Shown: positions 1 to 64,000 of the stretch, in pieces
How the letters are laid out: each line of letters opens with the position of its first letter
How positions within the stretch are numbered: position 1 is the first letter of the stretch
From: Elsinoe ampelina
Lineage: Eukaryota
NCBI GenBank assembly: GCA_010093995.1
Contig: ML992503.1
Location: forward strand, 549,234 to 613,233
Direction: 5' to 3'
DNA: 64,000 nucleotides
Made by a program: the position numbers and the translations under genes
Notes under the pieces: model-generated
What the model saw: only the letters and a program-made list of their open reading frames with translations
Told to the model about the DNA's origin: nothing
The model's database searches: none

Positions 1-989
1 CTTTAAGATAGAGAGTAAAAAGTCTCTCTATAGCCTTAAGCCTTAAGCTTCTAGTAGATTATAGTTCCTAGCCTTATCTATAACTTCTTCCTATTACTAA
101 AGCTAATAGTCTATATTCTATAAGGAAGAGCTAGATAGCTACTTCCTCTAGAGTACTTTAACTTTAAGCTAAATAGCTATATTAGATAGAGTAAATTTAT
201 TTTTTAAGGCTTAAAGGATAGCCTATAGGTAAGGATCCTCTTCTAGTTAGATAATAGTAAGAACTTATAGTATAATTAATAACTAAATAAGGCTTATAAG
301 ATCTACTAAGGCCTTAAGCTATTTATTATATTATACTTATTCCTCCTTATATATCTAGAAGAGTACTAAGAAGTTAGTATTTACTACCTCTAGCCTTTAA
401 GGCTTAAGGAGCCCCTCTAGTTTAATAGTCTTCTAGGGATTAATAAGGTTCTATATCTTAGTATTTAATACTCTTATCTTAATAATATATAGCTAGCTAG
501 CCTATTTAGCTAATATAGTAAGAATAATAGGTATTCTAGCTATTAATATATTAGTATCTATAGTTATTTATCCCTTTATTAACACCTAAATCCTTTAGTT
601 ATAGTTAAAGTAGTTCTTAATAGATTCTAATACTTAAATAGCGAGATAATAGAGGATTAACTAATAGATAGAGTAGAAAAGCAACTAAGTAATATACTTA
701 TATAGGGGTAGTTATACTAGGCTTATAACTATTAACTTATATATAGGGAGAAAAGAGATTTATTACTACCTAATCTATTAAACTAAGGTAGATTATAACT
801 ACATAAATACTTAACCTAATAAACTAAGAGATAACTAAATTAATAGAACTCCTAAATAATAATAGATTAAGACAATAACTATCTAATTTAATTATAAATT
901 AGTAGAGTAGTAGATAAGTGTTCAATTCTACTAGGGGATGAACTGAATCAGGGTCCTTCTTGGCGCTCCAGCTTATACCTCGGTTGACA
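1..989 (-). mobile_element. Ty1/Copia LTR retrotransposon, RIP-degraded; 5' LTR (730-989) plus start of gag, runs off the left window edge
   Basis: Reverse complement of 1-989 matches 45942-46273 + 53722-54378. LTR begins TGTCAACCGAGG on the minus strand at 989 and is followed by a RIP-altered fungal Copia PBS-like motif (GTTATAAGCC, from GTTATGAGCC). Extreme TpA enrichment. Confidence 0.85.
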
Positions 990-1440
990 AGGAGAGCTTG
1001 TCACGTGCCTGAGTGCGAGGTCAATGCCAAGATCTGTGGATGCGGCCATTAAGGTTCCCGACAATCTGCATGGGCGTTGAAAGTCGGGCGGGCCGCGGGC
1101 CACTGCGTCAGTGCGTCATGGCCAAAACATTGGGTCTCGCAGCTTTCTGATCTTTGATCAAGCGGGTCAGCCGGCTTGCTCCATACACGTATCGCGACAA
1201 TCTCGTCGATTCCTAAAGTATGCACCCGACACAGCCTCTCCGTCGCATGACGACCGACCATATCCAGCTGTCTAGCTGACCGTAGGGCACATGCAGCCGG
1301 CTCATCCGCCTCGAACCATAAATCAGCACACCCGCTGCACAGCTCATGCAACCTGCTGCGCACGCGGCTTGACAGCAGCAATTTGCTAGGGAAGCGATTT
1401 CGACTTGACATCAAGTCTTGACTTCCGGCGGATTGCCGTC

Positions 1441-4400
1441 ATGTTGCTCGTCCATCAAGCTGGCAGCGTCCACGTCGGCGAAGTGGTCCGTTATACACTC
1501 ACCTACACTCCTAGCGCAGATCGGATCCTGCCATCACCCGCGCATCTCTACGTCAAGGTCAAGAACACCTCTCCAATACCTCTGCGCGCCGCATACCTCC
1601 ACGGACCCTACTCACTACATGTCTCCGCATACCCGTCTACGTTCAATCCGCACCAGAAAGTCGCCGATCCCGACAAGACTGGCGTACCCGAATTTGAGCC
1701 CTTCTTGAAGGCAGGAGCAAATTGGACATGCAAGCTCACTGTGCCGGAGGACATTCGGGAGACCGGTGCGACCTTTGCCAATGACCGGGGAAGCATGGAC
1801 AGTATGACCGAGAAAGGCAGACAGAAGGAGCGGAAGAGCGTCACATGGATCATCGAAGTCGCAAGTCAGGTCATCTTCTCGACATCGGCTGGTGTGCATT
1901 TCGAAGTTCTGGTTGGAAGAGATGAACGCAGCCTCGACCTGGGATTCGCTGCAGTAGCAGGTCACGGGCACGGAGGTCCAGGAGACATTAAGGACCACAA
2001 ACGTTTGAGGGGCGAGAAGAAGAAAAGCACAAAAGGCGTGTACAGTCGTGCTGTCAAGCTGGTCGTGGAAGATACCCAGGATCTTTGGGATAAGCCACGA
2101 CTACCACAAAAGGTTGGCAGGGAGCGAGCCAAGAGCATCGAAGAGAAGCATCAAGAAATGACTCAAGAAGAGCTCAAAGAAAAGGAAGCCAAGAAGCAGA
2201 AGGTGCACCTTGTGATATTGACACATGGGTTGCACAGTAATCTAAGCGCCGACATGCTGTACATGAAAGAAAGCATCGATGCGACCGTCGCACAAGCCAG
2301 GGCCGATGCCAGGGAGCGTAGAGCGAAGCGGAAAGCCCAGAATGAAGGCAGATCGAAAGCATCTACATCTCAAGGTACGGATGATGTGCAGCAAAACCAG
2401 GAACCGGCTACCGAAGCTCTCACTGGAGGACAAGAAGACCTCGAAGATGAAGAGGACGAAGAGCAAGTTGTCGTCCGTGGCTTTGCTGGCAACGCAGTAC
2501 GCACCGAACGTGGCATCCAGTATCTGGGCAAGCGTCTGGCCAAATATGTGCTGCACCTGACGTATCCATCGCAACCATATCTGCCCATCAAAAAGACCAT
2601 GTCGCAATCGATATCATCAAAGCTCGGTGGATCGCAGAATCAGAAAGTCGCAGATACGAAATGCCCAGCTTCACATGCGGGTAGTAGCATACATCACGAC
2701 GCCGAACATCCTCACGAGAACAACCAGGCTTACGAATTTACCAGCATCAGCTTTATTGGTCACTCCCTTGGCGGTTTGGTTCAGCTCTATGCCATTGCTT
2801 ACATTCAGAAGCACGCTCCGGCCTTCTTCAAGCTCATACAGCCAGTGAACTTTGTCTGCATGGCCTCGCCACTACTGGGTCTCAGCAATGAAAATCCCAT
2901 GTACATCAAGTTTGCTCTCGATTTTGGCCTCGTCGGGCGAACTGGACAGGATCTGGGTCTGACTTGGAGAGCCCCTACGATAGCAAAGAGCGGCTGGAGT
3001 GCTATGGGAGGTGTCTTCGGTAATAATCAGAAGGATCAGAAGGAGGAAGACCCCGGCGCGAAGCCTCTTCTCCGAATCTTACCGACTGGTCCAGCACATC
3101 AGGTACTACATCTATTCCGCAATCGGACGCTGTACTCAAATGTCGTGAATGATGGCATCGTGCCACTACGGACTAGCTGTCTCCTATTCCTCGACTGGAA
3201 AGGTCTGGGAAAGGTCGAGAAGTTTCGCAGAGAGAACGGACTGATTGGAACTATGGTGGAATGGGGTTGGGCTGAGGTCACTGGCGCAAATGCTGACCGA
3301 GACATGTCGGTGTCGCCTCGTCCGAAGGATCGAGAATTCAGTGATAGTGGCACCAATACTCCTACACGTCAAGGGGATGGCGAGACCGTACCACAGCCAT
3401 CAGACAGTGTGACCGAAGATGACAATAAACCTTCGGGGACTCTTGGACCCAGCATATCACAGTACCTACAGCCTCGTACAGACAACGACTCCAGTACCGA
3501 GCCAAGAGCGTCTGAGACAGGTCCGCAACAAAACGGGGCCACGAGCTCCATGTTCAGCGACTTTTGGAACTTCTTCAAGCCAGCCTCGTCACAACCGACG
3601 GAGAAGAAGTCGCCCAAAGCCCTTAAAGCTCTCCAACGTGCTCAGACTCTTTCTCAGGAGCAGGAAGAGGAGGCGAACAAAGCGGCTGCTTCGAACGGAC
3701 AGGAGCCTGCCTCCCGCCCGTCTTTTTCACGTGGCACCACGGACAATCCGACCATGCGCCCTACCAAGTCACGTCCAGTAGCCTCCCGTGGCGATTCGCT
3801 TGATAACCCGAGCTCTTCGCTCTCAGCTCCGCCGAAGACGTCCGTGTTCGAAGCCGCCTCGGACATCCTACACCCACCAGTTCCCTCGACACAGTGGCTG
3901 GTGGACCCTGCTTCTCGCCCACGCACCATTTTCCACGATCGTGTCTATCATCCGAGCGATATTCCACCACCACCTCAACGTCGACCTTCACGTCTATCGC
4001 GCTCGTTCTCTTCCGAGCAGAACTCTCAGTTGAGCTCTAATAATAAAGCTCCCTCTCTCCGCAGCACAGACAGCACCAGTTCTCTCACGTCCGACCAGGG
4101 CGGCATGAAAGTCGAAGAGAAGATCGCTCGTGCTTACCACCGTGACCTGTCATGGCGCAAAGTCCTCGTCAAGCTTGAACCCGATGCTCACAACAACATG
4201 ATCGTCCGCCGCATGTTCGCCAACGCCTACGGTTGGCCTGTCGTCAAACATCTCTGCGACACACATTTCGGAGATACCTTTTCTGCCAATACACGCGACG
4301 AAGACGAGCCCAATATCGATCGCGCTAACCCCGGATCTGGTTCTGGATCAGCGTCAAACAACGGCCCTGCCGCCGTCCCCAACGAAACGCCCATCTCTCT

Positions 4401-5028
4401 TCCCAAGCGCAAGGAAGGCGAAGAAGTCTCCGGCCAAACATCTCGTCACCTGCCGGAACGCTCAGGCAGTGAAGTCCGCGAGGGGCGTGACGAGCTAGGC
4501 AGTCTCGACATATCCACCGAGGGTATAGCGGCGGTAGAGAACAAACACCGACACGACACGCAAGACACTTGGGGCGAACACTTCTTCAGCGAAAGCAGCG
4601 ATGACGAAGGGGTGTATAGGGCAGACGGCAAGGTGGACGTCAACGTCACTGAGTCTTCACCGGTCTTGGAGCGGCAGAAGAAGGAGAGACCGACTCCGCA
4701 TTTGCTCCATACTGGAGACCTGCCGAAGGACGGGAGAGGCGGAAGCCCGGATATCATACTATCGCCGAGCGAGTTGGCTGATAGGCTCGTAGAGGAGCCA
4801 GGAGATTTGAGTGATGGGTCTCTTGACATCGGGAAAGGGAAGAGCACAGAGGAAGCTGTGATCCAGACAGTTGGCAGCCCCGGGAACGTAGGGCTGAAGA
4901 AGGACGTGAACGCTGCCATGACGGAGAGTCTCACAGAGGACAAAGGCGAAGGTCTCGGAATCGTTGAACGAGTCGTCGACGCAACTGCCAAGATCGAGGC
5001 TTTAGAAGACCCGAAAAAAGACACATAA
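1441..5028 (+). CDS. DUF676/ROG1-like putative lipase (alpha/beta hydrolase)
   Basis: Long intronless ORF with ATG at 1441 (MLLVHQAGSV). Motifs HLVILTHGLHSN, nucleophile elbow SFIGHSLGG, ASPLLG, NDGIVPLRTS and AHNNMIVRR are typical of the yeast ROG1/YDL109C family. Confidence 0.85.
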   Translation: MLLVHQAGSVHVGEVVRYTLTYTPSADRILPSPAHLYVKVKNTSPIPLRAAYLHGPYSLHVSAYPSTFNPHQKVADPDKTGVPEFEPFLKAGANWTCKLTVPEDIRETGATFANDRGSMDSMTEKGRQKERKSVTWIIEVASQVIFSTSAGVHFEVLVGRDERSLDLGFAAVAGHGHGGPGDIKDHKRLRGEKKKSTKGVYSRAVKLVVEDTQDLWDKPRLPQKVGRERAKSIEEKHQEMTQEELKEKEAKKQKVHLVILTHGLHSNLSADMLYMKESIDATVAQARADARERRAKRKAQNEGRSKASTSQGTDDVQQNQEPATEALTGGQEDLEDEEDEEQVVVRGFAGNAVRTERGIQYLGKRLAKYVLHLTYPSQPYLPIKKTMSQSISSKLGGSQNQKVADTKCPASHAGSSIHHDAEHPHENNQAYEFTSISFIGHSLGGLVQLYAIAYIQKHAPAFFKLIQPVNFVCMASPLLGLSNENPMYIKFALDFGLVGRTGQDLGLTWRAPTIAKSGWSAMGGVFGNNQKDQKEEDPGAKPLLRILPTGPAHQVLHLFRNRTLYSNVVNDGIVPLRTSCLLFLDWKGLGKVEKFRRENGLIGTMVEWGWAEVTGANADRDMSVSPRPKDREFSDSGTNTPTRQGDGETVPQPSDSVTEDDNKPSGTLGPSISQYLQPRTDNDSSTEPRASETGPQQNGATSSMFSDFWNFFKPASSQPTEKKSPKALKALQRAQTLSQEQEEEANKAAASNGQEPASRPSFSRGTTDNPTMRPTKSRPVASRGDSLDNPSSSLSAPPKTSVFEAASDILHPPVPSTQWLVDPASRPRTIFHDRVYHPSDIPPPPQRRPSRLSRSFSSEQNSQLSSNNKAPSLRSTDSTSSLTSDQGGMKVEEKIARAYHRDLSWRKVLVKLEPDAHNNMIVRRMFANAYGWPVVKHLCDTHFGDTFSANTRDEDEPNIDRANPGSGSGSASNNGPAAVPNETPISLPKRKEGEEVSGQTSRHLPERSGSEVREGRDELGSLDISTEGIAAVENKHRHDTQDTWGEHFFSESSDDEGVYRADGKVDVNVTESSPVLERQKKERPTPHLLHTGDLPKDGRGGSPDIILSPSELADRLVEEPGDLSDGSLDIGKGKSTEEAVIQTVGSPGNVGLKKDVNAAMTESLTEDKGEGLGIVERVVDATAKIEALEDPKKDT

Positions 5029-5134
5029 GATACCCCACAATGTACAATCCTGTAGGGCCTACAGCACCTATCAAATGTACAGCACACCCTTCCTCTCCTC
5101 TGCTGCTCAAGACCCCTCCCTTCGTTCCCCCCCC

Positions 5135-7492
5135 TCACATCTTCCTCTTCAACAACCCCTTGAAAAAATCAAAACTATTACTATCACTCTGCAACTCCCA
5201 CGTCCTCCCCGTGGCCCTCTCCATTCCCTCCTCCCCCACCACCTCCTCCACAACCAACAGTCCCCAATCCGCACTGATCCCTCTCACGACACACTTCTCC
5301 CCCTCCACCGCCGCCCCGTACCCGGCCCCACTCACCCACCCTCCCCCCGGCCCCGAGGCGGAAGCCTTCACGTCCGGCTCCAACCTCACCACTTGCCCCG
5401 AGTGCAACCACTGCTTTTCGTACAGCCGCATGATCTCCCCCGTGAAACCCGTCTCGCAGAACCGGGCGTAGAGGAGCTCGAGTTGGACGAGGATGCTGGC
5501 GAGGAGTTTCTCGAGGGTGAAAGGGGGGAGGCCGTGCGCGGTGGCTAGTTGGTTGAGGGAAGTAGTCGGGGCTGCGTTGGCGGTGTTGAGGCCGACGCCG
5601 CAGACGAGGGTGTAGTGCGGGGTGTTGGGGGTGTAGGAGGTGGAGATCAGGATGCCGCCTATTTTGACGAAGGAGGCGCGCTGGGCGTCGGTGAGGGGGG
5701 AGGAGGGGGATGTTGCAGAGGATGAGAGATGGGGGGAGGTCGAAGAGGCGGGGGATTTGGAGGGGTCGAGAGCGTAGATGTCGTTGGGCCATTTTAGGCG
5801 GACGGGGAGGGTGGAGTAGCCTTTGTCGTACGAGTGGATGCCGGAGACGATGGCGAGGGCGGCGAGGTATTGGATGAAGACGACGGGGGCGGTGGTGTTA
5901 AGAGAGAGTGGGTGGCGGATGATGGTGGAGAACATGAGGGAGCCGGGAGGGGAGACCCAGACGTTGGAGCCACGGCCGCGGCCCGCAAGTTGTGTGGTAG
6001 CGGTCATGGTGGCGCCTTGGGGGAGGCGGTCGAGCAGGGTGGGGTTTCTGCCACATGTGAGTAAGGGGCAGATTCATGAGCATATTGCTGATACTTCTCG
6101 AGCAGGGTGTTTGTGCTGGTGACGACTTCACCGTAGATGAGAGTCTGACCGAATGCTTGCGATGGGTTCCTAAGTCGATTGCCGATGTATTCGAGGTTGG
6201 CGAAGAATGCATTGTGGTTGAAGTAAGGCGTTTCTTTACTCTCTGGTATACCTGCGTTGTGGATTACGATTCGCTTGACGACCTCGTCATAATCAATCAT
6301 CTTGTCTTGTTCTTCAAAAGTCTCTTTTGACTCCGCCGAATCAGTGTCGCCTCCGCCAACTAGATTCTGGACTGCTGTTGGAAGTGCTTTCTTGAGATTG
6401 CTGATACTCCATGTACCATCTTGCTTGATCAAGAATGTATCATGCTCGGCCTTGATCAGCTGATCGCCACTGTCAGTCGCTATGACTTCAGATAGAGATT
6501 GGGCAATAGCTGACAGGTTGGATGCCTTTGAGGATGACAAATGCAGTCGTGAAAGCGAAGGTACCGAGGAGCTATCTTGATTGACCTTGAGACCGAGCTT
6601 GGTCAGGCACGACTTCATAAAGTCGACGCGAGGCTTGTCGTCGGCAGCGAGAGCTGCAACGATTTCCGGATACTTGGGATTCTCCTCGCCCTTTCCAAGA
6701 TTGACGGCAGCAAATCTATAAGGAGTCAGTGGAGAGCGTAGTTGTGAGGTCGCAGGACATGCTCTGGATGCGGACTGGTCAGAACGACTTTGCCATCCGC
6801 GACTTTGCAATAGACCACAGCTGCCTGACGTTCGCCTGAAGGCACCTGAACCTTCTCGGTGTACTCGGCAAGTACCTCCACGCCACGATCCGAATACTTC
6901 TCTGCATCAACAAAGACGCCACCGCCGTTGTAATATGATCGGAAGACTTCTGGCACAGCTCCACCAGCTGCGAGTAGTGGTTCTCGATTGACCTTGAGCT
7001 CAGCTGCCCTCGCCCCCACCTCGCTGTGGTAGACGAAGCCAGAATATGCCAGACCTCTGCAAGTGCCGGGATAGAAAGCCAGTTCTCGGTCGCCGACAAC
7101 TTCCATGCCTTTCTTACCTTCCTCAAATTCGCATCGCTTGGATGCGTAGTAGCCACCAGCACAGAGCCCAAGATAGGAACCGCCCTTGTTGACATATTCA
7201 GAAATGCGTCGATTGCCGTCACCGTTCAAGACACGGCAATAGCCCAAGTCAGCACCGCCAGGCATGACTAGAAGTGCACATGAGGCTGTCCATGGCTCTT
7301 TCAAGATTGCTTCGCCAGATATGGGTATTACTGCGTAGTTGGGAGAGAGTAGTCGTCGAAGAGACCAGAGGCAGTGTTTGACCGATTCCACGGTAGCACC
7401 GGTGCCTACCTTGCATGAGCTTGTGACAAGAATGGATCCCGTTTTGCCTGCATACCAGAGTACACCAAGACATTCAATCTTTGCGTCGACAT
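5135..7492 (-). CDS. BPL1: Biotin-protein ligase (holocarboxylase synthetase); exons 7492-7456, 7405-6763, 6715-6095, 6047-5135
   Basis: N-terminal BPL_N domain (NVLVYSG, VMPGGADLGY, GSYLGLCAGGYY, HPEF) and catalytic motifs TSTNT, QLAGRGRGSNVW, KWPNDIY, KIGGIL. Three short introns join three ORF-track fragments in frame; intron 2 is GC-AG. Confidence 0.95.
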
Positions 7493-7598
7493 TTTGCCAC
7501 CTGAAATCTGACTCTAGACTTTAATAGCAAAGTCTTCGACCTGAATTTCGAGCACTTCTTGGTGGGTTCCGTAATCCTGCCTCGTGTCCGATCATACA

Positions 7599-8017
7599 AT
7601 GTCCAACAATGCTGGAGATCAGAATGTGTCTGCGAGACCCGACGAAGACGACGACGACGAGCCAGACGAGTGGTGCGTCTTGCAACTCCCTATACCTCCC
7701 GATGATATGAGGCTGACCAGCAAAGGGACAAGCGGATCTTTAGCACCGGATGTTCAGGTTGGTCTGACGCCTGACTCAAGGCTCAGTGCTGATTTGAGTA
7801 TTAGACGAGAACAAGACGCTGAATGACTGCTACTTCGAAAAGAAGGATTGGCGGAAGTGCACAGAAGAGGTAGGCTTGCTCCGACAACGGATCGATATCC
7901 TGCTCGTCACTTCGGGGATATTATCCGGTACTGACCCAGTATCGCCAGATGGAGGCCTTCAAGCAGTGCTGGAAAAGACAGGGGAATGATCAGAGGACAG
8001 CGAGCAAGGATGCGTGA
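7599..8017 (+). CDS. COA4: Twin-CX9C cytochrome c oxidase assembly factor 4; exons 7599-7672, 7726-7757, 7805-7869, 7949-8017
   Basis: Spliced product MSNNAG...EPDEWDKRIFSTGCSDENKTLNDCYFEKKDWRKCTEEMEAFKQCWKRQGNDQRTASKDA. Two CX9C motifs; three GT-AG introns keep the frame. Confidence 0.85.
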
Positions 8018-8298
8018 GATGCGGCTGCATGGCCAGCTCGGCGAAGCTTCAGATGGTGGTGGAGTATGTCGGCGCCGACGACACTCTTGGAGACGACCTG
8101 GAATATATGTCGATTTGCAAGACATATCGCTACTCAGTATTCTCATGCTCAATATCATAGCTCAAATTATATCATTTGCAAGACACGTGCCTCCTTGATT
8201 TGCGGCGTGATTGTGCCAAGATTTTTGGCAAGTTGGAAGCTGCATGGAAGTTTCAACCTCAGCTATTCCTCCTCTATCACCATATTCTCCCACACAAC

Positions 8299-9150
8299 AT
8301 GAGGCATTCCCTGGCCATAGAAGGCCTCCAAGCCCTCAGCCGAACCCATCGCCAATCCATATTCGCGTCTACACGCTTACGCCAGCCCATCACTACCCCA
8401 ATCCGCACCATCACCACCACCCGGTCCCTTCGCGCCGAGCCCACACCTCAAACACCTCCCGTCCCCACCTCCAACCCAGCAAGCACCACCTCCCCCTCGC
8501 GAGCCCACAACCTCACCCCCACCGAACCCGAAACCGAAACCCGCTCCCTGACCGACAGCCTCGCCGACCCCCCTCCCGTCCTCTCCGAAAACGAAAAACA
8601 AGTCGACTGGACCCGCTCCTACCACGGCCTATCCGCCTCCCCCTTCAGCCCGGAACAAAACACCATCCTCCAACAACCGATCGACGCCGACGACATCGAA
8701 GTAAAACCCGACGGCATCATCTACCTCCCCGAGATCAAATACCGACGCATCCTCAACAAAGCCTTTGGCCCCGGCGGCTGGGGCCTCGCTCCGCGCGGGG
8801 AGACGATCGTCACGCAGAAGTTGGTCACGAGGGAGTACGCGCTCGTGGCGGCTGGGAGGTTGGTGAGTATTGCGCGGGGCGAGCAGCAGTACTTCGACGC
8901 CGAGGGGATCCCGACCGCGACCGAGGGGTGTAAGAGTAATGCGCTCATGAGGTGTTGTAAGGACCTGGGGATCGCGAGTGAGTTGTGGGATCCGAGGTTC
9001 ATCAGGGGGTTTTTGAAGGAAAAGGCCAAGGAGACGATTGTGGAGCATCAGGTCACGAAGAAGCGGAGGAAGCATTGGATGAGGAAGGATGATGTGGTGA
9101 AGTATCCGTTCAAGGAGGTGCAGTTGGTGTCGCCGGTGCAGAGGAAGTAG
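8299..9150 (+). CDS. MGM101: Mitochondrial genome maintenance protein
   Basis: R/T/S-rich presequence-like N-terminus, then [71 protein letters not shown]. Confidence 0.95.
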
Positions 9151-9392
9151 AGAAGGGATGGGGGGGGAGAGGAGGTTTAATACCCGGTGGTGGATCTTCA
9201 CTCTGGTGGGCACGGCATGGAAGAAAGAGAGCTTGGATGAAGGGTGACATGCAAGTCACAGTTGTATACCAGTGTCCATAGACAGCAAAACCGAAAGTTG
9301 GAACCGAGCAAAACTCCTTGTCCCCGTCCTTACCGACCCAGCCGATACCCCCCTGTCATGACTTCATGACGATGCACCGATGCGTGTTTGAT

Positions 9393-10383
9393 CTATTGTT
9401 CCTTCTTTGCGGGAAGTGCAGAATCCTTTTCGCCATAGTTGCCCCAGATCCATTTACTCCAGCCAGCCTGTTCCTGTCCCGGCCTCCTTGACCCTTCTGG
9501 AATGTCTTCGCCTGCTAGATCCTCGAATTCTGCCTCGCTCTTGGATTTCCTCAAGAAGTCGGCCCCGGAGCTGCGTGGCGGACTGCTCGGCGGGTGACCC
9601 TGCTCGGTCTCGTATGCTGCAGAGTCGAAGGCTTGTAGCAAAGTCATGAGGTGGTTTCGCTGGGTGCTGATGTATGTTCTACGCTCTTCTCCGGTGATCC
9701 CCGGAGGGATCAGGTTGCCTGAAGCTGTGAGGTTTGCAGCTTGCGCGTCCCTGGATTGTGTTGCGCCCGAAGCAGCCTGCTGGACCACGTTGCCGAACAT
9801 TGCGAACAGGTCGTTCGCGCCCGCTGCAGGGAAACCAGGTCGTGCAGCGGGCATGGCGAATCTGCTGAGCAGAGATTGACTGTAAGAAACACTACGGCTT
9901 GGTGGTGGGGTCGGCTGTCGCGGAGGCAGACCAAACACCTTTGTCCTTACCAACTCGATCGCCTGCTTGACATAGTTGAGTCCAGCCGCTTTTGCCTTCT
10001 CATGCCCTTGTGTGATTGCGTGGTCGATCTCTCGCTCGTGGGTCTCCATCCACGGATGCAGGTACTGTCTGTACAGGAAGACGGATCCCTGTTGCCCAGG
10101 AAGAACAAGGTATAGATGCACGCCCAGACGGATCCAGGAGTAGAATGGGGTCCATGATAGTATCGGATGGAAGAATGATTCGCCCGCGAGGAACAGAGAG
10201 AGCGTGGTCCAGTACATGAGCCATGGTGTGAGCTGTGCTGGGTCTGAGGTGCGGATGGCCTTGTAGGATGCGAAGATGGGGAAAAGGACGGATGTGACGG
10301 TGCTGTGAGAGGTTAGTCTATCTGTTCACACTGCTAGCTAGTAAGTCGACTTGCGTCAAAGAGTCTGCGATTATGCCAAACAT
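9393..10383 (-). CDS. TB2/DP1/HVA22 (REEP/YOP1-like) family membrane protein; exons 10383-10355, 10302-9393
   Basis: Spliced N-terminus MFGIIADSLTTVTSVLFPIFASYKAIRTSDPAQLTPWLMYW, then PFYSWIR and GSVFLYRQYLHPW...HEREID motifs. GC-AG first intron. Confidence 0.88.
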
Positions 10384-10655
10384 GATTGCGGTGTGGTCGT
10401 TGTCGCTGTATAGCTCCCAGTTACCCGCATCTGAGATCGGCGTGCGTTCGGTGTGTCGCAGGATCCTCGTCTCCTAGATACGCACCTCGATAATGTGAGC
10501 GCCTGGTCAGAAGAACAAGTGTATTGTGAATGAAGGATGTCAGGCTCCAAGTTGCCGCATGCTTTGGTCGGGCGAAACACAATCACGGTTCCGGTGGTCC
10601 CCTCATTACCTCCGAGCCGCAACGACGTAGGTGGGCCGAGGCTAGCCTCTCTCGG

Positions 10656-11200
10656 TACTCTCGAGCGCCCGTTTTATGCGACTATTAATCATCTATAATA
10701 TTCAATTTCTTGAATTCTATTAGATTTGATATAGCTATTATATACTAATAAGATCTAAAAGAGACTAAGACTAATAATTGTTAAGAATATAGAATTATAT
10801 AGCTTTCTTATAATTAGAATTGTATTAATTAGTATAAAGAATATATCTTAAAAGTAATAAATTAATATAAGAATTATTATTAGAAATATAGTAAATATAG
10901 TAATATTACTAAAAGGCACCTTTACTAGAATTATTGTCACGAGACTATAATAGTTAGAGATGATATGTGTGTCAAGACATGATTGTATAATGATTGCTAT
11001 AGAAAGCTGTCTGAGGCTGTACATCTCCGCGCCAAGGCCACTGCCAAGGCTCTTCTAACCATGACAATTATAAGAACTTTTATACTAGTACTATAGAAGA
11101 AGGAATCTTAAATCTTATATTATAAGCTAAAATATCTACGAAAAGTTTTAGACCCTCTACGTTAGTATTAGTCCGGCAGCTAGCCTAATCCAGCCAGGCA
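10656..11200. mobile_element. Small RIP-degraded repeat relic (family unassigned)
   Basis: Abrupt AT/TpA-rich island between the REEP gene and UTP17. No paired terminal repeat found. Confidence 0.5.
10935..11066. mobile_element. 132-bp solo LTR nested in the relic
   Basis: Termini TGTCACG...CATGACA (TG..CA, inverted) flanked by a perfect 5-bp TSD ATTAT at 10930-10934 and 11067-11071. Confidence 0.75.
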
Positions 11201-11524
11201 GAGACGTCTAATTAAGAGATCAGGGTTGACGGGATTAGTGGCGAGGTTTTTGGGGGACGGGGGCGGATTGGGGGGCTGGGGGTAGGGTGGTGGAGGGGGC
11301 GGCGATGTTGTGGTGAGCTTGTTGATGAGTTTGTAATCAGACTTCGGAGCTGGATGAGCATGATACCCTTCGTTTGAAGCATGAGCGTGTGGATTTAGTC
11401 AACATGATTGGATCAAGCATATCGATTGATAAGATATTTTAGACAGAGGCGACATACTCAGGATGACAGATAGAGACCCAAACAGAACAAGATGATACAC
11501 AGATATTGCATGATATTGCCTCGA

Positions 11525-14443
11525 CTACATAACTTTGACAGGTCTCCGCGCAAAAAGCCTCATGACCTCCTCGAACATGTCTCTTACGCCAGCCTTCGTC
11601 TCAAATAGCCTCGCCAGCTCTTCCGGCCTGACGACAGGCTTGTCTCCCTCCTCCTCCTGATCAATCTCCATCTCATCAGTTGCAGCATCCGCACCTGTCT
11701 CGGGCTCGACTGCTGCATCATCGACCTCGACGATGCCCCTTTCGACCTCATCCTCCTCTTCTTTTACCAAGCTCTCCTTGTTCTTGATCCTCTCCAAGAC
11801 TCCTCTGCCTTCTGCAGGTGGTTCAACGGCAAAGACTTTACCGTCGGCCGTCACGGCCACCCAGCCCCTTCTCCTTGCATACAGACCAGTCACCAGGCCA
11901 CGGATCTTGTATTCGAATACTCTGCCCTTACCCTTGTTGTCGCCAGACGCAGTGCTGTAGATCTCAACTTTGGTGTATGGCTCGGACGACTGCTGATCCG
12001 CAGATTCAGACCCCGTCTTCGGAGCTGAAGTTGGCAACGCGATGGCTGCAAGATCGGACCCAGCGACAGCCAGATGTCGTTGCCTGTGTGCGAGGGGGAT
12101 CCGGTCTTTGGGAGGATTAAGAGGGTAGAATGCTGTCTGTGCGAGGGTGGGAATGTCGATTGCGACCAGGCTGAAGTCTGTCACAGCGGTGAGCCGTCGA
12201 CCCTCAAACGCAAGAGCGTGGAGAACTCCAGGCAGAGGAGGCAGGGTGTGGGTGGAGACGAGGGAGACGTTTCCAGATTCGCCCGTGATCGAGACTAGCT
12301 GGATCTGAGAGGTGGAGGAGTAGGGCGACGAATGCGGCGAAGAGCAAGCCAGGAGGGAAGCGTCCTGAGATACAGCCAGAGAGCCGATCTGGAGAGGCGA
12401 TTCAGGCGTTGACGTTTGAACCGGTGCAATGGTTGTCGAAGGCGGCATAGTGATGGATGTCTTGCACGTCCAGTCGCTAGCCTTGTGGGTCCAGAGGCGG
12501 ATCGTACTGTCAGTGCCAAGCGTGAAGAATCTCGAGCCCGTAGGGTCTGCCACGAGGTCGAGTACGGCGCCAGGCAATGAAGTGCCCAAAGGATGAGGAT
12601 TCGATATACGAGTCTCCAGAGCCCATCGTGAATTGTTGCCATCCCAATTCCAGAACTTGAGATACACTTCTCGTCGAGCGATCTTGGCTTCCTGGTCCTG
12701 TTCCTCATCGAGGGCCAGGAAAGAGTAGTCCCCATTCAGCGGTGTCCAGCATTCGACAGTGACCAGAACCTTACCATTGGGGCTGATTGCAATTTTTGAG
12801 ACGTCAGGTGATTGGATCGGTAGCCCATTCGGCCCTGTGTTCAAGTCCGTAAGGGAATTACGAGTGAGTGCCTGTCGGTACTGATGACGTTGTGCAGAGA
12901 CGGAGAAGGACTGCAGGAAAGGTCTGGTTGAGGAGTGCGGTTTTGAAGCTGCTGAAGCTGGGACCGTCATGAGCAGAGAGTCTTGCTCGATTGGGTGAAT
13001 CGTGCCCGCCATACGGAGCTGTTGCACAGGCTGGACAGATGATATTTGCGATCCTGCATCATGAGGTAGTTGGGCGACATTGCCGGTGATTTGGTTCTGA
13101 ATGTCGGGGAAATGCGCGATCGGCTTAAGTTCACTGGTGGACAAGACCATGATCGAGTTGTCAGCAAGCTGCAAGGCATAGCTTGTCCCACTCGGTGATA
13201 CCGTGATGTGCTCGATCTCGGCGGACAAGTGTGGAAGATACTGTCTCTTTCCGCTAGAGAGTTGCCAAATAACAAGTACAGTCTCCTTGCCTCCGGAAAT
13301 CAGATAGTTCCCATCGCGTGACCACTTTACAGACGATACTGCCTCTCGATGCCAGTGCAGATTCCGTGGTGTCGGAAGACCGCTTTTCGCTACACCAGCG
13401 CTATCGAGTGTGACGTTCTCGTAGACGAAGACTTCGCCCGTCGAGGACCCAAGAGCGAGGTCGAATGAGATGCCCGACTTCTTCTGCGGATTCTTCAAGC
13501 CTAGCTTTCTAACAGCGAGGGAAGTGGCTTTGAAGTTGAGGTCAAATATAGCTTCTTGTCCACCTCGCTCGTGCAAAGTACCAAGAACAAGCTTACCAGA
13601 TCCGATGCAGACGCATGTATTGTCGAAGACAGTCATGTCTGTCAAGCGACTCTGACAACCAAAGACTGATTTGCCATTGCGGACGATGTGACTCCCCTCA
13701 TCAGCGTCTGCAAGTGTGTACACAACTTCTTCACCACTAGAGTCCACAACAGCTGAGTTGATCCTAGCAATCTTGCCATTGACTTCCGTGCTGCCAGACA
13801 AGGCCGTAGTATCCATCCAGTCCCATTGCTCTACTCGTGAAGGATTCGAGAAGCTGATGTATATCCTCGAAGGCTCTCTGGGAGAGACCGAAAAGCCTGT
13901 GACGACTGATTCTGCAGGCGCGGAAATAGTCTCCTGTACGACAGAGTCCTCAAGAGACAGCAGCCGGACCTCGTGGTCCTTTGCAGCAACCAGGTATTTG
14001 CCATCAGAAGTGAACTGCGGATCCAGGGAAAGATAGCTTCCTCCAATTGGCGCTGAGATGGACCATCCTTTGTACTTCTCCTTGACTCCAGCGTTCTGTC
14101 TCTTCTCGTCGTCTTGCCTCTTCTGGAGCTTGAGAGATACAGACTCTTCGGGGAACGCTCCTCCAGGTGTTCCAGTTTTCTTCGAGCTCTTCGGTGTCGT
14201 GCTGGGTGTACCAGTGGCTTTTTGAGGAGTCTTCTTCGCTTTCTCACTCGTCGCGGTCTCATTCGTTTTGGTCGGCGTGTTCGTCACCTCCTTGTCTCCA
14301 TTTCCAGCTACATCCTCCCCAGACTCCTCCATCACCTCATCCTCATCCGCCCTTCTCCTCTTCCTGCTCGCCGCCGGACCTTGTCTCGGCTTTTGCGATC
14401 TCCTCCTTTTCTTCGATTCCTCCGCAGCCATTTCGGGCGCCAT
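11525..14443 (-). CDS. UTP17: U3 snoRNA-associated WD40 protein (t-UTP subunit, NAN1/WDR75)
   Basis: 972-aa ORF with K/R-rich N-terminus and WD repeats, including LHWHREAVSSVKWSRDGNYLISGGKETVLVIWQL...QYLPHL and LKFWNW. Confidence 0.85.
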   Translation of the reverse strand: MAPEMAAEESKKRRRSQKPRQGPAASRKRRRADEDEVMEESGEDVAGNGDKEVTNTPTKTNETATSEKAKKTPQKATGTPSTTPKSSKKTGTPGGAFPEESVSLKLQKRQDDEKRQNAGVKEKYKGWSISAPIGGSYLSLDPQFTSDGKYLVAAKDHEVRLLSLEDSVVQETISAPAESVVTGFSVSPREPSRIYISFSNPSRVEQWDWMDTTALSGSTEVNGKIARINSAVVDSSGEEVVYTLADADEGSHIVRNGKSVFGCQSRLTDMTVFDNTCVCIGSGKLVLGTLHERGGQEAIFDLNFKATSLAVRKLGLKNPQKKSGISFDLALGSSTGEVFVYENVTLDSAGVAKSGLPTPRNLHWHREAVSSVKWSRDGNYLISGGKETVLVIWQLSSGKRQYLPHLSAEIEHITVSPSGTSYALQLADNSIMVLSTSELKPIAHFPDIQNQITGNVAQLPHDAGSQISSVQPVQQLRMAGTIHPIEQDSLLMTVPASAASKPHSSTRPFLQSFSVSAQRHQYRQALTRNSLTDLNTGPNGLPIQSPDVSKIAISPNGKVLVTVECWTPLNGDYSFLALDEEQDQEAKIARREVYLKFWNWDGNNSRWALETRISNPHPLGTSLPGAVLDLVADPTGSRFFTLGTDSTIRLWTHKASDWTCKTSITMPPSTTIAPVQTSTPESPLQIGSLAVSQDASLLACSSPHSSPYSSTSQIQLVSITGESGNVSLVSTHTLPPLPGVLHALAFEGRRLTAVTDFSLVAIDIPTLAQTAFYPLNPPKDRIPLAHRQRHLAVAGSDLAAIALPTSAPKTGSESADQQSSEPYTKVEIYSTASGDNKGKGRVFEYKIRGLVTGLYARRRGWVAVTADGKVFAVEPPAEGRGVLERIKNKESLVKEEEDEVERGIVEVDDAAVEPETGADAATDEMEIDQEEEGDKPVVRPEELARLFETKAGVRDMFEEVMRLFARRPVKVM

Positions 14444-14639
14444 TGTCGGAAGTCTTTCAGGAATTCAGCAAGACGGACTTGCTTGGTAGCTTGCGATCAA
14501 TCTCCCCTCCCGCTCTCCAGAGAAAAGTTCTTGACCCCGGCTCAACCTCGGCGCTTTGCGGGCAAAAAGTTCACTTCCGGCGCAGACAGGCTTGGACATC
14601 AGTCACTCCTTGAGCAGCACATACATTCGCAAAGTCAAG

Positions 14640-14958
14640 ATGATTATCCCTGTTCGCTGTTTCTCGTGCGGCAAGGTCATCGGTGATCTGTGGGAGAGGT
14701 ACCTGGAGTTGCTCGGACAGGAAGTGCAGGACGGGTGAGTCGTGCGTGGAATGGCTTCGGGAGGCGGGGACTGATGGTCGACAGCGAGGCGATGGATCAG
14801 CTTGGTCTGCACCGGTATTGCTGCAGAAGGATGCTCATGACGCATGTGGATCTCATCGAAAAGCTTTTGAGGTATGTTTGTCCGTGAAACCACGAGAGGT
14901 GCGGCCTGACGGTGGTAGATACAACCCAGCCGAGAGAGATATCATCAGGAACCGCTGA
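14640..14958 (+). CDS. RPB10: DNA-directed RNA polymerases I/II/III subunit RPABC5; exons 14640-14734, 14785-14871, 14919-14958
   Basis: Spliced [25 protein letters not shown]...[36 protein letters not shown]. Canonical introns. Confidence 0.97.
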
Positions 14959-15332
14959 GACGGCAGCAGAGATATGGGATGTATGTCAGGAAAACGACCG
15001 GAGCATTATCACTGTTTCAAGCATGGAGTTATGGTATGGAAAACGGGCAGGTCTGCTTCAGGACCAGTAGGGTAGGCGCGCTAGATATCGAGCACGAGGG
15101 GTACAAGCCCATCATGACAGGGCTAGCGGTGAGATACACGCGATACTGCCCTTCTGAAGTCCGGCAATGGTCATTTGTTCTCTCTATACACGTGCAACAC
15201 TCTCTTGGTGGTGATTTCACGTGCTCCCCCAATCCATCAAACCTCCAAACGCCAAGCCCTAAGCTCCATCGCATCAAAATTTCCACCCGCACCTCTTCGA
15301 CCTCGCATCCATCCCAACCACCCACCCACATC

Positions 15333-15687
15333 ATGCCTCCCAAACGCTATGTGACTGCGCCTGCGCAGCGTCAATCCAACAGCTCATACGTCCGCAACAT
15401 CATCAACGAGGTCACATCGCCCGAGAACAGGAGTGTTGTCACTGCAGTTGGCTTTTTCGCTGTACGTCATTCTTTCGGTATATGTCGAGGGTCATGAGGG
15501 AGACGAAGAGGGTGTCAAGGGATAGGGTGGGGTGTCAAGAGCTGGATAAGAACCAACACCGGGATCAGGGGGTTGGACGGACATGGATCTTCGCATTGGA
15601 CTGACGGGAATACTGGCGCTGACAACTCGGCAGGCAGGTGTTGCTTTCTTGCACAGTAGCTGGAGCGATGTTCTGAGGCCGCCGTAA
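15333..15687 (+). CDS. TOM6: Mitochondrial import receptor small subunit; exons 15333-15461, 15634-15687 (a further intron at 15684 may give a tiny last exon near 15727-15740)
   Basis: MPPKRYVTAP...EVTSPENRSVVTAVGFFA|AGVAFLHSSWSDVLRPP resembles filamentous-fungal Tom6 (TSPENxSxV..F..AVxFLxSSW). Confidence 0.75.
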
Positions 15688-18176
15688 GCATGGAGAGAAG
15701 TCTGGGTAAGGGAGTTGCTGACAATAGTAGTATGTAGATCGTGGGGACACGTCAAGCCATGGGCGTGGGACAAGCGAAAGGGTAGATACATGATTGGAAG
15801 CGAGGGAGACTGTACGATAGGCGCAGGAAGGAAGAAAGAGCTAGCATTGCTGAGACCATCGAACATGAGAGGCACCCACCGCCGTGGTGGATATGATGGA
15901 CCGAGGAGGAGAATCTCTGCTCAGAAGTGACGAACAGCAGAGCGAGGATATTTGTACATGCATAATCAATTCAGTACCTGCGCTATTCTCTGGCGACAGC
16001 GCATAATCGTTGTGCAGAATCGCCTCTCGAATGGTCGTCTAAACGGTGTGTTCTTCTGGAGCATCAAGTGAGTTCCGTCGAGCCGCATCTTGCCATGTCG
16101 AGAATGTGTCTGCGGGGGCGATGTAGGCGCGTGATTAAGCTATCGAGACTGCGAGGGACCCAGGGTCGCCACCCCCTGCTCGTTAGGGCCTGATGAAAAG
16201 AGGCAAAGGGCTTCAAGCTTTGCCACAAGCTCAGGCTTGGGTTTGAGCTTGATTTTGAGCCTGTCGCACATGTCAATCCACGTTCTAGGTGAAGGCAGAC
16301 ATATGTGCAGGGGCAATGAATATGCGTGAACGAAGTATCTGCTTACATGTGCTGTTCTGCATAGGCTTTCCTGCTCCTGTCAGGGGAGGCTTGTCTTAAT
16401 GGCTCGGACTCTGATTCTCGCAGACATGGTTTGGCGCAGGGGCGAGCTGTGGAGCAAGTCATGAGCTATCAGGTGATGCTCAAGCCCAGCAGGATGCCTA
16501 TCTGCGCAAACGAATCTTCCAGTCAGTAGCGATCCCCGTCCGTGGGCGACTACATGATCTAGATGGTCCAGCTGTTCGCATACTACATGGATACTTGCCT
16601 TGCGATAGAGCTGGAGGTCGCAATGCACGTGAATCGAAAGGAAATATTGATTGCAAGGTCCAGCCCTTCAACGACGATACACTTTCGTCCTGCAATGCCT
16701 GTTCGCCACGAGAGACGTCGACTATGCGACCTTGAAGCCTTCTTCGAAGTAGACACAGTACGGAATAAGCGGGCAACGAAGCAGAACGTGCATGTCAAAT
16801 CACTGACGCCACTGGCTTAAGTGAGTCGCAAGCGAACGATAGCTCGTAGACTTTTGACAACGTGTGCAAGGCGATAGCTACCATGATATTGTTAGTCTCG
16901 AAGATCGCGGTCGCTTCGCAAACCCCAGAGCAAGACGGCCGTAAGATCGGCCAATTCTAGCGGCTCGGTTGTACTAGGGCAGGCTGTTCGTGCTAATTTG
17001 GAAGCAAGACTGCTGAAAAAGGTACTGAATCATACCAATCACCGGATTTGAACATTTGGCAGAGGCTTTGTGCTGACAATCAGCCGAATTGACGGCAACA
17101 GGATTCACGCCACAACGTGAAGCACACGTGAGATCAGCATCAGTGGTCCAACACAGCTGAACGAAGTCCAAAGATGGCGAGCTGGCGACTCCTGATAGTC
17201 GGGATGGCCTTTTTTGGTGAAGTAGCTTACAATCGTCTGCAGGGGACAGGGTAGATCAGTGATCATTGGTCGTGGACGACACAAGAAGTAATCATATTTG
17301 AGCAAAATTGCTCATTAGTATAGCCAACTGCATGGTCGTTTGTAATGCCAGGCTGACCAATGAATGATCGGCAGTCGAAAGGAGAATAGCGTGATGGTCA
17401 ATTTTGTCAGCGCCGAGTGGAGCTCGAGGAGTTTGGCGGAGGTATCGATGGTCGGAGTTGAAAGTGTCCGACGACCGCTTGGCTTGACTGGCGTGCAGGA
17501 AGGGCCAAGAGGCATCCCGCAGGCGGAAGAAAGACTGTGAAATTGTGCACTTACCGCCGTGGCTCCGACCGTTGAATAGCAACTGGATTATGCTTTGGAA
17601 TACTTGTCCAGAGCCCTCGCCGAGTGGGAAGTAATCGCCACGGACCTTGGCATTATTGAAAGATCCAGGCCTGCAATGCCGGTGGTATTGCAGGTGTAGC
17701 AGCAGTGTGGATACAGGACGGAATTACGATGTGTCGCGAATGAAGGCGGAATGCGATGCGAGATGAAGACGTATCAGGCGTCGCCGTAGCCGAAAGGTAC
17801 AGTGGTAGTCTGCAAGTAGTGAGGTGTCATCGTGATGCGCCTCAGAATTGTGCGGTGAGAATAGCAGGCTACGTACGCGTAAATGAGACTTGGGCAAGCC
17901 ACAGTGCGATGGGCTGACCGCAGATTGTTGTACGCGGAGCAATCTGAGTACGACGGATAGACATGCGCAGCAGCAGATCCAGGCACCCACGATGCGACCC
18001 AATCATGTACGAGCAAGCCACTTTTTGCACACGACGCTGTCACCTTGCCAGGCTTGCCTTTTTCCCGAGACAGTGAACAAGCGTCCAAGCATTCACGGTA
18101 CGTGGACGCACAGGCGGCAGGGCCTCATCTGAGGAGATGCGAGATAAGATGCGACACGCAGGGGCGGAGCAGTTGA

Positions 18177-21013
18177 GAGGGCGTATACTTTCGTAATCTG
18201 TTTATCTTGTAATCGATTACAACTAGCGCAGTAATAGAGTTTAGCGGTTGCCGTGAAGGAGGTGTAGATCGCTCTAGCTAGTGCTTAAGCCTCTAGAAGG
18301 CGGTAAAGCTACTCGGCGGTAGAGGAGGTGTTATTTATAAGGCTATAATATAGTTAGTATAGAGCAATTACAATAGAGGAACAGCTTAAGCTTACTATCG
18401 TCGCTATTATCTAGCTGATTGTCTAGCGTGCTTATATAACTTATCGACTAACTAGAAGAATAATAGTACTTTACTAGCGTTATTAAGGCCTTAGTATAGT
18501 AAGCCTTAATACTATTCTTAAAGACTCTAAATATCTATACTAGTATACTTACTACTAGCTCTCCTCTTTTAAAGTGCTCCTTAAGAGGCTATAGCACTAA
18601 GAGAACTTACCTTTAAGAGGTAACTATTACTATAAGGCTTACTACTACCTTACTATCTTTCTTAATCTTATTAGTACTAATAGCTCTTATTAAGATATAG
18701 TAATCTAGACAAGGTATATACTATAGACTATTAGTACTACCTTTTACTAAGTACTAGATAGCTTAGTACCTCTATATCTCGAGGCTATATAGCCTATCTC
18801 TTAGCTAGTTAATTTACTACTAAAATATTAAACTAACTATAAGTTCTAGCCTTTCTTTAAAAGCTACATTAGAGCGCTAGATAGATTATATTTACTACTA
18901 TATATTACTAGTAAGTAATTACCTTAGAGGAATAGGAAGGGTATACTTATATAGAACATACTAGTAGTAGTAGACTTTAATATACATTTTATATATATAT
19001 TAGCTAGATAGGAGGGGTCTATATACGACTCTAGAGTACTTAGCTTAGCGCGTAAGAAGAGCTTTATAACACCTAGAGATTGTTACTATCTAGCTAATAC
19101 TAGATATAGTAATAGAGACGACTTACTAGTGCCTTACTATAGCGTAAGATATTACCTCTAAGAGTAGAGAGCTACTAGTTATAAACTAGAGAACTCTTAA
19201 GAGATCTTTAACCTCTACTATACGTAGATAAGGAATATTATAGAGAGGGCCTTTAGAGTCTTTAAAAGGCACTTTAAAATCCTTACTTAGCCTTACTCCT
19301 TTCTAATTCTTATATAGATTAAGCTAGTATATACTCTAGCTACTCTCTATAACTTCTTAATTGATAAGTAAGGCCTATAGAGAGACAATAAGAGAGTAGT
19401 AAAAGTAGTAGTAATTAACGCCTTATATAATCTAGAGGTACTTAATCTAGATAAGTATAAATCTAAAGTTAACTAGAGCTTAATAATAGTAAAGAAGAGA
19501 GATAAGATAGTAAAGAAGATATAGAAGAGTTATAGGGCTTATCTAGATAGATAGAAGAGTTAAAAATTAATTAAATTTAGTTAGCCTTAAGGAAAGTTTA
19601 TTTCTTAGTAAATAGCACTATAAAAAACTCTCCTTGAGGCTAACCTTATTATTATATATACTAACTAATCCTTATAATATCTCGCTTACCCCTCTTAAGC
19701 TATAAACTTTTTACTACTTCTACTACCTATTTAACTAGCTAGCCTTACATAATATTAGAGATTATTAGTTATAATACTAATCTACTATAATACTAACTTA
19801 ATCTATATCTCTTTATCTATAGTATTAAACATTTTAGTATAATCTTAAAGGTAGAAAGTAACTTATACTTTTACTACTAGAGGAAGGTAAGTAAATTTAG
19901 TATAGAGCTTAAAGGTAGTAGTAGTAATAGAAGAAGGTTTAGCGCGCTATTTATTTACTATATTTATTACTCTTCTTATACCTCTTAACTCCTTTATTAT
20001 CTTATTATCTAATAGCCTTCTTCTCTTTCTTGCCTATAATAAGCTTAAAGCTAAGGTTCTAGTTACTAAGGTTAGTATCGACCTTCTAGATACTAGACTC
20101 TCTAGGTTAAAAAGTAGTAGCGGTACTATAGAGGCTAATAATTCTATAGGCTTAGAGTTACTCTAGAAGATTAATTTATTAGTCTTAGTATTAAGCTTCT
20201 TATTCTCTTCTAGTACTACTACTAGTCGATTAATAAGGTCCTCTACCTTATTAGTAAACTTACTAGTAGTAGCGACGCTAGCCTAAAGCTTATTATACTA
20301 CTCTTTATATTTAAAGGCTTACCTTATAAATTTATATACTCTTAAGTACTTCTTAAAATAAGCCTCTATTACTAGCTTCTTACTAGAGGATAATCTAAAC
20401 TTGTTCTTTAACTAACTACTTAAGCTAAGGAGCGCCTTCTAATCTATCTACTTACCCTTTAATACTAATAACTTATTCTTTACTTAGTTAGCCTTTAGTA
20501 ACTATCTTAGTATTAATACTATACTTACTATAATAGTAGCCTCTCGATAGGCCTTTACCTTCTATCTAGATTAAGCCTACTAGCCGCTCCCCTTTACCTT
20601 TAGTATAGTCTTAAATAGTACTATTATTATCTAATAATTCTATAAGGTATTACCTTAGTTAGAAGTAGACTTAGTAGAAGGAGTTAGTATTTATAAAGAG
20701 TAAGGAGGTATAACAATTAGTATATAATAAGAGTAAGGAGCATAACTAATACCTCTTTAGATAGAGGTTAGATAAAGGCTTAGCAGTAGAAAAGCAATTA
20801 TAGCTTATAAACTACCTCTCGAGGTAGTTACGCTAAGAGGGTATAATTACTTAAGCTTTACTACTAACCTTACAAGATTAAGGTATTATAGCGCTAATTA
20901 TTACTATAATCTAATTACACGACAATTACAAAGTATACGCGTTTCGATTACAGCTATAATTGCTGTAATCTGTAATCGATTACAGCCGTAATCGCTCAAA
21001 AGTATACGCCCTC
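18177..21013 (+). mobile_element. PIF/Harbinger DNA transposon A, RIP-inactivated; transposase on + (~18330-19560), probable second ORF on - (~19600-20700)
   Basis: TIR GAGGGCGTATACTTT / AAAGTATACGCCCTC and 3-bp TSD TGA (18174-18176, 21014-21016). De-RIPed DDE_Tnp_4 motifs IGALDG, QNVLAAVDFD..F.YVLAGWEGS.HDSRVL, YYLADAGY, FNL.H...RN.VERAFGVFKR.FKI. Subterminal GTAATCGATTAC repeats. Confidence 0.9.
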
Positions 21014-21672
21014 TGATCCTCGATGCAACTTTGTGGAGATGCCTGGCAACCGGCCAGTGAGTCAAGGTGTCATGATCTGGGGATAGCAATATTGTCTCCG
21101 GATGGTTAGGGACAAGTCGGTGTCGGAGTCGAGCAAGACGGTCAGATGCACAAATCTGCGGATCAGAGTGGGTGACTCGAACGGCGTTTACAAATCCGAG
21201 GCCGAACGATGAGTTCCAAGACGAGATCCAAGGGACAAAGGAAGGGGAACAGTCAGCCTGCGACTGCGCAACGGCCACGCGCGTGAAAAAAAAGAATCCG
21301 GCCGACCAGGCCCAAAGGTTTGCGCTAGCGGGTCCGGATGAGAAATAACGTCCGCAAAGACCGGCGGGCTTACGATAGATGTTACCGTGCATGCGGACGA
21401 GACACACTCAAGGCCTCAGGTTACTTATACACCCTTCAGATCCGTCCTGAAGATCTGGTCTATCCAAGCAATCCGATACAAATACAATACACACAAAGAA
21501 CAAGGATCCCAACAGTCCAGCATCAACCTCGCATCACAATAACATAACAACCAATCTATACTCACACCACTCTTGGCTCTTCTGCCCCACGTTTTACGGT
21601 TAGTGACTCTCTTCCGATCACGCAACCAATGGACATTGTTGACTCATGCTTTCCAGGCACATCGTAAACAAA

Positions 21673-22413
21673 ATGCCTTCCAACCTCAGACTTCAACTCG
21701 ACGTCCAGTCTACTCAATCATACTACCCTCACACCGCATCTGCCTCTTCACCACAACAAAAGTCCAAGATGTCTCTCACGCAGACATACCGCATCGCCTC
21801 TGCTGCACGAGGAAAGCTCGGCATGGAGGCATCCCGCGCCGACCACAACCTCCGCTTGCTCGTAGGCCACGCCAACCTCCTCGACTCTCTCATGCTTGAG
21901 CTTACCAATGCCGAGCGCGAACAGGAGGCCTGGTTCAACGACACCATCCGCACTGCCAACCGCGGCGAGGCACCCAAGCACATCCAATGGTTCGACAGCA
22001 TCGCCGAGGAGGATGAGGCCTACGATGACGATGACTCCGACTCGGACAGCGACTCGGACATTGATGTCAATGACTTTGCCATCCCACCCCGCCGCCGCTC
22101 AGTCTCGCCGCCTCCCTCGAACCCGATCTACTACGATGACGAGGAAGAGGTTGAGGACTACGACGAGGACGAGGAGCTCGCTCTCGCCCGCGTGCCTAGC
22201 CACTCCACTCCAGAGCTGGTACACGAGGACTCCGACTCTGAAGACGAGTCAATGCCGCCATCACCATCGCACAGCACCATCGAGTTCGACGAGAAGACGG
22301 CCGCAGCCATTGGGCAATCAGAATTGTACCCAAAGGCCGTGGCACATCTCAAGGCCGAGGTGGTATCGGAAGACTTTCTCCAACAGACACCGACCATGAT
22401 CCCTGCCTACTAA
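21673..22413 (+). CDS. ECM13-like acidic protein (start 21673 or 21769; probable 5'-UTR intron ~21599-21656)
   Basis: MSLTQTYRIASAARGKLGMEASRADHNLRLLVGHANLLDSL is the conserved ECM13/YJR115W-like motif, followed by a D/E-rich low-complexity tail. Confidence 0.75.
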   Translation: MPSNLRLQLDVQSTQSYYPHTASASSPQQKSKMSLTQTYRIASAARGKLGMEASRADHNLRLLVGHANLLDSLMLELTNAEREQEAWFNDTIRTANRGEAPKHIQWFDSIAEEDEAYDDDDSDSDSDSDIDVNDFAIPPRRRSVSPPPSNPIYYDDEEEVEDYDEDEELALARVPSHSTPELVHEDSDSEDESMPPSPSHSTIEFDEKTAAAIGQSELYPKAVAHLKAEVVSEDFLQQTPTMIPAY

Positions 22414-22953
22414 GCAGCATTGGATCTTCAAATCATCTTCGGTTCCAGTCCAGCGTCTTCAGCGAGCATTTGAGCGACATTTTTTTTTTCGAGCATTGCA
22501 TTCACGACATTTACGATTTGGTTTGGCATATACCCAGGACAGCCGCGAGGCAGGGACAGGGACAGGGACAGGGTCGGGGATAGAATCGCAACTCTTGGGA
22601 TATGGGAACGGTAGCCTCCTCGCCTTGACGAGTAGAGAGCATAGCAAACAGAAGCTGTACAGCAATCTGTACACAAACAATCAACATTATCAAACACACT
22701 CTGCTCTCCCCTCCCCTCCATTGAAATCTCTGTGCGTAAAAACCGAATCTTCCCTGCCTCCCTGCTCCTCCCGACATCACAATCACATGCACAGTACACT
22801 ACCACAATGTCCCTGACCTAGCCAAAAAAAATTAAAATGGATGACTCCATCGCGAAACCTAAAACTCCCTGACTCGTCCGACGCGAGTTATAACGGAAAG
22901 TCCATCCAATCCCTCCGGGCGCCGGCGGCCCAATTTCAAAGCGAACCACGATT

Positions 22954-25900
22954 AGGTGGTTTTAGCAGCTGCACAGTCTGTGCAGCCAGAGTCGATCACT
23001 CCTCCTTCTGGCGAGATAGCGTGAATCCAGCCTTCACTGTCGATTGGCCGTCGATAGACCGTTGATGACGGCGTTAAGACGATAAATAGCACTGTCGAAC
23101 TGTAAATCTGGCTACAGAGTTAGTGCAGCTAGCTACACTAACTCTATAGCTGTCGGAAGAGGTATAGCGCGTGCTAAAGAGACTAGAGGCTAGAGATAGT
23201 AGAAGACTATCTAGATGACCTTTTATCTAGAGGCTAGCGTCATCGAATATTTACTATTATACCTTTTCTAATAGACGTAAAATAGAGTACTTATAGTAGC
23301 ACTAATATCTAGCTAGATACTAGCAACTATAGACGCTATATTTGTAGCTATTATTATAGCCTCTACTATCTCCTTATTATAGTAGATATAGTATACAATT
23401 GTTATAGCTACTACCTCTCTAGCCTTAACCTTAAGCCTTATAGTTAATCGACTAGATAGTACTAGCCTTACTAGTGCCTTCTTTAATATAGCCTCCTCCG
23501 TAGCTAATGCTATTACTAGCTATACTAACTACTTAACCTACTACGCTACTAGTTATAGCCTCGAGTTTGCGTGCTTCGCTAGTAGCGCGCCGGGATTTAG
23601 CCGAGGTAGTAGACTTAGTAGAGTTAGCGGAAGAGGAAGAGCTAGAGGAGAAGAAGAATACTAAGGCTAATAAGAAAGAGAAGAAGGTTATAGTTGTCTC
23701 GAAGAAGTAGAAGTAGCTAGTAAAGAAGAAGCTACTAAAGAAGAAGTAGAAGACAATAGCTATAGCTAAGAGTAGTACTAAGCCGAGCACTTACTAGTTA
23801 GATTCGCATAAGAGAATAATCTTAGTAATAGCTTAAGAGATTAGACTAGCACTTATAAAGAGTAAGCTTCTTATAGCTTAGTTTAAGAAGCTAAGGTCGA
23901 ACTAGAAGTAGAAGACTAGTAAGAATTATACTTACCTAACTCGCATGTTTAAAGGCTAGATTAAGGCTCGGCGTAAGGAGTAGATATAGTACTATTATAA
24001 TAATCTAAGTAGATTAAAGAACATAACGGATTTAAAGCTATAGATAGACTTCTTTATTAAGGAGGTATAGGAGTCTTATAAGTAAAGGCTAAAGGGTATA
24101 GATAAGAAAGATACTAAGGCTAAGGCGACTTACCTTAATCGCTAGTTAATATCTCTTTCTACTTACTAAGGCCTACACTAGAGTAAGAATAATTAGTTAG
24201 ATAAGAAGAAGAAGAGAGAGAAGAAGAAGGTTAAGGAGACTAAGGCTAGTACTAATGCTACTACTATCGCCGCCGCTATAGTACTAACTCCGCTAGAGAT
24301 AGAGTATAGTAGTATTAGTCGTAATAGCTCGGCGAGCACTACTAGAGGTAGAAGTAGATCTCGAGATGTTCGTTAGTATAGTAGTTAGTATAAGATAGAG
24401 TTAAATACTAACTACAAACTTATAGCGTACATCGCTAAGAAGCGTACTACTTTAGCTATAGCTAGGGGGTAAGATAGAGAGCTATCTAGCTTACGTAGTA
24501 TTATTAAATAGCTAGTAAAGTAAGTTAAGTGCTAGTATAAATTATAGACTACTCTTTTATATACGTTTATAGAGCGTAAAGAAAGAGGTAAGGTTTTTAA
24601 AGAAGGTAGTTTTAATAGATAGAGAATTTAAGCTATCTTAGTAGTTAAATAGCCTCGCTTATACCCGCGCCTAATTCGGCTATTATATAGATCTATCTCG
24701 TAATCTAGTTCGCGGTAGGTGAAGCTAATAGAGGCTATATTTTAAGGGCTAATATATCTACCTTACGTAGAGGTTACTAGTACAATATATATATTAAATA
24801 ATAGAAGCAATAAAGCTAAATTAATTAATATAGAAATTGATATATAAATATATATATAGAAGGTAAAGTCATCTACGGCCGCTACCTTCTTAGTCTTATA
24901 TAACCTAGTTATAAAAACCTTAGGCTTAGTACTAACCTTAGTAAAATTATTCCTTAACCTTAACCTCTATAAATTCTTTAACCTATAAATATTTCTCTAC
25001 TAATAGTAGATCGTAGTTAAATTGTAGCGATATTAAGTTATATCTCTTTATATAGGTATATATATTAGTAAGTAGTATAGCGACTTAATATATCGAACTA
25101 ACTAGTTACTTACCTTTATAGAGGCCTTTATTAAAAGCTATATATATCTAGTTCTATTAAACTTCACTAAAGCTGTTCTTAATAGCTATATAGAGCAACG
25201 ATATTACATAGTTAAAATCTAGCTTGTTCTTGCCGAGAAATTGCTAGCTATGCTAATAACTATAAGGGGATATAACTAAGGCGCTAAGGTAATAGATAGC
25301 GTTACTATAGAGGTATAAGTGTTTACCTCTAGGAAGATATCTAGTATTAATATAGTATAGCTTTTCCTTTATAACTAAGTAATTCTATATAGTCTAGTTG
25401 TTCTTCTTACTAATAAAAGAACTAACTAGCGAACTAACTAATCTGTTAGGTATTACTACCCCTTAGAACTTAAGGCCGTAGCTGCTATAATAGCTACTAT
25501 ATACCTCCTACTAGTTTAGTGTTAGCTACTAGAAGCCTCGGAAGGTGCTATTAATAAATCTCTATACCTAAGAGTAGCTACTAGCGTCTTTAATAGCTTT
25601 AGCAAATTCCTTAATTAAGCCTTAATTATTAAGCTATAGGTGCTATACTATTCTATCGCGGAAGAGCTTATCTATATAGTAAATAACATTAGTAAAGATA
25701 CTTAATAAATAGCCTTAGCATTAACTAAAGGTGTTATAGATATTAGTCTATTAGTTTAGAAAGGTAAGTTAATATAAGGTAAGAGTTATTACTAGCTCTA
25801 GTAACAGCCGATTATAGTTGCTAAATATAATATTATCTATCTAGAGGAGCTTAATAAGGCGAGGGATCTAGTCTCTCTTAAACCTTATATTATTATAGAA

Positions 25901-26309
25901 GGTAGCTTTAAACTACATCTCTAAGCTCTAGTCAAATTAGTGGTATAGATAAGGCTTATAGTATCGATATCTAATTAGCCTCTTCTTCTTGTCACCTCGG
26001 CGCCGAGGCTGCCGCTGCTATTAGCAGCGGCAGCGGCGACGGAGATATAGCTAGAGGAGAAGCAATTTGTCGAATTCTTTATCTTTATCTTCATCTATAA
26101 CGGCAGCACTAATACCTTTTTAGACGAATTAAGGCTCTATACCAACGACCAGCTATCACGACGGTGGCAATATCAAATTTTGGCCAAGGCCGCCCAGAAG
26201 GTACGTCGGCCGCTAGCTATTTTGGTGAGGCTAAAGTATGTTCGAGGCGGCCGCTAAAAACGCCCGCTGATCCTCTGCTGCAGAGACTGTGCAGCTGCTA
26301 AAACCACCT
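22954..26309 (-). mobile_element. PIF/Harbinger-type DNA transposon B, RIP-inactivated; transposase on - (~26098-24869), convergent second ORF on + (~23560-24550)
   Basis: ~40-bp TIRs AGGTGGTTTTAGCAGCTGCACAGTCT / AGACTGTGCAGCTGCTAAAACCACCT flanked by ATT on both sides (22951-22953, 26310-26312; a TA TSD reading is also possible). De-RIPed LYLYGDA.Y, FN..MS.LRIAVENSFGEV, VAVLLTNIHTC. Confidence 0.85.
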
Positions 26310-28395
26310 ATTGAGCTGCCTCGTAGGGCTGAAGGGAGCCAATGACGGGGACGGGAATCGCGCGGCCGCGTCGGAGACAATTGGAAGAGTAAAGTCCGAG
26401 GGGGACCTAGCTGAAAGATGGGAAGGGGGTGGTGAGGTCATGCTTTTTTTTGTTGCCTAGACACGGGGGTTGGGAAGGGCCGAGAGAGGCTTGACGTGGC
26501 AGCGGTAGGGGGTTGATTGCCTGAGATTTGAAGATCGAGATGGGTTGTTGGGAGGCAGGCAGAGCTGGATGTTGTTTATCAGGCTTGCGTCGAGGCATCA
26601 TTGTACTGTTTGCGCAGGTTGCAGGCAGGTTGCCTGGCCGCAGCGCTCGCATATGCATGCTTGTCCTGCGAGAGGAGGGCCGGTACGCGTACTGCACTAC
26701 TCCACTGCTGTGCGAATCACAAATCTGCAGGGAATAAAGACGTGGTTGTCATGTCAAACACTTCCCTGTTGCTCGGCGCGGTCACGCTTCGATGATTTCA
26801 TCTGCATTCCCTCGACCTGTGGACCCAGGGTCCTGATCCCGGCTTGCCGAGCGAGGAAAGTGTTTGTGCATCCCAGTCGATGATGCATGACCATCTTATC
26901 AAGATCTCGGAGCCAAGGTTATACTCGTCGTTGATCGTCGGCGGTGGGAGAGCATGTTCGCCGAGCTTGCTGGGGCAGGAATGGTCTGGACTAGGTGGTG
27001 GTGTCATTGATGATTCTTCCACTGGTGTCACTGATGGCGACAGGTCGTTGTTGTTGACATGCTCAATCCTACAGCACCACTACGCCGATCTTGAACCGCG
27101 TTTTGGATCAACTTTCCAGAAGACTACCAGAAGCATCATCATGCACGTCCTACCCTCGGAAAATTGCACAAACCTTGTGTTTGTGCGCGAGCGCGCCCTC
27201 GTGTCCCTCGACCCACGGTTCGCTGCACCCACGGCGGCACTTTCACATGTCCAGACGCTCCTCGGCTACAAAGCGTGTATGAGAGAAAATTTATGCACAA
27301 ACCCCGGAGCACCCTCGCATATGGTGCCAGACTGGCGGGTGTGGACGGGTCGGAGATCTCGGAATCGGAGCGCAAGGGAACATTGCCATAGCACGTGAGG
27401 GATGAGGTGGGTGTTCGTGACATTGTGAGTAACGCGAGCGACCGGGTAGAAAGGGAGTCGGTGGGCATCTAGTAAGTGGCTGTCAAGCAAGATGTGGTAA
27501 GCATCCTGTCATGCTTCTGACCGGATGGTCCTTGGACAGGCTCACCTGATCCACCATCTAGAAGAGTAGTCACTACCTAGTGCGGAAATAGACGGCAACA
27601 GTTCAGGCACGACTGTACACCACGGGCTACACCAACAAGTCCCCGCGAACCGCATCTCTCACGCTGCATTACAAGCAGTCATATCACCAACGCCATTTTC
27701 GGCGCCCCCCATTACATCCGAGTAGCACCGACATGATCAACCACCGACGTGGTTTCTCACGGTTCCTTCTCCCTCGCCGACTTGCTTACCGCGCCTATAC
27801 TGGACCCGTGCAGTGAGACTGTGCCGTTAGCAGGTGTCCATTTCCTTGAAGAAGGTGCAGAACGGTGAAAAACGTCCCCTGCTATCCATAGTTCGTCTTC
27901 GATCCGTAAAGGTAGGAAGGAGATGGTCTGTCCGAGGCATAGCATGAATGACTAGATTCTGCTAGCACGCAGCCAGGACACAGCATGCATCAAATCAGAC
28001 GGGCATCGCAGGCGCTTGAATCGTAACATGCTCGTTAATATACTCAATAAGATATTCAGGGTATATACCCCTCCCGTCCTCGGCCCATTCCCTAGACCCT
28101 ATCGCCCTGACCATGGGTGGTTCAGCCTTTCCTTGATGCGCCATCCATTGCGCCCTTTTTGAGTCAATATATACAAATACAAGCCCCATCCCTACGTGCC
28201 CTGCTTTGTACAATGTGTGCAGCTGACTCGGCTCGCTGATATGTGATGGAGGAAGGAGATGTGTGTCGTGTTTCGTGATGGACGATTGGTGGTGATGACA
28301 GGTTCGTGGAGGGAACCATCTCATCGTGGTTCATGCCCTTTCCGGTGAGACCACTGCGGTGTGATGATTGTGGCTGCGTGTGGTGGAGTAGGCGT

Positions 28396-30415
28396 TTACT
28401 GCTTGTCCTTAGTCGGTGTCGTAGCTGACTGCTCGGCGCCAGTCTTCGTCGGACGAGTCTGTGCCGGATCGCTTTGTGTCGCGGCAGCCTGCGCCGTCCC
28501 AGATTGGGGTGTGGCAGGACGTGATGCTCCATGCTGCGCCGTGCTCGCCTCCTGCTCAGTCCTGGTATCGACAGCAGCAGTCGTATCCAGCGCCGCTTCA
28601 GCCTCTACGCTGCGCTCCCCAGCCGACGCGTTCTGCACCGTCGCATTCTGAACCTGAACCATCTCCTGCCTCGCCCCATCAACACCTCCCACCTGCGCAT
28701 CCCCTCCCTGTTGCGCCGTCTGCGCCACCCCACTTCCCTGCGCCGCCGTGACTCCCGCGTCCCTCCCTTCCCTCCTCGTCCTGATCCCAAACACCCTACT
28801 GAACCTGTTCCTCCTGTCCCGTTCCTGCGCACCGAGATCTACACTCCCTCCCCTGTCCCCATGCATGGCCGCCACTCCACTTCTGCTGCCCCTAGCTTCA
28901 TCCCTCCACCTCCTCAACATGTCCGAGATCTCCTGGCTATGCCCTTCATGTTCACCGAAAACTCCGCCGAAGAAGCTACGTCGGGCAGGCATGCGGTAGG
29001 TGCGCTCTAGTTCTCTGCCCTGACCTACTTGGCCTGGAGTAGGTGAAGCCATCTCTAGTGGTGGAGGAAGTTGGCCATCGGCTTCACCTTGTCCTTCTGT
29101 ACCGTCACGATTGCTGTCTTGGCTGTTGCGTCGCAAGTCGATGCGGCAGAGTGGACAGGTTCCGGAGACGTTCAGTAGCCAAGGGTCGACACAGGCGGGG
29201 TGGAACTTGTGATCGCAAGGGAGGACGCGGAGATCTTGACCATCTTCAAAGTCTTCTGTGCAGATGCTACAGCCGGGGTGAGGGACAAGGCCGAGGCCTG
29301 TGGTGGCGTTGGGATTACTGGCGTGAGCGTCGACGGCAGGACCGATGCCAGAGCGGATAGAGGCGGTGTCCTCAGTAGTTCGTGCGACAGGCGTGGTGGT
29401 CGCTGTGTTGGCTGCCGGGGTGATGCCGTCCTTGAGCGTGGGCTCGGAGTCAGAACGAAGAGTCCTGTTGGTTTCGCCTAGCTCAGCGTCACGTGAGGTT
29501 TGGTCTGGCTTCGGACTATCCGGGTCGGAGAACTTGACGATGGGAAGACTGTCGAGCATAGCTCTAGCGAGACCTCGAGCGCGCGTCTGTCGTGGTCGTC
29601 CCATGATGTTCCGTGGACCATACCTCTCCGGATGTCTGTGGGCTCGGATGGCGCCGGTTGTGATGATCACGAGGAATAGTGCTGTAACAACGCCAGTAAC
29701 GGTGTAGAGGATGATCATGGCGACTTGGGTATTCATGTTCTGGCTCCGTTGAGGGGGTGGGGTCTGCTGCTGTATGACAGCTCCGGGGGTGGTGAGGTTT
29801 CCGAAAGCGTTATAGTCAATGACTATGGGTGATCTGCCGACAGATGCCAGGACTGGAGATGGCGCTGACCTTTCGTCTGACTGAATTCTTTGACTATCCG
29901 CTGGAGACAATAGTGTCCAGACCCGATCGTATGAGGGAACGCTGGTGTCGGGTCCGATAATGTCACATGACGGGGCGATGTTCGAGTATAGAATGACAGC
30001 GGCAGCATTTCTCTGCACCGCCATGATATAGACCATGGCGGGTCCCACATTGCCAGGTCTGGGATAGTCCTCTGGGTCGCATGATATGAATGCGACGCTG
30101 CTGCCATTGATGATGTTGGTATTCGAGGTGGCGCCGTAGGATGTGAGAAGTGAGACCTAGCCTTTGTTAGTGTTTTGGCTCTTCAGTCATGGTAAATCTG
30201 AGAGGACTCACTTGTGTGTTACTGGCGCCGCCTTCTAGTGATCGCTGTCCACCGAGCGCGTAGAGACTAGCCGAGGCATTGGAATTTGGTCCCGCCGTCC
30301 ATGAGAGTGACCAGTCGCCGGCGGTCAAGTTGCGTTGTGACTGCTGAACCTCGAATTGTGCAAGTGCGCCTCCGACAAATGATAGCAGTGATAGGAGCGA
30401 CAGTAGAACGACCAT
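28396..30415 (-). CDS. Type I membrane RING-H2 E3 ubiquitin ligase (signal peptide, lumenal domain, TM, RING); exons 30415-30212, 30156-28396
   Basis: Signal peptide [63 protein letters not shown]2 CSICTEDF...[26 protein letters not shown]. The GT-AG intron joins in frame. Confidence 0.9.
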
Positions 30416-31159
30416 GATGAATGCTGTGTGACCTTGGGCGTTGCGATAACGGCGGCAACGGGGCTATCGGCGAAGAAGGACGATCACAGTATCATCGTTA
30501 CGCGACGTGAGTTTTGTGTCGCATATATTCGCTGTGAGATGGTAAGCAAGCTGACCACGATTTGGAATGTCGAGCGATGCAGCAGCAGGCGCAGTGAGCG
30601 GCAGACAAGTGTGAATTGTCAGGATAGAAGCGAGTGTGGCGGTGTCATGATGGTGGAGGGGTCTCTTTCGCTGGTGAAATCGTGCCTTGGCCTTCCCGCC
30701 GCCTGCCGCGCCCGATTCATGGTCCATTTTTTTCCAAGACACTGGGCCGGGGACTGCACCACAAAGAAACACTCACCGGAGATCTTGAGAATGGTTGTGT
30801 TTCACCTTGACAAGCATGTGCCATTACTTCTCTATATATCGGGCCAATCTAACCATGACGAATCACGCAACACATTGGGCAGGGATGCAAACAGGCTTCG
30901 AGCACTGTTAGAAAAAAACAAAGGTGCATGCACGCAGCTATCAATTACACATGCTGCTGCACGCATTGATCAAATGGTATCTGTGCTGCCTGCTCTCAAC
31001 AGTATCATCAAGCATGCTCCGCTGATGGCAACGACAAGAACGCCGCCGCAATGCCTCGTCCCGCCAAGCATCCTTCTCTGTCCTGCTCAATCACTCATGC
31101 TAAGACCATGACGTCTGACATTTACATACAACGTCCCTCATCTTGGCTCCAAGTAGTGC

Positions 31160-34127
31160 TTATTCCGCATTGCACAGGCTTTCCTTCATAAACTTCATCA
31201 GCACAGCAGGAATGGCTTCGTCAGTCGCCCGTATTGTAAGACGGTACATCTGCAACTCATGTCAGCATAATTCCAAATCGTGCCACAATTCCAGCTTCAG
31301 GCAAGCTAGCACCCCACATACCTTGTTGCCCTCATTCGGTTCCAACCTCAGCAGACAACCAAACTTGCTCGTCCCAGTATTGAGCACAGTCGCGCCGACG
31401 AAATTCTTGCTGTTCGGGTCAACACCGTCGAGTACGCCCCATTTGAAGCCCTCGAGTATCCGTCTCGTCCGGGCATTGCTCACGTCACCAGCACTGAAGA
31501 TTTCCTGGGCCTCACGAGGAGCACCTCCAATCTGCTTCCATCGCTTGAAAAAGTCCTCGCTTGTCAATTGTGCACCTTCCATGTATTTGTGCAAGGCGAC
31601 AGGCAGCTGCAATGTCAATGCTTGCAAAGCGCCCGCTAGCCACGACACTCTCATTGTTGGCGGGTGCTCAAATGGCCCTTTGGCCTCGAACATGATCATC
31701 TGCTGTGTTTGTGATCCAGCATGCACGGTGGTGTCTGGCAAGCTCTTTGTGTCGATTCTTAGCGTCTCCGGCGTAGGATTGTCCATCGTCGTTGTGAAGC
31801 TGTTGATGGCGATGCTCGTTCGGTTGGTGTAGTAGACAATCAGGCAGCCTAGCTCCGCACGATACTCTGTCCGCACGCCGATTTGGATCTGAGAATCCTC
31901 GTAAAGGATGCCTGAATCTGACAGGAGCAGACGATCGAATCCCGGTTTCCAGTCTGGTGAAAGATGCGCAGCACTGGCCAAATTGGGCGCTGAACTGCTT
32001 GAGAAATCCAGTCCCGAGAGCTCTTCAACGGGAGACTTTACGTCCCCGTTGGTGTGTCCGTTAGCCTTGACCGCAAGATTACCGTTCAAGCTTGTCTGCA
32101 AAGAGTCCGTGAAGTTTCGCTTGAGGTTACTAGGCCGCGACATGTTCATTTCCTGGTTGTTGGCGTCCTTTCCTCCCACGACCCACGTCAACTTGTCCCC
32201 TGCTGTGGCATGTTTCGAATGCAGTCGTGAAAGTAATGCTGAAGCTCGCTCGGGGAATGGCGGCATTTCGTCGCATACCGTGCGCAGTAGATCGTCTGTC
32301 GGCCTTGTGGCAAGAGCGAGATATTCGCATGCTCGTTGTTGAAGTTCAGGATCGAGGGTATGCGAATAAGTCCGGAATGCTTTAAGAAGCTGGGGCTTAA
32401 TCTCGGGGAACAAGTTAACAAATTTGACGAATGCTGACAAGATCATGGCCCGCGTGTTTGGCGACGAACTGTTGAACTTGCTTTGAAGCGCCAGGAACTG
32501 CTCGATAGGACTACACTTTGGGCTGTCGGCAATCAAATGCCCAAACTCGCCCAGCAGGTAGCTGCCAATCTTAACCAGAGTCTCGTGACAGACATCTGCT
32601 CTAAGGTATGCCAGGATGGTCGATGCGGCATAGACTTGTAGTTCTTCATTGTTCGTGACAATCTGGATAACTCGTTGCCAGACTTCGTCACTCACGTGGT
32701 CGCCTGCCATCGATATAAGACGTAGCGATATGTCGACATACCACTGGATGTCTGTGGCGTACTTCTCGGTGAGGATGGCAATCTTCAAGACCATCTCTTC
32801 TCTAATCGCGTAGTCGGCCGTTTGCAGGTATTTGAGCAGCTCGCCCACGATGGGTCTGGCGTTTGTCGCATCACACATGCTGTATAGCAGATCCAGACCT
32901 TGCCTCCGCACACTGATGTCGCGGTCTCGTAGTGCGCCAATGATGATACTCTGGTGTTTCTTGATGGGATCAAGGGTTTCCGCACGAGCTGCAAGATGCG
33001 TCATAGCTTCGAGACCGAGGTACCTGACGTTTGTCTCTCGAGACTGGATGAACTTGCCAAGCCTTGAGGACATTTGTAACATGAGCTGCTGTTCTGTGTC
33101 GAGGTGTATCGTCAGATTGATAGCTTCGAAGAGGACCGCATTTTGGGCATTGTTCTGCTGAACATTCTTGGGCATTTCCGAGGCATTCTCCATAATCTGC
33201 TGCAAAGAGTCGCGTATGATCTGCCGCACGTGGGAATCTTGTGATGGCGGGAAGTATTGCAGCAACCTGAGCAACTTGACCTGAATCCATGGACAAGGTA
33301 CTTTGTAGTAGAAATAGTCCGAGGGGCATTCGACGTCAATGACAATCTTGCGCAATCTCTGCGCAGCCTTTGTGTAGCAATTCTTGTACTGATCCGGACT
33401 GTCCTGTGCCAATTTCATAACCAGGGATGTGACCGAGAGAGCAACTCCAAAGTCATGGTCGTCCATGATTGAAATAATTCGTTCTGCCCATTCGGCTTGA
33501 ATGATGCTTGGAGCTTTCCGGTAGAGTCGAAGAAGTGTGAGGGCCGCCTTCTTCTTGACGAAAGGTTTCGAGGTCCTGTCGTGCGTCAGTATCCAAGTCC
33601 CAAATCAGTAGCTGCTGAACGTACGGTGAAATAAGCAATCTGTGCACATCCGCTGCCAAAGACTCGCCCATTTCCCGTCCTCCCACATTTGCAATTGCGT
33701 GTAATGCCAGACAGTTGAACAGCTCATTGTTGTCATTCAAATCCTTACGTATGCTGTTGACCACCAGATGCAACAGCTCATGCTGCTCGTGCAAGAATAG
33801 CGTGACAGCCAGGTAGCCAATCTGCTTCTCCGAGTACTTGTTGGCGCTGATAAGATTGACGGCTTCCAGATGTCCAAAATCCACGTTCCAGCCCAGGATG
33901 TATATATACAGTAGTTTACAGACGTATTTCTTCTTGTCGTATCCGCTCAGACTACCGCCCTTGAATTTTTGCCGGATGTTCGCCAATTCCTTGTTGATGC
34001 GCTTCTCTTCCAATTCGCGAGCCCTTGCGTTTCTCAGGTCCGCAATGAAGGATACCAGGCCGCGCATTGTATTCTGGTTGCTGTTGTTTCCCCTCGCGAA
34101 GAGGCCGCCGCTCGCGGTCGCTGCCAT
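31160..34127 (-). CDS. APL3: AP-2 adaptor complex alpha subunit; introns 33624-33576 and 31321-31250
   Basis: [79 protein letters not shown], and appendage domain [18 protein letters not shown]. Confidence 0.96.
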
Positions 34128-34878
34128 GTTGGGCTAAGATGCGAGGTGCTGTCGGATGGTCCGGGACGAGATAGATCGATACAGAGAATAGATGCACGTT
34201 CAATGCAGCGGCCGTCGGCGATCATGCAGCTCCATACATGGGATCATACGGAGCTGCTCGGGTCCAGTCACGTCTCAAGTCCAGATCGTCTAAGGTCGCG
34301 GCGAAATCGCGAGGCAGTGTTTCCAGAATAGCGATCGAACGAGGCAAGATGGTGAGGTTCAGTGGCCCAGCAATCGGGCGAAATTGTCTTGAGACGAACC
34401 AACATGTTCAAGGAGTTGCCCATCTCCAAAATGGACCGTGCACGTCGGTCGGCGTTAGCGGGACATGGCTCCACAAGACCCCACTTGCCATGAGACGATC
34501 TACAACCATAAAGCAGGCTAGCGATCTTCGGAATTCTTGAAGCTTCACCTTTGAAATACCACGCCATGTGGCCGTGTCAGTCGAGCCTCGATCGAGAGCT
34601 GGAGTACGACCATCAATGGTTCTGAGCTTCCGTGGACGTCAGCAGATCTGTCGAATGCTTGACCGACGCCGCTCCTATCACAATGAAGCTCAGACGAATA
34701 CACGGGATCGGCTTCACGCTGACTGTGTGTGAACCGTCTCGGAATGCGGCATTGCTGATCAATTTGGACATTCTCTACTGCAACTATCTACACCGCTCAA
34801 GGTGCATCATCAATCGTCGGGTACTCCGTCCTGGTATCATCACCCTCATCAACGCCGTGAATGCTCAATCGTTCTAGT

Positions 34879-35378
34879 TTACGGCTTGGTGGTGAAGTCA
34901 GTCTCGAGTTCGGAGCTAGCACCCGCCTCAGTACCACTGCAGTTGCAAGAAGCTGTTCCGATGTCAGCTTCGACACACAGCCACTCGCTTATTTTGGTGT
35001 ACTCACATGCTGAGCGTTTGCCGCAGGCACAGGTAGAGCCGGATGGCTTTGAGTTCTCGGTGCTGGCACGGGAGCAGGTGCATTCGCCAGCGGCGCGCAT
35101 GTCTGTATGATTGTCAATTACATTCTCAACGGATCGAGTTGATGGTTACTTACTGCATGAGCAACGGGCTCCGTCAATCTTGTTCTCGGTGTGGGCCTTC
35201 TCGCAGTTGCAGTGCATGGCAGCCTGCTTGCCACAGGAGCACTTGGCTTCGGCAGCGCAGATGCAGCCACCTTCACGACCGCAGCATGAAGCTATGTCAA
35301 GGTCAATGGAATGCTGAGGTAGATAGACAGCATGGTCGGCTATGACGTACCTGGGACAGCAGCGGTGGGTGCAGACAT
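34879..35378 (-). CDS. Cys-rich metallothionein-like copper resistance protein (Crd2/CrdA type), 111 aa; exons 35378-35351, 35291-35154, 35102-35007, 34952-34879
   Basis: Four exons with GT-AG introns splice to MSAPTAAVPASCCGREGGCICAAEAKCSCGKQAAMHCNCEKAHTENKIDGARCSCNMRAAGECTCSRASTENSKPSGSTCACGKRSASSCNCSGTEAGASSELETDFTTKP. Repeated CxC motifs and an ETDFTTK end. Confidence 0.85.
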
Positions 35379-38096
35379 GATGTATGTGGTGTGGAGTTGA
35401 GAGAAGTATTTGAGTGTTTGGTAGACGAAGTAGTTGTTTGAAAATCTGAGGCTGAGTGCTTGGAGACGACAGATAATGTTGTTGTGAAAGAAATTGGAAG
35501 TAACAGTGCCCTGGAGGGGCCTTTATGCTATGTATTGAACCTGCGGGCAGTAATTGCATTAAGCGTCGTTTGATTGGACGCCACAAATTCAGGCGGTGCA
35601 GTGTGGCTGCCTCAAAACCAGTATTCCGGATCTCCCATGTTCACCAGCCTCATGAACTAAGGCGACGGTCATCCGGAGTGGCCCAGTGCAGAAAACTGAT
35701 ATCGTCAACGTTGCTGTGTATCAGACTCCCGCACCCAGCGACTCTCAGGCTACCTGGGTTCGATACATAGACTCGTATCTTCCGCCATCACGAGACAGTC
35801 ATTATGTCGACAACAAGTATACTTTCACGGCACTAACGATAACTTGGGCGGAAGGTATATGTTGTAGGCCAGCCTATCATTAAGGCCCCGTTCAACTGAG
35901 GAAGCATTGCGGCGTGTCGACGTGGAGAATTGCCAGCAAAAGTCGGCTCTCGCGTCATGGATACACATGGCTGTCCAGATGCCATTTCACCTACCATACG
36001 CTCGTCAACTTTGACCTTCTCGCCTTGCTACATAGCATGCATTTCCGGGAAGTAGTCATCGTTGGAGAAGTGCCGGGGTCAGTCGACCTAATATTACGGG
36101 CGGGGCCACTCTATTTCTATATTTTGCACGATGGAGAGGGTCGTTTCATGTTAATTGGTATCGATGTTCATCACCCAAACCACTTCTGCAAGCCATTCAA
36201 CGTGGCAACTGAAGAAGAACGGTCTGGCGTCCGGGCCGTGACGATCACGTTGTGGGCTTGCTGTTGTAGTGGGGACAGTCTTCCCTTCATGCTCAACGAC
36301 AAAAAGTGGAGATGGCTGGTTAACTTGCATCAATATCTCCAGCATGTTCCACAGCAGAACTGCGATGACCATCTCCGATGTGATGGACAAGTCTTCGGGA
36401 TGCACAACCCGGTCTCAAGCTGCCAGGACCCTGGACTGTGCATGAGAGACCTGTCAAAAGGAAATTCTTCGTAGGATTGTGCAGTAGGGCAAAGTCTGTC
36501 TGTGTGACGGAGCGCCGGCACGTTTGAGAGAGAGTCGGTGGTGGAGGTGTTCGCATGTGATAGAGTTTTGCATGAAGAAATTTACTATATCGGACCCGTG
36601 GCTGCCTTGTAGCAAGTATAATGCCAATTATTCATAATTCAGTGGTGTACCTGTGAGGGTAATTCCCTCTTGACCATGTCATTGAGATTGACTGAGTGCG
36701 TAGGTATCTAGCAACGCGAATTTCCGGCCTCGTGAGGGCTCGGGGTTTATTCTTTTTCCTCCTTCCACAGACGACGTCCTGCAAGCGCCCCCTGCTGCAT
36801 GCATACCGCCCGCTTTATCCCTGTCGCTCACCTCTTGATCTATCTCATTGGCTGCTCGCTGAATGATGTTCTGTACAACATGACGACGCCTATCGACAGA
36901 AGCATCGCTGTCGCTATGGCCGTTGTCTTTGATCCAGACATGCTCCGGTAGTCCTTCGATTTCCACGTTGTCCATGTCTCACCTCCATGCCCTTCAACCG
37001 CGTGGGATCACCTCTGCTCCACATGGCAATTTACCGGGCATTCATGGAAGTGAAGATCTTGCCCTGTACAAGGCTAGACAAGGATGTCTTTGGCCTCCGG
37101 GCATCAGGTTGGACAAGAGATCACACCGTGGACAGGGGGAAGAAGCGGAAGAGACGACAAATCGCCAGGAACCAAAAGATGCGGAGAATGATCTCCAGGC
37201 CCGCGTCGTTCTGATTGGCCGGCAAGATTAGTGCAAAGTCTCTGCAGGCACTAAGATTATTAGCGTGGTCTATTTCCCTGCAGGCTTCCTGCACTGTCGA
37301 AGCCGAAGCTCATGAAACAGCGATGATCTGTGCTCCTCCTAATCTCTAGTCCACGCCTCTCCCTGAGCTCCGTCGACCTGGTGGACCAAATTTCAAGGCC
37401 GCTGCCGATTTTCTCACTTCACACCATCCTTGGTTCACAGTCACGTCCAACCGCGTCTCCCTCGACTCGCCCACAACTTCTCTTTCGCCGACAAAAACAA
37501 CAGTCCAGGTAAGACAATTCTCCCAAACTATCACCGCTGCCGTTGTCTGCCTCCGGAAACAACAACAAGCGACCTCGACGTAGTGAAGTCAGCTGCTGCA
37601 TTCCACCAGACTAGCGCTCATCTCGACAAAACGCCTGTCACCGTTCGCCCACATTCACAACATCCGCCGCGCGAAACGTCTGGTATTCGCACTTCTTCGG
37701 CTCTGGTCGCCAGTTGTGCCATGCGGTAGACTGTACTGTACAGGGCTGCATCCTTTTGTTTCACGATTGCCTTCCACGGAACCTCACTGTCAGGACGTCA
37801 CATCTCGAACCCTCTGGATATTGCTAGGTCTCACACTTCCAGAGTGACCAGTATAATCAATTCCAGAGCCCTTCTCGGGATTCGTAAAAACACAAGGACG
37901 GATACATCATCGGACGGCTCTCATTTCCACTCATTTCCGGCCACTACAACCATATGCGCTCGCAGGCACGAAACGATCACTCGACACACCTCCTCACACG
38001 ACAGTTTGATTCGCGACAGCTTTGAGACGCAACTCTCACGCCACGCAGGCAGACCATCAGAGCTTTTCTCAGGCCCGCGCTGGTGCCGCCGCAAAC

Positions 38097-41000
38097 ATGA
38101 ACAGGTTTTTGAGCAAGAAGAAGCTGGATGACTCTGCCAGTATTGGCAGCAAGGAGACGAAGAGATGGAAGAAGGGGAAAAAACCTCAAGAAGATGAGAA
38201 ACCACAAATCGACCTCAAGGTCGCGCTACCATCGAATGACGACTTCCGTACAAGTCTGATCATGCCAAACCTCTCAATGCGCTTTAGCATGCTTCGAGAA
38301 CAAGATGATCCTACGTCGAAACTAGGAAAGGCCAGCGACGACAGTGTCCTCTCACCGAAGCGACAATCACGACTACCCGACTTTGGCTTTGCGCCCTCGA
38401 GAAATCTGAACGACATTGCCGAGGTCGCATCCGTGTCAAGCTCAGTGCGACCACCATGGCTCTCACAACAACACGATTCATTCGTCTCGGACGACAGCTA
38501 CGGAGCTGACAACGATTCTGCACACAATGGAGGTGTCATGAACAGAGCGCGACCCGGCGAAGGTAACGTACTGTTCGGCGGAAGGCAAAAGATCTATAAG
38601 ATTGCAAACTCGAAATCAACGAAGAGCTTGCATGGCGAGGGAGGTATGGGCAAAGTTGTCTACGAAGACGACGTCTCTCAATCGGCCTTCCAGAAGTTCA
38701 AGCAGGCAGAACGTGATGCTGCGGCACAGAAGGCTTTGGACGAGGCAGCGGAGAGCAGCGACTCGAACTCGATACCTTTTGGTCTTTCATCTTCTTCCGC
38801 GGCAATGTCGACTCCTTTCAGACCACAAACCGCACCTCTCACCGAAACAGCGCGCTCGCCAAGCTTGTCAAACGAGCAGCGGCAAGCATCAATTGACTCG
38901 TCCGTCAACTCGGATCATGCGCACGATCGCGACTCTACTCCAGGGACTTCAATTGCGTCACAGCCATTCACCAGCCCTTCTTCTTCATCCTTCTTCTCAA
39001 AGACCAAGGCCGCGAACGCAGCTCCTCTCGAAAGGTCATTGACCAAACGACGTCTGTATGAGCAGAGCCTCGACCAGAGCAGGCAAGAACAGCAGGTCAC
39101 CGCTTTGACCCGCCTGAACTCGATACAAAAACAGAGAAACTTTTCCGGTACAAAGTCGCCACCAATGGTGTTGTCGCATCCCAAAAGTACGACAAACATA
39201 CAGCAGCAGGAACGTGCCTTTTCACCGTACGGTATGCGCCCTCAGAGCCCCACGGAGACACTTACCACCTTCGATTCACTTGGCAAAGGTCACATCAGCC
39301 CATCCCCGCCAGCGAGTCTTCCGCAGTCACCAACATATGTACCACTGAACGAATATGATGAGCTGAACCCGCTTTCCTCGACTATCCAGCCTGGAGATCG
39401 CGGTAAAGCCACAGCGATGAATGCTTTCCAGATGCCACGGCAACCATTCGATGAGGAACAATACCTCCAGAGGCTTCAGCAGCTGCAACAGACGAGCACG
39501 AGTCCAGAGCCTGAAACTCCTACAGAGAAGGAGCAACGAAGTCATTCTCCTTCACTCACCCGATTTGACTCCGCCAGACAACCAGCAGATGATCCGATCG
39601 CACCTCCAGCTCCACGCGCTCGCTCTCTGTCTCAGCCGACCCAGCCAGAACTTCCTAATGCATTCTCGGTGTTTCAACGAGCAGCTGCACAAATGCGAGG
39701 CGAGCAGCATCAGGAAAACGAGGAGCAAGACGTCTCGGAAGAAGAGCAAATCCCTGACACGCATCGTACATTCTTTGGCGACATCAGTGCTAGCGACGAT
39801 GACGACGAAGACATCCTGGCTGATTATGGAGCGCGTAATTACTACGGATCTGCAGGACGCTTCCGTCCTGGCGAGCTCGAGAACATCCAAGAACACCCAG
39901 GAGGTCGAACACCTACTCCTCTATTCCCGGAGATCAAGGAAGAGGACGAAGAGGATGAATATGTCATGCCTCCCCAACCTCTCAGAACATTTGCTTCCAA
40001 ACCTTCTCTTGCAGATTCTGCGAAGGGACATGTGGAGCCTGTCAAAGAAGATCCAGTCCACGACGATGAGGAGCTCCTTCCTGCTGAAGCATATCGCCCC
40101 AACGACCAGAGCAAAGCGCTTGGAGGACTTGTTCACCAGCATCTGCGGAACACCAGCAATGTTTCATCTGCCCCAAGCGCTGCAGCTCGCGATTTGAGCA
40201 GCAACCACTTGCGAAATCCTAGCGATCAGTCATCCATTTACACGAACACCATAGGCCAGGAGAACAGCGCTCCAAGTCTTAGCGATGCGACTTCGAGATT
40301 CACGAACAGGACTTACACATCAGATAATCGCCTTGACTCAACATACACCAACTCTAATCCCTGGGACCTCGACGACTTTGAATACTACAGTTCACACGGC
40401 GCCAACAAAGCAGCTACAACACATGCAGCACCGCAAGAGACTCGCGTTCTCGCTTCAGCACCGTCCAAGGCAAATGCGGATCTCAGCAGTCAACGCAGCA
40501 GCGAGGCTTCCAACTGGCAACCTGAGCACAAGCGCGAATTGAGCGCGGGAACTCTACAAGAACGCGAGGCTTTCGAGAAGGACATTGCAGCTCGCCAGAA
40601 GGCCATCCAGGAAAATCTCAAGAGCATCATCGAAGTTGAAAGCCGAGGCAGCAGCCCCCAGCCAACTCAGAATGGCTCCTTCAAGGCTTTCAACAACATG
40701 CTCAAGACCAAGACCAGCAGAGATTCAATGGTCAAGCAAGAGCAGCCGTCAAAGGCCATGAAAATGCTTGGACTCGGTGCAAGTGGATCGCAGACGAGCC
40801 TGCCACTTAGCCGGAAAGGTAGCGCAATTGGTGACGAGATCAAACCGCCATCGGACAAGTTCCCGAGCTTTGCCAACAGCCCTCGGCCGTCCTTCTCTCA
40901 ACGTACTCCGCCAATTGGAGACCAGAAGACACGCGGCATGTTCGATATGCAGCGCCCTCGTGGTGAGAGCGATGCTAGCGTGTCTCGCATGCCTTCAAGG

Positions 41001-42128
41001 CCTTCGCCCCCTTCCACATCTGCAGGTCCACAATCTAGAGTGCGGTCCAGCTCCCAGACCTCATCGCTGCGAAACAGGCTCATGAGCGATGCGGACAGGA
41101 TGCCATCTGAACAAGCAGGTGAAGGTGCACGGCAAGGTGCTTCGCCAATGGCTTCGTCCCACACGTTCTCGCCTCACTTCTCACCAAATTTCTCTGCCGG
41201 ATTCTCGCCGCATTTTTCAACCCAATTCTCACCTCAACAGTCACCTAACCTGAGCCGACATCCTACAAACACGTCAGACTCTGGTAGGGTGAGGAGCGGC
41301 AGTCGCTCGGCGATGAATAGTCCCACGGAGCCTCACATGTTGATGTCTCAAGCGTCCATGTCACAAATCTCCATGTCCCAAACGTCAGCGACCATGTCCA
41401 ACACTTCGCTATCACATGCAGCATCGGCACCGCAAGCATCAATGCCACCTCCGCAACCAACGTATCGCACCATGCCAATGGCCACAGTGTCAGCGCCAGC
41501 ATCAGCTACTTCTGCTGTGTTCAAGCAGGGTCCTGGTGCCGTGCCCTCGCCACGCCCGTCGCCAATGCCTTCGCCGTACTATGCGTACCCAACACCACCT
41601 GCATCTGGCAATTCAACCCCGGTCGCGTATGGTCCTGCTACTCCGACCATGCCCAATATTCCGAACATCAAGCAGAATGGTCTGTTGCGAAAGCGAACTG
41701 TCTGCAAGAACGAGATCTCCGACCCGATCTTGATCTCTTCCACATCGAACGTGGAGACTGTGGATCTTCCTCCCGGAGCATCCTTGAGGAACGGCATGGA
41801 GCCGCCTCCTATCCCACCAGTCAACCCTCGTCGCAGAGCCACCAAGAAGCTTTTTGGGCTGGGAAGCAAGCAGGAGTCGGAGGCATCATCCCGCTATCCC
41901 AACCCTGGCTCGCCCCCACCCATCCCAACCTCTGCACCACGCAGGGTCAAGAGTCCAGAGCCATACCTTGACCGGTCCATGGAACAGACCTATCGTAGCG
42001 CGTCCGCGCAAGGCCACCGTCCAGCACCACGTGCTATGCGCTCCAACGAGAGCTTCGACCGTCCTTCATATCCAATCCAGGGTGGTCCTCCACAGAGACC
42101 GATCATGACCGAAGGAGGCATGTTCTAG
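38097..42128 (+). CDS. Large Ser/Pro-rich fungal hypothetical protein
   Basis: >1300-aa uninterrupted ORF starting MNRFLSKKK. Conserved-looking blocks DDFRTSLIMPNLS.RFSMLREQDDP.SK.GKASDDSVL, GEGNVLFGGRQKIYKI, ISDPILISSTS.V.TVDLPPGASLRNG. Function unknown. Confidence 0.85.
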   Translation: MNRFLSKKKLDDSASIGSKETKRWKKGKKPQEDEKPQIDLKVALPSNDDFRTSLIMPNLSMRFSMLREQDDPTSKLGKASDDSVLSPKRQSRLPDFGFAPSRNLNDIAEVASVSSSVRPPWLSQQHDSFVSDDSYGADNDSAHNGGVMNRARPGEGNVLFGGRQKIYKIANSKSTKSLHGEGGMGKVVYEDDVSQSAFQKFKQAERDAAAQKALDEAAESSDSNSIPFGLSSSSAAMSTPFRPQTAPLTETARSPSLSNEQRQASIDSSVNSDHAHDRDSTPGTSIASQPFTSPSSSSFFSKTKAANAAPLERSLTKRRLYEQSLDQSRQEQQVTALTRLNSIQKQRNFSGTKSPPMVLSHPKSTTNIQQQERAFSPYGMRPQSPTETLTTFDSLGKGHISPSPPASLPQSPTYVPLNEYDELNPLSSTIQPGDRGKATAMNAFQMPRQPFDEEQYLQRLQQLQQTSTSPEPETPTEKEQRSHSPSLTRFDSARQPADDPIAPPAPRARSLSQPTQPELPNAFSVFQRAAAQMRGEQHQENEEQDVSEEEQIPDTHRTFFGDISASDDDDEDILADYGARNYYGSAGRFRPGELENIQEHPGGRTPTPLFPEIKEEDEEDEYVMPPQPLRTFASKPSLADSAKGHVEPVKEDPVHDDEELLPAEAYRPNDQSKALGGLVHQHLRNTSNVSSAPSAAARDLSSNHLRNPSDQSSIYTNTIGQENSAPSLSDATSRFTNRTYTSDNRLDSTYTNSNPWDLDDFEYYSSHGANKAATTHAAPQETRVLASAPSKANADLSSQRSSEASNWQPEHKRELSAGTLQEREAFEKDIAARQKAIQENLKSIIEVESRGSSPQPTQNGSFKAFNNMLKTKTSRDSMVKQEQPSKAMKMLGLGASGSQTSLPLSRKGSAIGDEIKPPSDKFPSFANSPRPSFSQRTPPIGDQKTRGMFDMQRPRGESDASVSRMPSRPSPPSTSAGPQSRVRSSSQTSSLRNRLMSDADRMPSEQAGEGARQGASPMASSHTFSPHFSPNFSAGFSPHFSTQFSPQQSPNLSRHPTNTSDSGRVRSGSRSAMNSPTEPHMLMSQASMSQISMSQTSATMSNTSLSHAASAPQASMPPPQPTYRTMPMATVSAPASATSAVFKQGPGAVPSPRPSPMPSPYYAYPTPPASGNSTPVAYGPATPTMPNIPNIKQNGLLRKRTVCKNEISDPILISSTSNVETVDLPPGASLRNGMEPPPIPPVNPRRRATKKLFGLGSKQESEASSRYPNPGSPPPIPTSAPRRVKSPEPYLDRSMEQTYRSASAQGHRPAPRAMRSNESFDRPSYPIQGGPPQRPIMTEGGMF

Positions 42129-42727
42129 GATCGGACGACATGCACATTTTATTCTTCTTTCCACTTCTGATTCACGGCAATGATATCCCGAGCGCGTTCA
42201 GCCGGCAGGGCCGGCATGATCCGATTTTTGATGCAGATTCTGTCCTTTTTCGAGTGTGGCTGACGGCGCATGGAAAATGGTGATGGCCATATAATGGGGA
42301 TACGGTCGGATTACACATTGCTTGTTACAATATTGAGGACAATGTCGCTACGCAGCGTGCATTTGTCCCGTTGCTTTCTTAAGTCCTCCTTCAGAGAGGC
42401 TTGCTGTAGATTATGAGATATCCCCAAGGAATTTGATCAAAATGATTTTCGAATACTGTATTCCCTGAGATTGGTCGATGACCTTTGCTGTTGATGGCGG
42501 GTGTTCGTCTTTTCGATCCAAGTCGATGCGTGCATGTGTCATCGCGTGTCTGTCCATTGATTCTGTGCTGATGTTTTCTCGAAGTCGTTGGCCAGGGCAA
42601 CCACTCACAAATAAGCGCGTGAAGCGCGGTAGACGCGGAGTCCCCTTCACATCCAAGAAACATCGTCACTCCAAATTGTTCGCGCGTACACAACCGTTTC
42701 GCCATCACTTCCCCTCCTTTCACCAAC

Positions 42728-44326
42728 ATGGCGTTCCGATCGAATGCGACTCCCATGGACTTTGAATATGAGAATGGTACTGGGCCTGTCGACTATCGCT
42801 CGCCATTTGGCGCATTGAGCAACAATCCTCAGAGATCTTTCGCTAGCATGGGTGATAGTCCAAGCAAGAAGCGGGGTATGGATGACCTCTTGACAGCTTG
42901 TCAAATAGCTAGTCACAGGTATAGAAGTATGACTGACCATACTGCAGGAAATGCGTCCAACTTTGGCGCGCCTACGAGATCTGCAGCTCCCAGCCATCGA
43001 CCCACGGACTCCCAACCATACGCTCGCATGCCGTCACCTACAAAACCTCCTTCGCCTTTGAAGAGCTTTGGCACACAATTCAATTTCAAGGGCAACCCAT
43101 TCTCCACACCCAGGAAGATCGAACCAGAAATCGCCTCGTCAGGAGGAGAAACACCAAAGTCACCCGAGCAGTCGATATTGGACAGCGATGCTACACCTGA
43201 CAACAGTATGAATTTCCGGGGCGTGGCCGCAAAGTTTGATGCTGCGACGGCTCCTACACTCAGCCCGTCAAAAGCAAAGAATAAACCGCTGGCGAATGTC
43301 GCAGAGAAGGACCCGAAGGAAAGACGGCGGGACAGCTGGCTGTGGCGTGCAGCGAGCTATGTAACGAACTCACCAACCTCATATCACACATCAGGCAAAG
43401 GCGAGATTGCAAGGGGTCCTTCGCATGACACGGACAACAAGGTTGTGAAGAAGCAACAGAAGAAGCGGAGGGGAGATGCTGTGCGACAGCTTATCAAGCT
43501 GCGGAAAGACTCTCTGTCCGAATCAGAAGACTCCCGACCGCCATCACCCAGCAAATCGAAACGAAAATGGGGCCGATCGAAGAAAGACGAACCTCTCCCT
43601 GAAGTCCCCAAGACAGGCGGAATAGGTAACTTCTTCAAATTCCTGACCGATCACCCAACACTCCCTCAGATTCTCTCGTGGTACGCTCAACTCACGCTCA
43701 ATTTCTTCCTCGTCTCCTCCCTCATCTACCTCCTCTACTCCTTTTACGCAACCATCAAAGGCGACATCGACAAGAAAAGCACAGAAGCTGTATCAGAATT
43801 GCTGGCGGAAATGGCAATTTGCGCAAGACAGTACACCGACAATCGGTGTGCGCCAGAGACCCGCGTACCAGCCATGGAAACCGTCTGCAACAATTGGGAA
43901 AAGTGCATGAATAGGGACACACGAGCGATGGGCCGAGCAAAGATCAGCGTTCACACATGGGCAGAAGTGTTCAACGCCTTTGTCGAGCCCATCAGCTGGA
44001 AAGCCATGGTAAGTCATCTATTCATGCCCACTTGCTTTGTGGATGACTAACATGTCCAGATCTTCTCCTCCCTCCTCATCTTCGGTTGCGTAGCACTCAG
44101 CAACTTACCCTTCTCCATGATCCGCCACCGAGCAGACGAAAGAGCGGCAGCCAACCATCATCATTACTACGGCAACGTCCCACCGACGCCGGGCAGGCAG
44201 TTTAGTAATCCAGATATGGGGTATTGGACGCCGCATGCACAGAACGTGGGCTTGGAGCCGGCGCCGAGTCAACCGGCAGGGATAGAAGGGAGGGAAAGTC
44301 CGGTGAAGAGGTTACAGTTCAGATAG
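42728..44326 (+). CDS. BRR6: Brr6/Brl1-like nuclear envelope protein; probable in-frame intron 42876-42947, intron 44009-44059
   Basis: TM segment followed by the four-Cys domain C...Y..NRC.PETRVPAME..CNNWEKCMNRD....GRAK.S....AEVFNAFVEPISWKAM and a second TM in the last exon. Confidence 0.85.
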
Positions 44327-44451
44327 TGCGACCTTCTTTGTACTAGAAGACCAGGAAGAGAAATGAATCATTCACGACTAGGTCATTGCTCTGGGTATCA
44401 TATGCCACTCCTCCTGCAAGCCCAGCTCCATTCCTCCCCCTCCCCATCACC

Positions 44452-45885
44452 TTACCCCCCACCCCCTTCCCAACCCCAATTCTCCACCACCCTTGCCCCC
44501 CTAAACCGCCTCTGCACCCACCCCTCCCCGTACTCAAAATACTCCTCCCTCCCGACCATACACCTCTCCACCCTCGCCCTCTCGGCCGCCACCCTCCTGC
44601 CCCCCTCCCACGTCGCCCCGATCGGATCCTGCGCCGTCCCAACCCTAACCTCGAATTCACTCGGCGCCACCGCCCTGACTTCCTCCTCCAACCTCTCCCT
44701 GAACCCAGGCAGGAGCGCATTGCCGCCCACGAGGACGACGTTGGCCAGCAGACCCTGCCAGAGAGAGCGGGGGAGGGGGCCGAGGGATTGCAGGACCGTG
44801 GCGGGGAGGCCGGATTGCGGGAGGGAGACGAGGGAGGAAGGGGAGAAGAGGAGTTCGGGGGGCACGAAGCGTTCGGTGGAGAGCGGGAAGGATTCTTCTT
44901 TTGATTTGTCCGTGTCCGTGTCGTGGTCGGCGGATGGGGCGGGGTGGGTGGGGGGCCCCGAGGGGTTGTTGCGTGGGCGGAGGTATCCCCGGTGGAGGCG
45001 GGTGTAGTCTGGGAGGATGTAATCTGCTACGACGTCCGATGGGGGACGGCGGGCGGAGCGGGGTCCCCGCCAGGTGGCTTCTAGTGCGTCGGGGAAGGAG
45101 GGGGCGACGAAGCAGGCGTCTTCTTTGATTTGGGAGATGATGTGGGGTTCGTCCATGAGGGAGAAGTGGCGGAGGGAGATCAGGGAGGCGAGGTGGTTGG
45201 AGATGTGCTTGCCGCCGATGTCGAGGCGGCGGATGCCAGAGGGGATGGGGCGGCCGCGGAGGAGAGGGGTGATGGTTGTGTGGGAGTGGGAGGAGTCGAT
45301 GAGGAGGAGGATTTCGATGGGGAGGGTAGAGGGGGCCGAGGGGGAGGCGAGGGATGGTGGGAGAGGATTGAGGGCGTTGAGGGAGGGCCCATTGACGCGG
45401 TAGGCGGAGGCGAAGGAGAATTCTTCGAAGATGATCTGGTCGGCGTTGGAGGAGAGGGCGGCGGGTCCGTTGGAGTGCTCCGTCAAGAGAAGGTTGGTGG
45501 AGGCTGGATCACACTGGGGAGATCAGTACAGTTGGACGAGATGTGATGGAATGAGGCTCACATATAACTTCGCCTTTGGATCGAAGAACTCATGCTCGAA
45601 GATGGCCCTTTCGAGGTCCCAGTTGACAATGTAGCCTCTCTCCACGGGTCGTCTGAATTGTATCTCTCCAAAGTCGTTGCACTGTGATAACGACGAGCCG
45701 ATGTATGTCTGTTTCGTCCGTGATCGGGCTATACAGTTTGGTATGACATGGCATTCTGTTTGCACCGCCGGGTCTTGTGATGATACTAGTCCCGCTTTGA
45801 TAGTGTATGCGCCAGGGTCAACAACAAGCGTTTGTGACTGAATCGAGGCTGATATTGTCGGAGCTACAGGAGTCTCTCTGGCCAT
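44452..45885 (-). CDS. ARP6: Actin-related protein 6 (SWR1 complex); intron 45561-45514
   Basis: LVVDPGAYTIKAG, FRRPVERGYIVNWDLERAIF, IFEEFSF, IRRLDIGGK, QIKEDACFV, DYILPDY, ERFVPPELLF, NVVLVGGNALLPGFRERL. Confidence 0.92.
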
Positions 45886-46273
45886 GATATGTTCCCTCTC
45901 AATTTGTCGAATATATGGTTGTTCAAGGGAAGAACCAGGACTGTCAACCGAGGTATAAGCTAGAGCGCCAAGAAGGACCCTGATTCAGTTCATCCCCTGG
46001 TAGAACTAAACACTTATCCACTACTCTACTAATTCATGATCAAATTAGATAGTTATTGTCTTAATCTGTTGTTACTTAGGAGTTCTATTGATTTATCTAT
46101 CTCTTAGTTTATTAGGTTAAGTATTTATATAGTTATAATCTACCTTAGTTTAGTAGATTAGGTAGTAATTAATCCTTTTTCCTCCCCTACACAAGTTAAT
46201 AGTTATAAGCCCGGTATAACTACCCCTATACAAGTATATTACTTAGTTACTTTCCTACTCTATTTATTAGTTA

Positions 46274-49200
46274 TGTTATAAACTGTCTAAACATAGTCTA
46301 TACTAGTGGTCTAAGCTAAGCTAAGAACAAGGTAGTTAGGGTGGTTAAGTGGGTAATTACTATACTCTAAAGAGTATAGTAATTACAACGTGACTTTTCG
46401 TGAAATTTTCGTGTTTTTTGATATTTTAACGTGCATTAGTAAGCGTATTTTACTAATAAAGATATTTGGTCTATACTATCAAAAATTCTGCATTTTTTAG
46501 TACTATTTTTGCTTATGTAATCTTAGATCCTGATTTTTAGTAGTGATTTCAAATTTCTTTCTTCTTCTAAAAATCAGGATCTAGGATTACGTAAGCGAAA
46601 GTAGTACCAAAAAATGTAGATTTTTTTATAGTATAGAAAAAATACTTTAGATTATAAAAGAAGCTTACTAATACACGTAAAAACATTAAAAAACACGAAA
46701 ATTTCACGAAAAGTTATGTTGTAATTACTATAGTAATTACCCACTCGACTACCCTAAAGGTAGTTCTACTTCTATAGTAGTATAGCACTAAGGTAAGAGT
46801 TAGAGAAGGTATGTCTTGTAGATAATAAAGTACAATTAGATAGTATTATAAAGGCTAGCCTTAGTAATACTAGTATTTACTATCTAGATAAGGTTAACTA
46901 TAGTACTTATATAAGGTAAGGACTATTCCTATATATATGTGCTCTTTACTACGTACTCTATATGCTCTATATACTCTATAGCGAGGGTCGGGGACAATAT
47001 AGAGTATATATCTACTAGTAACCTATATACTCTATAGTTTCTAGAGTAGAGCTACTAGAGAAGATAGAGAACTAGGTAAATATTAGGCTAGGTCACGTAA
47101 TAACCTTAGTAGTTTAATTAGTCCTAACGTCCCTACGCTCTAGCTATCCTACTAGTTTATAACATTACTCTTCTCCTTTAATCGAGTTGTCTTAATAAGT
47201 AAGTATTCTTTCTTATCCTTATATACTATATACTAAACATACCTCCTAGTTGTTAAAGGCATAGTAAATCTAGTATATTTATATAAAAGAACCTCTTAGA
47301 GTTTATTAAATTATTTAGAACTAACATGCTATAAGCTTACTCTTATTACAAGTTAAAAGAGCTAGACTATAAAGTCTATATTTAGTTAGGTATTTATAGC
47401 TAGTGTGTCGTAAGTAACTATTTAGGTTATAATATTTAGGTAACAAAATCGGAATAGTAGCATCTCTATTCTAAGCATATTTATTTACGAAAGAAATTAG
47501 TTATAGCTAAGGCTACTAGAAAGAAAGCTAAAGAAGCTTATAAAAAGGTAAAAGAGACTTATTAAAGAGCTATAGGTAATAAGCTTTACCTATATAAAGA
47601 GATATAGAAATTAGAGAATAAGGCAGAGAAAGTAATTTCTCTAGAGGAAACCTGTATTTAAGTTCTAGAGTAAGAAGAAATACTATCGTTAGTAAATTCT
47701 GTCCTACTATAGAATTAGTAATTATTTATACCTAACTCCGATTAGAGTTCTCTATTCGACAACGATTAGGGTACTTCTATTAGCTAAGTAGTCTTCCTTA
47801 GGCATTCTTGTTTTTGTTTAGTATTAGTAGTGTTAGGCCTACCTAGTTAGTTTACTTATAATAGGTTTTTGGTTTAGTAATCTAAGATTACTTATAAGGT
47901 AAGATGTTTCTCTAGTTCCTATATTGCCTTACTATACTAATGTCCTTTCTAGTAGATAAGATAGTAATGCTTTTCTCTTATAGATTTATAACGTAAAACT
48001 CTTTTAATCTTATACTATAGCTCCTATATCTCTTTATCTAGTTTAATAGGTCTAGGTACTATATCTTATAGTGCTTTCTCTAATAGTAATATATAAAAGA
48101 CTAGGTAGATCCTTATATATCTAGGTAGTTCTAGTTTATATATGTTTTTGTTTTTCTTTTCTAGGATCTTAAAGGGTCCTAGTTTAGTATAGTTAAGTTT
48201 CTTACTCGGTTGTTTCGTTTTAATGTTTTTACTAAGGAGATAAACTTTCTCTCTCTCCTATAGAATTAGTCCTATAATTCTCTTCTAGTTAGCAAACTCT
48301 ACTATTCTTTATAATATAAATACTATATCGTAGTATAGCTAGTTATATAGTTTCTTAATATTAGCTACTAGTATATTAGTATCCTTAGATATTAGCTTAA
48401 TTCTAAGTATGTTATAGTATAGATCTAAGTATATTCTATAGTTTATATAGAATAGTAAAATTCTATTCGCTAACTTTCTATTATTAATAGCGAGCTCTAT
48501 AAGTAGTAATAGTGTTACCTATAAGTCTTACTTATAGTTTAGATAGTATCGTAGGTACTACTCTAGTACTTAATTTACCTATTTAGTTTGTCCGTTCGTT
48601 TATAGATAAAAAGAGATTAATAGCTTATATTTAACTCCTAGTAGGTCTATAAATAATTACTAGAATTGTAATATAAATAGCTTATCCCTATTAGTTATTA
48701 GGTCTCGTAGTACTCTATATTATAAAACAATTATTTAGAGGAAGGTAAAGGCTATATTCTTAGTAGTTGCTATTGTCTTATATAGTATAAAGTAGTAATA
48801 CTTCGTAAACCTATCTACTAGGACTAGAATGCTATTATACTTTATACTTATAAGAGGCTCTTCTAATAGTAGTAGAGGTTCTATAAAGTCTATCGTAACT
48901 AATTACTATAGTTTGTCTAGTAGTAGCAAGAGTTATAGTAGGCTATATAATTTATATTAAGAGTGTTTAGACTTGTAGTATATATCGTATATAGCGATAT
49001 ATATCCTAATATCGTTTCGGAGTCCTTTCTAAAGATAGTTTTATATAATAAGTTTAATAGTCTTATTGATCCTACTATGTCCCGCTATTAGGTTATTATA
49101 GTGTATTTAAATAACTTCTTTTTTCTGTTCTTATATAAGCTCCTAGGTAAAGCTATATAACTACTCTATCTTTAGGTACTTATAGACTAAAGTACTATCC

Positions 49201-52200
49201 TACTACTTTAGTATAGAGGCTTCTATTATTGTTATGTTTTTTAAGTAATTTAGCTAGCGGCTAAGAGCGTCTACTCCGCTGTTCTCTAATCCCTTAATAT
49301 AGTAGATCTAGAAGTTATAGCTTGTAAGTGTTTCTAACTATTAAACCTATTATCTATTAAGAACCTTAGTTGTTATCTAATATAGAAGGTTCTTATAGTC
49401 GGTGTAGACTTATACTAGTAAGGTTGTCTCTTCTAGGTATACTCTCTATTTGTAGAATACTTCTATAATTGTAAGTAATTCCTTATTATATATATTGTAG
49501 TTAAGTTTAGGTCTAGTCATTTTTCGTAAGTAGTATATAATTAAGTAGCGTTATTCTTCCGCATCCTTCTACGCTAGATACACTTCTATTACAAAGTCTA
49601 AGGTATCTATTTCTAGTAGTACTTATTAGTCTAGGTTAAAGAGTACTAGGATAGGTACTATTATAAGTCTAAGCTTTTGCTCCTTAAAGGCCTACCTATA
49701 CTTCTTATTAAAGACAAAGCTAGTTTCTTTCTTTATAAGGTTAGATATTAGTATAGCTACCTTAGAGAATCCTTTAATAAACTTATAGTAGTAGTTAAAG
49801 AACTCTAGTAGTGCTTAAACCTCCTTAACTATAGTAGGTTCTAGCTAGTTATTTACTAACTTAATCTTTTTTAGGTTAGGTCTAATGCTATTAGTAGATA
49901 TAATATAGCTTAGAAATTGTATCTTATATTTATAAAACTTATACTTAAAGAGCTTTACTAGTAGGTCTTTCTCTTTTAGTTTCTATAGCACTTTATAAAT
50001 ATATCCTATATATTTATTATACGTCTTTAAGAAAATAATAATATTATCTAAATATGCTAAGATAAAGTTGTTAAGGTATTCTTATAGAGTGTTATTAATT
50101 AACTCTTAGAAGGTTATAGGAGCGTTAGTTAACCTAAAGAGTATAACGAGGTACTTATATAGACTCTATTATATCTTAAAAGCTATTTTCTACTCCTTAC
50201 TTTCCTTTATTTGTACTTAATAATAGACATCCCTAATATTAATTATAGTAAACTATTTAGCTCTAAGTAGTTAGTCTTAAAGTTTATTAATTCTTAGTAG
50301 AGAATAGTAATTCTTCCTAGTAAGTGTATTAAGTTTCTAGTAATTAATATATATTTATAACGTTCTATCTTCTTTAGGTATAAAAAGCACTTCGTGTGTA
50401 ATAGGTAATTTTAATAGTTATATAAATCCTTTAAGTAAGTACTTATCGATATAGTTCTTAAAGACGTTCTTCTCTTATTTCAATAGTAGTATAAGACCTT
50501 AATAGTGTATTAGGGATTTACCCTCTTTAAAAGGTATTTTATAATTCTATAGTTTATATTAGAGTAAGGCTATAATACCTTCTCTTTCTTTAAATAAGTC
50601 CTTAAAGTCTTTATATTTCGGCGGAAGTACTTAATTACTTACGCTAGTAATAGCTCTAACTATTAGTTATACCTATACTATCCTTATAGTTAGTATCTAT
50701 AGAGCTAATTATGCTTCCTATGTCTTATAATTATACTTAGGGAATTTAAGTGTTTCTTTAATCTAGTCTATATCTAGATTGTGTTATTAAAGCTAGTCTA
50801 TACTAAGTACTATATTATACTACATGTTAACTATATTAATTAATCGTTTTTCTATATGTATTTTAATTTTAATTATAACATTTCGTAGTTCCTAAGTAAC
50901 TTTCCTATTCTTTCCTATAGGGGTTCTATCCGCTATAGTAAGTAGGTAAGGTAACTCCTTCTAGTATTAATAAGGTTTAAGCTAATTAGCAACTATTATA
51001 GAGATATAGCTATAGTTAGCTCTTAAATCTATTATTGCTCTTACCTTATTTCCTTATATATAGACTTCTAGTATAAAGTAATTTAATATATAGATCTTTA
51101 TTATATTAAGGCTTTAGCTAGTGTTATTGTCTTACCTTATTAGGCAATAACTATTTAGTTTTTTGTCATTATAGCTCCTTAGATAAGTAGCTAATTCCTT
51201 CCTATATGTATCTATTATTAGTACTATATCTATTAGGCAAGTTATGTTTTATTATTGTTTAATATAGCAAGGTAAACTTCTAGCGCCTAAGTCCCTTAGT
51301 AACTATAAAGTCTAATAATTCTCTACTAGTTGTACTAAGTAGTGTTATACACCTATATTAGTATAACTATTCCTTCTAGGTGTAGCTAGATGTTAGTATC
51401 GAAGACAAATATAAGTTAAGTAGATTTATCTTATTATGTTCTATTCTAGTAGTAGGTGTATATTATTATATAATTTCTCTATATCCCTATAAGGTATACT
51501 TTAAGTTATCTACCCGGTAGTAGTATATCGTCGTTATCGAATAAGTCCTTATCTATATTATTATACTATAGTTATTCGGTGTATTCCTTGTTATATTTCT
51601 CTTTATCGCTACTACCTCTAGTATAGTTATAGTTAGTAAGGCTACACTAAGTACACTCTTATACTTAGCTATAGGGAATAGTACTACCTATCTTAATTAC
51701 CGAGAAGTCCGTAGTGTATTTAAGACTAATAGTATCTTCTCTAAGTATATCGTGTAAGTAGATAGTATAGTACTATTTATAATCTAGACTTATACATTTC
51801 TAGAGTAATATATAATATACCTTTCCTTATAGTTTACTATAAGAACTAAAGGTAAGGTTACTATATTATTATATAGCACTTATGTCCTAATACTTCGTTT
51901 CGATAATTGTATATTAGTAGTTATTACTAACTACTTTCTAAGGTTAGTTAATATTATTACTAATTATAAGAAGCCCTTCTAGGTTAAACTCCTAGTCTAG
52001 CTATTTCGTTAGTTGCCTATACTTAGATAGCTTATATAGAAACTAACTAGATCCCTACTTGTCTAATAAGTAAATATAACAAGAGTTATTATAATATACT
52101 ATCTATAATAGCGTTATATATTAGCTTCGTTGTTTACTATTAGTTATAGAGATATTAAGTATAATATCTAGAGAGAATTCTCTTGCCTCTTAAGTCGTTA

Positions 52201-53716
52201 TAGACTCCTTCTATATTTCCTTACCTACGCTATAGGTCGTTAGGTCTTCTATAGTAGTATTAGCCTTTTTCTCTACTAGCCTAGTAACTATTATATATAA
52301 TCTATTAGCTAGTGCCCCTTGTCGGTAGTCTCTAGCTCGATGTCTAGGTCTTTTATACTTAAAACATAAATTGTCTTATCTATACTTCTCTCTCTCTTTT
52401 CTACTAAGGAACTTTCCTCTATAGCTATAGCCTTATACCTATAAGGGGCAGCCTTTACGTATAGTATTAAGTTCTATAGAGTCTCTATAGTTTCGAGAGG
52501 AACGCGTATATCTAGTATTTACCTTATATCCTCTATAACGTTCTATATGTCGTTTATAAAGTCTATTATTAATAGCAATTATAGTGTCTACTAGTTCCTA
52601 AAGGCTATTAGGCAGCTCGAGTATTATTTAGTCTTTAACCGAGTCGCTTAGTCCTTAATAGAATACTAAGTGTTTAGTACTATCGTTCTAGTCTAGATAT
52701 ATTACAAGTTATTAGAACTAGGAATAGTACTAGGCTATAGACCTACGTTGTTATAGTTATTAGATCTTTATTATAGCGATATATTCCTTATTAGATACGT
52801 TAAAGACTTGCTTAATCTTTGCCTAGAAGATATTAAAGCTCTTAAAGATAGCCTTTATATCTAGGCTTAGTTATCTATCTAGGTAGCTACTTATATAAGG
52901 CTTAAACTACCTAAAGGTAGCGCCTTTAAGGTATATCCTAGCATAGAGAACCTTCGCTACGTCGTTAGCGTACTTATCCCCCTCTAGGGCAAAGAAGGCT
53001 TTAAGTTAAATAAGAAAATGCCTTAAGTAGGCACGGTCTTTATAGAAGAGTTCTACTTCTAACTTAGGCTTACTCTATCCTTCCTCTATACTAAGAAACC
53101 TTCTATATTTACCCGAGGTTAAACTAGTAGTAGATATGTCGTTAATAGTAAGCTTTCCTAGCTTACTAGCGATTAAAGATACTAATAGTAACTTAGAGTA
53201 AGAGTTACTTATTAACCTCGTAGCGTGCTATACTATAGTAAGAGTAGTTAAAATGTTACGAACTGTCTAAATATAGTCTACACTAGTAGTCTAAGCTAAG
53301 CTAAGAATAAGGTAGTTCTACTTCTATAGTAGTATAGCACTAAGGTAAGAGTTAGAGAAGGTATGTCTTATAGATAATAAAGTACAATTAGATAGTATTA
53401 TAAAGGCTAGCCTTAGCAATACTAGTGTTCGCTATCTAGACAAGGTTAACTATAGTACTTATATAAGGTAAGGACTATTCCTATATATATATACTCTTTA
53501 CTACGTACTCTATGTGCTCTATATACTCTATAGCGAGAGTCGAGAGCGATATAGAGTATATGTCCGCTAGCAACCTACGCGCTCTATAGTTTCTAGAGTA
53601 GAGCTACTAGAGAAGATAGAGAACTAGGTAAATGTCGGGCTAGGTCACGTAATAACCTTAGTAGTTTAATTAGTTCTAACGTCCCTACGCTCTAGCTGTC
53701 CTACTAGTTCGTAATA
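46274..53716 (-). mobile_element. Full-length chromoviral Ty3/Gypsy LTR retrotransposon, RIP-inactivated; LTRs 46274-47164 (contains MITE) and 53254-53716
   Basis: 463-bp direct LTRs TGTT..AACA/AATA and 5-bp TSD AGTTA/GGTTA (46269-46273, 53717-53721). Minus-strand motifs: CCHC knuckle ~52325-52372, protease IDSGA ~51020, RT AYLD(D)I ~50045, integrase, chromodomain YLI.WKG...WEPE ~47900-47970. PPT next to 47164. Confidence 0.93.
46337..46756. mobile_element. 420-bp foldback (near-palindromic) non-autonomous hAT-type MITE
   Basis: Ends TAGGGTGGTTAAGTGGGTAATTAC / GTAATTACCCACTCGACTACCCTA, with 8-bp TSD AAGGTAGT (46329-46336, 46757-46764). Absent from the other Gypsy LTR. Arms are inverted copies over ~190-200 bp. 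Confidence 0.88.
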
Positions 53717-54779
53717 GGTTAATTCTCTACTATCTTACTTTTTAAACATTAAAATCTATTAAGAACTACCTTAACTATAACTACAGGATTTAGGTATTAA
53801 TAAAGAGATAAACAACTATAGATACTAACACCTTAATAGCTAGAACACCTATTATTCTTACTATATTAGCTAAATAGGCTAGCTAGCTATACATTATTAA
53901 GATAAGAGTATTAAATACTAAGATATAGAACCTTATTAATCCCTAGAAGACTATTAAACTAGAAGGGCTCTCTAAGCCTTAAAGGCTAGAGGTAGCAAAT
54001 ACTAATTCCTTAGCACTCTTCTAGATATATAAGGAGAAATAAGTATAGTATAATAAATAGCTTAAGGCCTTAGTAGATCTTATAAGCCTTATTTAGTTAT
54101 TAATTGTACTATAAGTTCTTACTATTATCTAACTAAAGGGAGATCCTTATCTCTAGGCTATCCTTAGAGTATTAAAGAACAGATTTACTCTATCTAATGT
54201 AGCTATTTAGCTTAAGGTTAAAGCACTTTAGAGGAAGTAGCTATCTAGTCCTTCCTTATAGAATATAGACTATTAGCTTTAGTAATAGAAAGAGGTTATA
54301 GATAAGGCTAGGAACTATAATCTACTAGAAGCTTAAGGCTTAAGGCTATAGAGAGACTTCTTACTCTCTATCTTAAAGGCTAAACTAGCATTTACTAATA
54401 AGTATCTTATTAATCTAGATTTACTAACTCTACTAACTATGCTTAAACTAATTACTAAGTTTAGATAGTTTTATAAACTCTATAAGCTATATAGCACTAT
54501 AAAGGCTAGTAAGAGAGCTACGGCCTTCTCTATAGCTACTAAGAATATTCTTTATAAGAAACCTAGTCCCTCTAGAGAGCCTAAATATATGTACTAAGGC
54601 CGGTATAAGTAGATTAAGTACTATTACTTAAATAAGTATCTAAGGCTAGAAGGATAGACACTAAACTAGTAGACTATAAAGGAGGTTAAATAAAGGCTAA
54701 ATAATAAGACTCTTAAAGAGAGAATTAAGGCTTCTATTACTAAGGAAGTATAACATTAGAAGGGGTTAACCCTACTAGT

Positions 54780-55169
54780 NNNNNNNNNNNNNNNNNNNNN
54801 NNNNNNNNNNNNNNNNNNNNNNNNNNNNNNNNNNNNNNNNNNNNNNNNNNNNNNNNNNNNNNNNNNNNNNNNNNNNNNNNNNNNNNNNNNNNNNNNNNNN
54901 NNNNNNNNNNNNNNNNNNNNNNNNNNNNNNNNNNNNNNNNNNNNNNNNNNNNNNNNNNNNNNNNNNNNNNNNNNNNNNNNNNNNNNNNNNNNNNNNNNNN
55001 NNNNNNNNNNNNNNNNNNNNNNNNNNNNNNNNNNNNNNNNNNNNNNNNNNNNNNNNNNNNNNNNNNNNNNNNNNNNNNNNNNNNNNNNNNNNNNNNNNNN
55101 NNNNNNNNNNNNNNNNNNNNNNNNNNNNNNNNNNNNNNNNNNNNNNNNNNNNNNNNNNNNNNNNNNNNN
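54780..55169. other. Assembly gap (N run)
   Basis: Run of N. Confidence 1.
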
Positions 55170-55409
55170 AAGGGAAGATAATCCTTAACTATTAGCCTTT
55201 ACTATAGTTACTACAAGGACTAATTAATCTTAGTATAAAGTTATAGGCTATCTAAGCCTAGAATCTATTAATTACCTTCTAACTACTATAGTTAGTAGTG
55301 AACTAACTCTAACTAAGCCTAGTTTAGTAGCTTAACTAACTTATCTTAGGTCTCTATATTAGACTTATAAGCTATTAAATGCTTAGTAGATTATATTAAG
55401 GAGCTCTAA

Positions 55410-55949
55410 NNNNNNNNNNNNNNNNNNNNNNNNNNNNNNNNNNNNNNNNNNNNNNNNNNNNNNNNNNNNNNNNNNNNNNNNNNNNNNNNNNNNNNNNNNN
55501 NNNNNNNNNNNNNNNNNNNNNNNNNNNNNNNNNNNNNNNNNNNNNNNNNNNNNNNNNNNNNNNNNNNNNNNNNNNNNNNNNNNNNNNNNNNNNNNNNNNN
55601 NNNNNNNNNNNNNNNNNNNNNNNNNNNNNNNNNNNNNNNNNNNNNNNNNNNNNNNNNNNNNNNNNNNNNNNNNNNNNNNNNNNNNNNNNNNNNNNNNNNN
55701 NNNNNNNNNNNNNNNNNNNNNNNNNNNNNNNNNNNNNNNNNNNNNNNNNNNNNNNNNNNNNNNNNNNNNNNNNNNNNNNNNNNNNNNNNNNNNNNNNNNN
55801 NNNNNNNNNNNNNNNNNNNNNNNNNNNNNNNNNNNNNNNNNNNNNNNNNNNNNNNNNNNNNNNNNNNNNNNNNNNNNNNNNNNNNNNNNNNNNNNNNNNN
55901 NNNNNNNNNNNNNNNNNNNNNNNNNNNNNNNNNNNNNNNNNNNNNNNNN
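55410..55949. other. Assembly gap (N run)
   Basis: Run of N. Confidence 1.
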
Positions 55950-56043
55950 CTAAAACTAATTAGATTACTTAATCTACTAAGGCTCCTATAGGAGATTAAT
56001 AAATCTAAAGAGGTATATAAAGTAGAGGGAACAACTAAACTAA

Positions 56044-56236
56044 ATCTAGTTTAGAATCTAGTTTAGTATCTAGTTTAGTATCTAGTTTAGAATCTAGTTT
56101 AGAATCTAGTTTAGAATCTAGTTTAGTATCTAGTTTAGTATCTAGTTTAGAATCTAGTTTAGAATCTAGTTTAGTATCTAGTTTAGTATCTAGTTTAGAA
56201 TCTAGTTTAGAATCTAGTTTAGAATCTAGTTTAGTA
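56044..56236 (+). repeat. 12-bp tandem repeat TCTAGTTTAG(A/T)A, about 16 copies
   Basis: Directly visible array with two interspersed unit variants. Confidence 0.9.
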
Positions 56237-56573
56237 GCTAAACTAGATACTATCTTAGACTCTAAGTTAGAGTAGAGTAGTTAGTAGGTAGAGTAGGGTA
56301 TATAATTTAGATACCTATACCCTACTCTACCTATACTCTACCTACCTCTTAGTATACCTATACTAAGGTAGGTAAGGGTAGGGTATACCGGGAGGTAGGT
56401 AGAGTAGAGTAGAGTAATTAATTTTATACCTAGTAGAGTATTAGTAATCTAAAAAGTTTAAGTAGCAATCTTAAAAGTTAATAAGAGAGGATTACTAATT
56501 ATAGATTATAATTACAAACTGTATTCTCTAATGCTACTACTTATAGATTTTGCACTTTTAATCCCTATTATAC

Positions 56574-57839
56574 CTAGGCATTAGACATCTCCTTATCCTT
56601 AACCTTAGTAGTATCCTTATCCTCTATATCTTTATCCTCTATATCCTTATCCTTATTATCGTTATTAGTGTTAGTCTTAAGCTCGGAGTACTCTATAACC
56701 TTATTATTCTTATCCTTACTATCCGACTTATCTTTAACTTTAACACCTAAATAATTATTCTCCTTACTACTAGCTTCTTTATCTAATATCCTTTCGATCT
56801 TATTCTTATCCTTCTTAACCTTCTCCTTACACTTGTTATTATTATCTCCTTTATAGTATAGCCTAGTACTATAGAGTTTAAGCTCGGAGATGTATTTATA
56901 CTTAGGAGGTAAGGGAATAACTTGCCTATATAATTGTTAGAATACACTATAATTAAAGACTATAATAAACTTACTACTAGTTAGGATCCTATAAGACTAC
57001 TAATTCTATAGGAGAGAGCTCTTTAAGCTACTTAAAAAAAATCTCGTGCGCCTATTTATTATTAGTGTCGTTAGTAACAAGGCTTATATAGCTATCCTAG
57101 TAAATCTAGCGCTATAGCTTCTCGATAATACCGCTAGTACCGTAGATATATATATAGGCTTATATTAGCTATTATTTGCCTTACTAATTTACTACTATAT
57201 TATCTTAGATACGCTTAATAATCTTATTATACTCTTACTTTTATAGAGTCTTTCTAATACTAGTCTATTTCTTATAGGTCTATATAAATATAGATTCGAG
57301 CTACTCGCCTACAATAATTAGTACTACTATAATAGTATACTATAATAATAGACTTACTACTCCTCTACTTATTAAAGCGTTTCTCCTTTATATTATTAAT
57401 AGTATTATTAATTTTAATATTCTGCTTATTAGTAGAGAGCTAGTCCTATCTATTCTCTACCTTAATCTTGTTACGTAAAGTACTAACTACTTTACGATCT
57501 ACTATATAAGTAGTAGCTAGAGCTTGCTTCTTATATATACGCTAAGAAGTATAATCTTTCTACTTAATAGTATAAGCGCTTTAACTTAGAGGTCTAGAGT
57601 GTCTAGCGACAAATCTAGTCTTATAGCCCCTTCTAGTTTAACTAGCGCTACGCTAAGAGATCTAGTATTTAATTTTCTGCTACTTAGAATTAAACCTCTA
57701 GTATTGTTAGTAACTGTATATAATAAGAAACTATAATTAATACCCCTAATAATTCCTTTAGAATATTCTCTCTAGAGTCTTCTTCTTACTTAATTACTAC
57801 CTACTCTTTCTACTCTATCTTAATATCTTCTATAGGTAT
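56574..57839 (-). pseudogene. RIP-inactivated unknown spliced gene with acidic C-terminal tail (hAT passenger)
   Basis: One reading frame is held across three intron-like segments (GT..CTAA..AG), and the stops seen are TAA/TAG types explicable by RIP. De-RIPed start MPVEDVETEQKE, end EDEDVEDEDATEVEDEEMSDA*. Confidence 0.6.
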
Positions 57840-58184
57840 AGATATTTAATTAAATGTAATAAAAAGAGTATTTATAGTATATGAATTGTATATAAGGTAA
57901 GTAAAAGAGGTAAAGGTATAAAAGTAAAGTTAGAGTTAGGAATTATAATTTATAAATATATAAAATAATAAAAGGGAAAGCTAGAGTAAGGAACAAGAAA
58001 GCTATTATTATATAAGTTATTTATTATTCTTCTATTGTTCTTATTGTTAATAGTAAATAGTATATCTAATAATAGATTTTATATTTCTTACTCTAGCCTT
58101 CCCTTTTTACTATTTTATATATACTAAAATTTTATATACGAACTTTAACTTCTTAGCTATATATAAATAACCTCTCGTTTTACT

Positions 58185-58689
58185 ATAGCACGTACTAAGA
58201 ATTGTCCTTAAGCTACTACTAGTCCTAGAGAAAGAGGTTATAAAGGGAAGTAATCTACTATAAAGAAGATACTATAATCCGGGGCTAAGCCTAGAAAGAA
58301 GTATAGATATAAGCCTAGTAGTAATTATTATAGTCTTTAATTATAGTATAGAACTAATAGAAGCTAGCTATCGCTCTCCGAGAGATTTATCACTACTAGA
58401 AAGAGGTTACTTTATTATTCCGTAAGCTTCTCTTTTCTTGCCTTATCTATAAGATTACTTAGGACTTTAAGTCTAACCTCCGCTTCTAGACTAGTATAAT
58501 TAGAGCTCTCTAGGAATTAGTAGAGGCATTTATTATTAAATATATAGAAGGTATATACTTATCTAATATATATTAAATTCTCTATTAACACTATATATAG
58601 ATATAAACCTTAATACTATCTATACTAAGTATATTACTATCTAGGCTAAGGACTCTAGCCTTGCTAAGCGCTACTATAAGAAGTTCTAG
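58185..58689 (+). pseudogene. RIP-inactivated histone H3-like gene (hAT passenger); introns 58321-58367 and 58551-58600
   Basis: Reads (M)ARTK...RYKP(G)TIALREI..Y(Q)K...LLFRKL(P)F...I(AQ)DFKS(D)LRF(Q)...AL(Q)E.VEAF...ED(T)NL..I(HA)K(RV)TI(Q)AKD, colinear with canonical H3 numbering 1-129. The 3' end is uncertain. Confidence 0.92.
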
Positions 58690-59014
58690 GTTAGTAATAC
58701 ATTAAGGGTTAGAGCTTTAGGTAGTACTTTATACTAGGGGAATAGTATAGAGAGAGTAATAAATTTCTTTACTATAATAATACAATATAATAATACTTTA
58801 ATCCTTTCTGTTTATTATATACTTTAAAGATTAGAATTGAAAATATTAGTTATAATTAATATTTATAATTATATAGGGGCTACTAGTACGTTTTAAAATG
58901 CCTTATATAAAGTAATAGTAGAGAAGACTTTCTAATAGTCTAAAAACAAATCTATTATTTAAAATTGTATAGCTAAATAAGTATAATATTATAAACACCT
59001 ACACTATCTATAAT

Positions 59015-61414
59015 ACTATATAACCTCTACTCTACTATAGTAGACTCTAACGATCTAATTAATCTACAACTGTGTCTTCTATTAACTCTATTAGTTATAG
59101 TAATCCTTATCCCTTAAGATTTACTTAACTATCGTTTTACTATATAATAACGTAATAAGGGTAGTTAGCCTATATAACGGCATCTTCTAAAGTATCTAAC
59201 GCTTAATCCCTTAGTACGTTCTAACGAATAAATAGACCTCTAAAGCTTCTTAACGTAGTAGAACTTAACACTTTAGGTATCTCGCTATAGTTACTTTAAG
59301 GAGTTCTATATGCTATACTAGAACTTAAAACTAAGAACTAGACAAGTATAGGGATATTTTAGAGAAGCTATATAGGTATTAGATAGCCGTCTATACGTTT
59401 ACTACCTATAGTGTAGTAATGCTCTTACCTACCCCGTGCTAGAAAAGAATAGTACTAATGTAATAAGCAAATATAGAGAGTTAAATTTTTGTAGGAAAGT
59501 AACAAGACTAGTCTATAAGGGAGCACTAGTACTCCGAGCACTTATATAACTTCGAGCTTATCTAGTAATTAATTAGAAAAACGTTCTATTATATTTAGTT
59601 ACTCGCTTCTAATTAGAGCTTATTCGAACAGTTGTTAACTATAATTAGTCCTTCTACACTATTAAGTGACTATTATTTTAACAGTTTATATAGTTCTTAC
59701 ACCCGGAAGTACTTATACTAAGCCGTAGTTATTTCGCTACACTCTTTGTTAACGAATTTAAGACTCTCTATAAAAGCTTATTATAGAATCTTAATAAGAC
59801 TATAAAGATTTTAATTGCACTTAATAGCTAGTCTGCTAATAACTACTTAGGCTTTATTATAATTAAAGCTTATTATATTAACGACTAATAGTAGCTCTAG
59901 GAACAACTATTAGATATAGTACTACTTCGCGGTTAATATATAGGGCAGAATATAGCTACTAAGCTTATATAGGTACTCTAGTAGTATAATCTCTAGGACC
60001 GGCTTCTAGCAATTACTACGGACAATGTAAGTAACAATTATACGTTGCGTAAGACTATATATAAGCTTCTAAGATAGATAGGTATTATATAGAACTCGTA
60101 AGAGAATACTATTCTATGCCTTACATATATTATTAACCTAGTTATATAAGACATTATTAAGCACCTTAACCTTTAGACTACTAAGGAAGAAGAGTAGGCT
60201 ACTAGGCTTAAAAGATAGCACTTAAAAGACATCTCTACTAAACTCTTAGAACTAAACTCGCTTCGGAAGGTTAGCTTTCTAATTACAGTTTCTAATTATA
60301 GTCTAATAAATTGCTAGCTTTATATAACTTATATTACTATCGATCGATTATCTTAATAGTTTAAGAGGTTTATTAACCTCTAATAAACTATAACGCCTCG
60401 AGAGTGTAAGGTTATTATTTAAGATATTAAGACGTAGTAGAACTTAACCTTCGATATATATAAGTATAGTCTTAAGCTTAGGCTATTTATCGATAAATAG
60501 CTTAAGTAGAAAATTGTACTAAAAGGCTCTACTAGTGCTAGATCTAACTTAGTTAGTAATGACACTAGTAATCTAGACTATAAGGATCTTAAGCGTCTTT
60601 ATCTTAATAGTATAGAATAGAATTACCTTAAGCTAGTCATAAAAATGCTTAAGAACTTTAAGGAAGTAACTACCTCTCTAAGTACTATTAGCTGCCTATA
60701 GATCTTATATATCTAGATAATGTATAATTAACTATTTAACTTTCTTAATATAATTAAGAATAGTGTTATAGGCGAGGAGAAGGATAATAAGGAGCGTTAG
60801 CCTATAGTAGTTAGAAGAGTAGCGTAACGTAGTTAAGATAAACTATTAAAGTACTATTCTTACACTAATAATAAGAGGGGTTACTTCTTTAATTATAGTA
60901 CTATTCTCGACCCTTTATAAAAGCTAACTCCTTACGAGGTTTATAGCTTATAGATATATTATTATAGTAAAGCTAATAGTAATATAGAACAAGACCTAGG
61001 CTAAAACTAATAAGGGGAAGTATTACGAGTAGTTCCTTAACTACCTTAGTTATTATAATAGTAAATCACTATTAAGTTAACCTAAAACTCTTAATGCTAT
61101 AATCTTGTCTAATAATAAAGAGAATTAGTTCTGTTAACCTCGGGTACCTATATAGATTACCTCTCTATAGACTAGCTTTAGCTTCTAATCTAGTGTAGGG
61201 TCTATATCTCTAGAATAAGAGAAGGAGAAACGAACTATATATTAAGAGAGTAAGAATTACCTTAGTATCCCTCCTGTCCGAATTTAACTAGGGACTAAAT
61301 TTAAGTTGCTTAATTAGTAGAAGACTAATAAGAAGAAGTTCCTATAGCTTACTAAAGTCGCTTATAATATTCTTACTATACTAATAGCTAGTATAGGCAT
61401 TAAACGCGTCTTTA
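59015..61414 (+). pseudogene. hAT transposase, RIP-inactivated and interrupted in the dimerization domain
   Basis: De-RIPed BED finger (VWGYF..C..C..H), ALDGWS (~59815), ITTDNASNN (~60012), IPCLAHIINLV (~60111), DVKTRWNSTFDM (~60423), FP.LAKVA.DIL.IP.ASVGIERVF (~61340-61413). Start approximate. Confidence 0.9.
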
Positions 61415-64000
61415 CGTTACGAAATCTCTAACGCTAGAGAGCTACGTTAGACTACTTCTAAGTAACTAACTTAGTTTAACTTAGTTTAATGTAATCCCCT
61501 AGTTACCTCTAGGTTCTACTTAGAAGTAATATAGTTTTTCCCCGTAGAAATCTAAAAACCTCTAATGCGTAGTAAATAGAGATAGCTTAATAGTAGATAG
61601 CATACTACGTATATCTCTTATCTTAGTTTAAGCATTTCTTAGTTCGCGAAGTAATTAGTTCGTGTCTACTCTATAAGCTTAATAATATTAATTATAGAAA
61701 TATTCTATTATATAGCTTACCTTATAGTATATATTATATATGTCTATATATTATATAGACCTTGTAATTCGTCTACTACGTCTAGAAAATTATATAAGGT
61801 CGCTAGAATATATATATTGCTTTATGTTCTACCTAATACTACTCTTAATAACGATATATATACTATCTTCTTATAATTCTATATCCTTATCTCTTAGTTC
61901 TATAAAAGCATCTCTATCTAGTAGATGTCTATTCTCCTTAATGTCTAAGATACTACTACTATGCTTTAGGCCAATTCGGTACTATAAGACTAGTTTACGT
62001 AGTAGGCCTTTAAACTTCTTACGTGTAAAGGACAAAAAGTTTATCTACGTCCGTGTACCTAAGAAATCCTTCTACTATACCTTAACTACTAGTAAATCGC
62101 TATTAAGTTGTCTGTCTTAGGACAGTATAGCACGCGTATAATTAAGTAGCCCGGGTAGATATTGCTATTAAGTCTATTAATCCTTATATATACTAACTGC
62201 GACCTAACTTAGTTTAGTAGTAGTTAAAGTTATAACGAGGTTACTGTCTATATTAGGCATCTACGCTAGCTATGCTTCTATCGTAGGAGTCGCTATAGAG
62301 CGATTTAGTACTTTGCTTCTACACGCGAACTAAGTAGTACCTTAATACGCTATAATAGAGCGTTTAGCCTTAATTAGACACTCTTCTTAATCTATTAGTA
62401 TTAAACTTAAGAAGCTAATAGGAGAATTAAGCTTACCTCTTAAAAGGTGCTTAGTAGAAGTATTTCGTACTAGTACTATATAATAGCTATTACCTCCGCT
62501 ATTAGGCTTATTATTATATACCTAACTTCTCTATAAGTTAGTTCGAAGTTAGGTAGGCTAAACTAAAACGAGAAGGTATATATATACCTTTCCCTTGTAT
62601 CTTCTCTATCTAATAGTCTCTCTATAGTATTAGCATAAAGAGATATATTTAACACTACTACTACGATAGTAAGTCTATTTCTCTCGACGTACTTAGTAAA
62701 GCTAAGTTTTAGCTAACGAAGAATAAGAACCTATCTTAGGCTAATCTACGCTAGAAAGTTATTCTAAATACTTAGTTAGACATAATTAAGTTCTAAAGGT
62801 TCTATATGTTTAAATACTAGCGTTTCCTTAGGTAAGTAGAACTTAACCCCGTTTGCTTACTTAACTAAGAGTATATAAATTATTACTAGGAGGGAGGAAA
62901 TAAGAAAGAGTATTAGTTTGTTAAAGTAATAGCGAGTGCTAGCTATTATAGCTAAGCCTACACGTCCGATAAAGGCTACTTAGAAGGCTTTATATATTAA
63001 AGAACTCCTAAAGTATTTACGCTACTATATATAAGTAATTAATTAATAAGTACATCTAGCGCGTACTAAATCGCCGTCCTTATATTAGTACTTTCTTTTC
63101 TCTAGTAGCCTACGTGCCTAATTTAGTAGCTCGCTATCCTCTAGCCCCTTAGCTAGCTATTCGTAGTAGAGTATCTTACTTACTATTTATGTAATGTTAT
63201 TATAACTATAGTAGAGCGCCTCTCGGAGCTATATGTATATTAATAAGTAATTAGCTTTAGCTACGTAACTTACCTTACTAGCTATAACTACGGAAGAGTA
63301 TTTACCTATAGTTCTCTATAGATAAAGTACTAGTAGCTAGTTACGGACTAAGCGCTAGTACTATATAATTTATAGAAGTAGCTATTAATTGTCTAATGTT
63401 AGTAATATTATATTATAATCTACTTCGATAGCTATACTTATATATAGATTGTTATATACTGCCTTAAAAATATTAAGATACTAGTTTAGTACGTTCTATT
63501 GCCTTTACTTTACTATCTTAACTAGTATAGAGGCTAATATTAGGCTATTCTCGTTAGGTTATAGCTCTCTTAAACTTAGATCGAGAGTAGTAATGTCTAA
63601 TTTATACCTTCTCCTTTGTCTTTAATGTTATATTTATAGCCTACGTAGTTAGCTTAGTCTCCCTTAATACTAAAGCCTTACTCTGCTTTATCCTAGTCGA
63701 AATAACCTAAATTATTATCTTCGGAATACTTATTAGTCTTATAGTCCGAGCTATATAGGCACTAACATGCCTAAGACATCTTAGTTTATAATAGTTCTAA
63801 TAAAGAGATATATAGGTATAAGAGAGTTAGTAAGGCAGGCCGGAATAATACATACTATAAGGGGGATAGATAGTTATCTTATATGCGTTATAGTAATTTA
63901 GTATTAGTTTAAGTTAGATAATAGCTTAGTTAGGTATTTAGAGTACGCAACTTTCTTCTAATTAGAATTAGTTATATCTGCCTATACCCTAAGGTAATCT
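61415..64000. mobile_element. Unclassified RIP-degraded insertion (possibly LTR-type) that truncates the hAT transposase; runs off the right edge
   Basis: Transposase similarity stops right after ERVF. The new sequence starts (C/T)GTTACGAA, similar to the Gypsy LTR start. No RT or integrase motif recognised in this part. Confidence 0.45.

Follow-up and report, generated by a model that had tools for sequence, protein, structure and literature searches.

The histone H3-like gene at positions 58185-58689 of the window, by which we mean the whole stretch of 64,000 nucleotides analysed here, is very likely the cargo of a dead, RIP-mutated copy of a hAT-superfamily transposon, i.e., a transduplicated genomic H3 gene whose histone fold was under selection and whose tail drifted. 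On this reading, a hAT element would have captured an H3 gene as genomic DNA, with both of its introns, and as long as the element was active, purifying selection would have acted on the histone fold of the cargo, with the N-terminal tail free to drift. The drifting tail would have kept its basic charge and lost most of its canonical residues, including K9, K14, K18, K23 and K36. The element would have amplified to high copy number, and RIP would then have ruined the copies, including the present one. This copy is now inert as a protein and forms part of an AT-rich repeat block.

The gene has the two introns that the original prediction had given it. Our exon model, which was drawn up from the sequence by hand and then checked by script, places three exons and two GT..AG introns on the + strand. 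Exon 1 (58185-58320) begins with ATA, where ATG once stood, and encodes tail residues 1-44 along with the first base of codon 45. It is followed by intron 1 (58321-58367, 47 bp, phase 1), the basis for which is a frame shift between exons 1 and 2 that is removed only by splicing this intron out. Exon 2 (58368-58550) encodes residues 45-105, spanning alpha-N to alpha-2, and the first base of codon 106, which is split by intron 2 (58551-58600, 50 bp, phase 1). Exon 3 (58601-58689) encodes residues 106-134 and the terminal TAG. Remnants of a branch-point-like CTAAC are present in both introns, that of intron 1 reading CTAAT, and the spliced gene is 408 nt long (135 codons plus the terminal TAG). 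Both intron places match those of bona fide fungal H3 genes. Introns are located just before G44-T45 in four of them (read-through ORFs P0021, P0022, P0024 and P0031), while the read-through ORFs P0045, P0047 and P0145 end in "...FE" and then run into an intron reading that starts with G, at the position of intron 2, i.e., after E105. This agreement fits the capture of a genomic H3 gene.

Judged by histone-fold homology and colinearity, the gene is a member of the histone H3 family. Its 135-codon product aligns without gaps to canonical filamentous-fungal H3, ending one codon early at the C-terminus, with 55 identical and 37 RIP-explainable residues. The reference for this comparison is residues 80-215 (the last 136) of database protein P0058, for which the label of canonical fungal H3 is our own reading. 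Residues R40, Y41, K42, P43, K56, K64, K79, K115 and K122 are all in register. The exact colinearity with H3 originally claimed therefore stands with regard to the gapless alignment, the total length, these landmark residues and both flanks of the tail, but does not extend to residues 12-23 of the tail, which are too diverged for their local register to be fixed. The individual codons are exactly those originally reported, namely AAG at codon 4, GCT at 9, AGA at 14, TAT at 18, TCT at 23, AAG at 27, AGA at 36 and AAT at 110. Exon 2 matched PDB chains in phmmer with an E-value of 9.1e-12, without gaps over H3 residues 46-104; against the Pfam Histone family (PF00125), it scored 22.9 bits (E 1.1e-4) inside a 1117-residue frame, which is below the cut-off of 26.4 bits. 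In tblastn of canonical H3 against the window, 58582-58671 was matched at E 0.001 and 58370-58573 also at E < 0.01. As these two segments were the only ones below E 0.01, and as the blastn self-comparison also returned none, no second H3-like copy was detected in the 64-kb window. In a search for an H4 partner, divergently arranged on the minus strand ahead of the gene, three frames of 55950-59302 gave no histone match.

The H3-like copy at 58185-58689 is a pseudogene, whose reading frame is no longer intact and which makes no protein now. This is evident from the ATA start, eight internal stops and extreme RIP indices. Three of the in-frame stops are in exon 1 (codons 8, 22 and 30), four are in exon 2, each at a canonical Gln codon (55, 76, 85 and 93), and the single one of exon 3 is at codon 120. 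RIP-affected DNA is marked by TpA/ApT above 0.89 and (CpA+TpG)/(ApC+GpT) below 1.03. These two indices are 1.80 and 0.17 for the H3-like gene and 1.87 and 0.21 for the segment 55950-64000, as compared to 0.52 and 1.32 for the GC-rich block at 26001-46000. The AT-rich block extends from about 46 kb to the end of the window, with a GC content of 0.24-0.33 versus 0.50-0.61 in the gene-rich part. The indices, together with the transition-dominated differences among copies described below, identify a RIP-affected repeat.

A RIP-degraded, stop-riddled remnant of a hAT transposase is located on the same (+) strand about 1 kb downstream of the H3-like gene, at approximately 59650-61460, with its core visible from about 59650 in the frame that starts at 59301. 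Its dimerisation domain (PF05699, Dimer_Tnp_hAT) lies 2.6 kb downstream of the gene, at about 61255-61453 on the + strand, and scored 22.8 bits (E 7.9e-5) against a cut-off of 21.4. The Pfam scan of the 46-64 kb region was run in parts, covering both strands up to 59.3 kb and the plus strand from there to 61.5 kb. Based on proximity, the shared strand and the analogy with published elements, the H3-like gene and the transposase probably belong to one hAT element. Scanning for element ends, with an 8-bp duplication next to a 16-bp inverted end and with transitions tolerated, gave two pairs; of the controls, 40 shuffles yielded two matches in total, and the reversed and complemented sequences yielded none. 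The first, unverified candidate (56354-61635, + strand) is 5,282 bp long, has the 8-bp flanks CTCTTAGT and TTCTTAGT, and carries a TIR-like end of some 19 bp; the rival pair (56763-63544) delimits 6,782 bp. Since the two overlap without nesting, at most one of them is real, and neither has ends that begin with the hAT-typical YAG. The left end of the element could instead fall in the N gap at 55410-55949. A repeat-tool search for TIRs listed 600 AT-rich inverted repeats, none of them convincing as a pair of ends. Placement of the gene inside a hAT element, as originally stated, thus holds as far as the transposase domain above its cut-off, nearby and on the same strand, is concerned, but its limits are two mutually exclusive candidates, and the placement is accordingly a probable one.

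The stretch around the H3-like gene is a high-copy, amplified family in three organisms, for which we used coded public runs (X1 and X2 from organism A, X3 and X4 from organism B, and X5 from organism C). Sampled words of 57900-61500 were present at 47% in X1/X2, 8-10% in X3 and X4, and 7% in X5. Contig pieces matching 57900-59000 at a likeness of at least 80% numbered 324 in X1, 1050 in X3, 685 in X4 and 87 in X5, and all 30 depth bins over this segment were covered in X1, X3 and X4. Among the 134 variant places in X1, 112 are transitions, as expected for RIP. At the codon level, where our readings rest on 40 of the 159 variant entries, codon 23 is CCT (Pro) and not TCT in 13 of the 13 X1 contigs at the site, as well as in X3, X4 and X5 contigs. 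Codon 30, a stop in the present copy, is CGA in X5, and an A>T at 58309 turns Y41 into F in 13 contigs of X1. The C>A and T>A places, all of which are listed here, are 58473 in X3, 58467 and 58472 in X4, and 58031 in X5, with none in codons 9, 18 or 23. At these three codons, which were covered by depth, no Lys-restoring transversion was found at a share of at least 4% in X3, X4 and X5. This result is confined to X3-X5, as X1 has one C>A and eight T>A places outside the entries read. The Pro at codon 23 common to the runs, together with the lack of Lys-restoring transversions at codons 9, 18 and 23 in X3-X5, indicates that these states predate the amplification. For codons 14 and 36 (both AGA), a RIP-type change could give AAA, and the transversion argument is inapplicable to these two.

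To separate RIP from other changes, we asked of each codon if reversing RIP could restore the canonical residue, with any T taken as a possible C and any A as a possible G. Because this class of RIP-explainable codons is generous, the counts of non-RIP changes are lower bounds for tail and fold alike. In the tail (residues 1-39), 8 residues are the same as in canonical H3, 7 are RIP-explainable and 24 carry a non-RIP change, whereas the corresponding numbers for the fold (residues 40-135) are 47, 30 and 19. Non-RIP changes in this copy are thus far more frequent in the tail (24/39) than in the fold (19/96), with an odds ratio of 6.5 and a Fisher p of 4.9e-6. All six lysines of the fold are kept, and positions 1-44 contain 14 basic residues, the same number as in canonical H3. 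What survives of the tail is patchy, i.e., ARTK at positions 1-4, a stretch from which AARK can be derived at 24-27, and the sequence from K37 onward. Of the lysines that are invariant in the canonical H3 tail (K4, K9, K14, K18, K23, K27, K36 and K37), only K4, K27 and K37 are left; K14 and K36 have become Arg, and K9 has become Ala within a segment derivable as R-A-T-T-G, in which the R and the G are the derived residues. Since Lys codons cannot be removed by C>T or G>A changes, the lysine losses are not products of RIP. Neutral decay after inactivation would strike tail and fold alike, and Lys codons are immune to RIP, so the excess of tail changes must have arisen while the fold was constrained and the protein mattered. 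Our data thus support a divergence of the tail under a constrained fold before inactivation, which is what had been originally argued from the RIP-immunity of lysine codons. On the other hand, the lysines of the tail were not lost preferentially, as 5 of the 8 are gone and, among the remaining 31 residues of the tail, 19 (odds ratio 1.05, p 1.0). The specific loss of modifiable lysines implied by the original prediction therefore finds no backing in these counts, and the loss fits a general drift of the tail and not a targeting of modifiable lysines. Some of the AAG and AAA codons now seen in the tail may have arisen by RIP from codons for Arg, Glu or Gly.

Capture of H3 by hAT elements is not new, as the original prediction had also acknowledged. 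In Pyrenophora tritici-repentis, 26 nearly identical, transcribed H3L genes are carried on hAT elements of 5.6 kb and 2.3 kb, according to the sections of the report used here (Manning 2013, G3, PMC3538342). These H3L genes match neither canonical H3 nor CenH3. Their tails, which contain insertions, are divergent, as is the tail of our copy, and parts of their fold helices are divergent and variable. The 5.6-kb form, with a transposase and an H3-like gene, is similar to our 5.3-kb candidate element. In contrast to the present RIP-dead copy with its unchanged tail length, the P. tritici-repentis copies are described as intact, with little RIP. In six Mycosphaerellaceae (Pseudocercospora fijiensis, P. 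musae, P. eumusae, Cercospora zeae-maydis, Sphaerulina musiva and S. populicola), 135-784 RIP-killed H3-like copies on hAT elements were reported, with one or two copies per 9.5-kb element, and an intronless retrocopy was inferred in the parts of that article drawn on here (Dhillon 2019, Mob DNA, PMC6710886). These copies resemble ours in their location within a hAT element, high copy number, AT-rich surroundings and death by RIP, with a CA-to-TA bias in the published copies, but here there is a single H3-like copy, which lies upstream of the transposase. The words lysine, tail, H3K9, N-terminal and heterochromatin do not occur in the text of that article (PMC6710886).

We translated the tails and introns of the published consensuses by eye, which is error-prone, and used part of the P. 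fijiensis consensus. Read in this manner, the consensuses of C. zeae-maydis, P. musae copy 2 and S. musiva copy 2 (PMC6710886) appear to have GT..AG introns at the same two positions as our gene, and an H3-like part was not seen in the short consensuses of P. eumusae and S. populicola. The tail of C. zeae-maydis appears shorter and retains GKAPRK (K14 and K18) and GVKKP (K36 and K37), and that of S. musiva copy 2 retains ARK (K9-like), RK (K18), RK (K27-like) and KK (K36/37). Our tail is instead canonical in length and without K9, K14, K18, K23 and K36, several of which those two keep. Because the loss of K9 and K36 is not seen in the C. zeae-maydis and S. musiva tails, as translated by eye from the published consensuses, it is likely particular to the lineage here and not a shared trait of hAT-borne H3 genes. 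An anti-silencing function would predict a recurrent loss of K9, against which these two tails, as read by eye, already speak. None of 17 motifs (9-15 nt) from the window was found in the six published consensuses, in which a control motif was found, and the C. zeae-maydis TIR had no match in the window even with 3 mismatches allowed. As judged from sequence, the lineage here is different from the Dhillon 2019 family at the level of near-identity.

Intact copies, the search for which had also been originally proposed, were sought by three routes, and none was found. The exon 1 translation, with stops written as X, was searched against 5.8 billion proteins (the longer lengths) and gave no candidate sharing three 5-residue words, which is weak evidence. 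phmmer with exon 2 against 1.84 billion representatives gave 1940 matches at E <= 0.001. Among the best 150 of these 1940, multi-stretch fusion or tandem H3 proteins take the first 20 places, followed by canonical-type H3 with 37-53% identity; no related tail was found among these 150, in that none scores above the canonical tail (43 at most). A RIP-tolerant 40-nt pattern over codons 4-17 had no matches in metagenome contigs.

Apart from the capture of a genomic H3 gene with subsequent drift of its tail, we considered that the cargo could have been canonical until RIP, with the tail differences being neutral decay after inactivation. The copy is indeed heavily mutated, with its eight stops, and the 19 of 96 fold residues with a non-RIP change suggest that there was some post-inactivation or relaxed drift. 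But neutral decay predicts equal change in tail and fold, at variance with the 6.5-fold higher odds for the tail, and is also at odds with the Pro at codon 23 in the 13 X1 contigs plus X3, X4 and X5, and with the lack of Lys-restoring transversions at codons 9, 18 and 23 in X3-X5; we regard this scenario as highly improbable. In another scenario, the gene would never have been transposon cargo, but would be a paralogue or pseudogene of the host's H3 that came to stand by chance next to an unrelated hAT relic in the AT-rich block. Filamentous fungi do have H3 variants besides canonical H3 (cited in Manning 2013, PMC3538342, in the sections used here), and with two mutually exclusive TIR/TSD candidates, the limits of the element are not fixed. 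A single-copy gene, however, would not account for the hundreds of pieces that X1, X3 and X4 each contributed, with all depth bins covered, and both candidate element limits enclose the gene together with the transposase, which makes a host paralogue extremely improbable.

A further reading, which goes back to the original prediction, assigns a function to the altered tail. The pre-RIP protein would have been a selected anti-silencing factor, built into nucleosomes but unmethylatable at K9 and K36, and its many expressed copies would have diluted or dominantly disturbed the silencing that acts through H3K9me3, HP1 and DNA methylation. The mechanism as such is plausible, because in the experiments cited here, ectopic hH3 carrying K9L or K9R abolishes DNA methylation in Neurospora crassa (Adhvaryu 2011, PLoS Genet, PMC3248561). 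That system is similar to the proposed one in that an extra K9-less H3 gene is present beside wild-type H3, but it was made in the laboratory and departs from canonical H3 by one substitution, whereas the gene here, besides being dead, differs at 24 of 39 tail residues. The nearest functional analogy is VANC of the VANDAL (Mutator-like) transposons of Arabidopsis, which is transposon-encoded and counteracts the silencing of its own family (PMC10398659, as far as that source is used here); VANC is a sequence-specific DNA-binding protein and not a histone, and no homology is claimed. Several features would agree with such a factor. The fold was constrained while the tail changed, with all fold lysines and the basic charge (14 versus 14) retained. 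Positions 8-12 read stop (R-derivable)-A-T-T-S (G-derivable), so that K9 is gone and S10 is changed within the R8-G12 segment that DIM-5 requires in vitro. The ARTK(4) and AARK(27)-derivable motifs persist in an otherwise scrambled tail. Moreover, H3L is a transcribed gene in P. tritici-repentis, for which an effect on chromatin was put forward as a possibility by the authors (PMC3538342, in the sections used here). Against this, the lysines were lost no more often than other tail residues, the 24 of 39 changed residues resemble a general relaxation of constraint, and the K14 and K36 to Arg replacements are the commonest conservative drift. The related published tails, as read by eye from the consensuses used, retain lysines that are lost here, and no intact relative with such a tail was found by the tail search, among the best 150 of the 1940 fold matches or with the metagenome pattern. 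A selective loss of silencing-related lysines that is conserved among relatives is thus not apparent, there being no enrichment and no such loss common to C. zeae-maydis and S. musiva (by eye, from the same consensuses). Finally, the family was silenced by RIP nonetheless. Overall, we consider a selected anti-silencing role to be unlikely. The same doubt applies to its most explicit form, in which the pre-RIP lineage would have expressed a nucleosome-competent H3 that K9 (DIM-5-type) or K36 enzymes could not methylate but that kept the K4 and K27 motifs, and that at tens to hundreds of copies would have acted as a semi-dominant anti-heterochromatin factor protecting the element from silencing through H3K9me3, HP1 and DNA methylation, as a natural counterpart of the K9L/K9R transgene of Neurospora and a counter-defence that the transposon had made out of a captured core histone.

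The captured genomic H3 gene with a selected fold and a drifted tail adds one more lineage to the published cases of histone H3 capture and amplification by hAT elements of ascomycetes. In this lineage, the presence of both introns fits genomic capture rather than a retrocopy, and the asymmetry between fold and tail indicates a period during which selection acted on the protein encoded by the cargo. Tail divergence also appears to have taken different courses among hAT-borne H3 genes, with the other tails read by eye from the published consensuses. Should the anti-silencing reading be true, a core histone would for the first time have been turned into a counter-silencing factor by a transposon, and the dominant effects that K9-less H3 has on heterochromatin could be approached through a natural example. 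With intact relatives, among them the P. tritici-repentis H3L as described in the sections of PMC3538342 used here, that reading would be testable.

Upstream of the H3-like gene, we also observed an imperfect palindrome of 225 bp at 57927-58151 (self-blastn identity 73%, E 3e-28), which stops 34 bp short of the degraded start codon. Its arms, at 57970-58028 and 58049-58107, are 81% complementary, and it may be a remnant of a promoter or of a capture junction.

The H3-like gene at 58185-58689 on the plus strand, a copy of histone H3 inactivated by RIP, is interrupted by two GT..AG introns, and it has published counterparts in the Mycosphaerellaceae. Examined by eye, the consensus H3-like sequences of Cercospora zeae-maydis, Pseudocercospora musae copy 2 and Sphaerulina musiva copy 2 in supplement 2 of Dhillon 2019 contain GT..AG introns of approximately 50-100 bp, with both positions the same as in the gene studied here. 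In that paper (PMC6710886), an intronless retrocopy was inferred as the source of the hAT-borne H3-like gene, and the second copy was reported to carry a '16-amino-acid insertion'. The insertion roughly matches a single intron of this kind in length; judged from their consensus sequences, the second copies may therefore have been captured as genomic DNA or represent forms that retained an intron.

Copies of the gene were also abundant among contig pieces from public sequencing runs that aligned to 57900-59000 with at least 80% likeness. Thirteen contigs of organism A (depth 3694.6 of 5947) have T for A at position 58309 in codon 41, which changes Y41 to F, and this transversion is a subfamily marker. 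Hundreds of short pieces of the RIP-mutated 57900-59000 stretch were found in three further runs labelled as two other organisms, namely X3 and X4 from organism B and X5 from organism C, with 229 pieces in X3 and 153 in X4 showing at least 99% likeness. Because RIP-mutated words of this stretch are common to these runs, the data suggest that the organisms behind them and organism A are close relatives, or that the run labels overlap.

The same pieces show that an imperfect palindrome of 225 bp (57927-58151), which terminates 34 bp upstream of where the H3-like gene starts, is high-copy, as is the gene itself; a TATA-like run (~58160-58170) lies between the two. Further upstream, the 12-nt unit TCTAGTTTAGWA is repeated 16 times in perfect tandem (56045-56236), and a partial inverted copy follows; the array may represent either a subterminal repeat belonging to the hAT element or an unrelated minisatellite.

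Two assembly gaps, N runs of 390 bases (54780-55169) and 540 bases (55410-55949), could conceal the left terminus of the hAT element. They separate the hAT region from a long, RIP-degraded Ty3/Gypsy-like pol (46000-54780, minus strand), which on its minus-strand translation, read by eye, appears to be a retrotransposon distinct from the adjoining hAT relic. Reverse transcriptase, RNase H and integrase-like stretches are visible in this translation.

Elsewhere in the window, AT-rich blocks (1-1000, 18000-21000 and 23000-26000; GC 0.28-0.38) stand amid GC-rich genes and are presumably other RIP-affected repeats; none gave a blastn match to the 56-64 kb query containing the hAT/H3 region. Within the GC-rich part, a 780-codon open frame (31262-33604, minus strand), which resembles adaptin or AP-complex large subunits with very high feature scores, looks like an ordinary host gene, and Ascomycota are among the commonest taxa in some of its nearest clusters.
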